A DNA stretch of 64,000 bases from Candidatus Nealsonbacteria bacterium (lineage in GTDB: Bacteria; Patescibacteriota; Minisyncoccia; Minisyncoccales; JAGMDC01). The stretch's first letter is position 1; the number at the start of each line of letters is the position of its first letter. Shown piece after piece: positions 1 through 64,000 of this stretch. The notes beneath the pieces were generated by a model, which saw only the letters and a program-made list of their open reading frames with translations, had not been told where the DNA came from and searched no databases. Location of the stretch: positions 68,032-132,031 of the forward strand of contig JAUWMZ010000001.1 in the NCBI GenBank assembly GCA_030612885.1, written 5' to 3'. The position numbers and the translations under genes are program-made.

Positions 1-85
1 GTTCCTATTCTATCCGTTGAACTACGAGGGCAGGATATATACATATACATATAATACAACAAAATTATCATTTGGTCAAACTACG

Positions 86-120
86 AGGGACAGGGGAGGG
101 ACAGTCCCTCCCCTGTCCCT
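86..120. repeat. REP-like GC-rich palindrome copy 1 (AGGGACAGGGGAGGGAC-A-GTCCCTCCCCTGTCCCT)
   Basis: 17-bp perfect arms around a central A. The same 35-nt core recurs at 29982-30016 and 30733-30767, flanking a Y1/HUH transposase-like gene. TTTGGTCAAA lies on both sides (71-80 and 127-136). Confidence 0.85.
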
Positions 121-137
121 CCCCTGTTTGGTCAAAT

Positions 138-160
138 CTTGCGGGAAGCCATCCCGCAGG
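138..160 (-). terminator. possible hairpin terminator after the pilus operon
   Basis: CTTGCGGGA-AGCCA-TCCCGCAGG stem-loop 3 nt beyond the stop of ORF 163..480. The U-tract is weak. Confidence 0.3.
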
Positions 161-162
161 AT

Positions 163-480
163 TTATTCTTCTTCTGACAAAGAAAGTTCTTTTTCAAACA
201 AATCCGGGTATTCTTTTGTATCGGTTTCATTAAATTTTATTTCCCGTTCTATCCATTTGTTGGAGACATTCTCTAAAACCTCTTTTTTAAATTGAATCGG
301 TTGTTTAGAAATCTGCGGTTCTTTTTTCTCAATTAAAATGCTGTATTTATAGAACAAAATCCCGCCAAAAATCAAGGCAAAGACAACCAAAGGCATAAAA
401 GAACGAAAAGCATGTTCTGCTAAGTTTCTTGGCAGTTTTTCAAAAAACTTTTTTAATTTATCTGTTCTTACTTTTTTCAT
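163..480 (-). CDS. small single-pass membrane protein at the distal end of the pilus operon
   Basis: 105-aa ORF with one hydrophobic span (PLVVFALIFGGILFY), tightly spaced after the pilO-like ORF. Confidence 0.4.
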   Translation of the reverse strand: MKKVRTDKLKKFFEKLPRNLAEHAFRSFMPLVVFALIFGGILFYKYSILIEKKEPQISKQPIQFKKEVLENVSNKWIEREIKFNETDTKEYPDLFEKELSLSEEE

Positions 481-488
481 AATAATTA

Positions 489-1013
489 TTATTTAGTATA
501 AACTTTCATAATTAAACCAGCCCGAATATCTTCTTCTTTTGTTTGTTTAATATTTAAATTAGAAATTTCAATAAGATAAGGAGCGGTTTCTATCTTTTCC
601 AAAAATTTCAGAATATTAGAAAACGAACCAATAAGAGATAATTGGTAATTGCTAAAATTCCATTTTTCTGATTCTGATTTTTTAGAAGAAGCAGCGGATA
701 TTTCAATTGCCAGAAAAGAATCTTTTGCCTTTTCTTCTAAAAACTCAATAAACTCAATAGGGGTTTCCTGATCAATAAACAAGTTATCAATTTTTTTTAG
801 TTCTTCTTGATGGCTCTGATAAAAATCTCTCAATTGATTAAAATTCTCTTTTCTCATCTGCAGTTCGGCAAAACTATTTTTTTGAAGTATAAAATCTTGG
901 GAATCTTTTTTAATATCAGACAGAAGAGGACAAATAATAAGAAATATAAAAATTAAAATGACTAAAGCAAAAAATACTAAAGAGGCATAAATTTTTTTAT
1001 TTAGAGGCATCAT
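489..1013 (-). CDS. pilO: PilO-like type IV pilus assembly protein
   Basis: N-terminal TM span followed by a coiled-coil region. Overlaps the pilN-like ORF by 4 nt in a pilM-pilN-pilO order. Confidence 0.55.
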   Translation of the reverse strand: MMPLNKKIYASLVFFALVILIFIFLIICPLLSDIKKDSQDFILQKNSFAELQMRKENFNQLRDFYQSHQEELKKIDNLFIDQETPIEFIEFLEEKAKDSFLAIEISAASSKKSESEKWNFSNYQLSLIGSFSNILKFLEKIETAPYLIEISNLNIKQTKEEDIRAGLIMKVYTK

Positions 1014-1558
1014 ATTTTAAAGTTTAAAGAAAAATCTATATCAATAGGTTTTGTCCAGGTAGATGGAGGAAAGTCAATTTTACCCTTGAAGAGCTCTTTT
1101 TTTTCTTCAAGATCGGTCTTAAATTCAGATAAAAGTTCCCTGGTAGGAGAAAAACCAGAAAGAGAAACTAAAAACTTACTATCTTTTTCTTTGCTGGGAT
1201 TGATGGAAATTGTCTTTAAATAAACCCCTGTAGGCAAAACAAATGAAAGTTCTTCTAATATCTCAATTAGGGAAATTTGATTTTGGTAAAAAAGCTCTAA
1301 TTCCAAAATATCTTCGTTGAGATATTTTGTCTCTTTTTCTAACTTTTCAATCTCTGAAAACTCCATTTCTTTCCTGGATTGGTTAACAAATTCTTTTTCT
1401 GTTTCAAACTGGCTAGAAACATAAATCTTTATGGAAAATAAAATTAAACTAAAAGAAACCAGAAAAAGCAAAACAAAAATTCCTAAAGTTATAACAATTT
1501 TATATTGTTCCTCTTTTAATAATTCTTTTTTATAATTTGGCGGGAGTAAATTAATCAT
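1010..1558 (-). CDS. pilN: PilN-like type IV pilus assembly protein
   Basis: Starts MINLLPP (INLLP signature), then a single TM span. Overlaps the pilM stop. Confidence 0.7.
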   Translation of the reverse strand: MINLLPPNYKKELLKEEQYKIVITLGIFVLLFLVSFSLILFSIKIYVSSQFETEKEFVNQSRKEMEFSEIEKLEKETKYLNEDILELELFYQNQISLIEILEELSFVLPTGVYLKTISINPSKEKDSKFLVSLSGFSPTRELLSEFKTDLEEKKELFKGKIDFPPSTWTKPIDIDFSLNFKI

Positions 1559-2684
1559 AATTAGTTATTCCGCGAAGGGCTGCACCAATAGCAGTAGTAT
1601 ATTTTAAAGATTCTTCTAACGGCATTTCTATTTCTTTGGAAATATTGATCCAAGGATTTCCTGATTGGGTTAAAGTTTTTAATTCAAGAGAGAGGAAGTT
1701 AGAAAGACCTTTTAAATTAGCTCCGCCGCCAGAAAGAATAATTTTTTCTACTCTTTCTCCGTTTTTAGAAATATGATTGGTAAATTCATGCGATTGATAA
1801 TAATCCAGATATGCATTTGTCTGCTCAATTAAATCAGTCAGAATAGGAATTAATGCCTCAAAAATTCTTTCTTCGCAAATAATTTCTTTTCTAAATCGTT
1901 TTTCGTTTCTCTTTCCTTTTAAATGAATTCTCTCCGGGCCTTTAAGCCCGTATTTTATTTTTAATTTCTCTGCTTTTTTAATATCAAGTTCTAAAGCTCG
2001 AGAAACAGCTTCGGTAAATTTTTGGCCAGAAATAGGAATAGAAGAAGTGAATCTTAAAGAATTATTTTTGAATATCATAAAGCCGGTCATGGCAGATCCC
2101 AAATCAATTAAAAGAACGGGAGCCGGGCTTTTCCCCTGCTTTATTAAAGCCCGGGCAATAGAGATGGAATCAACCTCCAACGCCTTAATCTGAAGCCCGG
2201 CTTTTTTAAAACAGGAAACATAACCATCTACTATCTCTTTAGGCATAGCCGCAAGCAAAACTTCAAGATAGCTCTGTTTGCTGTTCAAAGGAGAAATAAT
2301 CTGAAAATCAAGATAAACTTTATGGAGAGGAACCGGGATATAGTTTTCTGCTTCAAACCTAATAGCGCTTTCTATCTCTTCCTTTTCCATTTTCGGCATT
2401 TTAATTATTTGTAAAAACGCTTTTTCTTCTGGTAAAGAAGCAATTACATAATTCGTTTTTATTTTTTCCCCTTCAACATTGTTAATGGCTTTTCTTATAA
2501 CTTTTACTAAACCAGTTTCATTTTTAATTCTTCCTCCTTTTATTATCCCCGGTTTTATATCTCTCCGGCCAAAAGAAGCCAAAGCCAAACCATCACTCTT
2601 TTTCTTTAGCTTGATGAGCTTTAAAGACAAATCAGATATGTCTATGCCAAATGCTTCCGGATTGAGAGTTAAAAAATTAAACAT
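1551..2684 (-). CDS. pilM: PilM, actin-like ATPase of the type IV pilus platform
   Basis: 377 aa. N-terminus FGIDISDLSLKLIKLKK and an SGGGANLKGL motif are typical of PilM/FtsA-like proteins. Confidence 0.85.
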   Translation of the reverse strand: MFNFLTLNPEAFGIDISDLSLKLIKLKKKSDGLALASFGRRDIKPGIIKGGRIKNETGLVKVIRKAINNVEGEKIKTNYVIASLPEEKAFLQIIKMPKMEKEEIESAIRFEAENYIPVPLHKVYLDFQIISPLNSKQSYLEVLLAAMPKEIVDGYVSCFKKAGLQIKALEVDSISIARALIKQGKSPAPVLLIDLGSAMTGFMIFKNNSLRFTSSIPISGQKFTEAVSRALELDIKKAEKLKIKYGLKGPERIHLKGKRNEKRFRKEIICEERIFEALIPILTDLIEQTNAYLDYYQSHEFTNHISKNGERVEKIILSGGGANLKGLSNFLSLELKTLTQSGNPWINISKEIEMPLEESLKYTTAIGAALRGITNYD

Positions 2685-2696
2685 ATATTTTTATTT

Positions 2697-4016
2697 TTAT
2701 TCAACTTCTTTCCAGCTTATTACCTTCCAACCACCGGACGGTCCGCTGGAAAAACTAACGTCTTGAAGTCCAACTTCGTATTCAACTTCTGCGTTATTAT
2801 CAAGATAAATTTTGTACCCAACAACTTCTCTAACTTTCATATTATTACGCAACCGAATTAAACCGTCAGAAGTATAAAAAACTGCTCCTTCAGCATTGTT
2901 TTCTACATCAATAGCAGGGCTTGAAATATCTAAAGAAGAATTTGTAGAAAGAAGCATTATATAACTTCCTATTTCTCCGGACCCTTGTAGAATGACGCCT
3001 GGGCTAATATTAATTTTTCCATCAGATATAATTACACCGCTTGTTGAACCATAACCAGAATCTAGCCTTATAGTAGCATTATTTCCAATAATAATATCCT
3101 GTGTTACATAAATTGTTCCGGTTATTATTAAGGTGGCATTATTACTAACAGTTAAATTTCCTGTAATTTGTTGAGGTCCAAGGGATTTAGTTTCACCCAC
3201 GCCTACTGTGTAGTCCCCAACATAAATACAGCTTGGATTATTATTGCAATTTGCCTCGTCCTTCCAGTTGTTAATTTGTTCATCAGAAATGGGCATAGGA
3301 AGAGGATCAATTTGATTAGGTAAAGTTTTCAGTCCTCCGCCAGCAACACAATTTCCCGGAGTTCCTTCATCTCCCCAAGGAGGACCAGAAACATAAGTCA
3401 AGTCTCCTGCAATATTACAATCTTTACAGGTGTGAACTGTAGCATTTCCTCCAACCCATAACCATTCAATTTTTTTTCCATTATTAGCCACTATAATATC
3501 ATCAGTTATATTAAAACCTGCTCCAAATGCTTCACTTATATTAACAACATTCCCGTTTGAAAACACATTACCCTTAATCTTACTATTGGATTCCATTTCC
3601 ATCCCTCCATCACCAACTTGAGCTCCATAATGAAAAGAGATGCCTGTAGCGGCAATAGTTGCCACTACGCTAACTTTTCTAATGTATCCATCAATATTTC
3701 CCTCTGAAATTATCTCCCTGGTTCCGGCAATAATATCTCCTACATATCGAGTGGCTGTTCCTTCTCCTATATTCAAACTGCTGGGATTAGAAACAGGCAG
3801 TTCTATGTTTGTATTATTTCTTAGAAGTATATCTTCTATTCCTCCTTCTGCTATATAATAATTTTTTAAAGATTTGACAAAATTCTTAGTGAGCTGCCTT
3901 TCATTTAAAACTAAAGAGGAAAAAGCTAAAGTAATAATCAAAGAAAAAGACATTATAATAACAACAGTTGTAATTAAGGCAAATCCTTTTCCATTATTTT
4001 TAGATAAATTCTTCAT
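2697..4016 (-). CDS. large PilX-like minor pilin / pilus tip-associated protein
   Basis: N-terminus KGFALITTVVIIMSFSLIIT (PilX-N-like hydrophobic segment), followed by a Gly/Asn-rich, probably beta-rich domain. Confidence 0.5.
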   Translation of the reverse strand: MKNLSKNNGKGFALITTVVIIMSFSLIITLAFSSLVLNERQLTKNFVKSLKNYYIAEGGIEDILLRNNTNIELPVSNPSSLNIGEGTATRYVGDIIAGTREIISEGNIDGYIRKVSVVATIAATGISFHYGAQVGDGGMEMESNSKIKGNVFSNGNVVNISEAFGAGFNITDDIIVANNGKKIEWLWVGGNATVHTCKDCNIAGDLTYVSGPPWGDEGTPGNCVAGGGLKTLPNQIDPLPMPISDEQINNWKDEANCNNNPSCIYVGDYTVGVGETKSLGPQQITGNLTVSNNATLIITGTIYVTQDIIIGNNATIRLDSGYGSTSGVIISDGKINISPGVILQGSGEIGSYIMLLSTNSSLDISSPAIDVENNAEGAVFYTSDGLIRLRNNMKVREVVGYKIYLDNNAEVEYEVGLQDVSFSSGPSGGWKVISWKEVE

Positions 4017-4020
4017 TTTT

Positions 4021-4527
4021 TTAATATTTTCTTAGAGACCCGCTTGAGACCAAATTTATTTCTCTTTGATATTCTTCTTTTGAAGAACAATAACGAGCCG
4101 TAATCTCTATCCTTACTGAAGAACAATCCGTTAAAGAAGGCAGATAAGTAAAATTCAAATTAGTAATTTCTATTCTTTCTGATGTTAAAGATTGAGAATC
4201 TTGGCCTTCTCTTTTCAAATATAATCTTCCATTATCCAGATAAAAATCAACATAAGTTTTATTTTCTCCTTCAGGAGGATTTAAATTAGTTTCTAAACTA
4301 ATCTGGTTTGTAGTGGAGCTGGTTGGACTATAAACAGTTGAAGCATATTTGATTTCTGAAAGCATGCTATTTAAAGCAAAATGAGTATTGTTTAAAATCT
4401 CCTTATCAAACCGAGAGATATTATAAAACTCGGCCAGCCTTAATGCTCCGGTTAAAAGAGCTCCACTGATTATGGAAAAAACTGCTAAATAAACTAAAAT
4501 TTCAATAAGGGTAAAACTATTGTTCAT
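4021..4527 (-). CDS. prepilin-type N-terminal cleavage/methylation domain pseudopilin
   Basis: The N-terminus is MNNSFTLIEILVYLAVFSI, containing the FTLIE motif. Confidence 0.7.
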   Translation of the reverse strand: MNNSFTLIEILVYLAVFSIISGALLTGALRLAEFYNISRFDKEILNNTHFALNSMLSEIKYASTVYSPTSSTTNQISLETNLNPPEGENKTYVDFYLDNGRLYLKREGQDSQSLTSERIEITNLNFTYLPSLTDCSSVRIEITARYCSSKEEYQREINLVSSGSLRKY

Positions 4528-4532
4528 TTTGT

Positions 4533-5048
4533 CTAATAATTAAAATTAGTAAGATAAGAAATTAGGGTTACATCTTTATCTTTTCCGTTTTCCTGCCAAG
4601 TTACTATTGTAATAATTTTTCTAGAATTTTCGTCATCATTTACAGAATTGTAAACATCTTCAATGTCTCCGGTATCAGGATCTCGAGAGAGTTTTTTAAA
4701 AACAACTTTTCGATTGAAACGGTTGTTAATAGGGCCGGGATCAATAGAGGTTAATTCCCAGCTATTTCCTGAAATAATCGGATAATAAGTGTCATTAAGA
4801 TCAATATCAAACTCTCCAATCCCAGTTTTCCCATCATCTGCATCTATCCAAGCCACCTGGTCTCTGATATTACGAACTGCCTCTATCCCTTCTTCTGCTA
4901 AATAAGCAGCCTTCATTTCGTTCTTATTTTCTTTTGAAATCTTCAAAGACAAAACAGCAATTTCATAAAAACTTGTGCTTACTATTGTTAAAACAAAGAT
5001 GGCGATTATTAATTCTGCCGCACTAAAACCTTTTTGATGAAGAATCAT
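4533..5048 (-). CDS. pseudopilin (prepilin-type N-terminus)
   Basis: KGFSAAELIIAIFVLTIV motif. I prefer the internal ATG at 5048 over the tracked start 5105 because it removes the overlap with the upstream gene, whose stop is at 5050-5052. Confidence 0.6.
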   Translation of the reverse strand: MILHQKGFSAAELIIAIFVLTIVSTSFYEIAVLSLKISKENKNEMKAAYLAEEGIEAVRNIRDQVAWIDADDGKTGIGEFDIDLNDTYYPIISGNSWELTSIDPGPINNRFNRKVVFKKLSRDPDTGDIEDVYNSVNDDENSRKIITIVTWQENGKDKDVTLISYLTNFNY

Positions 5049-5049
5049 A

Positions 5050-5922
5050 TTATTGTAGTTCAGGTTCGCTTGTAAAAATTGATGTTCCCTTAAGTACCTG
5101 TCCATCTGGATTATAAATAATTAAACTGCCGGCCTCGCCGCTAATAGAAATAGTCAGGCTTTTATTATTATATCTTAAATCCCGATGAATAGAGAAAAGT
5201 GTATCAGGATTATTTAATCTGTGAGTGTGAATATGAAGTATCTGATCATCAGCGCCTACTGTTATTATCCCCTCCCAATTAAACTGGTCGCCTTCTATAA
5301 AATTACTAATTTTAATATCTTCAGTTGTTGCAGGATCGTCAAAAGTGAAAGTTATTATTTCATTAACAGTATCTATATTCCGGCTGTAAGTAAAATGTAT
5401 ATGCCGAGAATCAGTGAGCCGAGTATTTAAAGGTAAAAAATCCTCGCCTTTAATAGCTGCTTTACCAGAAGATTCTATTTTTATAATCCGGTATTTTTCA
5501 GAATTATTTTTAAGTTGAATTTTCACAGTGCCAAATTGGGAAGTATTGCCGGTAAGCCGAGCAAAAACTGCTTCACTGCCTCCTCCATTTAGGTCTAATC
5601 CTGAATCAAGGACAGGAATTTCAAGCCGGGAAGAAAGGCTATATATTTTATTATCAGAAGCAACGGGACTATAACTGCTCCCTTTAAATAAAACGCATTC
5701 CCCTTGTTCAAAATGAACTCCATAATTAGAAGCTCCCTCTGAAGCTAAAGTTTTTGATTGAGCTAAGCTCAAAGCATTTAAAATCATTTGAGCATTAGTA
5801 TCAAGGTCGCTTTGCCCGCGAAAAGAAAAATAAGAACCTACTGCAATTGAACATAAAATAACAATAATAGCTATTGCGACCAAAACCTCAATTAAAGTAA
5901 AAGATTCAAATTTTTTATTCAT
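5050..5922 (-). CDS. prepilin-type N-terminal domain pilin-like protein (290 aa)
   Basis: The N-terminus is MNKKFESFTLIEVLVAIAIIVIL, a canonical class III signal. Confidence 0.7.
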   Translation of the reverse strand: MNKKFESFTLIEVLVAIAIIVILCSIAVGSYFSFRGQSDLDTNAQMILNALSLAQSKTLASEGASNYGVHFEQGECVLFKGSSYSPVASDNKIYSLSSRLEIPVLDSGLDLNGGGSEAVFARLTGNTSQFGTVKIQLKNNSEKYRIIKIESSGKAAIKGEDFLPLNTRLTDSRHIHFTYSRNIDTVNEIITFTFDDPATTEDIKISNFIEGDQFNWEGIITVGADDQILHIHTHRLNNPDTLFSIHRDLRYNNKSLTISISGEAGSLIIYNPDGQVLKGTSIFTSEPELQ

Positions 5923-5944
5923 TGATAATTTATCATTAATAATT

Positions 5945-7159
5945 TTACATTTCTCCCATCATTGAATACATTGGCTGAATCATAGATACGGCGAAAAAGC
6001 CAACTGCTCCTCCAATAATGAGCATTAGAACTGGCTCTATAATGGAAGATAGGTTTTTGGTGGCATTAGAAACCTCTTCTTCATAAAAGTCAGCCATTTT
6101 CTCCAAAATATCTGATGTCTCACCGGTTTCTTCTCCTACCTTTATCATCTGAACAATGGTTAAGGGATAGATATCCGCATAAGACATTAAAGCATCAGAT
6201 AGTTTTTCTCCTTTTTCAACTTTTTTAGCTGCTTCCAATAATGCCTTTTTGTAATAAAAATTAGTTAAAGATTTAGAAGTAATCTCCAGTCCTCGAACAA
6301 TAGGGATACCAGCAGAAATTAAAGAACTTAGGGTTCTGGACGTAAAAGCAGTATTTGTCTTTTGAATTAAAGAAGAAATAACCGGGATTTTTAACAAAAG
6401 AGCGTCAAGATTCTTTTTTCCTTTTTTGCTTTTTAATGCTGTCCGAAAAAGAAAACCAGAAACAAGCAAAATCAAAATAAACAGATACCATTTTTCAACC
6501 ATAAAAGTGCCGAGAAAAATCACAAATCTGGTGGTAGCCGGCAATTCAATCTCTAAATCTGCAAAAACAGCTGCTAAGCTCGGCACAACAATAACAAGCA
6601 TTAACATTCCAATTCCAATCATAGCGCAAAGAATTACTGCTGGATAAATCATTGCTCCTATGATTTTTGATTTCAGCTCCACTTCCCTTTCTATCTGCCG
6701 AGTCAATGACTTTAAAACATCCTCTAATGTGCCTGATTCTTCTCCTGCCCTTACCATATTAGAAAAAAGTTCAGGAAAGATATTGGGAAATTTTTCCAAT
6801 GATTCAGAAAAACTCTTTCCTTTTATTATCTCTGTTTTTATTTTCAGCAAAGCATCTTTGAATTTTTTGTTTTTAGAAACAGAAGCCAAAGTATCCAAAG
6901 CCCCGGGAAGAGACATACCAGAGCTAATCATAATGCGCAAATTTCTGGTAAAAAACAATTTTTCTTTTGCGCTCACTCCTAAAAAAGGAAGAGAAATCTC
7001 CATCTTTTTTTTCTTTGTTTTTTCTCTTGTTTCTGCTTTAATTAAAATATAACCCTGGCCGCGTAAAATCCGAGCCAATTCGTATTCATCTTTGGCTTCG
7101 CTTTTTCCGGAATGCACCTCTCCCTTTAATGATTTAGCTGTATAAAAATAATTAGGCAT
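5945..7159 (-). CDS. pilC: PilC/GspF-family type IV pilus platform protein
   Basis: 404 aa polytopic protein with a duplicated GspF-like architecture and motifs such as MVRAGEESG and MIKVGEETG. Confidence 0.9.
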   Translation of the reverse strand: MPNYFYTAKSLKGEVHSGKSEAKDEYELARILRGQGYILIKAETREKTKKKKMEISLPFLGVSAKEKLFFTRNLRIMISSGMSLPGALDTLASVSKNKKFKDALLKIKTEIIKGKSFSESLEKFPNIFPELFSNMVRAGEESGTLEDVLKSLTRQIEREVELKSKIIGAMIYPAVILCAMIGIGMLMLVIVVPSLAAVFADLEIELPATTRFVIFLGTFMVEKWYLFILILLVSGFLFRTALKSKKGKKNLDALLLKIPVISSLIQKTNTAFTSRTLSSLISAGIPIVRGLEITSKSLTNFYYKKALLEAAKKVEKGEKLSDALMSYADIYPLTIVQMIKVGEETGETSDILEKMADFYEEEVSNATKNLSSIIEPVLMLIIGGAVGFFAVSMIQPMYSMMGEM

Positions 7160-7231
7160 TTTCTATTTATATATTTTAACATAATTGCTATTGTCTAACA
7201 ATAAAAAAAATGCTATACTCTTAAAAGAAAT

Positions 7232-7498
7232 ATGCCGATTACTAAATCAGCTAAAAAGGCATTGCGCCAAAATATCAGACGAAAAAAAAGAAACCTAATT
7301 TATAAAAATAAAATAAAAGACCTTATTAAAAAGGTCAAAGTTTTGGTTGGAGAAAAGAAAGTAAAAGAGGCGAAAGAGCTTCTGCCCCAGATTTATAAAG
7401 CATTGGACAAATCAGCTAAAAAAGGAGTAATCAAGAAAAATACAGCTTCCAGAAAAAAATCAAGAATCACCAAGATGATGAACCCTAAATCTCTGTAA
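7232..7498 (+). CDS. rpsT: 30S ribosomal protein S20
   Basis: The 88-aa protein is basic and starts MPITKSAKKALRQNIRRKKRN. Confidence 0.9.
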   Translation: MPITKSAKKALRQNIRRKKRNLIYKNKIKDLIKKVKVLVGEKKVKEAKELLPQIYKALDKSAKKGVIKKNTASRKKSRITKMMNPKSL

Positions 7499-8444
7499 CC
7501 AGCATATCCAAAGCTGTAATGGGTTCTATTTTTCCTGTTTTAATGTTTAAATCTGCCTCAAATAATCTCTGGTAGATTTTTTTTAATTCATCTAACCTAA
7601 ACTTTTTTGCCTGAAAAAAACTTTTTCTGACAACATAAGGATGAATGCCTGGAATCTTGGGCGGATAAAAAGATTGTTTTTCTGAAACAGAACTCTTTAC
7701 TGCAAGCAGGTTCCTAAATTGGAAAGTTATCATTGAAAAAAGATACAAAGGAGAATCACCTTTTTCTAAATGCTGATGTACTAAAGAAAGAGCCAGTTTT
7801 TTGTTTCTTAGAGCTATAGCGTCAATGGTTTTAAAAATATCTGTTTCAATCTTGGGCTTAACCAAAAGTTCAACATCCTCAACCGTAATAGTTGAAATTC
7901 CAGACCCGAGGTCGGGTCTCGGGTTACTTTTGTAGCTAATCAACTTTTTAATTTCATTTGATAATCGCCATAAGTCATCGCCGACATAATCAACCAGTAA
8001 TTCCAATGCCTTTGGTTCAATCTTTGCTTCGCAATTATCAAATTCTTTCTTAATCCAATTTTTTAATTTCAGGCCCTCTAATTGCCTGAATTCCTGGCAG
8101 CGGGCCTGCTTTTTAAGTAAATTTAAAAAACTGTTATTTTTAGGAAATTCCTCGTCTTCGTAAAATAAAATTATGTCTTTTAATTCTTTAATCTTTTTGA
8201 TGTTTTTGGAAAATTTTTCTTTAAAATCCTGGCTGGAAAAAGCATTTTTCAAAATAATTAATTTTTTCTCTTGAAACATTGAATTTACCTGAAGATGCCT
8301 TTCAAAATCCTCATATTCCTCTTCCTTAATGTCTAAGTATTTCAAATTCAATCCGCTTTTATGGATTTTTCTGTGACTTTCAACTATTTCTTTTAGTTTT
8401 TGTCCAGACCTGTATGTATCCGGACCGTAAAGGAAGATAATCAT
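7485..8444 (-). CDS. holA: DNA polymerase III delta subunit
   Basis: 319 aa. The N-terminus IIFLYGPDTYRSGQKL and overall layout are typical of HolA. Contains a GC-rich palindrome at 7902-7923 read in frame. Confidence 0.7.
   Translation of the reverse strand: MIIFLYGPDTYRSGQKLKEIVESHRKIHKSGLNLKYLDIKEEEYEDFERHLQVNSMFQEKKLIILKNAFSSQDFKEKFSKNIKKIKELKDIILFYEDEEFPKNNSFLNLLKKQARCQEFRQLEGLKLKNWIKKEFDNCEAKIEPKALELLVDYVGDDLWRLSNEIKKLISYKSNPRPDLGSGISTITVEDVELLVKPKIETDIFKTIDAIALRNKKLALSLVHQHLEKGDSPLYLFSMITFQFRNLLAVKSSVSEKQSFYPPKIPGIHPYVVRKSFFQAKKFRLDELKKIYQRLFEADLNIKTGKIEPITALDMLVTEI
7902..7923. repeat. GC-rich palindrome inside holA (AGACCCGA-GG-TCGGGTCT / CCCGAG-N7-CTCGGG)
   Basis: Overlapping perfect palindromes in an AT-rich gene, read in frame as NPRPDLGSG. 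Related 15-mer CGAGACCCGRMCTCG also occurs in rsmA at about 50931-50945. Confidence 0.7.
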
Positions 8445-8809
8445 TACTTCAGTATTTTCTTCAGCTTTTCAATAATTTCATTAGGGGTAAAATGAGCTTT
8501 AATTAGATAATCAACTGCTCCTAAATTTAACCCTTTTTCTATATCCTCTTTCTGGCCCAAATTAGATAAAATAATAATCGGTATTTGAGAGAGTTCGGGA
8601 TTTTTCTTAATCTGGGCTAAAACCTCAAAACCGTCTATGCCCGGTAAAATAAGGTCAAGCAAAACCAAATCTGGTTTTTCTTCTTCAATCTTCTTCACCC
8701 CTTGTTCTCCGTCAATTGCTTCCGGCACTTCATAACCTTCACTGGTTAATTTTTTGACAATTAACTCTCTTAAAAATTTGTCATCTTCTACAATGAGAAT
8801 TTTTTTCAT
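8444..8809 (-). CDS. single-domain response regulator (CheY-like receiver)
   Basis: 121 aa with DD...D...K receiver motifs (ILIVEDD, LVLLDLILPGIDG). Confidence 0.85.
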   Translation of the reverse strand: MKKILIVEDDKFLRELIVKKLTSEGYEVPEAIDGEQGVKKIEEEKPDLVLLDLILPGIDGFEVLAQIKKNPELSQIPIIILSNLGQKEDIEKGLNLGAVDYLIKAHFTPNEIIEKLKKILK

Positions 8810-8813
8810 AATT

Positions 8814-9179
8814 TTAACCTATTTGTTTTTTTACTTTTTCAATTACCTCCATGGGGTCAAATTCGGTCTTAATCAGCCAATCCCTGGCTCCTAACTCCTT
8901 TGCTCTTTCTAATTCCACTTCCTGGCCGGAATTAGAAATAATCACCACAGGAATATTTTTTAAACTTTCGTCTTCCCGCATTTCTTCCATAACCTGAAAG
9001 CCGTCTTTCTTGGGCATAACAATATCAAGCAAAACAAGGTCAGGCATTACCTTTCTCATTACTTCAAGCCCTATTGCTCCGTTTTCAGCAATGGAAACAT
9101 CATACCCTTCGGCTATTAATTTTTTTTGAAGCAAACTAAGAAGAACTTCTTCGTCTTCAATAATTAAAAGTTTTTTCAT
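8814..9179 (-). CDS. single-domain response regulator (CheY-like receiver)
   Basis: 121 aa and paralogous to the adjacent receiver (LLIIEDE, LVLLDIVMPKKDG). Confidence 0.85.
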   Translation of the reverse strand: MKKLLIIEDEEVLLSLLQKKLIAEGYDVSIAENGAIGLEVMRKVMPDLVLLDIVMPKKDGFQVMEEMREDESLKNIPVVIISNSGQEVELERAKELGARDWLIKTEFDPMEVIEKVKKQIG

Positions 9180-10627
9180 ATTGGTAGTTTAAAGCAAAAA
9201 GTAGACCCCTCGCCTTCTTTGGATTCAAACCAAATCCGACCTTTGTGAGCTTCAACAATGTTCTTGGCAATATAAAGGCCTAAGCCCGTACCTTCAGTAT
9301 CTATTCTCATTACATTAGCCCCCCGGAAAAATTTAGAGAAAACCCTGTCTAACTGGTCGCCGGGAATGCCTATACCAGTATCTCTTACACAAAGCTCTAT
9401 ACTCATATTAGCACTTCTTAAAGAAACTGTCACCTCTCCTTTGGAAGGAGTGTATCTAATGGCGTTTTCCACCAGATTTTGAATAGCCAGGCTTATTTTT
9501 TCATTATCTAATCTAATCTTAGGCAGTTTTTCTACCGGCTTTTCTAAAACAAGATTAATATCCTTTTGCTTGGCTCTCTCTTGAAAAGAATCAACTATGG
9601 ACTGGCATATTTCTTCAATGTCAAAAAGAAAGGCTTTAAAAACATATCTTCCTTCTTCAATTCTGGTAACATTTAAAAGGTCGTTAATCAAAGTAATCAT
9701 TCTTTCATTGCTCTTGTATGTCTTTTCTAAAAACTCTTTCTGCTTTTCACTAATGGCTCCCAGGTCGCCGTCCAGCAGCATCCTCAATGTCCACTTGACG
9801 GCTGATAAAGGCGTCCTCAGCTGATGGGCGGAAATACTTACAAACTCGGTCTTCATATTTTCAATCATTTTCTCCCGAGTGATATCATGCAGGTTGACCA
9901 GGGTTCCTATTTTTTCTCTGCCTCTTAAAATAAAAATTGCCGAAACCTCCAAAACTAAGTTTTTATGAAGCATTAATTCTTCTCTAAAAACTTCTTTTTT
10001 CTCTTTTCCCAAGATATTGACTAACTTTCCAAAATTTCCAAACTTGTGAAGTTCAGAAATATTTTTATTGGCTACTTCCTCGGTCTCAACATTGAGAAAC
10101 TCCTTTGCGCGAGGATTAATCAAAGAAAGATTATCCCCTTTGTCAAATACTAATAAGCCGTCGCTGAAATTATTAATAATATCCAGGGTCTTGTTCTTTT
10201 CCTCTTCTGTTCTTAAACGAGCTTCATTTAAATAAACATTAAAATTTCTCAAACTCTTTATGGTCTCATTAAATGTTTCTGCCAACTCTCCGATTTCTGT
10301 GCCAGAAGCAGCTGGAATGCTTACATCCAAATTCCCTTTTTTTATTTCCTGGCAGGCAAAAGTTATTTCTTTTAGCGGCTTTATAACCCTCCTTAAAAAC
10401 AAAAGCAGGACAACAACAAAAAGAAGTAATATGGCAAAAATAGTTAAAATATCTCGCTGCCAGATTTCTCCAATTATTTCATCTATCTCTGCCTGGCTTG
10501 GTCCCTGAACTGCTATTTTTGTCAAATCAGCCCTATTTTGGCTAAGGGAAAAAAATATCAGGCCCGAGCTTATCACGAGCAAAACAAGAGAAATAAAAAT
10601 AACCTTGGTATATATAGAACAACGCAT
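9176..10627 (-). CDS. sensor histidine kinase (TM-HAMP-PAS-HisKA-HATPase)
   Basis: H-box FVSISAHQLRTPL plus N/G boxes (NLVENAIRYT, DTGIGIP, GTGLGLYI). Overlaps the downstream receiver gene by 4 nt. Confidence 0.9.
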   Translation of the reverse strand: MRCSIYTKVIFISLVLLVISSGLIFFSLSQNRADLTKIAVQGPSQAEIDEIIGEIWQRDILTIFAILLLFVVVLLLFLRRVIKPLKEITFACQEIKKGNLDVSIPAASGTEIGELAETFNETIKSLRNFNVYLNEARLRTEEEKNKTLDIINNFSDGLLVFDKGDNLSLINPRAKEFLNVETEEVANKNISELHKFGNFGKLVNILGKEKKEVFREELMLHKNLVLEVSAIFILRGREKIGTLVNLHDITREKMIENMKTEFVSISAHQLRTPLSAVKWTLRMLLDGDLGAISEKQKEFLEKTYKSNERMITLINDLLNVTRIEEGRYVFKAFLFDIEEICQSIVDSFQERAKQKDINLVLEKPVEKLPKIRLDNEKISLAIQNLVENAIRYTPSKGEVTVSLRSANMSIELCVRDTGIGIPGDQLDRVFSKFFRGANVMRIDTEGTGLGLYIAKNIVEAHKGRIWFESKEGEGSTFCFKLPI

Positions 10628-10642
10628 AATAATGATAAATGA

Positions 10643-11533
10643 TTATGGCAAACGTTCTGTCAAGCTGTAAAAATTATATTCTTTCAAAAGCTCTATCATC
10701 TTTTCTTTATTATAATCTTTCCACTGACATTTTTCCAAATTAAAATCCACAGGCGCGTCCATACGCGCTTTTGCCAAGTCATAAGATAAAAACACCTGGT
10801 CCTTGTAATCCAGTAAAAGCTCTTTAACTTTTGGCTTCAGGTCCCAGGCCTCACCTTTTTCTATGGTTTTATAAAGCTCATCAACACTGCCGTATTCTTG
10901 AAGCAGTTCAGCCGCTCTCTTTTTGCCGATGCCAGCGGCGCCCGGAATATTGTCAGAAGGGTCGCCGGCCAATGCCTTAAAATCAACTACCTGTTTTGGC
11001 AAAATCCCAAACCGTTCTTTTACTTTTTCCTCATCATAAATAACCGTTTCCTTTATGCCCTTGCCCAAAGTATAAACCTTAACGTTTTTATTAACCAGCT
11101 GGAGAGCGTCTAAATCGCCGGTTAAAATATAAATTTCAATCTCTGGCTCTGCCAGCTGGCGGAACTGCTCTTGGGCTTCTTTAGCAATAGTAGCAATCAA
11201 ATCATCTGCCTCAAATTCTTGTTTTTCAAAAATGGAAACATTAAAACTTTTTAAAATTTCCTTTATTTTGGGAATTTGGGCATAAAGATCTTCCGGCGCT
11301 TTAACCCTTTTTGCCTTGTAGCCGGCAAACTTTTTTTGCCGAAAGCTCGGTGCCGGAAAATCAAAACAAGCAGTAATATAATCCGGCTTTAATTCTTTTA
11401 AGGTTTTTAAAAAAACTAACAAAAAGCCGTAGACTGCATTAACCAACTCTCCTTTTTTTGTTGTCAACGGAGGCAAAGCATGATAAGCCCGATGAACCAA
11501 AGCATTACCGTCAATAATAACTAATTTCATCAA
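10643..11533 (-). CDS. stand-alone 5'-3' exonuclease (Pol I N-terminal / FEN-like)
   Basis: VIIDGNALVHRAYHALP and GDPSDNIPGAAGIGKKRAAELL (H3TH) motifs. No polymerase domain is present. Confidence 0.85.
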   Translation of the reverse strand: MMKLVIIDGNALVHRAYHALPPLTTKKGELVNAVYGFLLVFLKTLKELKPDYITACFDFPAPSFRQKKFAGYKAKRVKAPEDLYAQIPKIKEILKSFNVSIFEKQEFEADDLIATIAKEAQEQFRQLAEPEIEIYILTGDLDALQLVNKNVKVYTLGKGIKETVIYDEEKVKERFGILPKQVVDFKALAGDPSDNIPGAAGIGKKRAAELLQEYGSVDELYKTIEKGEAWDLKPKVKELLLDYKDQVFLSYDLAKARMDAPVDFNLEKCQWKDYNKEKMIELLKEYNFYSLTERLP

Positions 11534-11554
11534 TAATAAATGAATGATTAATAA

Positions 11555-13912
11555 TTACTTCAACTCCCTTATTTTGTCTCTGACATCCTCGTTATCCGGA
11601 TTCAATTCCAAAACCTTTTCAAACTCAGTAATCGCCTTTGCTTTTTCTCCTTTTGAGCTGTAAGCCACCCCAAGAGAGTAATGGGCATTGGAATGATTTG
11701 GTATCAAATTAACCACCATTTCAAATTGAGAAATTGCCTCATCTACCCTATCCTGATTAAAATAAAGCCGTCCAATCTGAAAAAGAATTTCTGCGTTAAG
11801 AGGAAAGGAACCTGCTAAATCTTCTAACTTGGCAATCGCGCCGGCAATATTTTCTTCTCTTTCCTCCATCAAAGCTATTTGAAGCGAAGCACCGATATAG
11901 TTGCTTTTCAGTTCCTCACCTTTTCTAAATGCTTCTTTTGCCTCATCGTTTTTCTCTGAACCCAAATAGACCTTTCCTAATTCAGTATAAAGAATAGGGT
12001 TGTTCGGCTCTAACTCAATAGCTCTTTGAAAAGATTTTTCCGCCCATTCCAGAGAGCCGGTAACCATACCTCTGATATCCCGATAAATAACTCCTAATGT
12101 TTCCCAAGCCACTACGCTGTTGGGACTGATTTCCGAAGCTCTTTTTGCCTCATCAAGGCATTTTTTTATTTTCTCCTGGGCTTGAGCCACATCCTGCTCT
12201 TCTCCGGGCTTCATTGCTTCAGCTAAAACCTCGCTTAAATAAAAACGGGCTAAAACTATTCTATACTGGCTAAAATGAGGATTTAATCTCTTTGCTTCTT
12301 CCAATAAATCAGTATTTATAGCTACGCCTGTTTGTACTGCCTGGCCATACTTCATATCAGCCCGATAAAACTTCTGGCCAATATAAAAGCTGCCCAATAT
12401 CCCTAAGCCGAAAATAATCAAACAAGATGTCAGCACCAGGCTCATCTCTGGAAAATTCTCAAAAGAAATCTTTTTCTCTTTGACTGGCGACTGCCAGGAA
12501 ACCACTGCTATTGCCAAAACCAGCCAGAAAGTAAATGCTAAAGTTGTATTCTGATAATAAAGCAGCTGTCCCACAAACAAAGCCAAAAAAGTCATTAACA
12601 AAGGCATTGTTAAATTATTTGAGATTTGGGATTTAATGCTTTTCAAGAAAACTAGAGAAATCAGCAAAAACAAGCCAATGATGCTCAAATAAGCCAAAAA
12701 GCCCAATATCCCTATGGTGCTTAATACCTCTACAATATAGCTTCCCGGACGGTCAAACCTAATCTGCCAGAAAGGACTTTCATTAAACTCAAGCGGCTTT
12801 TGCTTGGAGAAATCGTGAAAGAAAGTGCCTATGCCTGAACCTATAGCCGCATTTTTTAGATTATCAGTGACAGTGTTAAATCCAATCTTCCAGGAAGTTT
12901 CTTGGCTTAAAACTTCTTCTCTTACCAAGGGCCCCGCTTTAAATTCTTCCTGCATCACCTTAGAAAAATCAACATTTAAACCAACCACTGCAATAATAAC
13001 AAAAAATATCGGCACTAAGAGGCGGTTAACGTTTTCTTTAAATATCCTTGCTGTTAAAGCCATTGCTAAAAACAAAACCAAAGTTATAAGCAAAACCAGC
13101 CAAGCTGAAGAAAAATCAACCATAACCAAAATCCCCAAACCAAGAATTAACAAGACCCAAATCTTCATCTGCTTCAATCCCTTTGAAGAGCAAAGAAGCA
13201 ATCCGATACTTAAAACCGTTAATACGGCAACAAACATAGCTAACGCCTCCAAACTGTTGGCTATCGGATTAAATGTTTTTAACGACATTACTTGAGATAA
13301 TGCTAAATTATTAGTAATTAATGATATTTTGCTCCAAACCCCCAAAATTGACAAATAACCTATTAACATCACAAAAAACCCAGAAGCTAAAAACGTTTTC
13401 AATAACCCCTGAACACTAATCAATGATGAATTATCATTCCCCACTGATTTTTTATCAGTTTTCAATGATAAATGATTAATGATTAATGCTCCATTATTCG
13501 TTATTAAAAAATAAAGCGCTCCCAATGACAACAAGCCAATCAATCCATCGCTAAATTTCCCATAAAAACCAAATAAACTGGACATTTTATCCACCGAGAA
13601 AATAGCTGAAAAAACAGCTATTGCTAAAAATGCCAGTATCGGCAAGTCCAATGGCGTTCGTTTAAATCGTATTTCCTTGTCAACAACAACCATTTTTGCC
13701 AGCCAGGCAAAAAGAGCAATGCTGACCAGAAAAGACAATAAATACTGCTTGTTAAACTCAAACGCCTCAAAACTAAAAGGCATAAAGAAAAGAGGCAGCA
13801 GAAAAACAAGCAGATAAATGCTTCCTCTTAAAACACGGTTAAATATATTTGACATATTTGACATATTTGACATATACTTTTTTTTGAAAACCGTCCTCAG
13901 GCAATTAATCAA
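11555..13912 (-). CDS. polytopic O-antigen ligase-like membrane protein with C-terminal TPR repeats
   Basis: About 10 hydrophobic spans followed by repeated TPR-like units (NAHYSLGVAYSSKGEKAKAITEFEKVLELNP). The start is ambiguous because of three tandem in-frame ATGs. Confidence 0.6.
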   Translation of the reverse strand: MINCLRTVFKKKYMSNMSNMSNIFNRVLRGSIYLLVFLLPLFFMPFSFEAFEFNKQYLLSFLVSIALFAWLAKMVVVDKEIRFKRTPLDLPILAFLAIAVFSAIFSVDKMSSLFGFYGKFSDGLIGLLSLGALYFLITNNGALIINHLSLKTDKKSVGNDNSSLISVQGLLKTFLASGFFVMLIGYLSILGVWSKISLITNNLALSQVMSLKTFNPIANSLEALAMFVAVLTVLSIGLLLCSSKGLKQMKIWVLLILGLGILVMVDFSSAWLVLLITLVLFLAMALTARIFKENVNRLLVPIFFVIIAVVGLNVDFSKVMQEEFKAGPLVREEVLSQETSWKIGFNTVTDNLKNAAIGSGIGTFFHDFSKQKPLEFNESPFWQIRFDRPGSYIVEVLSTIGILGFLAYLSIIGLFLLISLVFLKSIKSQISNNLTMPLLMTFLALFVGQLLYYQNTTLAFTFWLVLAIAVVSWQSPVKEKKISFENFPEMSLVLTSCLIIFGLGILGSFYIGQKFYRADMKYGQAVQTGVAINTDLLEEAKRLNPHFSQYRIVLARFYLSEVLAEAMKPGEEQDVAQAQEKIKKCLDEAKRASEISPNSVVAWETLGVIYRDIRGMVTGSLEWAEKSFQRAIELEPNNPILYTELGKVYLGSEKNDEAKEAFRKGEELKSNYIGASLQIALMEEREENIAGAIAKLEDLAGSFPLNAEILFQIGRLYFNQDRVDEAISQFEMVVNLIPNHSNAHYSLGVAYSSKGEKAKAITEFEKVLELNPDNEDVRDKIRELK
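13847..13873. repeat. tandem 9-mer x3 (ATTTGACAT; minus strand ATGTCAAAT)
   Basis: Three perfect head-to-tail copies giving MSNMSNMSN at the 5' end of the gene. Confidence 0.9.
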
Positions 13913-13915
13913 GCA

Positions 13916-13985
13916 TTAAATAAATAATAAATGAATGATTACTGATAAATGATAAGTGATAAGTGATTAATGATTAATAATAATT
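13916..13985. repeat. intergenic TGAT/TAAT-unit tract (TAATCATTAATCA family)
   Basis: Sequence aatgaatgattactgataaatgataagtgataagtgattaatgattaataataa. The same family occurs after many genes in the window. Confidence 0.8.
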
Positions 13986-14014
13986 GGAAATTGAAAATTA
14001 TCTCTGGTTTGGTA

Positions 14015-15184
14015 TTAAATCTCAAATCCATAAACAACATTTTTTAGCAAACTATAATTGAGCGAAACTACTCTGAAAAAATCTATGTTTATTGCTTTGC
14101 TAATCCTTGCTAATTTATTCACATCTGTCCGGCTGGGATTGGTTTTAACTTCAAAAGATTTTTTTTTGTCAAGAATAAAATCAATTTCCGCGCCTGTCTT
14201 TCTCTGATAATAATTAACTTCACCATTCAACCTTAAACCTTGAAAAACATTCTGTTCAAACAGCGATCCCTTACTGATACTGGTTATATTACCAACTAAT
14301 CCTGAATCACAAAAATAAACTTTGGGTATTTTTCTAATTTCCACATCCCGGCTTTTACTAAAAGGCCTTGCTAATTTTATAAAGTAAGTGGCTTCTAAAA
14401 ATGACAAATAATCATAAATAGTCGCCCTTGAAACATTTAATTCTTGGGATATTTTTTTAATATCCAGCTTATTGCCTGTCCGCTCCGCTAACAGTAAAAT
14501 CAAATCCCTTACTTTGTCTGTTTTTCTAAAATCGCTTAATTGTTTTATTTCTAATTGAAAATAAGAAGTAAAAATATCATTCAGTGCCTGTTTTTTTTCT
14601 TTTATTGATTTTTTTTCTATCACCTGAGGAAATCCGCCAAACTTTAAAAACTCATCATAATAGCGAAAAAGGGTTTTAAAAATCGCCTCGTTAATTTGAG
14701 AATGTTTTGATGGAATTTTTAGATTTATTTGTTTTAATTGTAAAAATTCATGAAAGTCAAAAGGAAATAATTCAAAAACATATTTTCTGCCAGCTAATGA
14801 TTCGGAAAATAAATTTTTTAGATAAAAGCTTGCTGAACCGGTAAGAAAAAATTTGACTTTGTAATGATCTATAAAATATTTTACTATCTGCGGTATATTT
14901 TTAATGAGCTGAATTTCGTCCAAAAAGACAAAAGCTTTTTTACTAAAATCTATACCTAATGTTTCTAAAGAAAATTTAATTTGTTCAAAATTTTCCTCGT
15001 TAAAATATTTTTGATTCAAGGGATTTTCTAAATCTAAAAAAAGTTTGTTCTTATGGTCGATTTTATCATAAATAAAACTAAGAAGCGTGGTTTTGCCTGT
15101 TCTTCTCATTCCTGTAATAATAATAGCTTCTTTGGAATCTAAATATGGTTCTATTTTATTGTATAATTTTCTTTTTACTATCAT
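14015..15184 (-). CDS. AAA+ ATPase with DUF4143-like C-terminal domain
   Basis: Walker A GMRRTGKTT, Walker B VFLDEIQ, and a C-terminal VYFCDSGL segment typical of the AAA_14/DUF4143 family. Confidence 0.8.
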   Translation of the reverse strand: MIVKRKLYNKIEPYLDSKEAIIITGMRRTGKTTLLSFIYDKIDHKNKLFLDLENPLNQKYFNEENFEQIKFSLETLGIDFSKKAFVFLDEIQLIKNIPQIVKYFIDHYKVKFFLTGSASFYLKNLFSESLAGRKYVFELFPFDFHEFLQLKQINLKIPSKHSQINEAIFKTLFRYYDEFLKFGGFPQVIEKKSIKEKKQALNDIFTSYFQLEIKQLSDFRKTDKVRDLILLLAERTGNKLDIKKISQELNVSRATIYDYLSFLEATYFIKLARPFSKSRDVEIRKIPKVYFCDSGLVGNITSISKGSLFEQNVFQGLRLNGEVNYYQRKTGAEIDFILDKKKSFEVKTNPSRTDVNKLARISKAINIDFFRVVSLNYSLLKNVVYGFEI

Positions 15185-15250
15185 AATATAATCTTACACA
15201 AAGCAATACTATGTGTCAAGTATAACTTAACATAATATATAATTGTAAAT

Positions 15251-16345
15251 TTACTCAGTTGGTTCCTCGGTTGGTTCTTCAGGCGGTTCTGGCTCTGGCT
15301 CTGGCTCAATATTACAAACGCTGTCATACCAATAACCTCCAGCTTCAGTACATTCTGATTCATCAACACACAAATCAAGGTTTTCTGAATCGCAGACCGG
15401 CCCTGGCTCAACGCCGTCTTCAGGAGGCGTGGTTGTATCGGTTGGAGGAATATCTGGCGGAATAACCGGCTCTGGTTCTGATTCAAACAATGGCTCGCTG
15501 TTGCAAACATTGTTATACCAATAACCTCCAGCTTCAGTACATTCTGAATCATTTGTACACAAATTAAGGTTCTCTAAATCGCAAACTGGCTCTGGTTCTG
15601 GCTCTGGCACAAATGCGATTTCCGGCGCGGGTTCAACGGGTGTGGCCTCTAATTCTGGCTCTGGTTCAGGTTCAGGCGATTGATAATCCATCATTAATAA
15701 TTCATCGTTTATGTCTGACGGTTGAGAAACTTGGGCAATCTGGACAAATTCATCAACTGCTTGCTCAACAACTAATTCATAGCCAGGCAAGACCTTGTTT
15801 TTTATATCTAAAACCAAACTAACTAAACCAGTGTATTCAGTTGTTTCAACAATTTCAGTTTTGCCTTTTTCTATTTCAGCCGTCTGAACCTCTTTCAAAT
15901 AAGCTAATTCATAATCTGCTATCTCACCAAGTTCTTCTGTTAAGTATAAACCTAAATCTTTGTCACCAAGAGCGGCTTTAGAAACAGTCATTGTGGCGCT
16001 TTTAGCTAACGGCTGCCAGACATTATCTTTGATGCCCAGAGTATTGAACGAGTAGTCAATATAGTAATTCTCTTCATCTTTTGAAACAGCATTAATGGTC
16101 ATCGCTAAATCAAAGGTATCTAAATCAGCAGCTAAAAGCTGGGTGTTGTCTATACCTGTTTGGGTAATAATCTCCTCGCCAATAATAGCATCGTGTAAAT
16201 CTTCTGAAGCAAAGATGGCTCCGCTGAAAACAAATACTAAAATTAAGCCAATAGTAAAGGCGTTGTGGTATTTAATGAAGTCAATTACTCTATTCATTAT
16301 GGCGCTTTCCTTTATTAAGTTGTTTTGTTTTGTTGTTTTTTTCAT
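15251..16345 (-). CDS. secreted/anchored protein with PE-rich linkers and a duplicated 4-Cys module
   Basis: N-terminal hydrophobic anchor. Two near-identical modules: CDLENLNLCTNDSECTEAGGYWYNNVCN and CDSENLDLCVDESECTEAGGYWYDSVCN, separated by (EP)n linkers. Confidence 0.6.
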   Translation of the reverse strand: MKKTTKQNNLIKESAIMNRVIDFIKYHNAFTIGLILVFVFSGAIFASEDLHDAIIGEEIITQTGIDNTQLLAADLDTFDLAMTINAVSKDEENYYIDYSFNTLGIKDNVWQPLAKSATMTVSKAALGDKDLGLYLTEELGEIADYELAYLKEVQTAEIEKGKTEIVETTEYTGLVSLVLDIKNKVLPGYELVVEQAVDEFVQIAQVSQPSDINDELLMMDYQSPEPEPEPELEATPVEPAPEIAFVPEPEPEPVCDLENLNLCTNDSECTEAGGYWYNNVCNSEPLFESEPEPVIPPDIPPTDTTTPPEDGVEPGPVCDSENLDLCVDESECTEAGGYWYDSVCNIEPEPEPEPPEEPTEEPTE

Positions 16346-16349
16346 ATTT

Positions 16350-16377
16350 TTGTAAGTGAAATTATTTATGGTATAAT
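16350..16377 (+). promoter_or_regulatory. sigma70-type promoter with extended -10 (TTGTAA-N16-TGgTATAAT)
   Basis: The -10 box lies at 16372-16377 and is preceded by TG. The predicted start, near G16385, is the first base of a 12-bp helix. Confidence 0.5.
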
Positions 16378-16384
16378 TTTAATT

Positions 16385-16593
16385 GTGGTGGGGATGGCGT
16401 AGCACGAGGCCAGGATTATCACCCATGGCTTTCGGGGTGCAAATCCCCGCATCTCCACCACTTAAAAGTTATCCACAGTTATTCTATTGACAAAATATTT
16501 TGATTTGCTATACTTAAATTGGATGATAATCCTGGATCTCGTACTACGTTAAGGTCAGTGAAAAGTTCTGCGAAAGCAGAGCTTTTTGTTTTT
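16385..16593 (+). ncRNA. candidate structured RNA locus: tRNA-like acceptor/T-arm module plus a complementary downstream segment and terminator
   Basis: GTGGTGGGGATG (16385-16396) pairs with CATCTCCACCAC (16450-16461). T-arm-like CGGGG-TGCAAAT-CCCCG lies at 16433-16449, followed by CATCTCC-ACCA. Segment 16396-16425 is complementary to 16520-16550. Terminator hairpin with a GAAA loop and U-tract at 16561-16593. Confidence 0.4.
16487..16514 (+). promoter_or_regulatory. internal sigma70-type promoter (TTGACA-N16-TATACT) between the inverted repeats
   Basis: Consensus -35 and near-consensus -10. The predicted start, near 16521, coincides with the first base of the right inverted repeat. Confidence 0.5.
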
Positions 16594-16650
16594 CTCAATC
16601 TGAATTTTCTTTCTCCCGCCATCTTTTTGTGAAAACTGGTGTTAATAAAT

Positions 16651-16699
16651 CTCTGTTGATGTCTCTGTTGATGTCTCTGTTGATGTCTGACATCAACAG
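16651..16699. repeat. three tandem 12-mers (CTCTGTTGATGT) plus one inverted copy forming a 9-bp hairpin
   Basis: Direct copies at 16651-16662, 16663-16674 and 16675-16686. CTGTTGATG (16677-16685) and CATCAACAG (16691-16699) are inverted. Confidence 0.9.
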
Positions 16700-16710
16700 C
16701 TACTCCTCTA

Positions 16711-16959
16711 TTAAATTATATCTAATTTATAGCCCAGATTGTAAAGAGAAATGCCATTTAGGATGGCTTTCGGCGAATAGGTTTTGTGAAGCATTGGCGA
16801 GGAACAAAAATATCTCTTACAGGTTTTACAATAATATTTTTGGACCCGACCTTCTCTTTTAAATCTTTGGCCCGCCTTTACTACATTTTTCCCTTCGCAA
16901 AAAACACATTTTTTCTCTTCGTAGTTTAAAAGTTTTTTAGTTTTATTGTTAAAATCCAT
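16711..16959 (-). pseudogene. truncated IS1/IS1595-type zinc-ribbon transposase N-terminal fragment
   Basis: 82 aa with CVFCEGKNVVKAGQRFKREGRVQKYYCKTCKRYF (CxxC...CxxC). It stops just as the expected HTH (LYNLGYKL...) begins, abutting the 12-mer repeat array. Confidence 0.5.
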
Positions 16960-16968
16960 AAACTTTAA

Positions 16969-17166
16969 TCATTCTGTTGGTAAAGTCGCTTGTCCTAATT
17001 CCAAAATAATATCTTCATTTTTACCAGCGACAATATCAACTTCTGTTTCTGCGATTAAATCGCTTTTAGTCACTTTAAAAATATGTTTGCCGGGACTCAA
17101 TAAAGCCATTACATCAGATAATTCCTTTTCATCGGATGGAGTATAGTGAAAATTATCAATTTTCAA
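16969..17166 (-). CDS. short hypothetical protein (possible domain fragment)
   Basis: This 65-aa ORF has no recognisable motif, so coding status is uncertain. Confidence 0.25.
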   Translation of the reverse strand: MKIDNFHYTPSDEKELSDVMALLSPGKHIFKVTKSDLIAETEVDIVAGKNEDIILELGQATLPTE

Positions 17167-17269
17167 TTATCAATTTTCAATCAAATCCCAATTTTCAATT
17201 ATCAAAACTTTTATTTCTAGAAGATCTGCTAATCTTTGAAAAAATTAAGAGTAACTCTTGAGCTTCTTG

Positions 17270-17578
17270 TCAAAGTTCTTTTATTTTTTCTCTGTGTTCT
17301 GGATTGCTTCTGATTAAAAGCCTTAACCAGTGTCTTGTTTCTTTTATTTCTTTTTTGCAAATACCTATTTTATGAATAAAATCTTTTTTACTTTCTGCTT
17401 CAGTAGCTTCGCAATAATTAGCGCCAGTTGAACCAGCCGAAGCAACTAACTGACTAATTATCCTCTTGTTAACCGCGTCTTCTTTTATCGTTCTCACAAA
17501 ATCAATCACTTTCTCAGCAAATCGGGCAGTTCTTTCTTCTAAATCATAATTAAAATTTTTGTTTGATAATTGGGTCAT
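17270..17578 (-). CDS. four-helix-bundle protein (23S rRNA intervening-sequence protein family)
   Basis: 102 aa. The pattern RFAEKVIDF...QLVASAGSTGANYCEA...DFIHKIGICKKEIKETRHWLRL matches the family signature. Confidence 0.8.
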   Translation of the reverse strand: MTQLSNKNFNYDLEERTARFAEKVIDFVRTIKEDAVNKRIISQLVASAGSTGANYCEATEAESKKDFIHKIGICKKEIKETRHWLRLLIRSNPEHREKIKEL

Positions 17579-17602
17579 TGAAAATTCATTGAAAATTGAA
17601 AA

Positions 17603-18052
17603 TTATTTCTCATCGCTACTTTTAAAATTTGCGTCATCTAATAAATCGGATTGATACGGAGGTAAAATCTTACTTTTTCTTAATCCAAAAACAAAATCAG
17701 ACCATTGAAAAGCAGCAAACATCATTACCATTACACCTGCGCCAGCAACAACTTTTATCCAAAGAGGAAAACCTCTTTTAGTAGATTCAAAACCTGATTT
17801 TTCAATTAACCTATAAAATTCCTTTCTAAATAAATTGCCTGCTGCGGTTTCATCTGCCTCTTTGAATAATTGGTTAAAAACATCATCAGGAAGACCCTTT
17901 AATATCGTGTATATACCTTTTGGATTCTTGATCAGGGTTTTTGTAAGGCCTGTAAATCCTTCTTTCAAAAAAATATCTGCGATTTTCATTGCCCCTGCTT
18001 TCTTAAGAGCAAGAACACATTTAGGACGAATTTTGGAATTGAAGTAAGTCAC
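17603..18052 (-). CDS. hypothetical membrane protein
   Basis: 149-aa ORF with one C-proximal hydrophobic span (VVAGAGVMVMMFAAF). Confidence 0.4.
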   Translation of the reverse strand: MTYFNSKIRPKCVLALKKAGAMKIADIFLKEGFTGLTKTLIKNPKGIYTILKGLPDDVFNQLFKEADETAAGNLFRKEFYRLIEKSGFESTKRGFPLWIKVVAGAGVMVMMFAAFQWSDFVFGLRKSKILPPYQSDLLDDANFKSSDEK

Positions 18053-18253
18053 GGATTTAGTTAATTTTTGGGGTTTAACAGATGGAAATTGAATTTTTGG
18101 CTTGTGCCCGCTGGCGGAGTTTTGGTTGGCGCCGAACTATTTTAATCTTAAAAATGCGGTGTTTTTTCTGGATTCAGTTTTTGTCAGACGCTTTTCCGAA
18201 ATGTGTCTGGTTTTTTGGTTTAACAATGGTATTTCCTCTCTCTTAATAATAAC

Positions 18254-19927
18254 TTACTGCCGATGTCTCGGTAGTCCTGCGAGATATAATCGCTGAATCT
18301 GTGTTACGCTCAACACCCTATTATAAATCCTGACCTCGTCGATTGCGCCGTTGAAACATAAAGCTCTGTTAGGTCTTAAATCTCCGATAGTCAATATATT
18401 AGTCCAGGGATTAGTACCAACGTTATTATAAGTGAGTTTTAGCACACTATTGACATATACCTTTGTAGTTGAACCACTAATTGCTGTTTGCACAATATGG
18501 AACCAATCCTCTGTATTGATATTTGCCCCAGAAGTCAAGGTACCATCTGAAGATGATTGATAGGCAAAGGAATAAATCTCTGTTCCCTGCACACAAAGCC
18601 AGAGAGGATACCCCTCTTCAGCACTTGCCGAAGAAGCTATAATCCCACAATTAAAACTAGTGCAATTTATTCTATCCGTTTTAATCCAACTTTCTGCGGT
18701 ATATTCATTTCCTATTCCTATGCTGCCGCAGTTAATGTAGTCGGAAGAGCCATTAAAATATAACCCGGGCGGTTTAACTGTTGGCTTGTTTGCTTCTGTT
18801 GTTTGAGTTCCGTGATTGGCGTTGCCGGATAAATCAAAGTATTTGGCAGTGGAAATATAGCTGTATTGCGGCGAAATCCAAAGAACTGGCATTGCGTCAA
18901 ATGTGGAGGGAGGAGCAGAATAATCCTGCCAAGTCGGTTCAGAGCCCGTTGGTTCTAAGGTTCCATTGTTTTCATAAACAGATTGGTCATTCGCGGCAGT
19001 GCCTGTCCCTTCATTCATAGAAACGCGAAGCACAAGATCAGACCGTTTTATATCCGCGCCAATGTCGTAATTATTAGCAATGGTTGCTGTAATGCTTACT
19101 CCGGAATTAATCGCGCTGATTGTTGCTGTTTCTTCGCTCGTACCATCACCAATCCAAATTTTATCGTTAACAGTAAATCCGGTTGTGCTTGCAACTTCAA
19201 TCACTACATCAGTTCCTGCTGTCTCTGCATTTGAAGTTGTGGTTTCAGCATCATTTGTTTCTACTTCTTTGCCATTGTATCTATCTTTAATTTCGCTTTC
19301 TGAAAGTGCCCTATCATAAATCCTGACCTCGTCTATTATGCCGTTGAAATAACCTTCCTGTTCCCCCTGGAGATAACCCTGTCCTATTTTTAACAGATCA
19401 TCCCCTGTTCCCAAACTTCCTGTGGCTGATGTGGAATTCTTTAATTCACCATCCAAGTATATCCTCTTTTGACTCCCATTATAGGTTGCTGCCAAATGAT
19501 GAAAACCTGAGGGAAAAGAGATTCCCGTAAGCCATGTAATGCGTGATGTTGTAAATCCTATCTCTCCATACCGCATTCCTATTCCATATTTTGCTGTACC
19601 CATGCTGTCATCTTTTGATACTATGACATGCCAAAAATACTGTGAATCCTGCTTAGCCCACGCCTCAATCGTAATCGCATCAGTGATATTCAAAGAGGGG
19701 TCGTTGCCGCAGTTGATGTAGTCGTTGTCGCCGTCGAAAGTTAAAGCAGTATCGCTCTTTTCGGAAGTAATCTTCAAAATATCTGACATATAACGGGCCC
19801 GGTCTGCTTCAAAAGATGCCTGGCGAGCAAAAACATAAAAGTGTTGGCCGAGCAATATGGCGCAGCAGATAGCGAATATTATAATTGGGATTGTTTTTTT
19901 GTATTCCATAGGAATATCGCTAAACAA
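18254..19927 (-). CDS. secreted LamG-like (concanavalin A-type lectin) repeat protein
   Basis: N-terminal anchor plus repeated LamG_3 signatures (LTFDGDNDYINCG...IDEVRIYDRALS and LYFNGSSDYINCG...IDEVRIYNRVLS). Confidence 0.8.
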   Translation of the reverse strand: MFSDIPMEYKKTIPIIIFAICCAILLGQHFYVFARQASFEADRARYMSDILKITSEKSDTALTFDGDNDYINCGNDPSLNITDAITIEAWAKQDSQYFWHVIVSKDDSMGTAKYGIGMRYGEIGFTTSRITWLTGISFPSGFHHLAATYNGSQKRIYLDGELKNSTSATGSLGTGDDLLKIGQGYLQGEQEGYFNGIIDEVRIYDRALSESEIKDRYNGKEVETNDAETTTSNAETAGTDVVIEVASTTGFTVNDKIWIGDGTSEETATISAINSGVSITATIANNYDIGADIKRSDLVLRVSMNEGTGTAANDQSVYENNGTLEPTGSEPTWQDYSAPPSTFDAMPVLWISPQYSYISTAKYFDLSGNANHGTQTTEANKPTVKPPGLYFNGSSDYINCGSIGIGNEYTAESWIKTDRINCTSFNCGIIASSASAEEGYPLWLCVQGTEIYSFAYQSSSDGTLTSGANINTEDWFHIVQTAISGSTTKVYVNSVLKLTYNNVGTNPWTNILTIGDLRPNRALCFNGAIDEVRIYNRVLSVTQIQRLYLAGLPRHRQ

Positions 19928-19967
19928 AACGCGAAATATTACTCGAAACTTACGCGAAATTTTAACA

Positions 19968-22900
19968 TTACTGTAGGTCTAATGATATGGCTACATTCAT
20001 GCTGGCATTTGGCGCGGAAAAGGTCTCCAGTTTGGCATGGATTTCTTTTGAAAAATCATCATCATAGAGCTGGAAAAGATCTGTAAATTCTGCAACTTTC
20101 ACTACTCCGGAATTATCAGCATGGTCGCCAGCAAGAGCAGTAAAATCAAGATTAGTTGCATCAGTGACCGTTGTAATTCTTACATTTTCAGCATCACCGT
20201 CTAAATATCTAATTAAATCATATTTAAGCAAACCTGAAGTGTTATCCACAAGATCTGTGGTATCTGTTTCGCTCGCGCCTCCGTTGGTTTCAGTGTAAGT
20301 AAGGTTAAAGTAGAAATCTTTGATTAACTCATCTTCAGTCATTGAATTAGAGTTATAAAAAGATAAGCGGAAATTGATATTGGTATCAGCTGTTGGGTCA
20401 TTGGAAATATAGAGCTGGATTTTTCTGACTACTGGATTATCTGTTATTAATCCAGTGATATTAGCTTCTTTTGTTTGTGCCAGAGTAAAGCCAGTAAAAG
20501 AGCCGGTTTTATTACTGGTATCGCCAAAGGAAATATTTCCCTCAACATAGAGATCGCTTTCAACAACCAAATTACCGTTAGTTGAAAGAGTGATGTTTGG
20601 ACAAGATACACTTCCAAAAGTACCGCCTGTACAGACCCACAGATTTTCATCAAGAATATAAATATCATCGCCGCCAGACCCGGTTAGACCAACAGACAAG
20701 TCGCCAGTAGCATCAACATACATTTCAGCGTAATTAGTATTGTCCTGCTGGGTTAAACGCAATTGAGGAATACTTGTAGTGCTTTCCAAAACATCTAATC
20801 TTCTATCAGGCCCGGTTGTGCCGATTCCAACGCTAGCGCCAGTAATCTCTAAATAATTATTAGTGTCGTCAAAAGTTAGAATAGGCCCGTTCACCTTGCC
20901 AATTGTTCCTCCATCAGGCATTGTAATATCATTTATGGTTAAATTGCCAGTTGTCCCGGAATCAAATATAGTCATTAAGCTATTAACGCCATCAGTTATT
21001 GACAAAGTGCCAGTGTCTCCGATGCTTATTGAAGGAGTAAGAGAAGTAAAGGTTAAAGAGCCGTCAGCTAATGTAGTAGTCGTGCCAGCCACCATTACCG
21101 ATGTGCCAAAGTATCCTGTTCTTGGCCTGGTTGCTCCAGAAGCGCCAATGTCATAGGTATTGTCAGCAGAGAATAATAACGAAGCAGTGTTGATGGTGAG
21201 AGTGTCTGGCGTTGGCGTGCTGTCAAAAACCAATCTTCCAGCTGCCGCGCCTAATCCAATCCAGGTATCATCAGCCATTGTAATATTGCCGCTTGCTGAA
21301 ACAGATAAAGCTCCAGCTGTTATGTTTCCAGTAGTAGTTATGTTTTCATCGCCAAAAGATATGTCGCCGCCAGTGGCAGTAAAAGTTAAATCACCATTGT
21401 TGTCCACTGCTACTGAAATATAATTAGAACTGTCATAGGCAACAGTGAGCTGAGGACTGTTGGCGGAGGTAATAGTTGCCTGGCCTCCATTGGCAATAAC
21501 AAAGTTGTCTGTGCCGTCTGTTTGGAAACGGGCAATATTGCCTGTGCCCTGCTGGTTGACCCGAAGGCCGTCTGATGAGGAGCTAACAGTGAAAATAGCA
21601 GCGCCGGAATAGGCCTGGGCGCCGGTAACCGTGAGGTCGCCGGTAACTGTCATATCGCCCTGGGCGCTAACATCTCCTCCGAAAGTAACATTGCCTGTTG
21701 ATTGAGTTAAAGTATTATTGATGGTCACTGGACCGCTAAAAGTAGAAGCGGCAGCTACAGTTAATTTGTCAGAAGAATCTCCGCCTAAGACAGTATCGTC
21801 GCCAACTGATAAATCATGAACAGCAGCGGAACCGGAAACGCCTAAGGAAGCAAAGGAGCCATGTCCGCCAACCTGAATTCCTTGGGAAGCAATATATATT
21901 GGAGCGCTGGAAACAACTGTTTGAGGAGGAGTGGCTTGAAGTTTTTTGGTGATTGCCTGGAGGTTTTCAATATCAGCTTCCCAGCCAGTGATTGCGGCTA
22001 ATTGAGTTTTAAATTCAGCCAATGATTCTTCGTCAAGAACTTTTAACTCTTTGGTGATTTCTTTAATAGGTTCTATCTGGGTGATTCTTTGGATCTCTTT
22101 TATAATTTCTTTTTGAGGCAGGCCTTCTCTTTCCATTTTTTCAATCCTTGCCTGAAGGACTTCTAATTTCTGTTTTATTTCCTCATCTGTTTTTTCTTTT
22201 TCAACAACGATTTCTTCTTTTTCTTCCGGCCTTTCTCCCCAAGGAGAAACAAGAAATTTGTATGCTTGGCTTAATTTTTTTTCAACAATGTCATTGGCGC
22301 TTTGATATCCTTGTTTAAAAGTAATACCAGTGTTAACTATTTTGTCACCGATGTTTGACGGCTCTTCTTTTATTATTTTGCTTACAATAACAGCCTGCTC
22401 TCCATACCATCGGCTGAATTTCTGAAAGATATTGAGGCCGTATTTAATATCATCGCTTGCTCCTTCAACTGCTTCTGCTAAAAAATACTTGGCATCTTCA
22501 CTCGTTAACAAAATACTCGCTCCTAAATTATAAAAAAAGTTTTTTGTTTCTGCTTCTAATGTATCTGATATTGCTATTATTCCCTGGCTCCATTCATCTA
22601 CTGATTTATTTATTTTTATTAAAGATTGGTTGAGAAATGTTTTAGAATTTACAATTGAACCGCCTATTGCTTTGGTTAAAATTGCTCTTACTGGAGGGAT
22701 TTCAATTTCAGGAAAAGCTAATTCAGGAAAAGCTATTTTTGGAATTTCTATTTTTGGCAATTTGACATCTGGGATTTCTATCTCTGGAATTTCTATATCA
22801 GAAATAAAAGCCATCGTGTCTTTAAAATCCTGTATCGGGTGCAAATCAATGTCTGGTATTGATATGTTTGGTATTGACAATCCAGGTAATTCAGGAAGCG

Positions 22901-23363
22901 ATGGTTTTTTAATTGATTTAAGGTTTGCAGCTATCTGATTACTGCCTATCCTCATCTCTTTTACAATGTTGAGCATAGTATCGGAAGCTGCGATAGATAG
23001 TTCTGTACCAGTTTTTATTAAAATGTCTTTGGACAGTAAAAGAGTGTCTTTATTAAAATCAAAAACAACTCCGATTGTAAGCAAAGAAAAAACCAAAACC
23101 CCTGCTATTGCGTATCGTAAAGCGTATCGGAGTTTTGGCTGCTTAAATATATTTGAAAACGATATTGCTGGTCTTTCAACTTTTTTGTATTTTCTTGAAT
23201 CGTTCTTTAGGTATTCATCCAGCCACTCTTTTTTGGTCACCCAGTTCCTGCCGAATTTAATTGCCTTTAGCTTCCCTTGTCTGGCTCTCAATGACAAATA
23301 CTCCTGTGAGTAATCGCAGTATTTTGTTGCTTCTTGTAAAGAGATGTAATCGTTTTCAGCCAT
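19968..23363 (-). CDS. giant (1131 aa) surface protein with N-terminal excisionase/MerR-like HTH, TM segment, coiled coil and Gly/Thr-rich beta-rich C-terminal region
   Basis: N-terminus ISLQEATKYCDYSQEYLSLRARQGKLKAIKFGRNWVTKKEWLDEYL, then TM span AIAGVLVFSLLTIGVVF. Followed by (E/K)IxIP short repeats and long G/T/S/N-rich tracts. Confidence 0.75.
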   Translation of the reverse strand: MAENDYISLQEATKYCDYSQEYLSLRARQGKLKAIKFGRNWVTKKEWLDEYLKNDSRKYKKVERPAISFSNIFKQPKLRYALRYAIAGVLVFSLLTIGVVFDFNKDTLLLSKDILIKTGTELSIAASDTMLNIVKEMRIGSNQIAANLKSIKKPSLPELPGLSIPNISIPDIDLHPIQDFKDTMAFISDIEIPEIEIPDVKLPKIEIPKIAFPELAFPEIEIPPVRAILTKAIGGSIVNSKTFLNQSLIKINKSVDEWSQGIIAISDTLEAETKNFFYNLGASILLTSEDAKYFLAEAVEGASDDIKYGLNIFQKFSRWYGEQAVIVSKIIKEEPSNIGDKIVNTGITFKQGYQSANDIVEKKLSQAYKFLVSPWGERPEEKEEIVVEKEKTDEEIKQKLEVLQARIEKMEREGLPQKEIIKEIQRITQIEPIKEITKELKVLDEESLAEFKTQLAAITGWEADIENLQAITKKLQATPPQTVVSSAPIYIASQGIQVGGHGSFASLGVSGSAAVHDLSVGDDTVLGGDSSDKLTVAAASTFSGPVTINNTLTQSTGNVTFGGDVSAQGDMTVTGDLTVTGAQAYSGAAIFTVSSSSDGLRVNQQGTGNIARFQTDGTDNFVIANGGQATITSANSPQLTVAYDSSNYISVAVDNNGDLTFTATGGDISFGDENITTTGNITAGALSVSASGNITMADDTWIGLGAAAGRLVFDSTPTPDTLTINTASLLFSADNTYDIGASGATRPRTGYFGTSVMVAGTTTTLADGSLTFTSLTPSISIGDTGTLSITDGVNSLMTIFDSGTTGNLTINDITMPDGGTIGKVNGPILTFDDTNNYLEITGASVGIGTTGPDRRLDVLESTTSIPQLRLTQQDNTNYAEMYVDATGDLSVGLTGSGGDDIYILDENLWVCTGGTFGSVSCPNITLSTNGNLVVESDLYVEGNISFGDTSNKTGSFTGFTLAQTKEANITGLITDNPVVRKIQLYISNDPTADTNINFRLSFYNSNSMTEDELIKDFYFNLTYTETNGGASETDTTDLVDNTSGLLKYDLIRYLDGDAENVRITTVTDATNLDFTALAGDHADNSGVVKVAEFTDLFQLYDDDFSKEIHAKLETFSAPNASMNVAISLDLQ

Positions 23364-23495
23364 AAACTAAGTGATATCCAATACTTAAATTAATTAATTA
23401 TTGATTATTTATCACTGATTATTACTCTATTTTCTTATAATCAAGAGGGCTTGTCAAATAGAAACTGTGGATAACTATCGGATGTCAAAAACACT

Positions 23496-23527
23496 AAAAA
23501 AACCGAGAATAGTTCTCGGTTTTTTTG
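23496..23527. terminator. bidirectional intrinsic terminator
   Basis: AACCGAGAA-TAG-TTCTCGGTT hairpin flanked by an A-run and a T-run, directly downstream of tsaE. Confidence 0.75.
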
Positions 23528-23547
23528 AATTGATTATTTATCACTGA

Positions 23548-24021
23548 TTAGTAATTATTTATGACGATTCTTCTGGTGTTTTCGCTGCCGAAATCAAACT
23601 TTATTTTGATAATGTTTTTGGGCAGGATTTTTTCTATTTTTTCTGGCCATTCTATGGCAACAATGTTTTTTGGATTGGAAATAATTTTTTTAAACCCGAT
23701 ATTAAAAATTTCCTCTGGTTTTTGAATACGGTAGCAATCAATGTGGAAGAAGTATTGATAATTGATCATTGGTAACTGATCATTAATCATTGATGGTAAT
23801 GGGAACTTTTTCATTATTATAAAAGTCGGGCTAAGGATTTTTTCTTTAATCCCCAGTCCCCTGGCAAAGCCCTGAACAAAAGTTGTCTTGCCTGCGCCCA
23901 AATCGCCGCTTAAAGCGATTACTAAAGCGCTTTTTTTTTGAGGAAGTTTTAGAATTTTTTTCGCCAAGCTCTGTCCCAGCTTTTTTGTTTGAGAAGAATT
24001 AGCGGTTAGATGTTTTTCCAT
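23548..24021 (-). CDS. tsaE: tRNA t6A37 modification ATPase TsaE
   Basis: GDLGAGKTTFVQGFARGLG and SPTF motifs. Carries an extra segment (PLPSMINDQLPMINYQY) encoded by a TGAT/TAAT repeat tract. Confidence 0.8.
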   Translation of the reverse strand: MEKHLTANSSQTKKLGQSLAKKILKLPQKKSALVIALSGDLGAGKTTFVQGFARGLGIKEKILSPTFIIMKKFPLPSMINDQLPMINYQYFFHIDCYRIQKPEEIFNIGFKKIISNPKNIVAIEWPEKIEKILPKNIIKIKFDFGSENTRRIVINNY

Positions 24022-24081
24022 ATTGACTATATTTGTTATTTGAGTTAATTTGAAATAATACTTATTAGCTTACTCTATTGT

Positions 24082-25404
24082 ATGAATAAAAAAATAACTG
24101 GTCAAATTGTAATATCATCGGCTAAGATTTCTGAGACGCAGAAGAAAGTAAAAAATATTTCTAATTTCAAAAAAAATATTGAAGCAGTTTTAGAAAAAAA
24201 CATTACTGAAATTTTGGAAAACATTTTAGTCGGTTCAATAAATTTAGATACTTCAGACATCCATATTGAGCCAAGAAAAAAAGATACAAAAATTAGAGTG
24301 AGAATTGACGGCATACTTCAAGAAGTTATTTCTCTCCAGACAGATATATATCAAGCCCTGTCTTCCAGAATCAAACTCTTAAGCGGTATAAAATTAAATA
24401 TTTCTGACCGTGCCCAGGACGGCAGATTTTCTATTATTTTTGAAAAAAGCGAGAAAGAAAAGGAAGACAAGACAATCATAGAAATCAGGACTTCCTTCCT
24501 GCCCTCTGAATACGGAGAGTCAATTGTTTTAAGAATTTTAAATCCTAAATCCCTGATTGAGCTTGAAGCCCTGGGATTAAGAAAGGATTTGCTGGCTACT
24601 TTTTTGAAAGAGATAAAAAGGCGAAATGGAATGGTTATTGTTACCGGTCCCACTGGTTCTGGAAAGACCACCACTCTTTATACTTTTCTAAAAAAAATTC
24701 AAAGACCGCAAATTAAAATCATAACCATTGAAGACCCGATTGAATACCATCTCAAAGGGGTTTCCCAAACCCAAGTGAAGCCGGAAAAAGGATATGACTT
24801 TGCCAATGGTCTTCGTTCTATTATGAGGCAGGACCCGGACGTCATTCTGGTAGGAGAAATCAGGGACTTGGAAACAGTAAAAATTGCTATTCAGTCAGCC
24901 CTGACCGGCCATTTAGTTTTGACCACCTTACATACTAATGATGCTGCCGGAACCATTGCCCGGTTAATTAATTTGGGCGCCAAAGCGAACAATATTGGAC
25001 CGGCTGTCAATGTGGTAATTGCCCAAAGATTGGTAAGAAAAGTTTGTCAGAAATGCGGTAGATTAGAAAATGCCTCTAAAATAGAAATTGAGAAAATAAA
25101 AAATGGGTTGAAGGGTATTTCCAAAGAAATTAAAGTTCCAAAAATTGGCACGGGGTTGAAGATTTTAAAAGCAAAAGGATGTAAAGATTGCAACCAAACT
25201 GGTTATAGAGGAAGGGTAGGAATTTTTGAAGCAATTTTAATTGACGAGGAAATAGAAAAATTTATTTTAGAAAATCTTTCTATTGCCGCTTTGAAAGAAA
25301 AAGCGCTGAAAAAAGGAATGGTAACAATGAAGCAGGACGGCTTGCTTAAGGTTTTAAACAAAGAAACCAGCATAGAAGAAGTAGAAAGGGTTACCGGAGA
25401 GTAA
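24082..25404 (+). CDS. pilB: PilB/GspE-family type IV pilus/secretion ATPase
   Basis: Walker A GPTGSGKTT, Asp/His boxes, and a tetracysteine motif (CQKCG...CKDCNQTGYRGRVGIFE). Confidence 0.9.
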   Translation: MNKKITGQIVISSAKISETQKKVKNISNFKKNIEAVLEKNITEILENILVGSINLDTSDIHIEPRKKDTKIRVRIDGILQEVISLQTDIYQALSSRIKLLSGIKLNISDRAQDGRFSIIFEKSEKEKEDKTIIEIRTSFLPSEYGESIVLRILNPKSLIELEALGLRKDLLATFLKEIKRRNGMVIVTGPTGSGKTTTLYTFLKKIQRPQIKIITIEDPIEYHLKGVSQTQVKPEKGYDFANGLRSIMRQDPDVILVGEIRDLETVKIAIQSALTGHLVLTTLHTNDAAGTIARLINLGAKANNIGPAVNVVIAQRLVRKVCQKCGRLENASKIEIEKIKNGLKGISKEIKVPKIGTGLKILKAKGCKDCNQTGYRGRVGIFEAILIDEEIEKFILENLSIAALKEKALKKGMVTMKQDGLLKVLNKETSIEEVERVTGE

Positions 25405-25471
25405 ACCCCGCACCTTTTATGGATAGTTTCGTTTTTTTTACACAAAGTGCAATCCATAAAAGGTGCGGGGT
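25405..25471. repeat. 20-bp perfect inverted repeat (ACCCCGCACCTTTTATGGAT / ATCCATAAAAGGTGCGGGGT) with 27-nt loop
   Basis: Starts 1 nt after the pilB stop and abuts the A/T run that ends the minus-strand sRNA candidate. Confidence 0.85.
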
Positions 25472-25607
25472 AAAAAAATAGCCCAAGGCTGGGGACAAAA
25501 CTTCAGTTTAAAACCATAGTTCAGAATTTTTCTGAGGAATAATCCGGCACTACCTGGATTATCCATTAACTAAGAGAAATTCCTGCGTCCCCAACCTTAG
25601 GCTATCT
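25472..25607 (-). ncRNA. orphan small RNA (about 130 nt), unknown family
   Basis: Consensus promoter immediately upstream on the minus strand. A 19-bp terminal helix (25587-25605 with 25478-25496) is perfect on the minus strand when two G-U pairs are allowed; on the plus strand these are C-A mismatches. The helix is followed by U6. Internal hairpins include AGGAAU/AUUCCU, UAAUCC/GGAUUA and UCAGAA/UUCUGA. Confidence 0.55.
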
Positions 25608-25610
25608 ACC

Positions 25611-26909
25611 TTGATTATAATGGATATTGTGAATTTGTCAACCCCAACACCAAACAAACATAGCTTTGTTGTAGCGCGGGGGTCAATCCTTTTGCTTTTG
25701 CTTGTTAGTTTTTTGTTTTTTGAAATCGGTTTTAAGGCCGATTTTATTTTAGCCGATGAATCGTTTAATGTAGTAATCAATGAAATTACCTGGATGGGCA
25801 CAAAAGAATTTTACAACGATGAGTGGATTGAATTATACAATAATAGCGATTCAGCTGTAAATCTTAGTGGCTGGACATTAAAAGCTGATGATGGCAGCCC
25901 GGAAATTGAACTCTCTGGCAGGATTTTGAGTAAAAGTTTTTATTTGCTGGAAAGGACTGATGACGAAACAGTGGCTGGTGTTTTGGCCGACCAAATCTAT
26001 AAAGGAGGATTGGCTAACAAAGGCGAATGTCTAAAGCTTTTTGATGAACAGGAAAATTTGATTGACAAAGTGGACTGCTCTGACGGGTGGTTTGCCGGAG
26101 ACAACAAGACCAAACAAACAATGGAAAGGTCTGTTGAGGTCAAGCTTCAACAGGTTCATTGGCAGACCAGCCAAGAGCCGGGCGGCACCCCAAAAAAACA
26201 GAATAGCCAACCAGCTGAGGAATCGGTTGAGGTCAAACCTCAACCGTTCCATCAACAGGAGGTTATTGATGTCAAACTTCAACAGCCTAATTATGGCGTA
26301 GTTTATCCTTCCGGGATAGTTGTCAACGAAGTGCTCCCCTCTCCTGAAGGCCCTGATGCAGAAAATGAATGGATAGAAATTTTCAATGAAAATAATCTTG
26401 AAGTTGACATTTCCGGCTGGAAAATTTCTGACACTGTCGGCAGTGTCAAGAGTTATATTTTTCCCAAAGGAACAAAAATTTCCGGCAAAGGATTCTTGCT
26501 TCTCAACAGGCCAAAAACAAAAATTACTTTAAATAATAGCGGTGAGGGATTAAAAATTTTTAATCCCAATGGAAAAATAGTTGATGAAATAAATTTTGGA
26601 AAAGCGCTTTTGGGACAGTCGTATAATAAGTTTGACTCTCAATGGCAGTGGTCAGAGAATCTAACTCCAGGCTCTGCAAACATCGCCTCATCGGTAAAAA
26701 AAGACCTTTTAGAAAACAGTTCCCCAGAAGTTATACAGAAAAATCTGGAGGAGAACAAAAATCCTCTTTTATTGTCTTCGCTGTTAGAATCTCCATTGTC
26801 AGAGAAAAACAAGAGTTCTATATTTAAATTGTTAATGATTGCTTTATCTATTAGTGTTTGTTTTGGGTTTTTAATTTTATTTCTAAAAAAGAAATTGAAA
26901 ACTGATTAA
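25611..26909 (+). CDS. lamin-tail-domain (LTD) x2 protein with signal anchor and C-terminal TM anchor
   Basis: Two LTD signatures (VVINEITWMG...NDEWIELYN...LSGWTL and IVVNEVLPSP...ENEWIEIFN...ISGWKI). The start may be the ATG at 25620. Confidence 0.8.
   Translation: MIIMDIVNLSTPTPNKHSFVVARGSILLLLLVSFLFFEIGFKADFILADESFNVVINEITWMGTKEFYNDEWIELYNNSDSAVNLSGWTLKADDGSPEIELSGRILSKSFYLLERTDDETVAGVLADQIYKGGLANKGECLKLFDEQENLIDKVDCSDGWFAGDNKTKQTMERSVEVKLQQVHWQTSQEPGGTPKKQNSQPAEESVEVKPQPFHQQEVIDVKLQQPNYGVVYPSGIVVNEVLPSPEGPDAENEWIEIFNENNLEVDISGWKISDTVGSVKSYIFPKGTKISGKGFLLLNRPKTKITLNNSGEGLKIFNPNGKIVDEINFGKALLGQSYNKFDSQWQWSENLTPGSANIASSVKKDLLENSSPEVIQKNLEENKNPLLLSSLLESPLSEKNKSSIFKLLMIALSISVCFGFLILFLKKKLKTD
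25614..25641 (-). promoter_or_regulatory. consensus sigma70 promoter (TTGACA-N16-TATAAT) on the minus strand
   Basis: The -35 box is the reverse complement of 25636-25641. The -10 box is the reverse complement of 25614-25619. Both are exact consensus hexamers. Confidence 0.65.
26133..26283. repeat. three copies of a palindromic 19-mer (GTTGAGGTCAAACCTCAAC-like) inside the LTD linker
   Basis: Copies at 26133-26151, 26226-26244 (perfect 8-bp arms) and 26265-26283, read as VEVKLQQ / VEVKPQP / IDVKLQQ. The core GAGGTCAAACCTC is shared with the hairpin at 28178-28206. Confidence 0.8.
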
Positions 26910-26947
26910 AAATTTGGTAAGATAAAAGTATAATAGATTAAAAAATT

Positions 26948-27682
26948 ATGTCAGGCCATTCCCATTTTTCAAGTATAAAACATAAAAAAGAGATTACTGA
27001 TGCCAAGCGGGGCAAGGTTTTTTCTAAATTAGCCCGGCAGATTTCTGTTGCTGTCAGAGAAAAAGGAAGCGACCCGGAAACCAATTCCGGTTTGCGTTTG
27101 GTTATTGAAAAAGCCAAGGAGTTTAATATGCCTAAGGACAATATAGAGAGAGCCATAAAAAGAGGAACAGGCGAATTAGCAGAAGAGAAGTTAGAGGAAG
27201 TAATTTATGAGGCATATGGTCCGGGTGGAATAGCTATTATTATTGAGGGAATTACTGACAATAAAAACAGGGCATTAGGAGAAATTAAGCAGATTTTAAG
27301 TCAGGCAGGAGGAAAGCTGGCTGACAGCGGCTCGGTAAAATGGATGTTTGAAAGAAAAGGAGCTATAATAATCATTTATCATTTATCATTGACCAATAAT
27401 CAGTCAAAAGAAGATTTAGAGATGAAAGCAATAGAAGCAGGCGCGGATGATATTTATTGGCATAATGATATATTAGATGTTTACACCAAACCCGAGAATT
27501 TGGAAAAGGTTAAGAAAAATTTGGAAAATCAAGGAATCAAGGTTGAGTCCGCCTCACTTGACTGGGTGGCAAAAGATGAAATTGAATTAGAAGAAAAAGA
27601 GAAAAAAGCAGCAGAAAGATTATTTGAATTATTGGACGAAAACGAAACAGTCCAAGAAATTTATTCTAATCTTAAAACATAA
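26948..27682 (+). CDS. yebC: YebC/PmpR-family transcriptional regulator
   Basis: The N-terminus reads MSGHSHFSSIKHKKEITDAKRGKVFSKLARQI, which is canonical for the family. The gene also contains an in-frame TGAT/TAAT repeat tract at 27366-27403. Confidence 0.9.
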   Translation: MSGHSHFSSIKHKKEITDAKRGKVFSKLARQISVAVREKGSDPETNSGLRLVIEKAKEFNMPKDNIERAIKRGTGELAEEKLEEVIYEAYGPGGIAIIIEGITDNKNRALGEIKQILSQAGGKLADSGSVKWMFERKGAIIIIYHLSLTNNQSKEDLEMKAIEAGADDIYWHNDILDVYTKPENLEKVKKNLENQGIKVESASLDWVAKDEIELEEKEKKAAERLFELLDENETVQEIYSNLKT

Positions 27683-27684
27683 AT

Positions 27685-28179
27685 ATGATTATTTTAGGCA
27701 TTGATCCGGGAACGGCCACAACTGGATATGGAATTATAAAAGCGAAAAATTTAAAGCAAAGAGCAAAAAATAATTTAAAATGCTTGAGCTATGGCTGTAT
27801 TAAAACCAGTCCGGAGTTTAGCGACGGCGAACGATTAAAAAAAATAAATTGGGAACTAAATAAAATAATTCGAGAATATAAGCCAAAAGTTTTAGCAGTG
27901 GAAAGCATCTTTTTCTTTAAAAACTTAAAAACTGCTATGCCGGTAAGCCAGGCAAAAGGAGTAATATTGTTTACGGCCGCCAAGAAAAAAATACCTGTTT
28001 ATGAGTTTACACCACTCCAAGTTAAAATGGCAATTACGGGCTATGGAAGGGCAGAGAAAAAAGAGATTCAGAAAGCGATAAAAAGCATTCTGAATTTAAA
28101 AGAAATACCAAAACCAGATGATGCGGCAGATGCTTTAGCCATAGCGGTTTATTATACAAATCTTGTAAAAACGAGTTAA
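27685..28179 (+). CDS. ruvC: Holliday junction resolvase RuvC
   Basis: The N-terminus is IILGIDPGTATTGYGII and a DAADALAIA motif lies near the C-terminus. Confidence 0.9.
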   Translation: MIILGIDPGTATTGYGIIKAKNLKQRAKNNLKCLSYGCIKTSPEFSDGERLKKINWELNKIIREYKPKVLAVESIFFFKNLKTAMPVSQAKGVILFTAAKKKIPVYEFTPLQVKMAITGYGRAEKKEIQKAIKSILNLKEIPKPDDAADALAIAVYYTNLVKTS

Positions 28180-28206
28180 TATTTAGAGGTCAAACCTCTA
28201 AATATT
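28178..28206. terminator. 13-bp stem hairpin overlapping the ruvC stop (possible terminator)
   Basis: AATATTTAGAGGT-CAA-ACCTCTAAATATT. The downstream T-run is weak. Confidence 0.4.
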
Positions 28207-28227
28207 GAAAAATTTTCACTACGGGGG

Positions 28228-28255
28228 TTGACAAAATTTCTAAAAAAAATATAAT
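28228..28255 (+). promoter_or_regulatory. consensus sigma70 promoter (TTGACA-N16-TATAAT)
   Basis: Exact hexamers at 28228-28233 and 28250-28255, about 100 nt upstream of the acidic-protein ORF. Confidence 0.65.
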
Positions 28256-28354
28256 AGTGATATAGATAGAAAAAGGTCGATGATAGTTAGAGTAGAAATT
28301 AAAAATCACTCTTTTTTTATTTAGTATAAAGAGAGTGATATTCTTTAAAAAATT

Positions 28355-28675
28355 ATGATTAACGAATTTATTAGTCAAGAAGAAGAAACTCCTAAAGAGG
28401 AAGAAAAAGAGGAAGAAAAAGAGGAAGAAAAAACTTCTTCTGAAGAAGTAACTAGTCAGGATACAGAAGAAGGAACTCCTGAAGAAGGCGCTACTGAAGG
28501 AGGAGAAGAAACTCCTAAAACTGAAGGAACTCCTGAAACTGGAGAAGGTGAAGAAGAGAAAGAAAAAGAAGGAGAAAAAGAAGGAGAAAAAGAAGGAGAA
28601 GAAAAAGAAGGAGAAAAAGAAGGAGAAGAGAAAGAAGAAGAGAAAGAAGAAGAGAAAGAAACTCCAGTTGTATAG
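28355..28675 (+). CDS. small, extremely acidic E/K/G/T-rich low-complexity protein
   Basis: 106-aa ORF bracketed by a consensus promoter and a good terminator. The opposite-strand F/S-rich ORFs are judged to be shadows. Confidence 0.55.
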   Translation: MINEFISQEEETPKEEEKEEEKEEEKTSSEEVTSQDTEEGTPEEGATEGGEETPKTEGTPETGEGEEEKEKEGEKEGEKEGEEKEGEKEGEEKEEEKEEEKETPVV

Positions 28676-28678
28676 TTT

Positions 28679-28707
28679 AAAAACTCCCACCTATGGCGGG
28701 AGTTTTT
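28679..28707. terminator. bidirectional intrinsic terminator
   Basis: ACTCCCACC-TAT-GGCGGGAGT hairpin with one mismatch, flanked by an A-run and a T-run. Confidence 0.7.
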
Positions 28708-28759
28708 AAACACGGGTTTGTGCTTAGCTAAGCTAAGCACAACTAAAAGCTAAGCACAA

Positions 28760-29974
28760 CTAAATAATTTTAACAAACTTTCTTTTGCCTGCCTGGATTA
28801 TCGTTCCTTTTTTTACTTTAATATCTTTCTGCCAGTCATTCTGAATTTCATTATCAATTTTCACTCCTTTTTGCAAAACCAATCTTTTAGCTTCTGATTT
28901 TGAGGAAGCTATTTTTGTTTTTACCAGTAAATCTAAAATATTATAAACCCCTGGTTTTAATTTGAAACCGGGTATTTTAGAAGGCAGTTTCTTTTCTTTA
29001 AAAATTCTATTAAATTCTTTTTCTGCTTTTTCTGCCACACTTTTATTGTGATACATAGTCACAATTTCTTTCGCTAAAATAGATTTTGCCTTTTTAGGGT
29101 TAAGTTTTTTGGATTTTATATCTTGCGCAATTTGTTTGATTTTGTTTAGGGGAATTTCTGTCCAATGGGTAAAACAAGAAGCAATAACTTCATCAGGCAA
29201 AGCCATTATTCTACCGTACATATTATTTGGTTTTTCGTCCAAGCTAATATAGTTTCCTTCGCTTTTTGACATTAACATTTTTTTTGTTTTTGGGTCTTCT
29301 AAGATTTCTTTTGCTATAACAAATTTTTGTTTCTTTTTGTAAATTTTCATCAAATCTCTTCCTACCAACATATTGAAAATTTGGTCACTCCCCCCTAATT
29401 CAATATCAGTGTCTAACTTTACGGAATCGTATCCTTGCAATAACGGGTATAAAAATTCATGGAAAAAAATTTCTTTTCCCATTTTCTTTCTTTTTCTGAA
29501 TATGTCCCTTGCCATTATCTTTTGGATGGTTATTTTACTCATTAAATCCATTATTTCTTCCAGTTTCATCTTTCCAAACCATTGACTATTGAAAGCAATC
29601 TTTACTGAATTTTTTTTAGAATTAAAATCTAAAATTTTCGCTGCCTGCCTTTGATAATTTTTGTAATTTTCCAAAATTTGTTTTTTAGAAAGTTGTTTGC
29701 GCACGGAAAGCTTTCCTGTTGGGTCTCCTATTCTCGCTGTGAAATCCCCAAATAATAAAGTAACTTGATGCCCTAATTTTTGAAACCGTTTTAGGATTAA
29801 TAAATTAGTTCCGTGGTCAAGATGTAAATTAGGCGCAGTAGGGTCAATGCCGAAATAAATTTTTAATTGTTTGTTGGATTTCAAAATTTCTTCCATTTTT
29901 CCTTTGGAAGGATAAATTTTTTTAATCGCTCTTGTTAAAACCTCTTCAATTTTTTTTGGATTGGTATCTATCAT
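28760..29974 (-). CDS. tyrS: tyrosyl-tRNA synthetase
   Basis: Class I motifs (PTAPNLHLDHG, KMLMSKSEGN as the KMSKS-like motif) and a C-terminal S4 domain (EAKRLVLQKGVKIDNE). Confidence 0.9.
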   Translation of the reverse strand: MIDTNPKKIEEVLTRAIKKIYPSKGKMEEILKSNKQLKIYFGIDPTAPNLHLDHGTNLLILKRFQKLGHQVTLLFGDFTARIGDPTGKLSVRKQLSKKQILENYKNYQRQAAKILDFNSKKNSVKIAFNSQWFGKMKLEEIMDLMSKITIQKIMARDIFRKRKKMGKEIFFHEFLYPLLQGYDSVKLDTDIELGGSDQIFNMLVGRDLMKIYKKKQKFVIAKEILEDPKTKKMLMSKSEGNYISLDEKPNNMYGRIMALPDEVIASCFTHWTEIPLNKIKQIAQDIKSKKLNPKKAKSILAKEIVTMYHNKSVAEKAEKEFNRIFKEKKLPSKIPGFKLKPGVYNILDLLVKTKIASSKSEAKRLVLQKGVKIDNEIQNDWQKDIKVKKGTIIQAGKRKFVKII

Positions 29975-30647
29975 AATTTTGAGGGACAGGGGAGGGACAG
30001 TCCCTCCCCTGTCCCTCTACGATATTTAGATGACGTGTCTTAAGAAAATATCCAGAAACGAGAAGGTCTTTGGCTAATTTCCGATATTCTTGTCTGGCTT
30101 TTTTAATATTATTAGAGACAAGAGATAAAATAAATTTATCCTGGGTAATTCCATCCTCTCTTAATCCAAGATGAACAGGATAACTATTCCAGGGGTCTCT
30201 CTCGGCTTCCTCTAAAAGTTTTGTCAAAATGCTTTTTGAAATATTTTGGTTATTAATACGCTGAAGTTTTTCCAGAACTTTATTTAGATTAATATAAATG
30301 GAAGTGGGTAAAAGAGCATTTTCTCCAAGTTGTTCTGCTTTAAATCTATCTTGGAACAAATGCCCTACCCGAGAATACTTTTTATTTATATGGAGACCAA
30401 AACTAGTATGGAGACTACCAATAAATTTACTAGGAGGAACTTCAGAAGTTTGTTCAATTAAATAATGAACATGGTTAGGAAGTAAATTATAGGCATGAAT
30501 GTTCACTGGATATTTTTTAAGAAATTCTTTAATTTTATAAAGATAAAATATAAAATCTTCTTTCCTGTGAAAGATATTTTCTTTAGCAACTCCTCTACTA
30601 AAAATATGCCAAAAACTTCCTTTATAAAATTTTCGTAGTTGTCTCAT
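29946..30647 (-). CDS. Y1 HUH transposase-like protein (IS200/RAYT family)
   Basis: FWHIFSRG, HUH motif LLPNHVHYLI, GHLFQDRFKAE and a Tyr-region (SIYINLNKV). I prefer the ATG at 30647 over the tracked 30725. The C-terminal residues are read through the REP palindrome and overlap the tyrS start. Confidence 0.75.
   Translation of the reverse strand: MRQLRKFYKGSFWHIFSRGVAKENIFHRKEDFIFYLYKIKEFLKKYPVNIHAYNLLPNHVHYLIEQTSEVPPSKFIGSLHTSFGLHINKKYSRVGHLFQDRFKAEQLGENALLPTSIYINLNKVLEKLQRINNQNISKSILTKLLEEAERDPWNSYPVHLGLREDGITQDKFILSLVSNNIKKARQEYRKLAKDLLVSGYFLKTRHLNIVEGQGRDCPSPVPQNYDRYQSKKN
29982..30016. repeat. REP-like GC-rich palindrome copy 2
   Basis: Same 35-nt core as 86-120. Lies 8 nt upstream of the tyrS start codon and inside the 3' end of the transposase-like ORF. 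Confidence 0.85.
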
Positions 30648-30726
30648 ATATAGAAAAAGATTTATGAACTGTCCTTTTCTTATCCCTTCTTTATTTATAA
30701 TAGCAAAATTATTAGAATTTGCCAAA

Positions 30727-30773
30727 CAAACAAGGGACAGGGGAGGGACAGTCCCTCCCCTGTCCCTTGTTTG
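30727..30773. repeat. REP-like GC-rich palindrome copy 3 (extended 23-bp arms)
   Basis: CAAACAAGGGACAGGGGAGGGAC-A-GTCCCTCCCCTGTCCCTTGTTTG, immediately upstream of the transposase-like gene. Confidence 0.85.
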
Positions 30774-30805
30774 CCAAATCAGGCAAAATCAATTAAAGTA
30801 AATAT

Positions 30806-32770
30806 ATGGTTAAAAGAGTTTATCATCGGAAAATTTTGGGAGAGACAAAAAGGATGAAGAGAATTAAAACAGTTTTAAAATTGTTTGTTTTTGCTTTTAT
30901 TTTTTTTGTGTTTTTTTGTTCGTTATTGTTTTTCTATTATGCTAAAGACCTGCCCAGACCGGAAAAATTTATGGAAAAACAGTTTATTGAATCAACAAAA
31001 ATCTATGACCGAACCGGCGAGGTTCTTTTATATAATATTTATGGGGAAGAAAAGAGAACTATAGTGTCTATAGAAAAAGTGCCAGAACAATTAATCCAAG
31101 CCGTCATCACAGCCGAAGACAGAAGCTTTTACAAGCATCACGGCATTGATTACAAAGGAGTTATGCGGGCAATATTAGTAAACTTTAAATTAAAAAAGCC
31201 GGCCCAGGGCGGCTCCACTATTACCCAGCAGTTGATCAGGTCCAGTTTTTTAACTCTCAGTAAAACTGCTGAAAGGAAAATAAGAGAGATTATTTTAACC
31301 ATAGAATTAGAAAGAAAATATACTAAGGACCAGATAATGGAATGGTATTTAAACCAAATCCCTTTTGGCTCTAATGCTTACGGCGTAGAAGCAGCCAGCC
31401 AGACCTATTTTAAAAAATCTGTTCAGGACTTGTCCTTGGAAGAATCAGCTATTCTTGCTTCTCTTATTTGCGGGCCGAGCCGTCTCTCTCCTTATGGCCA
31501 GAATAAAGACAGGTTGTTGGGAAGAAAAGATTATGTTTTAGAGGGAATGGCAGATGAGGGATATATATCAAAAGAAGAAGCAGAAGAGTCAAAGAAAATA
31601 GAAATATCCTTTGCCCCTAAACTTGTGGAAATTAAAGCTCCTCATTTTACTCTTTATGTTAAAAGCCAGTTAGAAAGAAAATATGGAGAAAAATATGGAA
31701 AAGAATTTTTAAAAGAAAACGGATTAAAGGTGTACACTTCTTTGGACTGGGAGCTTCAGCAATTAGCAGAAAAAGCAGTGGAAGAAAGAGCAAAAATTAA
31801 TGAAGGCTATCGGGCCTATAATGCTTCCTTGGTTGCTTTAAATCCGAAAAACGGCGAGGTTTTAGCAATGGTCGGCTCAAAAGATTATTTTGGTGAGTCA
31901 TATCCTGAAGGATGTAATCCGGAAAAGGACTGTCTGTTTACACCCAAATTGAATATTCCCATTTACGGCATTGGCAGGCAGCCTGGCTCTGCTTTCAAAC
32001 CATTTGTTTATGTTACTGTCTTTCAAAACGGCTATGACGATAAAACTATTGTTGTAGACGAACAAACAAACTTTGGTCTTTGGGGAGATGAAGAATATAT
32101 TCCTCAAAACTATGACGGAAAATTCAGGGGAGAAGTAACTTTAAGAGAGGCACTGGCGCAATCAATTAATGTGCCGGCAGTAAAAGTATTAGTGAATTTT
32201 TGCGGCTCTACGGTGCAGGAAAGTATTGAAAATAGTGTTCAGACCGCTCAAAAATTAGGCATTACTACCTTAAGGCCTTCTTATGGACCAGCTATTGTTT
32301 TAGGTGGCTGGGAAGTAAAATTACTGGAAATGACTTCTGCTTACGGTGTTTTTGCTACCGAGGGATTAAAGGTGCCGCCAGTGACTATTTTAAGAATTGA
32401 AGATGCTGATGGAAAAATAATTAAGGAAAACAAAAAAACTGCCCAAAGGGTTTTAGGTATTCAAGAAACCCGCCTGCTCAACGACATTCTTTCAGATAAT
32501 GAAGCCAGAGCGCCGCTGTTCGGTTTTAACTCCTCTTTATATATTAAGGGGTATGATACAGCAGTAAAAACAGGAACTACCGAAGAGTATAGAGATGCCT
32601 GGACTATTGGATACAGCCCTTCTCTGGTCTGCGGTGTCTGGGCGGGAAATAATGACAATTCTTCAACAAATAAAAAACCAGGGGTAACCCTGGCAGCTCC
32701 TATTTGGAAAGCATTTATGTTAGAAGCGCTTCAAAAATTCCCAAAACAAGATTTTCCGGCTAGTGATTAG
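30806..32770 (+). CDS. bifunctional penicillin-binding protein 1A (glycosyltransferase + transpeptidase)
   Basis: GT51 motifs are EDRSFYKHHGID and GGSTITQQL. Transpeptidase motifs are SAFKPF and KTGTT. Confidence 0.9.
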   Translation: MVKRVYHRKILGETKRMKRIKTVLKLFVFAFIFFVFFCSLLFFYYAKDLPRPEKFMEKQFIESTKIYDRTGEVLLYNIYGEEKRTIVSIEKVPEQLIQAVITAEDRSFYKHHGIDYKGVMRAILVNFKLKKPAQGGSTITQQLIRSSFLTLSKTAERKIREIILTIELERKYTKDQIMEWYLNQIPFGSNAYGVEAASQTYFKKSVQDLSLEESAILASLICGPSRLSPYGQNKDRLLGRKDYVLEGMADEGYISKEEAEESKKIEISFAPKLVEIKAPHFTLYVKSQLERKYGEKYGKEFLKENGLKVYTSLDWELQQLAEKAVEERAKINEGYRAYNASLVALNPKNGEVLAMVGSKDYFGESYPEGCNPEKDCLFTPKLNIPIYGIGRQPGSAFKPFVYVTVFQNGYDDKTIVVDEQTNFGLWGDEEYIPQNYDGKFRGEVTLREALAQSINVPAVKVLVNFCGSTVQESIENSVQTAQKLGITTLRPSYGPAIVLGGWEVKLLEMTSAYGVFATEGLKVPPVTILRIEDADGKIIKENKKTAQRVLGIQETRLLNDILSDNEARAPLFGFNSSLYIKGYDTAVKTGTTEEYRDAWTIGYSPSLVCGVWAGNNDNSSTNKKPGVTLAAPIWKAFMLEALQKFPKQDFPASD

Positions 32771-32823
32771 TGGTCATTAATCATTAATCATTAATCACTG
32801 ATTATTGATCAGTTATCATTGAT
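32771..32823. repeat. intergenic TAATCATTAATCA-family tract
   Basis: Sequence tggtcattaatcattaatcattaatcactgattattgatcagttatcattgat, between the convergent PBP and dnaN genes. Confidence 0.8.
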
Positions 32824-33993
32824 TTAGGTTGATTTAATCGGCATTATAACATAAAGATAGGTTGCGTCTCCTACTGGTTTTAAAACCGATGGTCCTTCTT
32901 CTCCGTTCATTTCAAAAATCACTTCAGAACTTTTTATATTAGCCAGTCCTTCGATTAAAAACCTCCAATTAAAAGAAACTTTTATTTCTTTGCCAGTGAT
33001 TTTGGAAAAAAGAGAAGATTTATTTTCTCCCAGTTCCGAACTTTGAGAGAAAATTTCTACCTCTTTTTTGGAAGGCACGGCTTTTAATCTGATTTCATTT
33101 GTCTTGCCGCTGAAAAGAGAAGCGGTTTTTATTTTATTCAGAAATTCGTTTCTATTTAAAATAAGCTGGGTTTCGTATTTTTTAGGGATAATTTCTTGAT
33201 AATCAGGATATTCTCCTTCAATTAAGCGAGACATAAGCTGAATTTGGGGTTTAGAAATTTCTGGAAACAATATCTCAAACAAAACTTGATTAGAGGAGAA
33301 ATAAATCCTGATTTTTTTGGAATCTATTTTTTTCGTCCCCTCACCCTCTTTTTCAGAAAAGATATTAAGAAGCTCCCTGCTCGCTTTTAATGGAAGAATA
33401 AAAGAATATCCTTTTTCTGAAATCAAATCACTATTGAGTTTATTTTCAAAATATAATGTTTTTTCTGCTAATCTAAAACTGTCAGTGGCGGTTATTTTTA
33501 ATTGCTCTTTCTGAAAATTAAAATATATTCCGGATAATTCTACTCTTGTCTGGTTAGGGGTGGTAAAGTTAATTACCTGGGAAATTCCTTCGTAGAAAGG
33601 AGCTGTTTTTATTTCTAAATAGTCATTAGTTTCAATTTTAGGAATAATAGGAAATTCTTCAGGGTCTTGCCCTTTAATTTGGGCTTTTTGATTTTTACAA
33701 TCAATATGGAGAACATTATTTTTAACTTCTAAATTTATTTTTTCTTCAGGTAGAAAATTAATAAAATCAGATAAAAGTTTGGCTGGTATGGCTATTTTTC
33801 CTGGTTTTTCTATTTTAGATAAAGCCCAGTATTTTATAGCTATTTCAAGGTCGGTAGTGATAAGATTTAAAAGATTATTATCTGTAGAAATTAAAACATT
33901 ATTTAAAATAGGAAGGGTAAGATTTTTGGTTGTTATTTTTTCTGTAATGTCTAATCCTTTTTTTAAATTTTCTTTTAGAATTATTATTTTCAT
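32824..33993 (-). CDS. dnaN: DNA polymerase III beta sliding clamp
   Basis: 389 aa with a three-domain clamp pattern (MKIIILKENLKKGL..., LKPVGD near the C-terminus), immediately downstream of dnaA. Confidence 0.9.
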   Translation of the reverse strand: MKIIILKENLKKGLDITEKITTKNLTLPILNNVLISTDNNLLNLITTDLEIAIKYWALSKIEKPGKIAIPAKLLSDFINFLPEEKINLEVKNNVLHIDCKNQKAQIKGQDPEEFPIIPKIETNDYLEIKTAPFYEGISQVINFTTPNQTRVELSGIYFNFQKEQLKITATDSFRLAEKTLYFENKLNSDLISEKGYSFILPLKASRELLNIFSEKEGEGTKKIDSKKIRIYFSSNQVLFEILFPEISKPQIQLMSRLIEGEYPDYQEIIPKKYETQLILNRNEFLNKIKTASLFSGKTNEIRLKAVPSKKEVEIFSQSSELGENKSSLFSKITGKEIKVSFNWRFLIEGLANIKSSEVIFEMNGEEGPSVLKPVGDATYLYVIMPIKST

Positions 33994-34227
33994 ATTTTTA
34001 TTTTAATTAGTAATAGTATATTACTATTACTAATTATTAATTAAATAAAATTTGTTGTTATTAGAGCTGTGTATTTCTTTTATTTTTACTTAATTTACTT
34101 ATAAATTTAGATGTGAATAAAATGTTGATAAAGAATAGCCTTTATTGTTTTGTTTTTTAACGCTTATTTTAATTCCTTTATTTCCATTTCTATTCCCTTG
34201 TTTTTCCTCTGTTTTTCCCCTGTATTT

Positions 34228-35586
34228 TTAAACAGAGTATATCCTTTGCTTTATTAAATTAACCTCTTCAAAAAGCCTTTCATTTTCTTTGATTTCTCTG
34301 GATATTTTTTCAAAAGCATGGATAGCTGTGGTATGGTCTTTTCCGCCGAACTTCCGGCCGATAAAAGGGAAAGAAGAATTTAAAGATTCTCTTAAAATAT
34401 ACATTGCTATCTGTCGCGGGAAGACAATTTCTTTTTTTCTTGAAGCGGCAATAAGGTCTTTTTCTTTCAAATCATAGAATTCAGCCACTGTTTGAATAAT
34501 TTTTTTAGGACTAACCATTCTTGTCGGAGCGGAAATTATGTTTTTTAAAAGTGTCTTAGCTATTTGGCAATCGGGAATTTGATTATTTAGTTTTTGATAA
34601 GCGATTAATCTGTTCAAGGCGCCCTCTAATTCCCTAACATTTTCTTTAATATTGGAACTAATATATTCTAAAACATCATCAGAAAGATTTATTCCTTTTT
34701 CCTGGGATTTAACTTTTAAAATAGCCATTCTTGTTTCATAGTCAGGAAAACCAATATCAGCAATCATTCCTCCTTCAAATCGGGAGCGCAACCGTTCCTC
34801 TAAGCTGGAGATGGCTTTTGGGGGACGGTCTGAAGAAAGGATTATCTGCCTGTTTCTTTCATATAAGGTATTGAAAATATGGAAAAATTCCTCTTGGGTT
34901 TTTTCTTTGCCGGCTAAAAACTGAATATCATCAATAATTAAGACATCAATTTTTCGGTGGTTATTTTTAAACTCCTCAATGCTGTGATTTTTAATTGAAG
35001 AAACAACACCAGAAATAAATTTTTCACAGGTAATATACCTTGTTTTCTTGTCTGGAAAATTTTTAATTGTTTTGTTGCCAATAGCTTGGATGAGATGAGT
35101 TTTGCCTAAACCTACTCCGCCGTAAACAAATAAAGGATTATAAATTGAGCCGGGATTTTTAGAGATAGCCCAAGCCGCAGCATGTGGAAGTTCGTTGTAG
35201 GGTCCCACTACAAAGTTTTCAAACGAATAACGAGGGTTTAGATTAGTGACTTTATCGGCTTTAAATTCTTCAAATTGGAGCTGTTCTTCGTCTGTGTAGT
35301 GGTTTGTAATTCGGGAGCGCTCTTTTTTCACTTCCAGTCCGGTCCTGGGTACTTCATATTTTATTTCTTTAACATTTTCATTTAAGCTGTGGGCAATTTT
35401 TAAAATGGTTTTATTGTATTTATTTTCTAACCATTCTTTAGAGAAATGATTAGGGACTGAAATCACGATTTTTCCTTCTTGTTTTAAAAGGATTTTAGTG
35501 TTTTTAAACCAGGTCGCAAAATTGGCCGGAGAGGTATTGAATTGAATTTGGGCAAGTATTGCTTGCCAGAGTTCTTCCTTGGTCAT
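34228..35586 (-). CDS. dnaA: chromosomal replication initiator DnaA
   Basis: GGVGLGKTHL Walker A, LIIDDIQF, and a C-terminal DNA-binding helix (GGKDHTTAIHA). The start is taken at the ATG at 35586; the tracked start 35619 reads through a repeat tract. Confidence 0.95.
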   Translation of the reverse strand: MTKEELWQAILAQIQFNTSPANFATWFKNTKILLKQEGKIVISVPNHFSKEWLENKYNKTILKIAHSLNENVKEIKYEVPRTGLEVKKERSRITNHYTDEEQLQFEEFKADKVTNLNPRYSFENFVVGPYNELPHAAAWAISKNPGSIYNPLFVYGGVGLGKTHLIQAIGNKTIKNFPDKKTRYITCEKFISGVVSSIKNHSIEEFKNNHRKIDVLIIDDIQFLAGKEKTQEEFFHIFNTLYERNRQIILSSDRPPKAISSLEERLRSRFEGGMIADIGFPDYETRMAILKVKSQEKGINLSDDVLEYISSNIKENVRELEGALNRLIAYQKLNNQIPDCQIAKTLLKNIISAPTRMVSPKKIIQTVAEFYDLKEKDLIAASRKKEIVFPRQIAMYILRESLNSSFPFIGRKFGGKDHTTAIHAFEKISREIKENERLFEEVNLIKQRIYSV

Positions 35587-35886
35587 ATCACCACTAATGA
35601 TACCACGAATTAGAATCACTAATATTCACTAATAGTTTATTTGTGATTGTCTTATTCGTGAGAATTAGTGATTAAAATTAGTGTTTTATTAGTGGTTTCA
35701 TCATATCACATTGTCAAAGAAAAATAAAATGAATGTAAAAACAAAACAATGTTTAATATCTGTTGATAAACTGGGGAAAAAATGTGCAATAGTTTGATAA
35801 TTAATAATCAATGATCAATAATAAATACATTGTTTTTTTTATTAAAATATGATAATGTTAAAATATTGAAATATTAAAATATTAAT

Positions 35887-36021
35887 ATGAGCATTACTTA
35901 TCAACCTAAAAAAAGAAAAAGAAAAAAAACCCATGGGTTTTTAATTAGAAAAAGAACAAAAGGAGGAAGAAGAGTTTTAGCGCAGAGGAGAAGAAAAGGA
36001 AGAAAGAAACTAACGGTATAA
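35887..36021 (+). CDS. rpmH: 50S ribosomal protein L34
   Basis: Hand-translated 44 aa: [44 protein letters not shown]. Absent from the ORF track because it is under 60 aa. Confidence 0.85.
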
Positions 36022-36023
36022 TT

Positions 36024-36362
36024 ATGTTGCATAAAGAAAATCGTCTTAAAAACAAGAGAGATTTTGACATAGCATTTAAAGAAGGGAAGGGATATAAGGA
36101 GGATTTTTTATTTTTGAAGGCTAGAAATAATGATTTAAAGTTTAGCAGATTTGGTATTGTAGTAGGCAAAAAAGTTTCCAATAAAGCTATAATTCGCAAT
36201 AAAGTCAAAAGGCGTTTAAGGGAAATATTGAAAAGGAAAATAGACAAGGTAGAGAAAGGCGTAGATATAATATTAATAACCCTTCCGGGTATAGAAAAAC
36301 AAGAGTTCAAGGATTTGGAAGAAAAAGTGGATAAGATTTTCAAAAAAGCAGAATTAATATGA
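36024..36362 (+). CDS. rnpA: RNase P protein component
   Basis: The 112-aa basic protein contains RLKNKRDFD and AIIRNKVKRRLRE motifs. It follows rpmH. Confidence 0.85.
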   Translation: MLHKENRLKNKRDFDIAFKEGKGYKEDFLFLKARNNDLKFSRFGIVVGKKVSNKAIIRNKVKRRLREILKRKIDKVEKGVDIILITLPGIEKQEFKDLEEKVDKIFKKAELI

Positions 36363-36568
36363 TTAAAAGTTTAATTTTAAAAATAGTTAGGTTTTATCAG
36401 AAGTTCATCTCTCCTGCTCTTGGAAAGCATTGCCGGTTTTATCCAAGCTGTTCAGAGTATTGTTGTTTAGCTATTCAAAAATATGGTATACTTAAAGGGT
36501 TGTTTTTTGGAATGAAAAGAATTTTAAGATGCCATCCTTTTAATGAAGGAGGAATAGACCTACCGTAA
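36359..36568 (+). CDS. yidD: membrane protein insertion efficiency factor YidD
   Basis: YQKFISPALGKHCRFYPSCSEY signature. Confidence 0.85.
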   Translation: MIKSLILKIVRFYQKFISPALGKHCRFYPSCSEYCCLAIQKYGILKGLFFGMKRILRCHPFNEGGIDLP

Positions 36569-36571
36569 AAA

Positions 36572-37321
36572 ATGTTTGAATTATTTATTTCATTTTTTCA
36601 TATTGTTCTTTATCAGCCATTGTTTAATGGTTTAATTTTATTATATCAATATATTCCGGGCCGCGATTTCGGCATTGCCGTAATTGTTTTAACTGTTTTA
36701 ATAAGATTGGTAATGTATCCCTTGGGCACAAAGGGCATTAAAACCCAAAAAGCTCTTTCTGAACTTCAGCCGAAAATGAAAGAAATTCAGGAGAAGTTTA
36801 AACACGACAAGGAAAAACAAGGCAGGGCAATGATGGAGCTTTATAAAAAAGAAAAAATCAATCCCCTCTCCGGTTGCCTGCCTTTATTAATTCAGCTTCC
36901 AATTATTATTGCCCTTTATCAAGTGTTTTTATCATTTAAAGAAGCGGGTCTGGGTCCTGACCAGCTTCAGTCCTTGTATCCTTTTATTCATTTTGCCAAT
37001 GACATTAGTACTTCGTTTTTAGGGATCATAGAACTTACAGAACCGTTTTGGCCATTGGCCATTTTAGTTGGTATTTTACAGTTTTTCCAGACAAAAATGA
37101 TAACCCCTAAACAAAAAGGCCTTTTTTCTAAATCAAAGCAGCAGGATACAATGGGACAGTTTTCAAGTATGATGCAAAAACAAATGCTTTACTTCTTCCC
37201 AGTATTTATTGTTCTAATTCTTTGGCGGTTAGCTTCGGTAGTCGCTTTGTATTTGCTTGTCTTTACTTTATTTAGTATTGTCCAGCAATATTTTACATTA
37301 AAGAAAACAAAAAATGATTAG
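36572..37321 (+). CDS. yidC: membrane insertase YidC (short form)
   Basis: Polytopic protein with PLGTKGIKTQKALSELQPKMKEIQEKFK and NPLSGCLPLLIQLPI motifs. Confidence 0.85.
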   Translation: MFELFISFFHIVLYQPLFNGLILLYQYIPGRDFGIAVIVLTVLIRLVMYPLGTKGIKTQKALSELQPKMKEIQEKFKHDKEKQGRAMMELYKKEKINPLSGCLPLLIQLPIIIALYQVFLSFKEAGLGPDQLQSLYPFIHFANDISTSFLGIIELTEPFWPLAILVGILQFFQTKMITPKQKGLFSKSKQQDTMGQFSSMMQKQMLYFFPVFIVLILWRLASVVALYLLVFTLFSIVQQYFTLKKTKND

Positions 37322-37781
37322 TGAAAAGGATTTAGAGATAATTAAAAAAACTGCTGAGGAATTTTTCAAAAAGATATGTTTTGAAGCAGAGATTAAAGTA
37401 AAATCCCTGCCTAACGAGGAAACGGTTTCTATTGATTTAGAAATGGAAGAGCCCCAGATTTTGATTGGCGAAAGAGGTCAGACCTTGGCCGAAATTCAGC
37501 ATTTATTAAAAGCGATGTTAAGAAGAAAAATAGCGGAACAGTTTTATATCAATGTTGATATTAATGATTACAAAAAGAAAAAAAGTGAGTATCTAAAAGA
37601 AATGGCTCGTTCAGCAGCTGATGAAGTGGCTTTGTCTAAAAAGGAAAGGATTCTTGGGCCAATGCCAGCCTATGAAAGAAGGATTATTCATTTGGAATTG
37701 GCCGAGCGAGAAGATATTATCTCTGATAGTATTGGCCAGGAACCGGAAAGAAGAGTGGTGATAAGGTCTTATTATCCGTAA
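37314..37781 (+). CDS. jag: Jag/SpoIIIJ-associated KH-R3H RNA-binding protein
   Basis: The R3H region reads YERRIIHLELAE, and the gene follows yidC. Confidence 0.8.
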   Translation: MISEKDLEIIKKTAEEFFKKICFEAEIKVKSLPNEETVSIDLEMEEPQILIGERGQTLAEIQHLLKAMLRRKIAEQFYINVDINDYKKKKSEYLKEMARSAADEVALSKKERILGPMPAYERRIIHLELAEREDIISDSIGQEPERRVVIRSYYP

Positions 37782-37830
37782 TCATTAATCATTAATCATT
37801 AATCATTAATAACTAATTACTGATTATCAA
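37782..37830. repeat. intergenic TAATCATTAATCA-family tract
   Basis: taatcattaatcattaatcattaatcattaataactaattactgattatc. Confidence 0.8.
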
Positions 37831-37832
37831 CC

Positions 37833-37859
37833 AAAAAAACCGCTGAGAGGCGGTTTTTT
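37833..37859. terminator. bidirectional intrinsic terminator
   Basis: A7-CCGC-TGAGAG-GCGG-T6 hairpin between the convergent jag and pilin-fusion genes. Confidence 0.75.
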
Positions 37860-37901
37860 GTAATATCATAATATGAAAAATTGGGTCTATCCCTATTTTT
37901 T

Positions 37902-39320
37902 CTATTCATTAGGTATTATCTGAAAAGAACTGGGCCTTTCCTTATCATTATTTGGATCTGGATCATAAACAGTGGTTCCTTTTAAGGTTGTGACACAACC
38001 AGTTTCATCTATTTCCCAATGTGCCTGGCATTTTAACTCATCCTGGGCATTAGATGGCGAACTAGTAGGAGGAAGTTCCATGGTTCTTAGAATAATTTTA
38101 TACTCGCCATTAATTCTGAAAGATAAAACGCGATTATCCCAGGTTCCTCCCTCAGGATGGGGATCATTAGAGAAATCTCCCATAAGCGCTCCAAGAGCGG
38201 GCTCTTTTACTAACTCATTTTCCTTACAATCAATTTCATCGTAAAAAGTAACATTGCCGGGATATTCCTTAGTAGTGTCAACAGTATATAAATGAAGAGA
38301 AGAAATTTCGTTATTTCCTACAGAGGAAAAATAAGTGCTCCCGTCACCTACAGACATGTCATCTACTGAAGTGGTAAGGTCTGTGGCAGGCCAGAGATCC
38401 CAGCAGACAGAAATATCTCCGCATCTTCCTTCATATCCAGGATCAGTGAAGAAAACAGCTCCCTTGCATATTTGTTCTGAAGGGTGCCTGATAATAACTG
38501 ATTGTGCTTTTTTGTTCCAGTCGTTGCCGAGATTGACTGTACTGCCAGAGAGATATAAGGGCGGTCTTAGATTAAGGTCAAAATCAGTTTCTTCGTAGAG
38601 ATAGATACCAGGTCTGTTCCAGAGAAAATCAATAGATTTTGTAAGAGGAATGGATTCCACGGTCTCAGTCCCGGTATTTGAAATTTCTTCTATATTTCCT
38701 TCAAATTCTTCATCATTATAAACAAAAACCGAAATTAATTCATCAGTATCACTAATAAATTTTATCCATCTGACGTCAAAATCTTTAAAAGCTGGAGTTT
38801 TTGCTGTACAATGTTTTTTCTTATTAGGGTCATCTATAGAACAATCATCTTCGGTTTCACATAGGTAGACTCCATTAACCGGCTTTAGCTCTTCCATTTC
38901 TTTTAAAATAACTAATTCAGGATTAATAGTAGTTAAAATTAAATAAGTCATCAACAAAAGTACTAAACCCACTATTCCTCCGAACATCCTGGACTTGGCG
39001 TCGCTAATTTTGGTTGGGTCGCCAGCTGAAACTAAATAAACAATTCCTCCCAAAACCATCACGGCAAAAGCCAAAATACCAGCAATTATTACGGAGAAAT
39101 TAAAAATATACCTTATGTATTCAGGCAGTTTGGTTTCTTCGGTCGGCGCTTCTCCCCCTATTTCAGGATATCCAATTTCTAAGCCCCCTTCAACAACAGA
39201 GAAACTACTGCAAAGCAGAATTAGCAAAGCAGCGAAAAAAAAGATGAAAATAATTTTTTGATGATTTTTGAGCATATTAAAAATTGCTGACGCCGAAGGC
39301 GATTCCCCATAGGGTTGCAA
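37902..39320 (-). CDS. VirB2/TrbC-like pilin-domain fusion protein, paralog A (472 aa)
   Basis: N-terminal about 130 aa contains a signal anchor plus two TM helices (PEYIRYIFNFSVIIAGILAFAVMVLGG...GGIVGLVLLLMTYLILTTINPEL). This part is closely similar to ORF 40358..41776. The C-terminal about 330 aa is a divergent extracellular domain. Confidence 0.55.
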   Translation of the reverse strand: MQPYGESPSASAIFNMLKNHQKIIFIFFFAALLILLCSSFSVVEGGLEIGYPEIGGEAPTEETKLPEYIRYIFNFSVIIAGILAFAVMVLGGIVYLVSAGDPTKISDAKSRMFGGIVGLVLLLMTYLILTTINPELVILKEMEELKPVNGVYLCETEDDCSIDDPNKKKHCTAKTPAFKDFDVRWIKFISDTDELISVFVYNDEEFEGNIEEISNTGTETVESIPLTKSIDFLWNRPGIYLYEETDFDLNLRPPLYLSGSTVNLGNDWNKKAQSVIIRHPSEQICKGAVFFTDPGYEGRCGDISVCWDLWPATDLTTSVDDMSVGDGSTYFSSVGNNEISSLHLYTVDTTKEYPGNVTFYDEIDCKENELVKEPALGALMGDFSNDPHPEGGTWDNRVLSFRINGEYKIILRTMELPPTSSPSNAQDELKCQAHWEIDETGCVTTLKGTTVYDPDPNNDKERPSSFQIIPNE

Positions 39321-39327
39321 TTAGTTC

Positions 39328-40365
39328 TTATTCTCCTTCGCAACAAAAGTAATTATTCATAAAACTTCTGATGGCTTCCTGGCATTCTAAGCTGTCTTTG
39401 TTTGTTTCGCAGATTGGCTGGATGTTTTCCTCTATAAATTGTTTATATAAAGCAGTTTCAGAAGCATAATAAGGATAGCAATGCGGGAAAGGAGTTATAT
39501 TATCTTCAAAATATCCTATAATATTAAGTTCACCCAAATATATTTTATCCAAAGCTGTTTCACAGCTCAAGACCTTCATTTTTGTTTTTATCTCTTGAAT
39601 CACAGACCCATAGCCAGTAAGGCATTCTTCTAATTTCACTCTGGAATTAAGGAGTTTATTTAGAATTTCCCATCTATTCGGGTCGTCTGGCAACAAGTTT
39701 TGAACATTGGTTAAATCTGAGATTCTATCTTTAGGGTTTGAGATTATCGCGGGTCTGTCTTTGAGAATATTATAATAACTTTCAATATTTCCAGAATGAT
39801 TCTCTATTTGATTATAGGCGTTGGTGATACTTCCAAAGTTGCAGGGAAAACCTTCGCAGGTTTGACATTTGCAGTATTTCCACCACAAAACACACCAACA
39901 TGTTGTTTCAGGAGGGTCACCGCTGGTCTCGCATTCTTCCTCACAACATTCTCCTGTGGTTTTTCTACAATCCGAGGTACAGGCGTCTGGGCAATTATTT
40001 ACACAATCCTGAGAATTATTGGTGCCGGGGCTGGTGAGGTCAATTAAGCGCCAGGCTTCATTTATTTCTAATCTTGCCTCTTCCCTCATTGATAATGCCT
40101 CATCTCTCATTGAGATAATTTGAAAGAAAATAATTTCTTGCTCGTCAATTATTTTTTGGGCGAGTAACTCAGCTTCATCAACAGCTTCACCAATAGGAAT
40201 TTTACCTTTTGGAAACTCGGCGTGTCTTATCTCTATAGTCGGGTCAACCACACACTCTCCTGAAGCAAAAATCTCTCTATTTTCATTATAGAATAAACTT
40301 ATAAATAAGCAAAACAAGAAAATAAAGAAAAGAAAAATAATTTTATTAATATTATTTTTATTCAT
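39328..40365 (-). CDS. secreted cysteine-rich protein
   Basis: Signal anchor IIFLFFIFLFCLFISLF. Dense Cys clusters (CVNNCPDACTSDCRKTTGECCEEECE...CWCVLWWKYCKCQTCEGFPC). The start is taken at the ATG at 40365. Confidence 0.5.
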   Translation of the reverse strand: MNKNNINKIIFLFFIFLFCLFISLFYNENREIFASGECVVDPTIEIRHAEFPKGKIPIGEAVDEAELLAQKIIDEQEIIFFQIISMRDEALSMREEARLEINEAWRLIDLTSPGTNNSQDCVNNCPDACTSDCRKTTGECCEEECETSGDPPETTCWCVLWWKYCKCQTCEGFPCNFGSITNAYNQIENHSGNIESYYNILKDRPAIISNPKDRISDLTNVQNLLPDDPNRWEILNKLLNSRVKLEECLTGYGSVIQEIKTKMKVLSCETALDKIYLGELNIIGYFEDNITPFPHCYPYYASETALYKQFIEENIQPICETNKDSLECQEAIRSFMNNYFCCEGE

Positions 40366-41776
40366 ATTCTTCTTTAGGGAAATAAAAAGTTGCTGGTTCA
40401 CCATCAAGATTATAGATATTACATAACCGACCTATATATTCTCCTTCTGTATTTAGGCCGTATTCAGTACATATTCCATCAGTTTCGTTTAGGCAATTAA
40501 ATTCTCTGCAGTATCTGTTGATATTAAAGTCCTTAAATTCTATTTTATCTATTTTTTCTCTTGATTTTTTATCCATAAATTGAGCCAAAGTTATCCTTTG
40601 TCCATAAGGGAATTTCGCTAATTCTTCAGCTTCTTTTAGATAATCAACTAAATCTTGAGTTGAATCATCTTTAAACCATTCAAACCGTAAAATTGCTTCT
40701 TCATAAGTTAAAAAAGTTGGAGTTACGCTTGGGTTCCATTCAGGAATGGGATAAGTTGCCTCAACAGGGTCGCCTAAATGAGAATTAGGTTCATAATATA
40801 TATATCCATCGTCATCCTCTGCTCCGTATATAAAGGCATTAATCTCAATTCTCTTTTCTTCCAGAGCTTTAATAATAGGAGGGATAATATTTCTCCTTAA
40901 ATTATTCATTTGAGCTCTATCTGGACAGGGATCGCCCTGACAGTTACAAGGATTGCAGTCGCCGCAAGGACAACTGCAACTTCCACAACCAGTATTTTGA
41001 AGCCCCTGAGAACAGCGAGCGCAATTACATTCATCAGCATATCCTTTTAATTCTTCAGATTTTTCTTTTAAATTTTCTGATAGAATTTTCAATTCTTCGG
41101 ACAACTCTGTTAATTTTTCACTTTTTATTTCTATAGCTGCTAATAATAATTCTATACAGTTTAAACGATCATGGTCTTTTAATAAATCTTCTTCTGTAAT
41201 ATCTCCATCTCCATTTTGGTCAATCATATTACCTTCATCATCATAATCGTAACAAACAACCATTTCAGCCTCTTCATCGTAGTTATAATTTTTATTTAAA
41301 ATATTTTCAATTAAAAGCCCAATAGGAATTTCTTGGTAATATGTTGTTTCTGTCTCTGGGGGGACATATTCCGGCGGTTCTGCTGGTTCAAATTCTTCTA
41401 ATTCTTCAAGTTTTAAAATAGCCAGTTCAGGATTGATAGTAGTTAAAATTAAATAAGAAGAAAGCAAAAGGACTAATCCTAAAATTCCAGCTAACATCCA
41501 GGATTTCGCCTCTCCAATTGCTGATGGAGAACCAAGGGAGAAAAACCAGCGGATTCCTCCAAATAGCAAAGCTGCAACAGCTAAAATCGCTCCCAAAATT
41601 ATAGAGAAATTAAAGATGTATCTTATATATTCAGGCAGGGTTGTGTCTTCAGTGGGTGCCTCTCCTGCTATTTCAGGATAGGTAAGTTCTTGGGCAGATA
41701 TTGAGAGGGCTAATAAGACCAAAAAAATCGATAAAACCAATAAAACCGATATTGTCTTTTTGTATTTTTTAATCAT
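40358..41776 (-). CDS. VirB2/TrbC-like pilin-domain fusion protein, paralog B (472 aa)
   Basis: Same N-terminal module as paralog A (PEYIRYIFNFSIILGAILAVAALLFGG...ILGLVLLLSSYLILTTINPEL). The C-terminal part differs and carries a Cys knot: CNCARCSQGLQNTGCGSCSCPCGDCNPCNCQGDPCPD. Confidence 0.55.
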   Translation of the reverse strand: MIKKYKKTISVLLVLSIFLVLLALSISAQELTYPEIAGEAPTEDTTLPEYIRYIFNFSIILGAILAVAALLFGGIRWFFSLGSPSAIGEAKSWMLAGILGLVLLLSSYLILTTINPELAILKLEELEEFEPAEPPEYVPPETETTYYQEIPIGLLIENILNKNYNYDEEAEMVVCYDYDDEGNMIDQNGDGDITEEDLLKDHDRLNCIELLLAAIEIKSEKLTELSEELKILSENLKEKSEELKGYADECNCARCSQGLQNTGCGSCSCPCGDCNPCNCQGDPCPDRAQMNNLRRNIIPPIIKALEEKRIEINAFIYGAEDDDGYIYYEPNSHLGDPVEATYPIPEWNPSVTPTFLTYEEAILRFEWFKDDSTQDLVDYLKEAEELAKFPYGQRITLAQFMDKKSREKIDKIEFKDFNINRYCREFNCLNETDGICTEYGLNTEGEYIGRLCNIYNLDGEPATFYFPKEEYE

Positions 41777-41779
41777 TTT

Positions 41780-42187
41780 TTAGTCGCTTTTTAATTCCAA
41801 AAAAACAAAAATAGTCCAGAAAGGCAGGGCGCCTAAGAAAGGAATTAGTTCTCCCAGGGCAGATAAGCCGAATCTTAATCCTCTTTTAGAACCTTTTTTT
41901 ACGCCTTTCTTTAACATCTTTTTTCTTTTTTCTATTGCTCTCCTATGTTCAGCTATTTTTTCAGTTACTTCTTCTTTTGCTTCTTCTTTTGATTTCTCGC
42001 CTTGAGAGCGCATAAGCAACCAGCCACCAAAAAAGAGAATGCCAATCCCATCAGGGATATAAGAAAGGATTTCACCAATTCCAAAAACCAGGTCTAAAAT
42101 TAGACAAATTACTCCTATTAAATCCAATATACCTGCCAAAAAGAGCATTAAAACTCCTTCCGGACTTAGTAAAGATAAAGAAGACAT
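41780..42187 (-). CDS. small polytopic membrane protein of the T4SS-like cluster
   Basis: The 135-aa protein has three or four hydrophobic spans and a basic central loop. It lies directly downstream of the VirB4-like gene. Confidence 0.45.
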   Translation of the reverse strand: MSSLSLLSPEGVLMLFLAGILDLIGVICLILDLVFGIGEILSYIPDGIGILFFGGWLLMRSQGEKSKEEAKEEVTEKIAEHRRAIEKRKKMLKKGVKKGSKRGLRFGLSALGELIPFLGALPFWTIFVFLELKSD

Positions 42188-42198
42188 ACGAAAGTTTT

Positions 42199-43974
42199 TT
42201 ATTCAGATAATTCTTTTTTCGCTTTTTTAATTTTCAGGACTTCTTCAGGAGAAGTGGTAATGATTTGTTCTTCGGCATAAGAAGCAACAACGCTGATTGC
42301 TACGTGTTTTTGGCCGGCGAAAAACAATCCCTCCCCTACTGCCGCTTCTAAGAGCATATATTTTTCTTCGTCGGTTAAATTAAATGTTTTTTGAACTACT
42401 TCAATAGTGGCTGGACTTTGTTTCATTAAAAGCTGTAAAGATGAATTAGCGATAATCGGCTGGCCGTATTCGGATTTCATAAAGTCAGATACGTCTTGGG
42501 TAATAGTAGTTACCCCTAACCAATATTTCCGCGCTCTTTTGCAAACTCCGAACAGGAAAGAGGCGCCATCTTCGGATTGCATTATCCACCAGGCCTCATC
42601 TACTACTAATATCCTTTTTTTGAGCTCGGCGCGAATTGAATTCCAGATATACCTCATTATGACATACATTGCCATCGGCTTGAGTCCTTCTTCCATATCT
42701 CTAATTCCAAAAACCACAAATTTATTCTTCATTGAAATATTGGAAGGTTGATTAAAGAACTGGGCATATGTTCCTTTAGTAAATTTTGTTAAACGTTTAA
42801 CCATGGATTCAGCTCCTTCCATTGTGTCCAGGACTGCTTCTAGATCTTCCATCAAAGGAATGTTTTGATTCCAGGCAGAAGGATCGCTTTCCGGAGTAAT
42901 GTCTTTGGCCGCATAAGTTTCAGTAAGCGCTCGGTCCATAATAGCGTCTTCTTCCGAGCTTAAGCCGCCAAGCATAATTCTTAATAATCCTACTAAATTT
43001 ATAATGTTTGAACGAAGCACGTCTTCGGGTTTTTCGTCTTCCCGGGGCATAGGCAGTTCAAAAGGATTGATATGGTTGGGAGAAGATAAAGAGACATTAA
43101 TATAAGAACCGCCTACGCTGTCAGAGAGGGTTTTATATTCGTTTTCCGGGTCAATAATAATACAGTCGGTTCCCAACATTAAAGAACGAAGAATCTCCAA
43201 CTTCACGAAAAACGACTTTCCCGCGCCCGATTTAGCGAATATAACCGAGTTCGCGTTCTCCAAACTAAAGCGGTCAAATAAAACCAAAGAACTATTGTGC
43301 TGATTAATTCCACAGAGAATCCCTTCGTTTGAAGAGAGGTCAAAAGAGATGAAAGGAAAGATGCTTGATAGAGGGTCAGTATTAATAGTAGTATGGATAC
43401 CCATCTGGTCTAATCCGTAAGGCGAGGAAGAAATAAATCCTTCTTTCTGCCGGTAAAGGGATGGTTTTATATAAACAAGACGGGATTCTAAAACAGAACG
43501 CAAATCTGTTTCAATGTCTCTTAATTTTTTTGAAGTGTCTCCGTAAATAGTAATATAGAGCCCAAACTTAAACATTCTTTCTTGAGCTGTTTGAAGACGG
43601 TCTCTCAGGGATTCAATGTCCCGATAAGCAGTTTCTAAAACCGGGTCTCGAATCAATCCTTTTTCTTCTCTTTCGGAAACTTCTGCTTCAATTTCAGTTA
43701 CTTTTTTCCTTAATTTATTTAAAATCATCTCTGTTTTAATGGGATGGATAAAGAAAGAGATATCCATTGGAGTATCTAAATTTATAATAGGTGAAAGCCA
43801 GCCAGTGGTGAGATATCTGGGATAACAGAAAATAAAAAAAGATTTAGCCAATTTTTCGCCTAAGCGGATATAATTGGGGTTAATTTCAATTGCAGAAGGA
43901 GCGATAATATCTACAACATTAATAACCTCTGGTTTAGGCACTTTTTCTTTTTTTTTGAAGAATGGTAGTTTCAT
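42199..43974 (-). CDS. VirB4/TraC-type type IV secretion ATPase
   Basis: Walker A FAKSGAGKSFFVK, IIIDPENEY, and Walker B LVVDEAWW. N-terminal YPRYLTTGWLSPII segment is typical of Gram-positive-type VirB4. Confidence 0.85.
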   Translation of the reverse strand: MKLPFFKKKEKVPKPEVINVVDIIAPSAIEINPNYIRLGEKLAKSFFIFCYPRYLTTGWLSPIINLDTPMDISFFIHPIKTEMILNKLRKKVTEIEAEVSEREEKGLIRDPVLETAYRDIESLRDRLQTAQERMFKFGLYITIYGDTSKKLRDIETDLRSVLESRLVYIKPSLYRQKEGFISSSPYGLDQMGIHTTINTDPLSSIFPFISFDLSSNEGILCGINQHNSSLVLFDRFSLENANSVIFAKSGAGKSFFVKLEILRSLMLGTDCIIIDPENEYKTLSDSVGGSYINVSLSSPNHINPFELPMPREDEKPEDVLRSNIINLVGLLRIMLGGLSSEEDAIMDRALTETYAAKDITPESDPSAWNQNIPLMEDLEAVLDTMEGAESMVKRLTKFTKGTYAQFFNQPSNISMKNKFVVFGIRDMEEGLKPMAMYVIMRYIWNSIRAELKKRILVVDEAWWIMQSEDGASFLFGVCKRARKYWLGVTTITQDVSDFMKSEYGQPIIANSSLQLLMKQSPATIEVVQKTFNLTDEEKYMLLEAAVGEGLFFAGQKHVAISVVASYAEEQIITTSPEEVLKIKKAKKELSE

Positions 43975-44004
43975 ATTTTGAGATAATTGTTCAATACTCT
44001 AACT

Positions 44005-44643
44005 TTATTCCTCAAATTCTGAGGGTATTTCCGGGTAATAACCAATTTCTGCTTGGTCAGGATGATGAAGTCCCCAGAAAAGTTCAATAATTTCCGAGGT
44101 ATTTAAGGGAACAGCTTTTAGACCGCACCTTCTTAACCCTAATATTACAAATTCCATTCTTTGTTCAAGTTGTGTTTTGCATCTTTGGAATTTTTCTTCT
44201 GTTAAAGCGGGAAGTTCTGGCGCTTTGAAAATTTTTTTTGTTTCTTCATTTTTTGCTTCTAAAAGGGTGAAAGGCACAATCATAAAAAAGGATTTATTCA
44301 TAATGGTGCCGGCTTTGACCAGGCTTTCTACGAATTCTCTATAGCCTGCTGTTTGAATTTGAAGCAATTCATCTTCTTGTTCTTTTTCTATCTTGCTCAA
44401 TTTTTCAAGATAACCAGTAATATTAAGGCGTCTGGACTGAATAAGAATTTGGCAGGAGAAATCCAGAGAGTTTAAGAAATTTTGAAACTGATAAATAATA
44501 GCGGATTTTTCGTCGTCAGCTTTCAAAGCAAAATTCAAAGAGGAAACCATTACTATTCCTCTTAATGACCTGTTTTTTAGGATAACAATCCCTTTTTTAA
44601 TTTGGTCTATTTGTAAGAAATCCTGAGTACTTGACTTCACCAC
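44005..44643 (-). CDS. T4SS-cluster protein of unknown function (212 aa)
   Basis: Soluble protein 30 nt upstream of the VirB4-like gene. The pattern IVMVSSLNFALKADDEKSAIIYQFQNFLNSL resembles accessory/N-domain proteins of Gram-positive T4SS, but the assignment is tentative. Confidence 0.4.
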   Translation of the reverse strand: MVKSSTQDFLQIDQIKKGIVILKNRSLRGIVMVSSLNFALKADDEKSAIIYQFQNFLNSLDFSCQILIQSRRLNITGYLEKLSKIEKEQEDELLQIQTAGYREFVESLVKAGTIMNKSFFMIVPFTLLEAKNEETKKIFKAPELPALTEEKFQRCKTQLEQRMEFVILGLRRCGLKAVPLNTSEIIELFWGLHHPDQAEIGYYPEIPSEFEE

Positions 44644-44703
44644 GAATATTTACGAATTTTAATCACGAATATTCACAAATAAAATATTAGTGAGAATTAA
44701 TGA

Positions 44704-44724
44704 TTCTAATTCGTGAGATTATTA
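44704..44724. repeat. 21-bp direct repeat, left copy (TTCTAATTCGTGAGATTATTA)
   Basis: Identical to 45143-45163. The two copies bracket the GxxExxY gene. Confidence 0.9.
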
Positions 44725-45099
44725 ACGGATGTTTATAATCCGTTTATATTTAATACTGTCTTTTGTAATAATAATCAAAATTCCTAATTTTAGTCCGCTT
44801 GCTTTTAAATAGCTTAAAATTTGTTTTATATCTTGGGTACGAAAAGAATTTGCCACTTTCAGTTCTAAAACTATTTTATTTTCTACTATAAAATCAAGAA
44901 AACACTTTCCTATACTTTCATTTTCATATTGTAATTTTATTTCTTTTTCTTTAATATGTTTTATTTTTGCTTTGTTAAACTCTAAAGATATCGCTCTTTG
45001 ATAATATCTTTCTTGATATCCATATCCTAATCTATTATATACTCTGAAAATTATCCCAATAATTTTATAACTTAAATCTTTATGTATTAAATCTGTCAT
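44722..45099 (-). CDS. GxxExxY protein (PD-(D/E)XK nuclease-like family)
   Basis: 125 aa. IIGIIFRVYNRLGYGYQERYYQRAISLEF and DFIVENKIVLELKV match the GxxExxY family pattern. Confidence 0.85.
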   Translation of the reverse strand: MTDLIHKDLSYKIIGIIFRVYNRLGYGYQERYYQRAISLEFNKAKIKHIKEKEIKLQYENESIGKCFLDFIVENKIVLELKVANSFRTQDIKQILSYLKASGLKLGILIIITKDSIKYKRIINIR

Positions 45100-45142
45100 T
45101 CAATAAAGATTATTCGTGATAATTAGTGATTGCTTCATTTTG

Positions 45143-45163
45143 TTCTAATTCGTGAGATTATTA
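45143..45163. repeat. 21-bp direct repeat, right copy (TTCTAATTCGTGAGATTATTA)
   Basis: This right copy is identical to the left copy at 44704-44724. Confidence 0.9.
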
Positions 45164-45171
45164 GTGGTGAG

Positions 45172-45588
45172 TTACTTTGTTTTGGTTTCGAGTTGAGTAG
45201 ACACTTCCCTAAGTTTGCCGCCGGTAACAACAATAGCAGAAGCTTTTTCTTTTTCTTCTCCTAATTTTGATTTCTTTTCTTTTTTTAATTTTAAAAATTT
45301 TGGCGGAATGTCTTTTCTCTCCCAAATATATAATTTAGGGGAAGAAGAAAACATAAAAAAATCTTTTAATAAAACCAAAATAGAGCGTCCTTGAATTTTT
45401 ACAAAAATTAAAACTAAAGCGCCACCTATTAAGAAAACAGTAACAATAATCAGTTGAGCTTGAGGAAGAACAAAATAAAGAAGAAAAACAATACCTCCGG
45501 CTATGCCGATTATTAAAAACTGTTTGAAGGTAAACGGTCCTACAATTTTTGCCTCACGATCAATAAATTTTGGAACAGTAAACTGCAT
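45172..45588 (-). CDS. PrgI-like T4SS membrane protein
   Basis: MQFTVPKFIDREAKIVGPFTFKQFLIIGIAGGIVFLLYFVLP matches the PrgI-family N-terminal pattern and is followed by a second TM span. Confidence 0.55.
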   Translation of the reverse strand: MQFTVPKFIDREAKIVGPFTFKQFLIIGIAGGIVFLLYFVLPQAQLIIVTVFLIGGALVLIFVKIQGRSILVLLKDFFMFSSSPKLYIWERKDIPPKFLKLKKEKKSKLGEEKEKASAIVVTGGKLREVSTQLETKTK

Positions 45589-45590
45589 AA

Positions 45591-45992
45591 TTATTCTACG
45601 AGTTCACGATAAACATCCTTTTTATTTATTTTTTCTTTTTCTTTAATGGAAGTTTCAGGGGTAGTTTTCATTGTATAAATTTCATTCAGTTCTTTTTTAA
45701 CCGGGAAGAAAATCATTCTCTCAATTTGGAAACCAATTTTTTCCACTATATCTTTTTTAAAATTCAGCTCTTTTTCCAAAGTATTTCTGAATTCTTCTGG
45801 AGGCAAAATCCCCAACAAGACATTGCCCGTTAAGCGGGCAACTTCAGGAATTTTTGTTTCTTCAATATTATTTCTTGAGCAGATACTATAAATATCATTA
45901 GCCGTTTTCTCAGCAAAAACTGCTTCCTTTAATTCTTCTGGAAGTTTTTCATATATTTTCCAAATTTGTTTTTTAGTGTATTCCTCTGGCAT
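45591..45992 (-). CDS. hypothetical soluble protein, first gene of the T4SS-like operon
   Basis: The 133-aa ORF overlaps or abuts the PrgI-like gene, and no motif was recognised. Confidence 0.4.
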   Translation of the reverse strand: MPEEYTKKQIWKIYEKLPEELKEAVFAEKTANDIYSICSRNNIEETKIPEVARLTGNVLLGILPPEEFRNTLEKELNFKKDIVEKIGFQIERMIFFPVKKELNEIYTMKTTPETSIKEKEKINKKDVYRELVE

Positions 45993-46203
45993 AGAATTTT
46001 ATCAACTTAATTTTATCACATTTTTCATTTTACCACACTTCTATTTTATCACAAATAAAAAATAAAAAAAACAACAGGTGTCAACATCCAACACAAAACA
46101 AAAAATTATCTTTAAAATTATGTATTTGTCCTTTGCGAAAGATTGCTTATAATAAAATTAGCGAAAGCAAGACTATGCCCGTCCTCGTCCAAATTTTCTC
46201 TTT

Positions 46204-46581
46204 ATGCCTTATCGTCATCAACAATTCGTCAATAGAGAAATATATCACATTATCATCAGGGGAATCGATGATAATTTAATCTTTAGGAACGCAGACGATT
46301 ATTATCGAGCTATTTTTTCTATCTATGAATTTAATAATGCTAACGCGGTAGAAATTTATAAAAGGCGCCGTGAAATTCAAACCATAAAAAAACATTTAAA
46401 GAACAAGCCGGGGGAGGCCGGGCCTCCCCCGAGCTTTTCGTTAGGATTTTGGACGCGTATACGCAGAAGATTTGACAAATTTGGTATAGATGCTATAATT
46501 ATGGCAGCACTCTACAATAGAATATATGATAAAGGCTATGCGATGAAAGTGCTGATAGAAAGTAAAAAAAATAGGAGGTGA
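46204..46581 (+). pseudogene. decayed Y1/RAYT-like transposase fragment
   Basis: N-terminus REIYHIIIRGIDDNLIFRNADDYYRAIFSI matches the family start, but no HUH motif follows. Interrupted by GC palindrome CGGGGGAGGCC-G-GGCCTCCCCCG at 46409-46431. Confidence 0.5.
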
Positions 46582-46591
46582 AAAAGAAAAA

Positions 46592-47731
46592 ATGGGATGG
46601 AAAAAAAGAATCGCTTTAGGGCTTGTATTGATAATAGCTCTCTGGTTGCTATGGGGAACAGTAGAAATAGTAAAATGGTGGGTATTGGTCATTATAGGAA
46701 TACCCATTACAGTAATAGCAGGTTTGTTGTTTGCCTATTTCTTTTTGGCTAAGCCCAGTCAGAACCGATGGTTTACTTTTGTAAAAGAAGGAACAGCAAA
46801 AATTGTTGTCCGAGGAGATAAATTCGAGAAAGCATTGATTCAGTGGGAAGGATATACTCTCAGCGAAGAAATTAAGAAAGACGGGAAAGGAAAGATAATT
46901 CAAGATAAGTGGGATATTATTAAAGGAGAAGAAAAAGGGCATCCTCTCGGTGGTTTCAGGTATTACGGATTTTGGCCCTTCAAAGATATGTATGCCTATG
47001 ATTTTGAATGGACAGGGGTAAAAGAAAACGGTGAAATTATCCATCATCCAAAAGAAACACTGGACTATATTCTCTTAAAAGACGATGTGTATTGGGCAAA
47101 AGTAGAACAAGCAGAGGATAAAGAATTATTGCCATTAGAAGTAGAGATAATTCTAACTATTAGAATTATCAATCCTTACAAGGCGTTATTCAATGTCCAG
47201 AACTGGTTAGAAATAGTGATAAACAGAATAAAACCTTGGGTTAGAGATGCTGTCACTCATGATACCTACGAGAATCTAATCAAACAGCCTGATCGGATAG
47301 GAGAAGAGATGTACGGGAAGTTAAAGGACGCAGGATTATTGGAGAACGAATTTATTGCTCGTTATGGAGTGGATGTCAGAAAAATCGAAGTGAAAGAGAT
47401 AAATCCGCCCAAGGAATACAGAGACGTAACTCTTAGAAAATATACAGCCGAACAAGAGAAAAAAAGAATTGTCATAGAAGCTGAGGCAGAGGCAGAAAGA
47501 TTAAATACCGTCTATGGTAAGATTCAGCAATTCGAGGATTTAGGGAGATTAGTCCGAACATTGGAAGCAGTGGAGAAAAGCCCCTTAGCCGCCAGTTTGA
47601 CTGTTCAGGCAGTTCCAGGACTTCCAGAAGCTCTAAAAGGAATTTTTGGAAAATCAGCAGATACAATAAGTCAGAAAGAATTCAGAGAACTGAAAGAGAT
47701 GGTTGAGAAACTAGTGAAAGAAAAAAAATAA
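46592..47731 (+). CDS. SPFH/band-7 (prohibitin-like) membrane protein
   Basis: Strong RBS (AGGAGGTG), two N-terminal TM spans, an SPFH-like core, and a C-terminal coiled coil (EQEKKRIVIEAEAEAERL). Confidence 0.65.
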   Translation: MGWKKRIALGLVLIIALWLLWGTVEIVKWWVLVIIGIPITVIAGLLFAYFFLAKPSQNRWFTFVKEGTAKIVVRGDKFEKALIQWEGYTLSEEIKKDGKGKIIQDKWDIIKGEEKGHPLGGFRYYGFWPFKDMYAYDFEWTGVKENGEIIHHPKETLDYILLKDDVYWAKVEQAEDKELLPLEVEIILTIRIINPYKALFNVQNWLEIVINRIKPWVRDAVTHDTYENLIKQPDRIGEEMYGKLKDAGLLENEFIARYGVDVRKIEVKEINPPKEYRDVTLRKYTAEQEKKRIVIEAEAEAERLNTVYGKIQQFEDLGRLVRTLEAVEKSPLAASLTVQAVPGLPEALKGIFGKSADTISQKEFRELKEMVEKLVKEKK

Positions 47732-47784
47732 ACAAATTCATTGGGGGAGTTATAATTTTTAGCTTCCCGTTTTTTTTATTCTTG

Positions 47785-49935
47785 TTAGAATTTTCTTCCT
47801 CCTACTTTTGGCTCTTTTGGTTTTTTTACTCCTGCTCTTCCTCCTATTTCTTTTTTTTCTTTCTTTGGTTTGATTTCTCTTTCTTCTAAAAACAATTCTT
47901 TTCTATCTTTTTCTAAAATATCTTCTCTATTTACTTCTCGTAGAAGTGTTTGTGTTCTATAATTTTTTGCTTCTGCTCGGGCAGGCGCACTTTCTTCAGC
48001 TTTTATTCTATTTCCGATTGATGAAAATCCAAGAGATTGAGCCCCTGAGCTGTTGAGATAATTAGGAACATTGGGATTGAAACTCTCCGGCTTAAGATAG
48101 TGATCTCTTCCATGCTCTTCAGCAAATGCCTGAAATTCATCAATAAATTCTCTTCCAAAATTTTTGCCCGCTGCTGAGATTTGGCTTCCTGCCCAGAATT
48201 TATGCATTGCCATTTGTGCATCTTTATCATGGATAGTAGATTTATCCATAAGCTCTATGTCTTTGGCACTTAACCCAGCTATTATTGCTTCAGTTGGTGT
48301 TTTAAATCCTGCGGTCGTTATGGCTTCTTTATCAAGCATTAAACCCGCTCTTTCTTTAACATTTTCATCAAATCCCTCTCCTATTTTTTTAGCTAAATAT
48401 GGGTAGGCATCACGAATTTTGGAAAATTCCTTGGGATCAATCTTTAATGCTTGTTTTCCAATTTTTATTACCAGTGATTCTAATTCTTCCTTTTCTAAAC
48501 CTAATTTTTTCATTTCTCTAATTTGTCCTTTTTCTATAGCAGTCTGTAATGTTCCGATGCGGTTTGCTTTGCTAGCTAAAGGATCTCTTATAACATTAAG
48601 ATTGGTTGAAGCAATTCTTCCTGAAGCTTTTTCTCGTGCCCCAGATATATCTTTTTTCTCTGACTCAGTAACAGTGGCAACAGCGCCTGCTCCTTTTCTT
48701 ATTGCCCATCCAGGTACCGCGTATGCTCTCTTACCCCATTTGCTTTTAGGACTATATGCTGATAATCTTTCTGCTCCTCTTAAAACCTTTGCCGGAACTC
48801 TTTCTTTTGCAAAAGTTCCTGCTTTTCTTCCTGCCCATCTTCCTGCTTGTGTGCCTCCGGTTTTCGCGAAGCCAATAATCTTATCTGCGCCCATTGCTCC
48901 GGTTTGTAATGAGGCAAAGAAGCCGACAATAAGAAAAAGAAGTGGTACGGTATATTGGAACAACACAGCAAATCCGCTAAGTCCCCCAGTAGGGTCACTG
49001 GTAAGGTTTCCTTTACTCATTTCTCCTATCAGCATATTTGATAAATAGATAAAGAAAGCAGCGGGAATTCCAATAATGCACCATTGAAAGAATTGTTTCC
49101 ACCACATATCCCAAACGCCTTTTAACGCCGGTAAGATATAACAGAAAAATGCCAAGGGAGACAAAATAATTAAAATCCAAAGAGCAACATACCTTACTGC
49201 AAATAAAAGAGCAAAAAGGAGAAAGATGATTGTTGCAACCAGATTAAAAACCACCAATACTATGCCTGCTCCGAGTCTTTCTCCTGGATCAAGATTTTCG
49301 TTAAACAAAGAACCGATTTGATAAGTCATTGTTTCAATAAAACTTCTGTCTAATGTCCCGGCTGTTAAAAAGTGATTCATTGCTACATTGGAAATATCAA
49401 TAAAAAAACCGCAGATTACCGGGGTGAAATTGATTAAAAGGGCAATGCCGATTAAAAGAGGCAAAAGTTTTTGCGCCTGATATTCTTTTATCCGTAATAT
49501 AGTAGCCAGGGCGACAATCACAAATCCGAGAACAATAAACATATTAGTAAAATCTCGGACTATTCCCCAACCTTCCTGTACGATAAGATTGTCAGGACCA
49601 GTGAAAGATATGTTTATAAAACCAGTACTGGTTACCCAGTTTAATAGGGCATAGGAGAGAACTAAAAAAGGTGTGGTGGCGGTCAACAAAGCTGATATTA
49701 TAAGAGATAAACCGCCGCTAAAGAAGTCCGTTGCTATGCCGGTTAAGCCATGCTGTTCAGGTGAGCCGAGAGGGTTAGTAAAAATTTGAAAAAAATTATC
49801 TATGTAGGTAGACCAAAAACCAGCTTGAGCTGGAACAGTGGGCAAGAACAATCCTAAACCAAAAATAATAAGAAATAACAAGACAATTGTTTTTTTAGAA
49901 AAAAAATGAGAGAATTTTTTAAGTTTTTGAAACAT
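47785..49935 (-). CDS. large polytopic membrane protein, VirB6/TrbL-like candidate channel subunit
   Basis: 716 aa with about 8 hydrophobic spans in the N-terminal half and a Lys/Gly-rich soluble tail. The assignment rests on context and topology only. Confidence 0.45.
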   Translation of the reverse strand: MFQKLKKFSHFFSKKTIVLLFLIIFGLGLFLPTVPAQAGFWSTYIDNFFQIFTNPLGSPEQHGLTGIATDFFSGGLSLIISALLTATTPFLVLSYALLNWVTSTGFINISFTGPDNLIVQEGWGIVRDFTNMFIVLGFVIVALATILRIKEYQAQKLLPLLIGIALLINFTPVICGFFIDISNVAMNHFLTAGTLDRSFIETMTYQIGSLFNENLDPGERLGAGIVLVVFNLVATIIFLLFALLFAVRYVALWILIILSPLAFFCYILPALKGVWDMWWKQFFQWCIIGIPAAFFIYLSNMLIGEMSKGNLTSDPTGGLSGFAVLFQYTVPLLFLIVGFFASLQTGAMGADKIIGFAKTGGTQAGRWAGRKAGTFAKERVPAKVLRGAERLSAYSPKSKWGKRAYAVPGWAIRKGAGAVATVTESEKKDISGAREKASGRIASTNLNVIRDPLASKANRIGTLQTAIEKGQIREMKKLGLEKEELESLVIKIGKQALKIDPKEFSKIRDAYPYLAKKIGEGFDENVKERAGLMLDKEAITTAGFKTPTEAIIAGLSAKDIELMDKSTIHDKDAQMAMHKFWAGSQISAAGKNFGREFIDEFQAFAEEHGRDHYLKPESFNPNVPNYLNSSGAQSLGFSSIGNRIKAEESAPARAEAKNYRTQTLLREVNREDILEKDRKELFLEEREIKPKKEKKEIGGRAGVKKPKEPKVGGRKF

Positions 49936-50209
49936 TAAGTTATTGTAAGAACCTGCCTCGTTAATACTCGGCAGAACCTTGTAATTGTTTCATTTGGTTG
50001 GAATACAAAAATAAGAACCTTTCGTCGCTTCGCTCCTCAAGAACCTTGATTCGTTAAGGTATAATTATATAATCTTGAATTAAATTTTTGCATTCCTCTC
50101 TTCCTTACAATTATAGCATAAAAATAAAGTATATGGATAGGGATAGAGTTGTGGATAAAAAAAACAGAGAGGTGAAAAATCCTCTCCTAATTTTTTTTTG
50201 CATATTTTT

Positions 50210-50524
50210 CTATGCTTTTTTCTTCAGTAATGCCTTTATTTGCAGTATGTCCAGTTTTATTAGTATTAACAGGATGGCAATTGCTGTTATTGCTGCTCCA
50301 AGTATCATTGCTATTCCGTAATTCGGCGTTAAGGGATCTTTATAACCGGCCGGAGGTCCGCTGGGGATTCCTAAACTTTTTGTGAATTCATCTAACTCAT
50401 CTTCGTCCATTTCGGTCCAGTCCTTTGCTGTAACTGAAGTAGTCATCGAAATTAATATCGCTATCATTAACGTAGCCAATATAGTCAAGCCAACTATTTT
50501 TTTCATTCTTCTCATTTCTATCAC
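50210..50524 (-). CDS. small secreted protein with C-terminal membrane anchor
   Basis: The protein has a signal peptide (KKIVGLTILATLMIAILISMTTSVTA) and a C-terminal TM span. Its promoter lies at 50619-50647. Confidence 0.4.
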   Translation of the reverse strand: MIEMRRMKKIVGLTILATLMIAILISMTTSVTAKDWTEMDEDELDEFTKSLGIPSGPPAGYKDPLTPNYGIAMILGAAITAIAILLILIKLDILQIKALLKKKA

Positions 50525-50618
50525 CTCCTTTTTCTTTACATATTTCTTTCAAATTCATTTCCGGTCATTCATTACATTATTTATTTTTAAATGACCATCA
50601 CTCATAACCTCTAATTTT

Positions 50619-50647
50619 AGAATAGCGATTTCAAGAGGCCTTGTCAA
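50619..50647 (-). promoter_or_regulatory. sigma70-type promoter (TTGACA-N17-TATTCT)
   Basis: Reverse complement of tgtcaa at 50642-50647 and agaata at 50619-50624. Shares the extended TATTCTAAAATTA with the promoter at 55919-55946. Confidence 0.5.
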
Positions 50648-50702
50648 CCCCCATACTAAAACAAACAGCGAATATCGTCTAGTAAAGGTCTAAAGCTCAA
50701 TG

Positions 50703-51617
50703 TTAGTCCCCTTTAAAGGTTTTTGTCAAATTGAGCCAGTCCTGGATGGTCAGGGTTTCAGCTCGCTGAGATGGTTGAATATTATTTTGAATCAGCCATT
50801 TTTTAATTTTTTCCTTGTCTAATTTCAGTTCTTTGACAAACTCAGGACAAGCTCCTGAAAAATTATTCAAAATCTGTTTTCTGGGATGAGAAAATCCAGC
50901 CTTTACAATCTTGAAGAACAAATCAACGAGTCCGGGTCTCGTTGTTAGTTTTTGAGGTTGAGGAGTTATTTTTATAATTGCGGAGTCAACCTTTGGTTCT
51001 GGCCAAAATGATTTTTTAGAAATGTAGTCAATAATCTTTGCTTGAGCGTAAAATTGAACCGAAACAGCTAAAATACTCATTTTTGGTGGCTTAGCGCCCG
51101 CCTCGCCCGCCGAGCGGGCTCGGCGAGGCGGGCAAATTCTTTGAGCCATTTCTTTCTGAACTATGAGAATCATCTGGCAAGGTCTCATCTGGCGATGTTT
51201 GACATCGCCAGCTTCATCAACAGCCTCAAGAAATTTTCTGATGACTGGCGCAGTTAAATAAAAAGGCAAATTACTAAGTATCTTGTATCTTATATCTCGT
51301 ATTTTGTATTTCAAAATGTCTTCTTGGACGATTTCAATATTTTGAAAATCCTTTAAGGTTTCTTTTAGAATCTCGCACATTTTTATGTCTTTTTCGCAAG
51401 CAATAACTCTTTTTGCTTTTCTTGCTATTTCTTGAGTTAAAGTGCCAATGCCTGGTCCGATTTCCAAAATAGTATCAAAAGGTTTTAAATCAGCTGATTT
51501 GATAACTTTTCTAACTACTGATTTGTCAATCAAAAAATTCTGGCCAAATTTTTTTGATGGTCTAATATTATACTTTTTTAAGATTTCTTTGATTGTTTTT
51601 TTTGATGCCAGATTCAT
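50703..51617 (-). CDS. rsmA: 16S rRNA (adenine1518/1519-N6)-dimethyltransferase RsmA/KsgA
   Basis: KKFGQNFLID, ILEIGPGIGTLT and SNLPFYLT motifs. Longer than usual because of GC-rich palindromic segments read in frame. Confidence 0.9.
   Translation of the reverse strand: MNLASKKTIKEILKKYNIRPSKKFGQNFLIDKSVVRKVIKSADLKPFDTILEIGPGIGTLTQEIARKAKRVIACEKDIKMCEILKETLKDFQNIEIVQEDILKYKIRDIRYKILSNLPFYLTAPVIRKFLEAVDEAGDVKHRQMRPCQMILIVQKEMAQRICPPRRARSAGEAGAKPPKMSILAVSVQFYAQAKIIDYISKKSFWPEPKVDSAIIKITPQPQKLTTRPGLVDLFFKIVKAGFSHPRKQILNNFSGACPEFVKELKLDKEKIKKWLIQNNIQPSQRAETLTIQDWLNLTKTFKGD
51096..51133. repeat. GC-rich nested palindrome inside rsmA
   Basis: GCCCGCCTCGCC (51096-51107) pairs with GGCGAGGCGGGC (51122-51133). 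There is an inner GCCCGC-CGA-GCGGGC hairpin. Read in frame as CPPRRARSAGEAG. Confidence 0.85.
51189..51211. repeat. 9-bp-arm palindrome inside rsmA (CTGGCGATG-TTTGA-CATCGCCAG)
   Basis: Perfect arms. Read in frame as AGDVKHRQ within a segment that is longer than in the E. coli KsgA sequence as I recall it. Confidence 0.8.
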
Positions 51618-51677
51618 AAGCTGTGGAAAACTAGTATTGACTTAATGTCTTGCTTTGATACCATAAGAAAATAACAT

Positions 51678-52685
51678 ATGAATAATAGTTTTTTTAAGTT
51701 AATCGGCTTAATGTTATCGCTGATTATTTTATTTGGAGCAGTTTTTCTTTATTTTGGAAATGATGTTAATAATTCTGTTTCCTTAATTAGTGATAAGGTT
51801 TCTAATGAGGGATTTTTTGTTGATTCAAGAAAAACTCCAAGATTAGAATCGCCGAATTTATATCTGATTGAAAAGAATAGCTTAATGGCTAGTTGTCCTG
51901 TGATGACGGTTGATCCTCAGGTTTTAGGCAGTTTTTTGGCTGGAGAATCTGATTCAGAAAACAGAAAAGATATTATTGAATATGTTGTAGAATCAGGCGA
52001 TGCTCTCTCTTCTATTGCCGAGAAGTTTAATATATCCTTAAATACGGTTCTTTGGGTTAATGATTTAGATAAAAATTCTAAAATTAAGCCGGGCCAAAAA
52101 CTGATTATTCTGCCGGTTTCCGGTGTTTTACATCTTGTAAAATCAGGTGATACTTTAAGCGAAATCGCTGAAACTTATAAAGCAAAAACAGGCGAAATAG
52201 CTGACCTTAACAGGCTTTCTGAAGACAGAGAAATTTTTGTTGGCGACCTTTTAATCATTCGTGATGGCAAGATGCCTTCTAAGAAGACATATTATGCTAA
52301 TATTCCTTTGACTGATTCTTATTTTATCTTGCCTACCCAGGGCTGGGTGACCCAGGGTCTTCATTGGTATAACGCTATAGATGTGGCTAATAAATGCGGG
52401 ACTCCTATTTTAGCGGCTGCTGGAGGAACCGTCCAGAGGATTGGCTATAATAACTGGCCAGCCGGCAATTATGTGAGAATTTTACATCCTAATGGCGTAG
52501 TAACTCTTTATGGCCATTTATCAAAAATTTTAGTCAAGCAAAACGAAAAAGTATCTCAAGGCAAGGTTATTGGATATATGGGAAGAACTGGATTAGCCAC
52601 TGGCTGTCATTTGCATTTTGACGTCAGAGGAGCGAAAAACCCTTTAGCCAAGTATCTGCTTGGTTCTGAAATTAGCTGGAAGTAA
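51678..52685 (+). CDS. LysM x2 / M23 family metallopeptidase
   Basis: The protein has a signal anchor and two LysM repeats (YVVESGDALSSIAEKFNISL and HLVKSGDTLSEIAETYKA). M23 motifs are HLHFDVR and GYMGRTGLATGCH. Confidence 0.9.
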   Translation: MNNSFFKLIGLMLSLIILFGAVFLYFGNDVNNSVSLISDKVSNEGFFVDSRKTPRLESPNLYLIEKNSLMASCPVMTVDPQVLGSFLAGESDSENRKDIIEYVVESGDALSSIAEKFNISLNTVLWVNDLDKNSKIKPGQKLIILPVSGVLHLVKSGDTLSEIAETYKAKTGEIADLNRLSEDREIFVGDLLIIRDGKMPSKKTYYANIPLTDSYFILPTQGWVTQGLHWYNAIDVANKCGTPILAAAGGTVQRIGYNNWPAGNYVRILHPNGVVTLYGHLSKILVKQNEKVSQGKVIGYMGRTGLATGCHLHFDVRGAKNPLAKYLLGSEISWK

Positions 52686-52755
52686 CTAATCACTAATCAT
52701 TGATCATTAATCACTAATAACTGATTATTAATCATTAATAATTGATAGCTGAACT
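52686..52755. repeat. intergenic TAATCATTAATCA-family tract
   Basis: ctaatcactaatcattgatcattaatcactaataactgattattaatcattaataattgat. Confidence 0.8.
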
Positions 52756-52760
52756 TTGGT

Positions 52761-54287
52761 TCAGTTTTCTTTTATTCTATACATCAGAGCTTCGGAAAGA
52801 TGGTCAAAAGAGATACTTTCTGACTGGTCTAAATCAGCAATAGTTCGGCTGACTTTGAGAGTGCGATGAAATCCGCGGGCAGAAAGTTTGCCGGAATCAA
52901 CATATTTTTTCAATAATGCCTGGGATTTCAAGTCAATTTGGCAGAATTTCTTAATTTCAGGAATTGACATTTCAGAATTAGTCAAACTCAACGAGAACCG
53001 TTCTCGCCCGCTCAAATTTTGCTTTGCAAAACTTAGGCGGGCTCGTTGAATTTGACGGGCTTTGATCACTTTTTCTCTTATTTCAGAACTGGAATTTTTT
53101 TCATCTTCAGCCACTAGCCTCTCATATTTCAGTTGAGGAACTTCAATAAAAAGGTCAATTCTGTCCATTAAAGGTCCGGATAGTTTTCTTCTATATTTAC
53201 TAATTTGAGAAGGGGTACAGGTACATTGTCTTTCCGGGTCTCCATAATAACCGCAGGGGCAAGGGTTAGAAGCAGCAACTAAGGTAAAGCGGGCTGGCAA
53301 GGTTAAGCGGTTTTTCGCCCGGAGAATGGTAATTTCCCCTTCTTCAATCGGCTGGCGTAAAGATTCTAAAACATCTCTGTGAAATTCTGGAAATTCATCT
53401 AAAAATAAAATGCCTCTGTGAGCTAAAGTGATTTCTCCGGGTCTGGGAGGATTGCCTCCGCCAATCAGGGCTGGTTCAGATGAAGCATGATGAGGCGAGC
53501 GAAAAGGCCTTAATTTAATTAAAGCCGTTCCCAAAGGCAGAAGTCCGCTGATGCTGTAAATTTTAGTGACTTCCAGGGATTCTTCAAAAGAAAGAGGGGG
53601 CAGGATAGAAGGAATGGCTTTGGCTAAAAGTGTTTTTCCAGCGCCAGGCGGTCCCAACATCAAAAGATGATGGCTGCCAGCAGCAGCAATTTCCAATGCC
53701 CTTTTAGCGTATCCCTGCCCTTTAATCCAGGCAAGGTCAACAGAATAGTTCTGTTCCTCCAAAAATTTTTCCTTGTCTGTTTGAAAAGAAGAAATCATTT
53801 TCTTTCCTTCCAAGTAATCAATGACTTCTTTTAAGGTTTCTACTCCGATTATTTTTATTGCTTCTGGCTTGGCATCAGAGGCATCATCTTCTTTAATTAA
53901 GTTTATTAAACCTGCCTCTGAAGCATTAGCTTTTGGCAGGATTATTTCTTTTAATCCGTTTTTCTTAGCTGCCAATACCAAGGAAAGAGTTCCTTTTATT
54001 GGTCTTAGCTTCCCGTCTAAAGCTAATTCTCCAACAAAAATTTTATTCCGAGCATCAAATCTTACTTGCTCAGAGGCAGATAAAAAAGCTAAAGCAATAG
54101 GCAGGTCGTATAAAGAACCTTCTTTTTTTAAATCAGCCGGAGCTAAATTTACTAAAACCCGAATGGGCTGGCTAAAAGGAGATTTAAATTTAGAACTGTT
54201 TATTGCTGAACCAACTCTTTCTTTTGACTCTTCAACCGCTTTGTCAGGCAGGCCGACGATATTAAGGGAGGCGATAATACCCCATCT
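52761..54287 (-). pseudogene. comM: comM (YifB-family Mg-chelatase-like competence ATPase), 5'-truncated by insertion
   Basis: Frame is open from 54287. Hand translation gives ...SLNIVGLPDKAVEESKERVGSAINSSKFKSPFSQPIRVLVNLAPADLKKEGSLYDLPIALAFL..., then GPPGAGKTL and ILFLDEFPEF. No start codon and no first 25-30 codons are present. A recombinase gene abuts it. Confidence 0.8.
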
Positions 54288-55840
54288 TCAATAGGAAACA
54301 TCTGCACTAATCGTTGATTATCTACTGGGACATATCCAGTTATCCACGCTTCACCCTTGCGTGAATCAAGTATTATTTTGTCAAGGATACAATTTAGAAA
54401 TTGTTGTTTTTGTTCAGGAGTTATAGATTCTAACCGTTGCATAACTAAACGAGAAAAATGTTTGACAGCCTCAATAAACATAGGTTTGCTAACTGCTTGT
54501 GTTAATTTACTTTCATTCTCTTTTATTTTATCTTCCAGTTCCTTTTCTATCTGAGTAAGTTCACTGATTTTCTTTAGAAATAATTCTTTAGGTATATTCC
54601 CCTCTGTATAAAGTTCTAATAGTTTATCTTTTTTATAATCTATTTTTTCTTTTTCTCTGGACCAATCTTTTTCCTCTTTTTCTAATAACTTTTGATTTTC
54701 AATAACTTTTTTAGTTAAAAGTGAAATACCACTAATAAGTATTTTAGGATTTTTTACTGCGTTGCTGACAGCAGTCCATACGCTATTATCTAACTGATTA
54801 ACCCTTACCATCTTTGCATTACAATCTTTAGGAAAGGGGAATTTTTTATGACGATTGTTGCATCTGTAATACTGATGACTTCTGACAGTCTCGCCTGTAA
54901 AACTTGACCCACACAATTTACATTTTATAAGTCCACTTAGTAAATAGAAATGTTTTCTGTCAGCATACGGCTTATAATTTTTTGATAATAGTTTCTGAAC
55001 AAATCTAAATTTCTCTTTAGATATTATAACAGGAAATTTAATAGGAATCCATTCGCTCCTATCTCTTTTTCTCCTTCCAGTTTTTATTGTTCTTTTATAT
55101 TTTTTTCCATTTTCAGTTTCCACGCTATAATTTTTACAATAATAACCTGTTCCAACACAAGACTCATTTCTTAAAATCCTTCCTACTACACTATTGTTCC
55201 ATTTTATTCCTCCTTTTCTAGGTTTAATACCCTTCAATGTTAATTCTTTAACAACCCTGCTCAAACTCTGAAATTTAATATAAAAGTCAAACATTAAAAT
55301 TACAATTTCTGCTTCTTTCTTGTTAATTTTATAATAACCCTCTTTTTCTGGAGTTTTTTTAATATAATCATAGCCAAATGGAGGAGTGCTTCCTACGATT
55401 CCTTTTTGTTTCGCCTTAAAAATTCTCCCCCTTCTGGTCCTTTCTAAAATCCTTTCTTTTTCGTATTCTGCTGTGGCACCAAGCACATTAAACATAAATC
55501 TTCCTTCTGGAGTGTCAGAGATTGGTTTATCACCTATAAAGATTTCTATGTTTGCTTTTTTAAACTCTTCAACTATAATCCCCTGCTGATAAAGGTTTCT
55601 GGATAACCGGTCCACCGAATGAACATATACGGCTTCAAATAAACCCTTTTTAACATCTCTCCTTAAACAATCTAAAGATGGTCTATCTAAACTCTCTCCA
55701 GAGTAGCCGTTATCTAAATATTCCTCAACAATTTCAAAATTCTTGCAGATTTCTCTTAATTCTGCTATTTGCGATTTAATTGTCTTTTGTTCTTCCTGTT
55801 TCTCGGTAGAAACACGACAATATAATGCTACTTTTTTCAT
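54200..55840 (-). CDS. large serine recombinase (integrase)
   Basis: The catalytic region reads VALYCRVSTEKQ and VHSVDRLSRN. A recombinase domain follows, then a zinc ribbon (CKLCGSSFTGE...YYRCNN) and a coiled coil. Confidence 0.9.
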   Translation of the reverse strand: MKKVALYCRVSTEKQEEQKTIKSQIAELREICKNFEIVEEYLDNGYSGESLDRPSLDCLRRDVKKGLFEAVYVHSVDRLSRNLYQQGIIVEEFKKANIEIFIGDKPISDTPEGRFMFNVLGATAEYEKERILERTRRGRIFKAKQKGIVGSTPPFGYDYIKKTPEKEGYYKINKKEAEIVILMFDFYIKFQSLSRVVKELTLKGIKPRKGGIKWNNSVVGRILRNESCVGTGYYCKNYSVETENGKKYKRTIKTGRRKRDRSEWIPIKFPVIISKEKFRFVQKLLSKNYKPYADRKHFYLLSGLIKCKLCGSSFTGETVRSHQYYRCNNRHKKFPFPKDCNAKMVRVNQLDNSVWTAVSNAVKNPKILISGISLLTKKVIENQKLLEKEEKDWSREKEKIDYKKDKLLELYTEGNIPKELFLKKISELTQIEKELEDKIKENESKLTQAVSKPMFIEAVKHFSRLVMQRLESITPEQKQQFLNCILDKIILDSRKGEAWITGYVPVDNQRLVQMFPIEDGVLSPPLISSACLTKRLKSQKKELVQQ

Positions 55841-55918
55841 AGTTTTTCTAATTTAAGACCCCGCTAAGCTGTTGGGCTGTGCGGGGTCATAAAATAAATA
55901 CCCAACAGCTTTAATTTT

Positions 55919-55946
55919 AGAATAATCAATTATAAAACAATGTCAA
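55919..55946 (-). promoter_or_regulatory. sigma70-type promoter of the recombinase gene (TTGACA-N16-TATTCT)
   Basis: Reverse complement of tgtcaa at 55941-55946 and agaata at 55919-55924. The leader contains interleaved hairpin arms at 55857-55910. Confidence 0.5.
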
Positions 55947-55972
55947 GGTGCTTATCTAAAATAAGCGTTTTT

Positions 55973-56095
55973 CTTACACCTCCTACACTTTACTATTTTT
56001 TGAGTTCAAATAAGCGGTGTAAGTCTTCAATGTAAGGGTTTAGGGGTGTAAGTATGGTCTTACACCATCAAACTCTTACACTGACGACTTACACT
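55973..56095. repeat. iteron-like array of the heptamer GTGTAAG/CTTACAC (at least 7 copies, both orientations)
   Basis: CTTACAC at 55973, 56059, 56075 and 56089. GTGTAAG at 56017 and 56046. TGTAAG at 56031. One inverted pair, GTGTAAG-N6-CTTACAC, spans 56046-56065. Confidence 0.8.
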
Positions 56096-56096
56096 C

Positions 56097-57533
56097 CTAT
56101 TTGATAGGATTTTGTTCGGTATTTTGTTGATTTTCAGGTGTTAGTGTAGGAAGTGTAGGAGATTCTGGAGTTTTGAAGTAGATATTATTTATTTTTACTA
56201 CCTCCTGTTTTTTAAATAAATAACGAACACCATCTTTGCCTCTTGGTTTTTTCTCAGCAGAAAGATTTAGTTTTTTGATTACCCGACCAATTTTTGATGC
56301 TCTCTGGCGAGAATTATCTTTGACTAAAAATAATCCATCGGGCATTCTTTGACTAATACATTTTGGAGACAGAATTATTTCCATTTTTTCGTTAAATTGG
56401 TTTAAGATACATCTTATTACACTTTCTTCAAATTCAGATGGCTCCCATTCTGAAAATCCATAAAGTGCTTTAAATCTTTTTTTGACATTTCTAATTTCAT
56501 TTTCTTTGCCACAAATCTTTAAAACAACCTGAAGAGGCAACCATAATTCCAGCTCCCTGCCTACCATAGTCTTTTTTTCTTTGTATTCTCTTTTACCTTG
56601 CTCATAAAAGAGCTTAACTAAATGAAAGTTATCAATTTGGATTTGATAAATTTTCCCTCTTTTTTCTTTCCATTTTTCGCTTTCTTCACCTGGTTCGTCA
56701 AAATTTTTTCCGCTTTTAAATAAAGGAATTACAATACATCTATCAATTAAATCTTCAGGCAATTCTCCTACCGAAGCGAAAGCTTTAGGACTGTAGGTCT
56801 CAAATTCTAAAATTTCTCTTCCCTTATTTTTGTCAAAATTTATAATTCTTCTTTTGCCCCCGCTTTTTTTATATGAGTCAGTAAAAATATCTAGGAGTTC
56901 TTCACTTTCTTTTCTTTTAAGTGATTCCGCTTGGTCCATTATGTAGGTTGCCCGTAGTGAATCCGCAGTATCACCTAAAGATGCCAAACTGGGTCTAGCT
57001 TTTATAGCATTAAAACAAACCTGTTTTAGAAAACTTAACAACTGGCTTTTTCCTGAACCCTTAGGACCTTTAACAAATAAAAAGGGATAAGCAGAAAAAA
57101 TTGGAAAAAAATATGTGCCCAGAATCCACGCTGTAATTAACAGATAATCATCTTCATTTTTTAATTCGGTATATTTTTTTAACAGTTCTTTAATTCCATC
57201 AAATACTTCCCTTGCTTTTTTTAATGTAATTATTCCTCTTGTTTGGCAGGATTTTATAAATTCATTCACTTCATTTATCCCCCACCTTTCCTCTATATGT
57301 GCAAGTTTTCTTCCCCGTTTTTCTATGTAGTATTCTTCTCCTTGATATTTAATAGTATCATCTCTGAAAATCTCTGGTATTTCACCCTCTTTCACAATTA
57401 AAAAAAAGTTTTCTTCTTCCTTATTTTTTGAGATAAACCGAAATCCCAGAATCAAAATATCGTTTTTAATATCTAATGAAGGGTGAAGAAACATACCTTC
57501 AAATCCTTCAATTTTATTTGTTTGATTTTCCAT
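56097..57533 (-). CDS. P-loop NTPase, candidate element replication/primase-helicase-like protein
   Basis: The 478-aa protein has Walker A VKGPKGSGKSQ and a Walker-B-like TYIMDQAE. Its function is inferred from mobile-element context only. Confidence 0.45.
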   Translation of the reverse strand: MENQTNKIEGFEGMFLHPSLDIKNDILILGFRFISKNKEEENFFLIVKEGEIPEIFRDDTIKYQGEEYYIEKRGRKLAHIEERWGINEVNEFIKSCQTRGIITLKKAREVFDGIKELLKKYTELKNEDDYLLITAWILGTYFFPIFSAYPFLFVKGPKGSGKSQLLSFLKQVCFNAIKARPSLASLGDTADSLRATYIMDQAESLKRKESEELLDIFTDSYKKSGGKRRIINFDKNKGREILEFETYSPKAFASVGELPEDLIDRCIVIPLFKSGKNFDEPGEESEKWKEKRGKIYQIQIDNFHLVKLFYEQGKREYKEKKTMVGRELELWLPLQVVLKICGKENEIRNVKKRFKALYGFSEWEPSEFEESVIRCILNQFNEKMEIILSPKCISQRMPDGLFLVKDNSRQRASKIGRVIKKLNLSAEKKPRGKDGVRYLFKKQEVVKINNIYFKTPESPTLPTLTPENQQNTEQNPIK

Positions 57534-57747
57534 TTTTTTTAATCTCCTTTGGTTTTAATTTCTCAAAATACTCTAAAATTTCTTTTGAGGAAATTAAAGT
57601 CTCAAAAGCTTTAAATAAGTGAAACTCCCCATCGTGTGTTGGATTGAAATTAAGATAAATTTTAAGATTTTCATCTTTCTTTTGATACATACTTCTTTTA
57701 ATCAAAAATCCGCTATTCGCTTGGCAGGCTCCACCATTTTTTGGCAC
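57514..57747 (-). CDS. small hypothetical protein
   Basis: 77-aa ORF overlapping the start of the P-loop gene. The real start is possibly the internal Met (MYQKKDENL). Confidence 0.3.
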   Translation of the reverse strand: MPKNGGACQANSGFLIKRSMYQKKDENLKIYLNFNPTHDGEFHLFKAFETLISSKEILEYFEKLKPKEIKKNGKSNK

Positions 57748-58032
57748 CCGCCCAGCGGATAACGGACTTGGGACTTATGGTGGAAATTGTGCCAGCGTTG
57801 GAAAATAAAAAATGGAAGTATTTTTACTCCCATTTTTCTTTAATTTCTAAAGAAAAAAGGGCTAAAAAATAAAAAACAAAAAATCTAAACAGAAATACTA
57901 ACGCTTCCTATTTATTTATGTGTTTTTTATTCTTTAGCCCTTTGTAGAAACTTACATCGGACTAAGGTCTTTTGCGACCTTTTACAAAAGACCTTTAAAA
58001 AAATGTATTTTTTTTATAACGAACTCAATTTT

Positions 58033-58060
58033 AGTTTAGCAAATAATAAAGATATGTCAA
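58033..58060 (-). promoter_or_regulatory. sigma70-type promoter (TTGACA-N16-TAAACT)
   Basis: Reverse complement of tgtcaa at 58055-58060 and agttta at 58033-58038. Faces the 57747/57533 genes. Confidence 0.45.
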
Positions 58061-58073
58061 GCCCTCCCCTTTT

Positions 58074-58253
58074 TTAGGTTCTACATTTTTTCAAAAAATC
58101 AATCAAACCTTTCTCTGAAATACGATAGGCTTTACGGCTTATCTTTACTGCTTTTAGCTTACCCGATTCTATTAAGCGATAAATAGTCCGCTCACTAACT
58201 CTTAACTTTTCAGATACCTCTTTTACAGTAAAAAAGTGATTTACTTTATCCAT
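58074..58253 (-). CDS. excisionase-family HTH DNA-binding protein (candidate recombination directionality factor or regulator)
   Basis: Hand-translated 59 aa: MDKVNHFFTVKEVSEKLRVSERTIYRLIESGKLKAVKISRKAYRISEKGLIDFLKKCRT. Not in the ORF track because it is under 60 aa. Confidence 0.7.
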   Translation of the reverse strand: MDKVNHFFTVKEVSEKLRVSERTIYRLIESGKLKAVKISRKAYRISEKGLIDFLKKCRT

Positions 58254-58454
58254 TATCTTATAATAAAGTTTTCTTGATAAATGTCAAATTAGTCGTATGG
58301 CAAAATAGTTGTCTATTGACAAATCTTTTAGGAGCCATAGAATGAAGATGTTAGGAATAGAGGTTTAGAGAAGTTTTTTAGTTTGGTATAATTATAAAGG
58401 AGTTAGAAACCGCTATTCCTAACAAATAGCTTCTCTTTCTAACTCCTTTTTTGT

Positions 58455-59393
58455 ATGAAAATAAAGATGAAAAATTATATTGTCTATCAAAGAGTTTCCA
58501 CTAAAGAGCAAGCAAAGGAAGGGATTTCATTAGAGGCAATGTTTAATTCCTGTATTAGGTATATCAAAAACCAAGACAATGGAAGATTAGTTAAGGTTTA
58601 TGAAGATGGAGGAATTTCAGGAGGTAGTATTAGTAAAAGACCAGCATTAAAAGAGTTGATAAAAGACATTGAGACGCAACGCTTATCCATTGATATAGTT
58701 TTAGTTTGGAATTTAGATAGGTTGAGTAGGAGCCGTAAGGACCTAGATTTCCTAAAGGATTTTTTTGACAAAAAGAAGATAGAACTCTATTCTGTTTCCG
58801 ATGGAAAGATTGACACTTCAACTGCTTCTGGAAATCTTACTTTCGGCATAAAGGGAGTTGTCTCACAATATTATCGTGATGATATTGCAGAAAAAACTCA
58901 TAACGCTTTATACAATAAAGCAACTAATGGAGAATTTAACGGGGGAATGCCTCCTTTTGGTTATTTACTTAATGAGAAAAATAAATATGTAATTGATGGA
59001 GAAAAATCCGAAATTATAAAATATATTTATCAAAGATTTCTTAAATTAAAATCCTTTTGTAAATTAGCGAAGGAATTAAGTGAAAAAGGAAAATTGTCTC
59101 CAAAAGGAAGAAAGTGGTCCGATGTTCAGATAAAAAGAATTCTAACTCATCCCGTTTATAGAGGGGCTTATTCTTGGAATAGGACCGGAAAAAGAAAAAT
59201 AAATGAAGAGAATTTGATTATAAGAGAAAATTCTCATCCAGCAATTATTAGTAAAGAATTATGGGATAAGGTCCAAAAAATCATCTCTTCTAAAAGTTCA
59301 ACTAAAATACAAAAACAAGAAAAGGATTATATTGTAGAAACCCCGTTATTTACCGATGGAAATAGGAATAGAGAATTAAAATATAAAATTTAA
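58455..59393 (+). CDS. serine recombinase, short form (resolvase + recombinase domains, no zinc ribbon/coiled coil)
   Basis: IVYQRVSTKEQ, VWNLDRLSRS, and a recombinase domain (PPFGY...HPVYRG...HPAIISKELW). Ends where large serine recombinases normally continue. Confidence 0.85.
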   Translation: MKIKMKNYIVYQRVSTKEQAKEGISLEAMFNSCIRYIKNQDNGRLVKVYEDGGISGGSISKRPALKELIKDIETQRLSIDIVLVWNLDRLSRSRKDLDFLKDFFDKKKIELYSVSDGKIDTSTASGNLTFGIKGVVSQYYRDDIAEKTHNALYNKATNGEFNGGMPPFGYLLNEKNKYVIDGEKSEIIKYIYQRFLKLKSFCKLAKELSEKGKLSPKGRKWSDVQIKRILTHPVYRGAYSWNRTGKRKINEENLIIRENSHPAIISKELWDKVQKIISSKSSTKIQKQEKDYIVETPLFTDGNRNRELKYKI

Positions 59394-59453
59394 TATTTAC
59401 TTTCTTTTCCAGTGGGGCTATTATTAAGTTAGAACAATTAAATATTCAAATTG

Positions 59454-59598
59454 CCTAAGTCCTTGTTTTAGGATATGGCATAAAAACCCGTCTAAGGTAT
59501 CAAGCTCCTCGTCAGAGCACCTTAGACGGGTTATATCCCGAAAGGGGTATAGGTAGCGAAAGCTATCGCTGGCGGGGAGCTTTGTATTTTCAACCAGC
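59454..59598 (+). ncRNA. candidate structured RNA with 11-nt GAAA-tetraloop receptor and two GAAA hairpins (unknown class)
   Basis: Receptor CCTAAG (59454-59459) / TATGG (59474-59478) around a UCCU-UGUUUU-AGGA cap. 12-bp hairpin 59487-59498/59519-59530. GAAA-capped hairpins 59532-59551 and 59552-59567. Loop AAGCTCC (59502-59508) is complementary to GGAGCTT (59576-59582). GCTGG/CCAGC pair at 59568-59598. Confidence 0.55.
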
Positions 59599-59621
59599 GA
59601 ATAAGACATCAATAAAAAATT

Positions 59622-60080
59622 ATGTTAGAAGAATTAAAAATAGGAATTAAAGAATTTTTATCTCCCAAAGTTTCTATAAAGAGAATAATAAGAGATACTA
59701 TAAAATACGGCATTACTCTTTTGATTTTATTTGGACTAGGATGGGCAATCGGTTTTTTATTGAGTGCTATTTTGGGATTACTTTTTATGTTCTCTTTTGA
59801 CCGAATTTGTAAATATAAATGGAAACAAATATTCCAAGAGAAGAAAAAGAGAACAATCCTATTAGTTATTTCTTTTATTATAGTAATTTTGGTAATAGAT
59901 ATGATTGATTATCAACATCAAAAAAATCAAGAGATTAGAGATTTTTGCACAAAAGCGTATATTATACAAGGAAGAGACAGAATTAAGTTTTTTAATTCAG
60001 TAAATGAATGTATAGATATTGTAAAAAGAGCAGGAGGAATAAAGGGCTTTCAACAGCTTTTAAAAGAAAGTTATAAGTGA
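59622..60080 (+). CDS. membrane protein of unknown function
   Basis: This 152-aa protein has three hydrophobic spans, and the structured RNA candidate lies immediately upstream. Confidence 0.45.
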   Translation: MLEELKIGIKEFLSPKVSIKRIIRDTIKYGITLLILFGLGWAIGFLLSAILGLLFMFSFDRICKYKWKQIFQEKKKRTILLVISFIIVILVIDMIDYQHQKNQEIRDFCTKAYIIQGRDRIKFFNSVNECIDIVKRAGGIKGFQQLLKESYK

Positions 60081-60120
60081 AGTTATAAAAAAATAACAAA
60101 CGAAGTAGTTAATAATAATT

Positions 60121-61353
60121 ATGCATAAGCAACAATCTAATGAGAAAGGGATTTCTGGATTACAAATATTGGTAATTTTTTGTTTTTTATTTTTATTGTT
60201 TTTGATTTTCTCTCCATCAAAAACTCCTGAAGAATATCCTGGAAGTCAACAAGAGCAACAACAAGTTATAAAATATACAGCGGTCAGTCTTAATTTTCGC
60301 TCAGTTGATAATATCAATAAAGTCCTTCGTGTCCTTGATAAAGGAACTCCAGTTATAATAGTTGAAGAAGGAGGAAAATGGACTTTAGTAGAAGTAGATG
60401 AACAACAAGGTTATGTAGCAACAAGATATTTAGCATCTGAAAAGATTGTGGAAGAAGAAAAAGAAGTGGTTTATTCTCCTCCACCAACAAATTCAAGAGT
60501 TGAGGAATTAGAACAGAAAGTTGAGGAATTAGAGAAAAAACAACAAGAAGCTCAAGAAAAGATGAAGAAAGAAAAAGAAGAATTGGAAAGACAAACTCAA
60601 GCACTTAAAGAACAATTACAACAACAACCTCAAGGAATTTATAAAACTTCAGAACTTGTAGAAGGATTAAGTGAATTGATAGTCGCAATAGGTTGTTTTG
60701 ATTATTCTGGAGACATTATGACTGGTTCAGGAGTTGTAATTGGTAAGGGTAAAGCATTGAGTTCTGATAGAGTAAGCACTGCGATTTTAACTAATTATCA
60801 CATTATCAAGAATGCTGATATGACGCTTGAGCATCCTTGTGCGGTAGGATACTCTCCTAACCCCACTAAAGGGCTTACTGATTTTTATTTTGCTAACCCA
60901 GTTTATTATCCTAGTATAATATCTGACTCTGAAATGGAATTGATAGATTTTTACTTTCTTAGCATAGAAGAAAAACTTAGAATACCTGAATACGGAGATA
61001 TTGAAATAATTCCTAATGCTTCTTTAGAGATTACCGAATATGTCCCTATTATTTGTGAAGAAGATAAAATAAAGGTAGGAGAAGAAATGATTGTTCTCGG
61101 TTATCCTTCTATCGGAGGAGATTATTTAACTGCCACAGAGGGAATAATTAGCGGATACGAAGGAAAGCATTACCTTACTACCTCAGCAAAAATAGAACAT
61201 GGAAATTCTGGAGGAGGTGCGTTTCTGAAATCATCTGGCTGCCTTACTGGAATGCCTACCTTTGTAAGGTTAGGTGAGATGGAAAGTTTTGCTCGGTTAA
61301 TAAATATGCCTGTGCTTGCACGAGATTATCTTTCAAAAATTTGGGATTACTAA
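60121..61353 (+). CDS. SH3b domain / coiled coil / trypsin-like serine protease
   Basis: Signal anchor, an SH3-like segment (LNFRSVDNINKVLRVLDKGTPVIIVEEGGKWTLVEV), a Q/E/K coiled coil, and a protease core with HGNSGGGAF. Confidence 0.7.
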   Translation: MHKQQSNEKGISGLQILVIFCFLFLLFLIFSPSKTPEEYPGSQQEQQQVIKYTAVSLNFRSVDNINKVLRVLDKGTPVIIVEEGGKWTLVEVDEQQGYVATRYLASEKIVEEEKEVVYSPPPTNSRVEELEQKVEELEKKQQEAQEKMKKEKEELERQTQALKEQLQQQPQGIYKTSELVEGLSELIVAIGCFDYSGDIMTGSGVVIGKGKALSSDRVSTAILTNYHIIKNADMTLEHPCAVGYSPNPTKGLTDFYFANPVYYPSIISDSEMELIDFYFLSIEEKLRIPEYGDIEIIPNASLEITEYVPIICEEDKIKVGEEMIVLGYPSIGGDYLTATEGIISGYEGKHYLTTSAKIEHGNSGGGAFLKSSGCLTGMPTFVRLGEMESFARLINMPVLARDYLSKIWDY

Positions 61354-61379
61354 ACTAAAAAGAAATGATTATTCTTTCT

Positions 61380-61850
61380 TTAATTAGCTAATTTAACTTC
61401 CTTTTTGCTTTGTTCAATCCTTAATTTTGCTTTTCTTAATTCCTCTTCTTCCTCTTTAGACAAAGATAACTCAAGGGTTTGCTTCTCAATCACTTCCCTT
61501 CCTTCTGTGGCTTTAATTTTATCCATCATTGTGGCTACAATATTTGAAGCTCCTTGCGGACTAGCTTTATGTTTTTTTAATCCTTTAATAACTTCCTCTT
61601 GCCCTAAACGAATAATTCTCCAGGCATTTTCAACGAATTCCTTTTGTCTCCATTTTCTTAATTTATTAAACTCATCAGGACTTATTGCTTTTTGATATTC
61701 AATAATGTCCTTAATATCTTGAACATTTATTTTTCTTTGTTTAGAAATCTCTTCCTCTGAAAAACCAACCATCCAATCAGTTAGGACATCTTCACGGGTT
61801 TTTATTCTAAAAATACTTCCCCTTCCAAATTTTTTACTTGGTCTTGGCAT
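61380..61850 (-). CDS. hypothetical protein (basic N-terminus, coiled-coil C-terminus)
   Basis: The ORF is 156 aa and no diagnostic motif was recognised. Confidence 0.35.
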   Translation of the reverse strand: MPRPSKKFGRGSIFRIKTREDVLTDWMVGFSEEEISKQRKINVQDIKDIIEYQKAISPDEFNKLRKWRQKEFVENAWRIIRLGQEEVIKGLKKHKASPQGASNIVATMMDKIKATEGREVIEKQTLELSLSKEEEEELRKAKLRIEQSKKEVKLAN

Positions 61851-62824
61851 AGAAATAAAAAATCCAAACCCGAACTATCAGATTTGGACTACTGACTTTA
61901 AAATTAAATCTTTAAAGTTATTTAAATGAAAAATTTTTCTCACGCATTTACCTCCTTTAGTTAAAAATTAAAACATTTGCTCTTTAATTATTACTGATTT
62001 TCTTTATTTATAGAGCTTATTATTTTATTATCATTGAAATAAAAGAAAGAGTCAACCTCTAAACTCTTATTTATGAATCTGAGAGATAGAGAAGGGAGAG
62101 AGGTATTAACTCATCACAGGTCCTCTATTAAAAAATACCATTTTCACACTTGCTCCCGATTAAAAATGACAAGATTAGCGTTTTTATACTTAAAATTGCT
62201 TAAAAAGGGAGCAATTTTTATTAGATTGGTCCACTTTATCCAACTAACGAGTTCTCGGTTGTTGGAGAAATACTTAAAATTATCTTATTTTTTATCTTTT
62301 TCGTATGTTTTTTATGAATCTGGGGGAAGGAAGGCAGGAGAATAATGCATTTTCAAACCCTAAACTTTTTTATTTTTAATTGTTTTATCATAAAAAATCT
62401 GTTTAAAAATAGTTTTTAATATATCAATACATAAAATAAAAAGATAGATTAAAACATAAGAAATAGACAAAAATAGATTTTTTTTATACTATTTTTAATT
62501 TAGTAAAAAAGCGATTAAAGTTAATAAGTTATATTTTGTTAAGGAATTTTAAAATACTCTTTTTATGTTTAAAAGAATGAAAAATCAATGAAAAACAGCA
62601 ATCGCCTATTGAAAAAGATATATCCATTTGATATGCTAAAGATAATAAAGATGCATCAAAATTACCTAAAAAGCTTAAAACTGTTTTAAAACTGTTTTTG
62701 AACTCCTTTTTATCGTCTCCGGTCCTGGACCGGGAATGTCAAAGGAGATTAAACCCCATTAAAGGGTAAGGAATTATGACTAAAAAACAAAAAAGGTCGG
62801 CTAATTTTTAAGTATTGAAAATTT

Positions 62825-63238
62825 ATGAACATATTAAATTTTATAAAATCTAACAAAAAAGAAATAGTAATCGCTTTTAGTTTCTTAATAGTGGGGATAA
62901 TTATTTCTCCTACTCCTGTAGAAATTGTAGAAAAACCAGTAATAAAAGAAGTAAAGAAAATAGAGTATTCTGAAACTTGTGAAAAGATACAAATAGAAAA
63001 TGGGAAACTGAAAAGACAAAATAATATTCAAAGACAAGTTATGGATTTAGATGATGAAATCATTTATTTAGGTAGTCAAGGAATGGGATATTGCTCTCAA
63101 ATGCTTGTTGCGGCTTCAGAATTTGATTACAATAAGTTAAATTATTTAACAGATAAAGTAGAATTATTAACCCCCCAGATGTCAGAGGCAGGAAATAAAA
63201 AACTCAAATTATTAGAGCAATTAGAAAATATAAAATAA
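62825..63238 (+). CDS. hypothetical single-pass membrane protein
   Basis: The 137-aa ORF has an N-terminal TM span (VIAFSFLIVGIIISP). Confidence 0.35.
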   Translation: MNILNFIKSNKKEIVIAFSFLIVGIIISPTPVEIVEKPVIKEVKKIEYSETCEKIQIENGKLKRQNNIQRQVMDLDDEIIYLGSQGMGYCSQMLVAASEFDYNKLNYLTDKVELLTPQMSEAGNKKLKLLEQLENIK

Positions 63239-63341
63239 AAATAAGGAGGGTGATGATATGATAGTTATACTAATGAAGCTAATTTCAACGAATAAGCTTT
63301 TTTAGGATAGAGGGTCGGCTTCCTCGTCTTAAAGAGAAAAA

Positions 63342-63752
63342 ATGAGAATTGATTTTGACAAATTAACAAAAGGAGTTTTAGTATTTTCACTTTTATTGAT
63401 AGCTTTTTCTATTTGCTATTACTATGTTATTTTTTTACCCCAAAAAGAAGGAGCGAGATTAGAGCAACAAAGACAAGAACAGTTAGCAAAAGAGGAACGA
63501 GAACGGCAGGCATTAGAACAAGAACATAAGGAGTATGTAGGTAAAAGAAAAAAAGATTGTTATAGCATATACGAAAAAGAAAGAGATAAATGGAATAATG
63601 TAGATGAGGGCTGGTATGATGAGGAGAAAGATGTTTGTAAAGTTAGATATACAACTGATAAATATAAAGGGGTGGATTGTGGGAAAGAATATGAGGGGCT
63701 ACCAAGTTTAATGTTGGAGTGCATGATGGGAGTATTCATAAAAGAGTATTAA
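63342..63752 (+). CDS. hypothetical single-pass membrane protein with coiled coil and Cys-containing C-terminal domain
   Basis: The 136-aa ORF has an N-terminal TM span (VLVFSLLLIAFSICYYYVIFL). Confidence 0.35.
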   Translation: MRIDFDKLTKGVLVFSLLLIAFSICYYYVIFLPQKEGARLEQQRQEQLAKEERERQALEQEHKEYVGKRKKDCYSIYEKERDKWNNVDEGWYDEEKDVCKVRYTTDKYKGVDCGKEYEGLPSLMLECMMGVFIKEY

Positions 63753-63765
63753 ATCATCAATAACA

Positions 63766-64000
63766 ATGGAAAACAAACTTTGGCATACAAATAAACTAAT
63801 CTGTGGTGATAATTTAGGAGAATTAACTAAACTTCCTAAAGAAAGCGTAGATTTAATTTATATTGACCCTCCATTTTTTACTCATAGGCAATATGAGGTA
63901 ATTTGGGGAGATGAGGCAGAAGTTAGAAGTTTTGAAGATAGATGGGAGGGTGGAATAGAACATTACATTAGTTGGCTAAAACCGAGAGTGCAAGCAATGT
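63766..64000 (+). CDS. DNA N4/N6 methyltransferase (partial, runs off the window)
   Basis: Hand translation gives MENKLWHTNKLICGDNLGELTKLPKESVDLIYIDPPFF..., containing a DPPF/Y-type motif. The ORF is still open at position 64000. Confidence 0.8.
   Translation, partial: MENKLWHTNKLICGDNLGELTKLPKESVDLIYIDPPFFTHRQYEVIWGDEAEVRSFEDRWEGGIEHYISWLKPRVQAM

What the first reader, a model, noticed from the sequence alone, without database searches (positions are those of the whole stretch)
52761..64000. Integrative element splitting comM, with two serine recombinases
The comM reading frame is intact from 54287 downstream (IVGLPDKAVEESKERV... through the AAA+ core). It lacks its first 25-30 codons and any start.

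The DNA immediately beyond is the 3' end of a 546-aa large serine recombinase. Its last about 25 codons are read out of frame from comM-derived sequence, so excision would change the recombinase C-terminus.

The cargo continues to the window edge: a P-loop protein, an excisionase-type HTH, a second recombinase lacking the zinc-ribbon/coiled-coil part, a protease and an MTase. The element would couple competence (comM) to its excision state.
Basis: partly seen in the sequence, partly recalled or inferred. Interest (0 to 1): 0.65.

Follow-up and report, generated by a model that had tools for sequence, protein, structure and literature searches.

The report
Mobile element splitting competence gene comM
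A 13-kb mobile DNA element has inserted into the competence gene comM of a Parcubacteria bacterium, using a recombinase whose own gene spans the insertion site, so that insertion replaces the enzyme's conserved tail and excision would restore both the tail and comM.

Summary
comM (minus strand) lacks its first 32 codons. The true junction is the 6-bp core TTAATA at 54260-54265, not 54287. The missing 5' fragment lies 13.1 kb away on the same contig in other assemblies, and a 94%-identical relative has an intact comM in the same synteny.

The 546-aa large serine recombinase (LSR) reads 19 codons out of frame into comM. The element has no phage structural or conjugation genes. It carries a primase-associated P-loop NTPase, an HTH_17 protein, a naturally short second serine recombinase, a LOOT RNA, a protease, an MTase-Mrr fusion and a Panacea protein.

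- The LSR belongs to a clade that appears dedicated to comM. All 6 integrated loci examined abut comM, at four insertion positions, and protein tails suggest a fifth.
- attP lies inside the LSR gene across the clade. In silico excision restores a protein-level-conserved C-terminal strand (LKFELEVKI) that integration replaces.
- The closest precedent for that swap is the tyrosine integrase of phage Mx8. I know of none for serine integrases.

Excision and any regulatory effect are untested. I class this as a new variant of a known kind.

The parts
52761..54260 (-). comM (YifB/Mg-chelatase-like AAA+ helicase), codons 33-531 plus the stop. This is the 3' part left by the insertion.
   Evidence: Pfam finds ChlI, Mg_chelatase and Mg_chelatase_C. 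The part is 94% identical to the intact 531-aa P0001. There are no stops or frameshifts, and dN/dS against the relative is 0.11.
54238..54287 (-). attL, the hybrid site P|B'. The 6-bp core TTAATA at 54260-54265 is shared with attB and attR. The inferred central dinucleotide is AA at 54262-54263 on the minus strand.
   Evidence: Three-way alignment of attB (L005), attR (L001) and attL. The centre was placed in register with the strongly palindromic attP sites of relatives. Dyad symmetry in this element itself is weak, 11-12 of 24.
54200..55840 (-). Large serine recombinase, 546 aa, in its integrated form. Residues after ...GVLSPPLI (SSACLTKRLKSQKKELVQQ) are encoded by comM DNA read out of frame.
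   Evidence: Resolvase, Recombinase and Zn_ribbon_recom domains. PHROG 95 integrase, E=4e-110. The catalytic R9/S11 and four Zn-ribbon Cys are invariant in the alignment. In the AF2 model residues 515-546 have pLDDT below 50. The tail maps to comM codons 31-53 in the +2 frame, 22 of 22 positions against at most 8 for shuffles.
56097..57533 (-). P-loop NTPase, 478 aa, of a primase-associated family. Probably the replication helicase-like module of the element.
   Evidence: No Pfam hit for the protein itself. It has 7390 relatives, many of them the C-terminal half of 800-980-aa proteins whose N-termini are DnaG Zn-ribbon/Toprim, Prim-Pol, PriCT_2 or RepB_primase. A homologous gene sits before the LSR in related comM elements: L178 by BLASTP and L328 by position and size.
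57514..57747 (-). Small ORF (77 aa as listed, 58 aa as called elsewhere) between the HTH gene and the P-loop gene. Function unknown.
   Evidence: ORF list and gene calls in L009/L011. No family hit.
58074..58253 (-). HTH_17 (excisionase/MerR-like) protein, 59 aa, first gene of the minus-strand block that ends with the LSR. Candidate directionality factor or regulator.
   Evidence: PF12728, E=9e-16. PHROG excisionase families. An HTH_17 gene lies immediately upstream of the LSR in L178 and L181.
58260..58343 (.). Divergent promoter-like hexamers between the HTH_17 block and the second recombinase.
   Evidence: Two 11-of-12 sigma-70-like matches back to back. These are consensus matches only, 10 found against 7.5 expected.
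58455..59393 (+). Second serine recombinase, 312 aa, with catalytic and recombinase domains but no zinc ribbon or coiled coil. Probably a resolvase-type accessory enzyme.
   Evidence: PF00239 and PF07508 only. Its 11 closest homologues are all 277-308 aa with the same two domains. In L256-L258 a homologue sits in an element that has its own tyrosine integrase and a primase. It is absent from L176, L178, L328, L180 and L181.
59452..59567 (+). LOOT RNA (Rfam RF03000), a structured RNA of unknown function, upstream of the membrane protein and protease genes.
   Evidence: 91.8 bits against a gathering score of 46.4, full-length match to model positions 1-121. A second copy occurs in the related comM element L178, 77 bits, upstream of an S8 peptidase gene.
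59622..61353 (+).
   Evidence: Trypsin_2 and SH3_3. Weak HtrA/DegP-type matches. The 152-aa protein has no family hit; its membrane character is judged from hydrophobic stretches in the translation.
61380..63752 (.). Cargo of unknown function: a 156-aa protein (minus strand), about 1 kb of AT-rich non-coding DNA (61851-62824, GC 0.24-0.29), and 137-aa and 136-aa proteins (plus strand).
   Evidence: ORFs, composition, no family hits.
63766..64000 (+). Start of a 416-aa DNA methyltransferase fused to an Mrr-type nuclease domain. The gene and the element run past the window edge. Beyond it lie 126-aa and 147-aa ORFs, a 178-aa Panacea (SocA) protein and a 150-aa partner. Then come attR with the orphan LSR tail codons (NYGQCPNNLLRFELEVKI*) and comM codons 1-32, at window-equivalent about 67400-67497.
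   Evidence: Sequence. L001 overlaps the window at 100% identity, and L001 position + 61915 = window position. Gene calls and Pfam. PADLOC MTase_II, E=9e-77. attR and the comM 5' fragment.

Best explanation
This is a 13.1-kb integrative element of a Parcubacteria (CPR) bacterium. It has no phage structural or conjugation genes and probably replicates on its own.

Shown:
- Its large serine recombinase (LSR) placed it in codon 32/33 of comM, in the conserved ...RSFN|IVGLPD... coding sequence, by attP x attB exchange at a central AA inside the shared core TTAATA.
- The insertion separates comM's promoter, start and first 32 codons from the rest of the gene.
- The attP site lies inside the 3' end of the LSR gene itself. 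The attP arms encode part of the protein's C-terminal linker (G-x-L-S ... G-Q-C-P).
- The last nine codons encode a strand (L-K/R-F-E-L-E-V-K-I) that is conserved at the protein level.
- Integration cuts the gene between linker and strand, so the prophage-state enzyme ends in 19 unrelated residues read out of frame from comM. The strand-coding piece is parked at the far end of the element.
- In silico, excision re-joins both comM and the native LSR tail.
- The LSR belongs to a clade whose integrated members, as far as examined, all sit in comM, at four insertion positions confirmed at loci and a fifth suggested by protein tails.

Inferred:
- The element disables ComM-dependent recombination of transforming DNA. 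That would protect it, and its restriction-modification-like and toxin-antitoxin-like cargo, from being deleted by transformation.
- The tail swap makes two enzyme isoforms that differ in activity, stability or directionality.
- The HTH_17 protein acts with the LSR in excision.
- The short second recombinase resolves multimers of the replicating form.
For: Insertion and boundaries:
- attL, attR and attB share only TTAATA, and the flanks match as expected for a simple insertion.
- One contig spans the whole element.
- The relative L005 has intact comM with identical gene order on both sides.
- Element GC is about 0.30 against 0.36-0.47 in comM.

The comM parts are not decaying: 499 open codons and dN/dS 0.11, lower than the neighbouring genes at 0.18-0.31.

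LSR identity:
- Domains and invariant catalytic and Zn residues.
- The homologue's fold matches SPbeta, phiC31, Bxb1 and A118 integrases.

Tail:
- The excised-form reading ...GVLSPPLI-NYGQCPNNLLRFELEVKI* (L001 5429-5515) matches the C-terminus kept by about half of 120 homologues.
- F539 of the strand is at least 90% conserved in 53 tail-bearing sequences.
- The strand codons vary synonymously while the residues are kept.
- They lie 32-55 nt from the crossover (sequence). A serine-integrase half-site is usually about 25 bp (general knowledge), so this is outside it.
- AF2 gives a confident terminal strand (E536-544, pLDDT about 88) after a disordered linker in the tail-bearing homologue. The integrated window protein has pLDDT below 50 for residues 515-546.

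Family pattern:
- All 6 odd-tail loci examined abut a comM 3' fragment: the window, L176/L177, L178/L179, L095, L019 and L328.
- All 6 native-tail loci have no comM within reach: L175, L180, L181, L015, L022 and L096. Three of the six (L175, L180, L181) were inspected gene by gene and have cargo genes on both sides of the LSR.
- The far end of the L176 element also carries the parked tail.
- Odd tails of further homologues translate back to comM in the same +2 frame at about codons 215-235, 234-250, 313-330 and 362.
- The attP sites of relatives are strong imperfect palindromes, 17-19 of 24.

Replication module.

Not a phage: PHROGs hits only for integrase and excisionase.

Known framework: comM is a helicase for recombination of transforming DNA and a frequent target of mobile elements that carry defence systems (PMC11472951).
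Against: - No excised circle, repaired comM or native-tail version of this exact LSR exists in the protein collection. The relevant clusters each have a single member. The attP junction is absent from IMG/VR. Mobility of this copy is therefore unproven.
- Dyad symmetry of this element's own reconstructed attP is weak, 11-12 of 24.
- The functional effect of the tail swap is not tested, and the strand may be dispensable.
- I did not retrieve model coordinates, so which sheet the strand joins is unknown.
- None of the native-tail contigs could be shown to be circular, so 'unintegrated' is inferred from context only.
- ComM's role in CPR bacteria is extrapolated from other phyla.
- The resolvase role for the second recombinase and the directionality-factor role for HTH_17 rest on gene context alone.
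Confidence: 0.8

Rival explanations
1. The element is a fixed, decaying remnant. It inserted once, can no longer move, and comM is simply a pseudogene in this lineage.
For: No excised or repaired forms were found in any assembly or in the protein clusters. The integrated LSR has lost its conserved terminal strand, which could inactivate it.
Against: All element ORFs are intact, including the 546-aa LSR. Both comM parts are open, with dN/dS 0.11. The parked tail codons at attR are intact and in frame for re-joining. A 94%-identical relative lacks the element. Integrated LSRs of five other lineages are also full-length ORFs.
Confidence: 0.15
2. The conserved LSR tail reflects DNA-level constraint only. 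It would be part of attP or a terminator, not a functional piece of protein, so the swap on integration has no consequence for the enzyme.
For: The G-x-L-S and G-Q-C-P motifs are encoded by the inverted-repeat arms of attP: GGGACAC, a 28-nt spacer, then GTGTCCC in L175. The linker between them is predicted to be disordered. Host-derived tails of very different length, 2-20 aa, are tolerated in intact integrated genes.
Against: The LKFELEVKI codons lie 32-55 nt from the crossover, beyond the usual half-site of about 25 bp (general knowledge). They show many synonymous differences with conserved residues. AF2 places them in a confident beta-strand, pLDDT about 88. The reading frame and stop position are kept across homologues of 40-60% identity.
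Confidence: 0.25
3. The element is a prophage or phage satellite that uses comM as a regulatory switch in the manner of the Listeria comK prophage. It would excise transiently to let the host express comM.
For: LSR-mediated insertion in a competence gene that excision would restore exactly. An excisionase-like HTH is present. In phage WO, sr1WO serine recombinases integrate in the Wolbachia magnesium chelatase gene (PMC9203015).
Against: No capsid, portal, terminase, tail or lysis genes among 16 ORFs. The LSR clade is nearly absent from IMG/VR, best hit 39% identity. There is no evidence of excision.
Confidence: 0.1
4. The two serine recombinases act together as an obligatory pair, like CcrA/CcrB of staphylococcal cassette chromosomes.
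For: The best NCBIfam matches of both proteins are to CcrB, CcrC and CcrA models, far below the cut-offs.
Against: The second recombinase lacks the zinc ribbon and coiled coil. It is 2.6 kb away and divergently oriented. It is absent from five related LSR elements. Its homologues occur in elements with a tyrosine integrase.
Confidence: 0.05

Closest known systems
Phage WO sr1WO serine recombinase integrating into the Wolbachia magnesium chelatase gene (PMC9203015)
   Same: A large serine recombinase inserts a mobile element into the Mg-chelatase-family gene. Pieces of the gene flank the element, and attP is reconstructed the same way.
   Different: WO is a tailed phage in an alphaproteobacterial endosymbiont. 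This is a small non-phage element in a CPR bacterium. I did not test whether the WO recombinase belongs to this clade or whether its attP lies inside its gene.
Listeria A118/phi10403S-type prophage in comK, and Bacillus skin and SPbeta elements (gene-splitting elements with serine integrases). From my own knowledge; A118 integrase is described in PMC3556126.
   Same: An LSR-mediated insertion interrupts a competence or developmental gene, and precise excision restores it.
   Different: Those are prophages or prophage remnants with demonstrated, regulated excision. In those systems, as far as I know, the integrase gene does not span attP. Here excision is not shown.
Myxococcus phage Mx8 IntP/IntX (Tojo 1996 and Magrini 1999, summarised in PMC6070905)
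   Same: attP lies inside the integrase coding sequence. Integration gives the integrase gene a new 3' end, so the free and prophage states make enzymes with different C-termini.
   Different: Mx8 Int is a tyrosine recombinase and its target is not comM. Here the enzyme is a large serine recombinase and the swapped piece is a short conserved terminal strand.
AbaR/AbGRI (Tn7-like) islands and other defence-carrying elements in comM of Acinetobacter baumannii (PMC11472951)
   Same: comM is the specific target, insertion lowers transformation, and the cargo is often defence systems. The proposed benefit to the element is protection from deletion by transformation.
   Different: Those elements insert by Tn7-like transposition into the Mg-chelatase domain. 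Here insertion is by serine-recombinase site-specific recombination, at several sites along the gene.
Integration-dependent immunity of mycobacteriophages (BPs, Brujita) and SSV1-type integrase partition in archaeal viruses. From my own knowledge.
   Same: attP lies inside a coding region of the element, so integration changes a protein's C-terminus or splits the gene.
   Different: Those systems use tyrosine recombinases. In the mycobacteriophages the altered gene is the repressor. In SSV1 the integrase gene is split into two large parts.

Membership tests
Large serine recombinase (serine integrase) | N-terminal resolvase-type catalytic domain with the nucleophilic serine and conserved arginines | tested here: met
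   PF00239, E=6.7e-34. R9, S11, R53, R78, R81 and other residues are invariant across 33 sequences.
Large serine recombinase (serine integrase) | Recombinase domain followed by a zinc-ribbon domain with four Cys and an inserted coiled coil | tested here: met
   PF07508 and PF13408. C307, C310, C327 and C340 are invariant. Long helices at 347-472 in the AF2 models. Foldseek top hits of the homologue are SPbeta, phiC31, Bxb1 and A118 integrases, E down to 6e-23.
Large serine recombinase (serine integrase) | Short (about 40-50 bp) imperfectly palindromic att sites exchanging at a central dinucleotide, with no long direct repeats | tested here: inconclusive
   The junctions share only TTAATA. Relatives' attP sites are 17-19 of 24 symmetric. 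This element's reconstructed attP is only 11-12 of 24, and its centre AA was assigned by register with the relatives.
Large serine recombinase (serine integrase) | Catalyses attP x attB integration, and excision needs a directionality factor | not testable with these tools
   This needs in vitro or in vivo recombination assays. HTH_17 is only a candidate partner.
ComM / YifB (Mg-chelatase-like AAA+ helicase of natural transformation) | ChlI (Lon-like), Mg_chelatase (AAA+) and Mg_chelatase_C domains in that order | tested here: met
   E=1e-38, 1e-92 and 3e-28 respectively. 94% identity to a protein NCBI names a YifB family Mg chelatase-like AAA ATPase.
ComM / YifB (Mg-chelatase-like AAA+ helicase of natural transformation) | Intact reading frame with its own start | tested here: not met
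   The first 32 codons and the start are 13.1 kb away on the other side of the element.
Gene-splitting element with reversible, regulated excision (active-lysogeny type) | Precise excision would restore an intact target gene | tested here: met
   Joining the 32-codon fragment to 54260 downstream gives ...GLRSFN-IVGLPD..., colinear with P0001.
Gene-splitting element with reversible, regulated excision (active-lysogeny type) | Excision occurs and is tied to a host programme | not testable with these tools
   No excised or repaired form in the assemblies or clusters.
Prophage | Virion structural, packaging and lysis genes | tested here: not met
   PHROGs hits only to integrase, invertase and excisionase families. 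Pfam finds none in the remaining ORFs.
Integrative conjugative element | Relaxase, coupling protein and mating-pair genes inside the element | tested here: not met
   None among the 16 ORFs between attL and attR. The TrbL, PrgI and TraC-like genes nearby lie outside the element and are also present in the element-free relative.
Mx8-type integrase with attP inside its own gene | attP within the integrase ORF, so that integration gives the enzyme a new C-terminus | tested here: met
   Integrated tail SSACLTKRLKSQKKELVQQ against excised tail NYGQCPNNLLRFELEVKI. The same holds for the L176 element.
Mx8-type integrase with attP inside its own gene | Tyrosine recombinase chemistry | tested here: not met
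   The enzyme is a serine recombinase, so the resemblance is in mechanism, not family.
LOOT RNA (Rfam RF03000) | Score above the curated gathering threshold over the full model | tested here: met
   91.8 bits against 46.4, model positions 1-121 of 121, at 59452-59567 (+).

The most novel reading that the evidence does not exclude
The serine recombinase carries its own integration-state sensor. Because attP sits between a disordered linker and a conserved terminal beta-strand, the free element makes a complete enzyme and the integrated element makes a strand-less one. The two forms would differ in directionality, stability or site choice. This would be a reversible covalent switch of the kind shown only for the tyrosine integrase of Mx8. 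The same 'attP plus tail' module may also act as a portable cassette boundary. In relative L175 three direct copies separate defence cassettes, each keeping a translatable tail. The recombinase could then gain or shed cassettes while always regaining a tail, an integron-like use of a serine integrase. The whole clade would be a comM-dedicated toolkit with several orthogonal attP/attB pairs in one conserved gene.
Probability: 0.3. Interest if true: 0.8.

Novelty: new variant of a known kind. Interest (0 to 1): 0.6.

Why it matters
Candidate Phyla Radiation bacteria have tiny genomes and are thought to depend heavily on DNA uptake, and very few of their mobile elements are characterised. This is a fully delimited, apparently intact element that hits the recombination step of transformation. 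It belongs to a recombinase clade that has diversified to strike the same conserved gene at four confirmed positions and probably a fifth. This extends the 'mobile elements versus transformation' conflict to a new part of the tree.

There are also practical and mechanistic gains:
- The clade offers a set of related serine integrases with different, precisely inferable attP/attB pairs in one gene. That is useful for studying how site specificity evolves and for genome engineering.
- If the tail swap changes enzyme behaviour, it would be a new self-contained way of controlling serine-integrase directionality.
- The LOOT RNA, whose function is unknown, gains a reproducible genomic context.

Tried and rejected
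1. Second junctions. Contigs of sample ERZ4220366 diverge from the window at 62025 and 56344, which looked like further junctions. One divergent end encodes an rpoB-like peptide and the contigs have 3-6x coverage. I treat both as assembly chimeras.

2. Circularity. No terminal repeats were found on native-tail contigs, so this is inconclusive.

3. attP junction in IMG/VR. An exact-match search gave 0 hits.

4. Viral relatives of the LSR. IMG/VR holds only distant ones, at most 39% identity.

5. Closer LSR relatives. I used per-protein contig look-ups instead.

6. Link between the short recombinase and the LOOT RNA (an RNA-guided recombinase idea). Rejected. Loci of its homologues (L256, L258) lack LOOT, while a related LSR element without that recombinase (L178) has it.

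7. LOOT pattern scan of IMG/VR. The 69 hits are at about the number I estimate from chance for this 15-base pattern, and none passed a fuller motif.

8. Repeats inside the element. Only AT-rich chance matches were found, with no inverted repeats that would mark an invertible segment for the second recombinase.

9. Direct family hits for the 478-aa protein. Pfam and NCBIfam gave none, and PADLOC and PHROGs gave only single weak or uninformative hits. Its role came from the domain fusions of its homologues.

10. The Weinberg 2017 paper has no held text on LOOT.

Full report
**1. What is in the sequence**

On the minus strand, the frame from 54287 to the stop at 52761 encodes a ComM/YifB protein. 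Pfam finds ChlI, Mg_chelatase and Mg_chelatase_C. It has no start codon and lacks the N-terminus that all close homologues have.

Immediately upstream on the same strand is a 546-aa ORF, 55840->54200. It has Resolvase, Recombinase and Zn_ribbon_recom domains, so it is a large serine recombinase (LSR). PHROG 95 'integrase' matches at E=4e-110.

The LSR stop codon lies 60 nt inside comM sequence.

**2. Finding the other end**

An exact-protein look-up of the last complete ORF of the window returned contigs that continue past 64000. L001 overlaps the window at 100% identity over 1976 nt, and L001 position + 61915 = window position.

At L001 5582-5487 (minus strand) there is a 32-codon comM start, MPSKVLSSAIVDLDAQIIEVEVDVSFGLRSFN. 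After it the sequence departs from comM. One Logan contig of 41.5 kb (L011) contains attR, the whole element, attL and the flanking genes.

A relative whose ComM is 94% identical (P0001, Candidatus Parcubacteria) has an uninterrupted 531-aa gene. The neighbours are the same on both sides: PNPase, zf-dskA, a 694-aa protein and a 372-aa protein on one side, and LysM-M23 and KsgA on the other.

Aligning attB from that relative with attL and attR shows a simple insertion. The three sites share only TTAATA, at window 54260-54265. The frame 'open to 54287' is therefore nine chance codons inside the element. Real comM DNA ends at 54260.

The element is about 13,141 bp, from window 54262 to window-equivalent 67403. 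Its GC content is about 0.30, against 0.36-0.47 in comM.

Both comM pieces are intact. dN/dS of the 499-codon part against the relative is 0.11, lower than for the neighbouring genes at 0.18-0.31. There is no sign of pseudogene decay.

**3. The recombinase C-terminus**

In the integrated state the LSR ends ...GVLSPPLI-SSACLTKRLKSQKKELVQQ*. The last 19 residues are comM codons 33-52 read in the +2 frame. A compatibility test matched 22 of 22 positions at comM codon 31 onward, against at most 8 for shuffled tails.

Joining the LSR 3' end to the element's far end, as excision would, gives ...GVLSPPLI-NYGQCPNNLLRFELEVKI* (ORF 5429-5515 of L001).

I aligned the LSR with 32 homologues of 40-60% identity and then listed the C-termini of 120. 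About half end in ...G-x-L-S...G-Q-C/Y-P/S-N-N-x-L-K-F-E-L-E-V-K-I/V*. That is the excised-form tail. The others have short, unrelated endings right after the G-x-L-S segment.

**4. Is the tail protein or DNA?**

Intact attP sites inside native-tail LSR genes of relatives are strong imperfect palindromes. L175 has GGGACAC, a 28-nt spacer, then GTGTCCC and scores 17 of 24. L181 scores 19 of 24. The arms encode the G-T and C-P residues, so that part of the 'protein motif' is the att site.

The LKFELEVKI codons are different:
- They lie 32-55 nt from the centre. A serine-integrase half-site is usually about 25 bp (general knowledge), so they fall outside it.
- They differ at many synonymous positions while the residues stay the same.
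- The phenylalanine is at least 90% conserved in 53 sequences.

AlphaFold2 of a native-tail homologue (P0122, 53-sequence alignment) gives a disordered linker at 515-534, followed by a confident terminal strand at E536-544 with pLDDT about 88. The model's best PDB matches are SPbeta, phiC31, Bxb1 and A118 integrases.

The window's integrated-form protein, modelled the same way, has pLDDT below 50 for all of 515-546.

By register with the palindromic relatives, the central dinucleotide here is AA (54262-54263), inside the shared core. This element's own dyad symmetry is weak, at 11-12 of 24.

**5. The family pattern**

I fetched DNA around homologues of both kinds.

Every odd-tail LSR examined sits directly upstream of a comM 3' fragment and reads into it. 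In the CPR loci the same LysM-M23/KsgA synteny follows:

| LSR and locus | Insertion position in comM |
|---|---|
| Window LSR | codon 32/33, FN\|IVGLPD |
| P0141 (L178/L179) | HNLLM, just before the Walker A motif, about codon 230 |
| L019, a 39%-identical LSR in a gammaproteobacterial MAG | same region, about codon 230 |
| P0125 (L176/L177) and L095 | DVLE\|SLRQP, about codon 330 |
| P0183 (L328) | about codon 362-383 |

The far end of the L176 element carries the parked tail ...NYLKFELEVKV* in the LSR frame.

The six native-tail loci (L175, L180, L181, L015, L022, L096) have no comM within reach. In the three inspected gene by gene (L175, L180, L181), cargo genes lie on both sides of the LSR:
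- restriction-modification genes and AbiV in L180
- NACHT and Panacea in L175
- RelA_SpoT and a ParA-like ATPase in L181

That arrangement is expected for an unintegrated element, but circularity could not be shown.

The out-of-frame test on protein tails alone assigns further homologues to comM. It places them at about codons 215-235, 234-250 and 313-330, always in the same relative frame. The clade therefore appears dedicated to comM, with four insertion positions confirmed at loci and a fifth suggested by tails.

**6. What kind of element**

There are no virion or lysis genes. No conjugation genes lie between the att sites. The T4SS-like genes nearby are chromosomal and also present in the element-free relative.

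The 478-aa P-loop protein has no direct family hit, but it has 7390 relatives. Many are the C-terminal half of 800-980-aa proteins whose N-termini are DnaG-type, Prim-Pol, PriCT_2 or RepB primases. Related comM elements carry a DnaG zinc-ribbon gene plus a 456-472-aa gene in the same place before the LSR; the 472-aa one in L178 is a distant homologue by BLASTP. The element therefore probably replicates when free.

Cargo comprises:
- an MTase-Mrr fusion
- a Panacea-domain protein with a small partner
- a 152-aa probable membrane protein plus a serine protease
- several unknown proteins

**7. The second recombinase**

Its 11 nearest homologues are all 277-308 aa, with the same two domains. It is a natural short form, not a truncated integrase.

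A homologue occurs in an element that has its own tyrosine integrase and primase. It is missing from five related LSR elements. No inverted repeats suggest an invertible segment.

A multimer-resolution role is the most economical reading, but it is inference.

**8. How it most likely works**

Shown:
- insertion by site-specific exchange at TTAATA
- disruption of comM
- the tail swap
- the family-wide position of attP inside the LSR gene
- the restriction of integrated copies to comM

Inferred, on three points:
- ComM is a helicase that promotes recombination of transforming DNA, and mobile elements that carry defence systems often target it (PMC11472951). Insertion would therefore blunt transformation-mediated deletion of the element.
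- The HTH_17 gene heads the LSR-containing gene block here and abuts the LSR in L178 and L181. It is the candidate excision partner.
- The strand-less integrated enzyme may differ from the complete enzyme in activity, stability or directionality.

**9. Comparison with what is known**

LSR insertion into a Mg-chelatase-family gene is documented for phage WO sr1WO (PMC9203015). Gene-splitting LSR prophages such as the Listeria comK phage are classic (my own knowledge).

An integrase gene that spans attP and changes its C-terminus on integration is documented for the tyrosine integrase of Mx8 (PMC6070905). I found no report of this for a serine integrase. My searches also found nothing on serine-recombinase integrative elements in Patescibacteria, or on a comM-dedicated LSR clade. 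Absence from this library is weak evidence.

I therefore class the finding as a new variant of a known kind.

**10. Limits**

- No excised circle or repaired comM was found.
- The functional meaning of the tail swap, the roles of HTH_17 and the second recombinase, and ComM's function in this phylum are all untested.

Noticed in passing
window 59452-59567 (+); also L178 3458-3579 (-): A full-length LOOT RNA (Rfam RF03000, function unknown) lies inside the element between the short recombinase and the membrane-protein and protease genes. A second copy sits in a related comM element, just upstream of a giant S8 peptidase gene. Both copies precede protease genes. This may be a leader or a small RNA typical of these CPR elements.
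   Followed up: partly
L175 11558-11641, 15514-15597, 19976-20059 (+): The locus of a native-tail LSR homologue (P0128) has three direct copies of an 'attP plus tail codons' module of about 85 nt. One is the LSR's own 3' end. The other two are orphans that bound a Panacea/HTH cassette and a NACHT cassette. The orphans keep a translatable L/I-x-F-Q-L-E-V-x-V* with synonymous differences, which suggests cassette gain and loss at the recombinase's own att site.
   Followed up: partly
L176 2601-2732 (+), 1.1 kb upstream of comM at 3859: A second, diverged copy of comM codons 1-44 (86% DNA identity to the resident 5' end) breaks off after ...VQES. This could be the scar of another element that used yet another comM position, or of one that carried a replacement 5' end.
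   Followed up: no
L019 (uncultured Gammaproteobacteria MAG), LSR 5001-6524, comM pieces at 12-104 and 6554-7426: A 39%-identical LSR outside the CPR is also inserted in comM, near the Walker A motif, in an element of about 6.4 kb. Its far end encodes a tail-like ...SIEFRLVKK.... The comM-targeting design therefore crosses phyla. Other close relatives are binned to archaeal, Omnitrophota, Aminicenantes and Nitrospiraceae MAGs.
   Followed up: partly
window 61851-62824: About 1 kb of very AT-rich DNA (GC 0.24-0.29) with no convincing ORF lies in the middle of the element. Several low-coverage assemblies break here. It could be a replication origin or a regulatory region.
   Followed up: no
L013 5705-5827; L001 1-109: Contig ends in assembly ERZ4220366 join element DNA to unrelated sequence, one piece encoding an RNA polymerase beta-like peptide. 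These look like assembly chimeras at low coverage, not biological junctions.
   Followed up: yes
window 50703-51617 (-) against L005 12820-13662: The KsgA/RsmA methyltransferase next to the locus is 304 aa here and 280 aa in the relative, with only 78% identity. This is much more diverged than its neighbours. It contains an inserted low-complexity stretch (…RRARSAGEAGAKPPK…).
   Followed up: no
window about 44200-50500 (L009 15906-21641): T4SS-like genes (TrbL_3, PrgI, TraC-like, a P-loop TraG-like ATPase, and a PDDEXK_3 gene present here but not in the relative) flank the comM neighbourhood in both the element-bearing and the element-free genome. They are chromosomal rather than part of the element.
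   Followed up: no

What the first reader, a model, noticed from the sequence alone, without database searches (positions are those of the whole stretch)
59394..59621. Unclassified structured RNA with a canonical GAAA-tetraloop/11-nt-receptor pair, inside the mobile element
The 228-nt gap between the short serine recombinase and a membrane-protein gene is packed with plus-strand RNA architecture:
- An exact 11-nt tetraloop receptor (CCUAAG...UAUGG) capped by a 4-bp hairpin.
- A 12-bp hairpin.
- Two adjacent GAAA-capped hairpins of 8 and 6 bp.
- A 7-nt loop-to-downstream complementarity (AAGCUCC/GGAGCUU) that would form a pseudoknot.

I could not match the element order to c-di-GMP-I, group I/II intron domains, glmS or hammerhead as I remember them. 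It could be a riboswitch or ribozyme controlling the downstream operon, or an element-borne regulatory RNA.
Basis: seen in the sequence. Interest (0 to 1): 0.75.

Follow-up and report, generated by a model that had tools for sequence, protein, structure and literature searches.

The report
Known LOOT RNA in mobile element
The gap holds a real, tightly folded small RNA, but it belongs to the already catalogued LOOT family (Rfam RF03000), whose function is unknown and which here turns out to be typical of integrated mobile elements in very small "candidate phyla" bacteria.

Summary
The claim that it is unclassified fails. Window 59452-59567 matches Rfam RF03000 (LOOT RNA) over the full model at 91.8 bits (gathering score 46.4, E 3e-16).

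I collected 121 non-redundant LOOT copies from genomes and metagenomes, nearly all labelled Patescibacteria. They show features that the Rfam model lacks:
- A conserved extended -10 promoter and a conserved 5' leader.
It competes with the apical hairpin of P2 and is followed directly by a conserved U-tract, so it looks like a terminator.
- The next gene lies on the same strand in 81 of 93 loci and starts about 60 nt after the model end.
- About half of the loci with enough upstream sequence carry a divergent serine-recombinase gene within 4-5 kb.
- In about 15% of loci the 3' strand of P2 is complementary to the start-codon region of the downstream gene. In this window only a decayed copy remains.

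No held paper assigns LOOT a function. My best inference (about 0.45) is a promoter-proximal leader or attenuator for cargo genes. The main rival is a stand-alone small RNA. Novelty: already known. Interest is modest.

The parts
59396..59424 (+). Promoter-like site: -35 TTTACT, 17-nt spacer, -10 TATTAT (59419-59424)
   Evidence: The consensus scan finds it, but that alone is not significant. A TGnTAnAAT extended -10 box sits at the equivalent place in the 49-sequence alignment (consensus). Function is inferred, not shown.
59434..59451 (+). Conserved 5' leader ACAAUUAAAUAUUCAAAU (family consensus ACAAUUUAAUA); probable transcript start near 59434
   Evidence: The ACAAyUUAAU box is conserved 5-20 nt upstream of P1 in most homologues. 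The start site is inferred from its spacing to the -10 box.
59452..59567 (+). LOOT RNA core as defined by Rfam RF03000 (P1 with receptor, J1/2, P2, P3, P4)
   Evidence: cmscan gives 91.8 bits against a gathering score of 46.4, E 3e-16, model positions 1-121 of 121.
59452..59480 (+). P1: outer helix 59452-55/59477-80, 11-nt tetraloop receptor CCUAAG (59454-59)/UAUGG (59474-78), inner 4-bp helix 59460-63/59470-73
   Evidence: Sequence, Rfam alignment and covariation in P1 (helices 1-2). The canonical G.U form of the receptor occurs in only 7 of 120 LOOTs. Most have CCUAAA/CAUGG.
59481..59486 (+). J1/2 linker UAAAAA with the A-run 59482-59485
   Evidence: Upper-case, highly conserved positions in the Rfam consensus. 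In my own set this run is fixed by the search pattern.
59487..59530 (+). P2: 12-bp helix 59487-98/59519-30 with a 20-nt apical region that contains the small hairpin P2b (59504-07/59515-18)
   Evidence: 11 of 12 P2 pairs show changes on both sides (helix 4). P2b is 80.7% paired, with UA:23/CG:18 at one pair.
59532..59551 (+). P3: 8-bp hairpin with GAAA loop (59540-43), the probable partner of the receptor
   Evidence: 8 of 8 pairs covary and 99.5% of cells are paired (helix 8). Docking to the receptor is inferred.
59552..59567 (+). P4: 6-bp hairpin with GAAA loop (59558-61)
   Evidence: 5 of 6 pairs covary and 99.7% of cells are paired (helix 9).
59569..59582 (+). 3' strand of the pseudoknot helix PK, pairing with 59502-59515 (14 bp). 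It lies outside the Rfam model and is mutually exclusive with P2b.
   Evidence: On a plain MAFFT alignment, 13 of 14 pairs change on both sides and about 91% of cells are paired (helices 5-7). Each locus's own tail gives -23.9 kcal/mol against -13.8 for the tails of other loci, in 120 sequences.
59581..59590 (+). U-rich tract UUUGUAUUUU directly after PK; probable 3' end (terminator-like)
   Evidence: T makes up 72% of the 9 nt after PK in 49 homologues, against 26% overall. Of 120 sequences, 113 have at least 5 T in 10. The standard hairpin+U scan finds no canonical terminator.
59594..59598 (+). CCAGC, able to pair with GCUGG 59568-72 ("anti-tail"); weak in this window
   Evidence: Part of the minimum-free-energy fold. 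An equivalent, much stronger hairpin exists in only about a third of homologues. The window's own tail ranks 19th of 49.
59598..59613 (+). Decayed copy of the P2 5' strand (GCGAAUAAGACAUCAA against CGUCUAAGGUAUCAA, 11 of 15), ending 8 nt before the start codon at 59622
   Evidence: Intact copies that abut the start codon occur in about 15% of LOOT loci. In the window the pairing with the P2 3' strand is weak, so this part is doubtful.
59622..60080 (+). First co-oriented downstream gene (152-aa membrane protein, no Pfam or PHROG family), followed by an SH3 + trypsin-like protease gene at 60121-61353
   Evidence: ORF list and family scans. The downstream gene is co-oriented in 81 of 93 LOOT loci.

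Best explanation
Identity (about 0.98, shared with rivals 1-3): this is a gene for a LOOT RNA, Rfam family RF03000. The family was found by comparative genomics of metagenomes in 2017 and has no published function.

Mechanism (the confidence value in this field refers to this part; it is inferred unless marked as shown):
- Transcription: the RNA is transcribed on the + strand from its own conserved extended -10 promoter, starting near 59434.
- Folding: it forms P1 (tetraloop receptor), P2, and P3 and P4 (GAAA loops). The helices are shown by covariation. Docking of the P3 GAAA loop into the receptor is inferred.
- Pseudoknot: when the tail 59568-59582 emerges, it invades the small apical hairpin P2b and forms a 14-bp pseudoknot helix with 59502-59515. 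Both pairings are shown by covariation.
- Termination: because this helix is followed at once by a conserved U-tract, it acts as the stem of an intrinsic terminator and releases an RNA of about 155 nt.
- Read-through: transcripts in which P2b persists read through into the co-oriented cargo genes. The first starts about 30 nt after the U-tract, which leaves little room for a separate promoter.
- Overall role: LOOT is a promoter-proximal leader or attenuator that gates expression of the rightward cargo operon of serine-recombinase integrative elements in Patescibacteria. In a subset of loci it also carries an antisense strand (the 3' strand of P2) against the start site of the first cargo gene. 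In this window that second layer has decayed.
For: Identity:
- Full-length Rfam hit at 91.8 bits. All 18 homologous loci tested also hit LOOT.

Structure:
- 43 of 48 pairs show changes on both sides on an unfitted alignment. 89% of cells are paired, against about 40% when the 3' partners are slid.
- PK: 13 of 14 pairs covary. Own-tail energy is -23.9 kcal/mol against -13.8 for other loci's tails.
- P2b covaries as well, although it excludes PK.
- Conserved U-tract after PK.
- Conserved TGnTAnAAT box and 5' leader.

Coupling to the downstream gene:
- Co-oriented in 81 of 93 loci. Binomial p = 1e-13 against 0.5 and 9e-5 against 0.7. The median start is 60 nt after the Rfam end.
- The P2 3' strand is complementary to the start-codon region in its own locus: best-ranked in 13 of 118 loci (about 1 expected), against 2 of 118 for the control strand. 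15 of the 18 strong sites end within 5 nt of a start codon or overlap one.

Element context:
- A serine recombinase gene lies within 4 kb upstream in 17 of 38 loci, and within 5 kb in 15 of 28. 22 of 24 upstream recombinase genes are on the opposite strand.
- Recombinase genes abut tRNA genes in L019, L034, L054 and L104.
- Neighbouring genes are typical of mobile and defence regions.
Against: - There are no expression data, so the promoter, start site, 3' end and read-through are all inferred.
- The standard terminator scan finds nothing, and a pseudoknot acting as a terminator stem is unusual.
- No signal that would shift the P2b/PK balance is known.
- The start-site complementarity exists in only about 15% of loci and is decayed in this window.
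- The anti-tail hairpin is present in only about a third of loci.
- Co-orientation is also partly expected from ordinary operon strand bias.
- Rfam classes the family as a trans-acting sRNA gene.
- ORF calling was crude (longest non-overlapping ORFs), so start positions are approximate.
Confidence: 0.45

Rival explanations
1. It is a LOOT RNA that works as a stand-alone, trans-acting small RNA, or as a protein-binding or scaffold RNA. It has its own promoter and a constitutive terminator. The pseudoknot only compacts the fold and protects the 3' end, and the neighbouring genes are irrelevant. This is Rfam's own typing (Gene; sRNA).
For: - Conserved promoter and terminator-like end define a discrete unit of about 155 nt.
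- No conserved neighbouring protein family. The upstream proteins of about 240 aa are unrelated to each other.
- Conserved single-stranded stretches (5' ACAAUUUAAUA and the J1/2 A-run) could be seeds or binding sites.
- Two GNRA loops plus one receptor could allow intermolecular assembly, as seen for other orphan bacterial RNAs (papers listed).
Against: - The strong co-orientation and the tight, regular spacing to the next start codon are not expected for an independent sRNA gene.
- In about 15% of loci the P2 3' strand is complementary to the adjacent gene's start site, which points to action in cis.
- Two mutually exclusive pairings (P2b and PK) both covary, which suggests switching rather than one static fold.
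Confidence: 0.35
2. It is a LOOT RNA that is a riboswitch. A small molecule or ion stabilises the tetraloop-receptor fold and so decides between P2b (read-through) and PK (termination).
For: - The layout of a conserved fold, competing helices and a U-tract resembles a riboswitch aptamer with its expression platform.
- The element sits in the 5' region of a co-oriented gene.
Against: - The downstream genes are heterogeneous: small membrane proteins, DNA methylases, nucleases, surface proteins and many proteins with no family. A metabolite riboswitch normally precedes a coherent set of genes.
- The conserved unpaired nucleotides are few (the A-run and the GNRA loops) and are explained by known tertiary motifs.
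- No riboswitch family matches at E <= 1.
Confidence: 0.08
3. It is a LOOT RNA that is catalytic (self-cleaving or processing), or that takes part directly in the serine recombinase reaction, for example as a guide or directionality cofactor.
For: - It lies close to serine recombinase genes in about half of the loci that can be assessed.
- It has a compact fold rich in tertiary motifs.
Against: - No ribozyme family matches.
- The recombinase is usually 1-5 kb away on the other strand, and it is absent from about half of the loci with enough sequence.
- The recombinases have ordinary Resolvase, Recombinase and Zn-ribbon domains with no extra RNA-binding domain.
- No RNA-assisted serine recombinase is known to me (own knowledge).
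Confidence: 0.05
4. It is not an RNA. It is a DNA-level element (attachment site, origin, or resolvase binding sites) or a chance set of inverted repeats.
For: - The region lies next to a recombinase gene.
- The - strand also folds well (z = -4.95).
Against: - G.U pairs are frequent and tolerated only on the + strand, for example UG:41 and GU:26 at single pairs.
- The GNRA loops and the 11-nt receptor are RNA tertiary motifs that read correctly on one strand only.
- Stem sequences change freely while pairing is kept, in 121 copies.
- The Rfam E-value is 3e-16.
Confidence: 0.02

Closest known systems
LOOT RNA (Rfam RF03000; from the Weinberg et al. 2017 survey, PMC5737381, entered into Rfam 14 from the ZWD collection as a metagenome-based family, PMC7779021)
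   Same: All model features are present in the same order: P1 with tetraloop receptor, A-rich J1/2, long P2 with an apical hairpin, a GAAA-capped 8-bp P3 and a GNRA-capped 6-bp P4. The match covers the full model at 91.8 bits.
   Different: Nothing that affects membership.
- The window carries the canonical CCUAAG/UAUGG receptor, which only 7 of 120 copies have. Most have CCUAAA/CAUGG.
- P1b is short (4 bp).
- The 3' pseudoknot strand, the U-tract, the 5' leader and the promoter are conserved across the family but lie outside the 121-position Rfam model. I could not read the 2017 supplement, so I cannot say whether its authors noted them.
Immunity RNAs co-transcribed with their target in temperate elements: phage P1/P7 c4 RNA (a1b1 / a'b' / a2b2 arrangement) and satellite phage P4 CI RNA (premature termination in the early leader). 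This comparison rests on my own knowledge.
   Same: What it works like:
- An element-borne RNA at the head of an operon that diverges from the integration module.
- In about 15% of LOOT loci there are three matching segments: the P2 5' strand, the P2 3' strand and a copy of the 5' strand at the downstream start codon. This recalls a1 / a' / a2.
- A terminator lies inside the leader.
   Different: - There is no sequence or structure similarity, and no Rfam hit to the C4 families.
- In c4 the antisense segments sit in loops. In LOOT the antisense segment is locked in helix P2.
- The function of LOOT is untested.
- In this window the downstream copy has decayed.
Riboswitches built on a GAAA tetraloop/receptor pair, for example c-di-GMP-I (GEMM-I)
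   Same: A GAAA tetraloop and an 11-nt receptor hold two helices side by side, in a 5' leader position with a terminator-like element.
   Different: - No covariance-model match at E <= 1.
- The order of elements differs.
- The downstream genes have no common function.
Orphan "ornate" bacterial RNAs linked to phages and mobile elements (GOLLD, ROOL, HEARO, raiA)
   Same: Found by comparative genomics, rich in tertiary motifs, of unknown function and often element-borne. Some form RNA-only multimers (10.1101/2024.12.08.627333, listed).
   Different: - LOOT is much smaller (about 155 nt) and does not match those families.
- No held paper reports a LOOT structure or assembly.

Membership tests
LOOT RNA (RF03000) | Covariance-model score at or above the curated gathering score (46.4 bits) | tested here: met
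   91.8 bits. E is 3.2e-16 for the 64-kb window and 2e-18 for 59300-59700.
LOOT RNA (RF03000) | Full-length, untruncated match to the model on one strand | tested here: met
   Model positions 1-121 of 121, + strand, no truncation, mean posterior 0.96.
LOOT RNA (RF03000) | First hairpin containing a tetraloop-receptor motif (CCUAA...AUGG) | tested here: met
   CCUAAG at 59454-59 and UAUGG at 59474-78. The CCUAA and AUGG positions are upper-case in the model consensus.
LOOT RNA (RF03000) | A-rich linker (AAAA) followed by a long hairpin P2 | tested here: met
   AAAA at 59482-85. The 12-bp P2 is 59487-98 with 59519-30.
LOOT RNA (RF03000) | Two adjacent 3' hairpins capped by GAAA and GNRA loops | tested here: met
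   P3 is 8 bp with GAAA and P4 is 6 bp with GAAA. Both covary across homologues.
LOOT RNA (RF03000) | Homologues retrieved through the element are themselves LOOT | tested here: met
   All 18 genome loci tested score 81-97 bits to RF03000, with one copy per locus.
   With permissive filters and E <= 1 on 59300-59700, the only hits are LOOT, mir-5984 (19.7 bits against a gathering score of 95) and RUF1 (17.9 against 70). No riboswitch, ribozyme or intron family appears.
Metabolite riboswitch (general) | Downstream genes form a coherent functional set linked to one ligand | tested here: not met
   The first downstream proteins in the first 51 loci are heterogeneous, and 64 different Pfam families occur among 106 downstream ORFs with no family in more than 2.
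Canonical intrinsic terminator | Local G+C-rich hairpin with a loop of 3-8 nt, directly followed by a U-run | tested here: not met
   The scan finds none in 59200-59800. The U-run is present and conserved, but the helix before it is long-range, a pseudoknot with the P2 apical region. Whether it terminates transcription cannot be tested with these tools.
P1/P7 c4-type immunity RNA | Match to the Rfam C4 families; antisense segments complementary to the ribosome-binding region of the downstream gene | tested here: inconclusive
   There is no Rfam match, so it is not a member. The functional feature, complementarity to the downstream start region, is present in 13-20 of 118 LOOT loci but is only vestigial in this window.

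The most novel reading that the evidence does not exclude
LOOT is the early-leader control RNA of a widespread, undescribed family of serine-recombinase integrative elements in Patescibacteria (CPR). A tertiary-fold-dependent pseudoknot serves as the terminator stem and decides whether transcription enters the cargo genes. In some elements the same RNA also masks the first cargo gene's start site. If true, this would give LOOT its first function, add a new kind of intrinsic terminator, and describe the first regulatory RNA of CPR mobile elements.
Probability: 0.3. Interest if true: 0.55.

Novelty: already known. Interest (0 to 1): 0.3.

Why it matters
As submitted, as a possible new RNA class, the finding does not stand. 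The RNA is a textbook member of a family that has been in Rfam since release 14.

What remains of value is that LOOT is still an orphan. No paper in the held library assigns it a function. As I recall, it was originally known only from unclassified metagenomic DNA. The comparison made here does three things:
- It places LOOT in Patescibacteria.
- It ties LOOT to integrative elements that carry serine recombinases.
- It shows conserved parts missing from the Rfam model: a promoter, a 5' leader, a 14-bp pseudoknot that competes with the apical hairpin, a U-tract, and in some loci a segment antisense to the next gene's start.

Together these turn "function unknown" into a testable hypothesis of cis-acting attenuation. 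The Rfam seed could also be extended by about 40 nt.

Tried and rejected
- Viral origin. None has paired P3/P4 arms, so all are chance matches. blastn of 59430-59600 against the phage and plasmid collections found nothing.
- A conserved protein partner. BLAST clustering of three ORFs on each side, Pfam and PHROG scans and jackhmmer among the upstream proteins of about 240 aa found no family that always accompanies LOOT. The direct pairing of the short recombinase and LOOT seen in the window is rare. Only L353 also has a co-oriented recombinase directly upstream.
- The 3' hairpin GCUGG...CCAGC that dominates the minimum-free-energy fold. An equivalent "anti-tail" exists in only about a third of loci and is weak in the window, so I do not treat it as a core part.
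- A closing helix between the 5' ACAA and the 3' UUGU. Both are nearly invariant, so covariation cannot test it. I dropped it.
- The start-site mimic as a recombination scar or target-site duplication. I rejected this because the two copies flank only about 100 nt of RNA-coding sequence, and the second copy always abuts a start codon.
- A first P2b pair count used columns that were off by one. I repeated it correctly.
- Literature. Searches for LOOT motif, LOOT RNA, RF03000 and co-mentions with other orphan RNAs returned only catalogue listings. The 2017 supplement is not held.
- The first Rfam call on the viral loci exceeded the size limit.

Full report
**1. Observation**

The gap 59394-59621 lies between a 312-aa Resolvase+Recombinase ORF (58455-59393) and a 152-aa membrane-protein ORF (59622-60080).
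- The exact 11-nt receptor: CCUAAG at 59454-59 and UAUGG at 59474-78, closed by a 4-bp helix.
- A 12-bp helix, 59487-98 with 59519-30.
- GAAA-capped hairpins of 8 bp (59532-51) and 6 bp (59552-67).
- The AAGCUCC/GGAGCUU complementarity.

The region folds far better than shuffles (z = -5.5). It has 46% G+C in a surrounding of about 30%.

**2. Identity**

A scan of the whole window against Rfam 15 at gathering thresholds returns one hit: RF03000, LOOT RNA, at 59452-59567 on the + strand. It scores 91.8 bits against a gathering score of 46.4, with E = 3e-16, over model positions 1-121 of 121. A permissive rescan of 59300-59700 adds only noise-level hits.

What the literature holds on LOOT:
- It is one of the candidate RNAs from the 2017 Weinberg et al. 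survey (PMC5737381).
- It entered Rfam 14 as a "metagenomic-based" family (PMC7779021).
- It gained two covarying pairs in Rfam 15 (PMC11701678).
- The CaCoFold paper mentions it for having about 43 bp in six helices and 28 "cross-covariations" (PMC7657543).
- No held paper gives it a function. The 2017 supplement is not held.

**3. Homologues**

I searched with a pattern built from the conserved positions.
- Species-representative genomes: 119 loci, of which 51 (including the window) have fully paired P3 and P4 arms. The split from the chance matches is clean and bimodal.
- Metagenomes: 120 loci, of which 78 are true.
- After removing duplicates there are 121 distinct LOOTs.
- Rfam confirmed all 18 genome loci that I tested.
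- By record title almost all are Patescibacteria/CPR assemblies from many classes. A few bins are labelled Gammaproteobacteria, Sediminibacterium or Desulfobacterota.
- None of the matches in viral contigs is real. The phage and plasmid collections have no similar DNA.

**4. Anatomy beyond the Rfam model**

*Upstream.* An extended -10 box (TGnTAnAAT) is followed after 6-8 nt by a conserved ACAAUUUAAUA leader. In the window these are TATTAT at 59419-24 and ACAAUUAAAU starting at 59434.

*Pseudoknot.* The 15-20 nt after P4 are conserved in all copies and are complementary to the apical part of P2.
- In the window, 59502-59515 pairs with 59569-59582. That is 14 bp, not 7.
- On an unfitted MAFFT alignment of 49 sequences, 13 of these 14 pairs change on both sides and about 91% of cells are paired.
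- Each locus's own tail binds its own apical region at -23.9 kcal/mol, against -13.8 for the tails of other loci (120 sequences).

*Competing hairpin.* This helix excludes the small apical hairpin P2b of the Rfam model. P2b nevertheless also covaries and takes at least four different sequence forms in the family. Two exclusive pairings that are both maintained suggest a conformational switch. This may also explain the "cross-covariations" reported for LOOT, although I did not test that.

*U-tract.* The pseudoknot's 3' strand is always followed by a U-rich tract. T makes up 72% of the next 9 nt, against 26% overall. The ensemble therefore looks like an intrinsic terminator whose stem is long-range. 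The standard hairpin scan finds no canonical terminator.

**5. Context**

There is no conserved neighbouring protein family. Three regularities do stand out.

- *Co-oriented downstream gene.* The next gene downstream is on the same strand in 81 of 93 loci. Its median start is 60 nt after the Rfam end, about 35 nt after the U-tract.
- *Divergent serine recombinase upstream.*
  - Among loci with at least 4 kb of upstream sequence, 17 of 38 have a serine recombinase gene there. With at least 5 kb the figure is 15 of 28.
  - Downstream the figure is about 10%.
  - 22 of 24 upstream recombinase genes are on the opposite strand.
  - In L019, L034, L054 and L104 the recombinase gene abuts a tRNA gene.
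  - Other neighbours include DUF5659, AAA_25, ParB, methylases, restriction and defence ATPases, and HTH_17.
- *Complementarity to the downstream start site.*
  - In 13 of 118 loci the P2 3' strand is best matched to its own downstream 60 nt. About 1 is expected, and the control strand gives 2.
  - 15 of the 18 strong sites end within 5 nt of a start codon or overlap one.
  - These sites are copies of J1/2 plus the P2 5' strand.

The typical layout is therefore: att site or tRNA, recombinase (leftward), a few leftward genes, then LOOT (rightward) and cargo (rightward).

The window fits this layout:
- G+C falls at about 54 kb.
- A 546-aa large serine recombinase (54200-55840, - strand) lies beside a ComM-like gene.
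- It is followed by a 478-aa ORF and an HTH_17 gene on the - strand.
- Then, on the + strand, come the short recombinase, LOOT, a membrane protein and an SH3/trypsin-like protease.
- The window's own copy of the start-site mimic has decayed (59598-59613, 11 of 15 identical).

**6. Mechanism**

Shown by comparative data: the helices, the pseudoknot, the competing hairpin, the U-tract, the promoter box, the orientation and spacing of the next gene, and the element context.

Inferred: LOOT is a promoter-proximal leader in which formation of the pseudoknot triggers termination, releasing an RNA of about 155 nt. Failure to form it lets transcription enter the cargo genes. In some elements the P2 3' strand can additionally mask the first start site.

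I put this at about 0.45. A stand-alone sRNA with a constitutive terminator is at about 0.35, a ligand riboswitch at about 0.08, a ribozyme or recombinase cofactor at about 0.05, and a non-RNA explanation at about 0.02. The nearest functional analogies, from my own knowledge, are the P1 c4 and P4 CI immunity RNAs. LOOT is not a member of those families.

**7. Caveats**

- The invariance of the pattern positions in my set is by construction.
- ORFs were called crudely.
- Taxon labels come from record titles.
- There are no expression data.
- Pseudoknot pairs were counted on a sequence alignment in which indels blur some columns.

**8. Verdict**

Novelty is "already known". Interest is modest (0.3). 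It rests on the family still lacking a function and on the extra conserved features found here.

Noticed in passing
window 52761-55840: The mobile element seems to be inserted in a comM/yifB-like gene. The 406-aa Mg-chelatase-like ORF (52761-53981, - strand) has its Mg_chelatase domain starting at residue 82, so it looks N-terminally truncated. Its 5' end faces the stop codon of a 546-aa large serine recombinase gene (54200-55840, - strand). G+C falls from about 0.39 to about 0.30 here. The right end of the element is not in the window.
   Followed up: partly
window 54200-55840 and 58455-59393: The element carries two serine recombinase genes. One is full length and has the zinc-ribbon domain (546 aa, - strand). 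The other is short (312 aa, + strand), has no Zn_ribbon_recom Pfam hit and is too short to hold a full C-terminal region. Whether the short one is a truncated copy, a resolvase or invertase, or a directionality partner is unknown.
   Followed up: no
L117, L053, L325, L336, L129, L040, L255, L343, L322 and others (positions): In about 15% of LOOT loci an exact 9-15-nt copy of J1/2 plus the P2 5' strand (for example AAAACCCACUACAGG in L117) recurs about 100 nt downstream and directly abuts the start codon of the next gene. The sequence differs between loci but matches within each locus, which gives a three-way covariation.
   Followed up: yes
L019, L034, L054, L104: Large serine recombinase genes end inside or right next to tRNA genes (Leu, His, Glu, Leu). 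This suggests these Patescibacteria elements integrate at tRNA genes, which is more usual for tyrosine integrases. tRNA genes occur in 18 of 50 LOOT loci.
   Followed up: partly
L017, L033, L064, L081, L117 (0.8-1.5 kb upstream of LOOT, opposite strand): A small DUF5659 protein (about 84 aa) recurs upstream of LOOT in five genome loci. Its role is unknown.
   Followed up: no
L059, L064, L082, L092, L127, L133, L088, L095: True LOOT copies occur in assemblies labelled uncultured Gammaproteobacteria, Sediminibacterium or Desulfobacterota. These may be mislabelled or contaminated bins, or real transfers outside Patescibacteria. I did not resolve this.
   Followed up: no
LOOT family, receptor position (window 59459 and 59474): The non-Watson-Crick pair of the receptor varies in a patterned way: A.C in 77 copies, C.U in 30, G.U (the canonical form, as in the window) in 7, and C.C in 5. 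As I recall, A.C and G.U wobble pairs are isosteric.
   Followed up: partly
L280 (LOOT at oriented coordinates 194-310): This metagenome copy looks chimeric. Its P2 5' strand (CUUUCGAGGG) does not pair with its 3' strand (CGUUGAACCG), while the downstream start-site copy matches the 3' strand. It may come from recombination between two LOOT variants or from an assembly chimera.
   Followed up: no
window 59424-59612 (- strand): A 62-aa ORF overlaps the RNA on the opposite strand. It lies entirely within the structured RNA and is most likely spurious.
   Followed up: no
window 42199-43974: A 591-aa protein with a TraG P-loop / AAA_10 / HerA-type ATPase domain lies in a block of co-oriented genes (about 37.9-46 kb) outside the low-G+C element. 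It may belong to a secretion, conjugation or pilus-type system.
   Followed up: no
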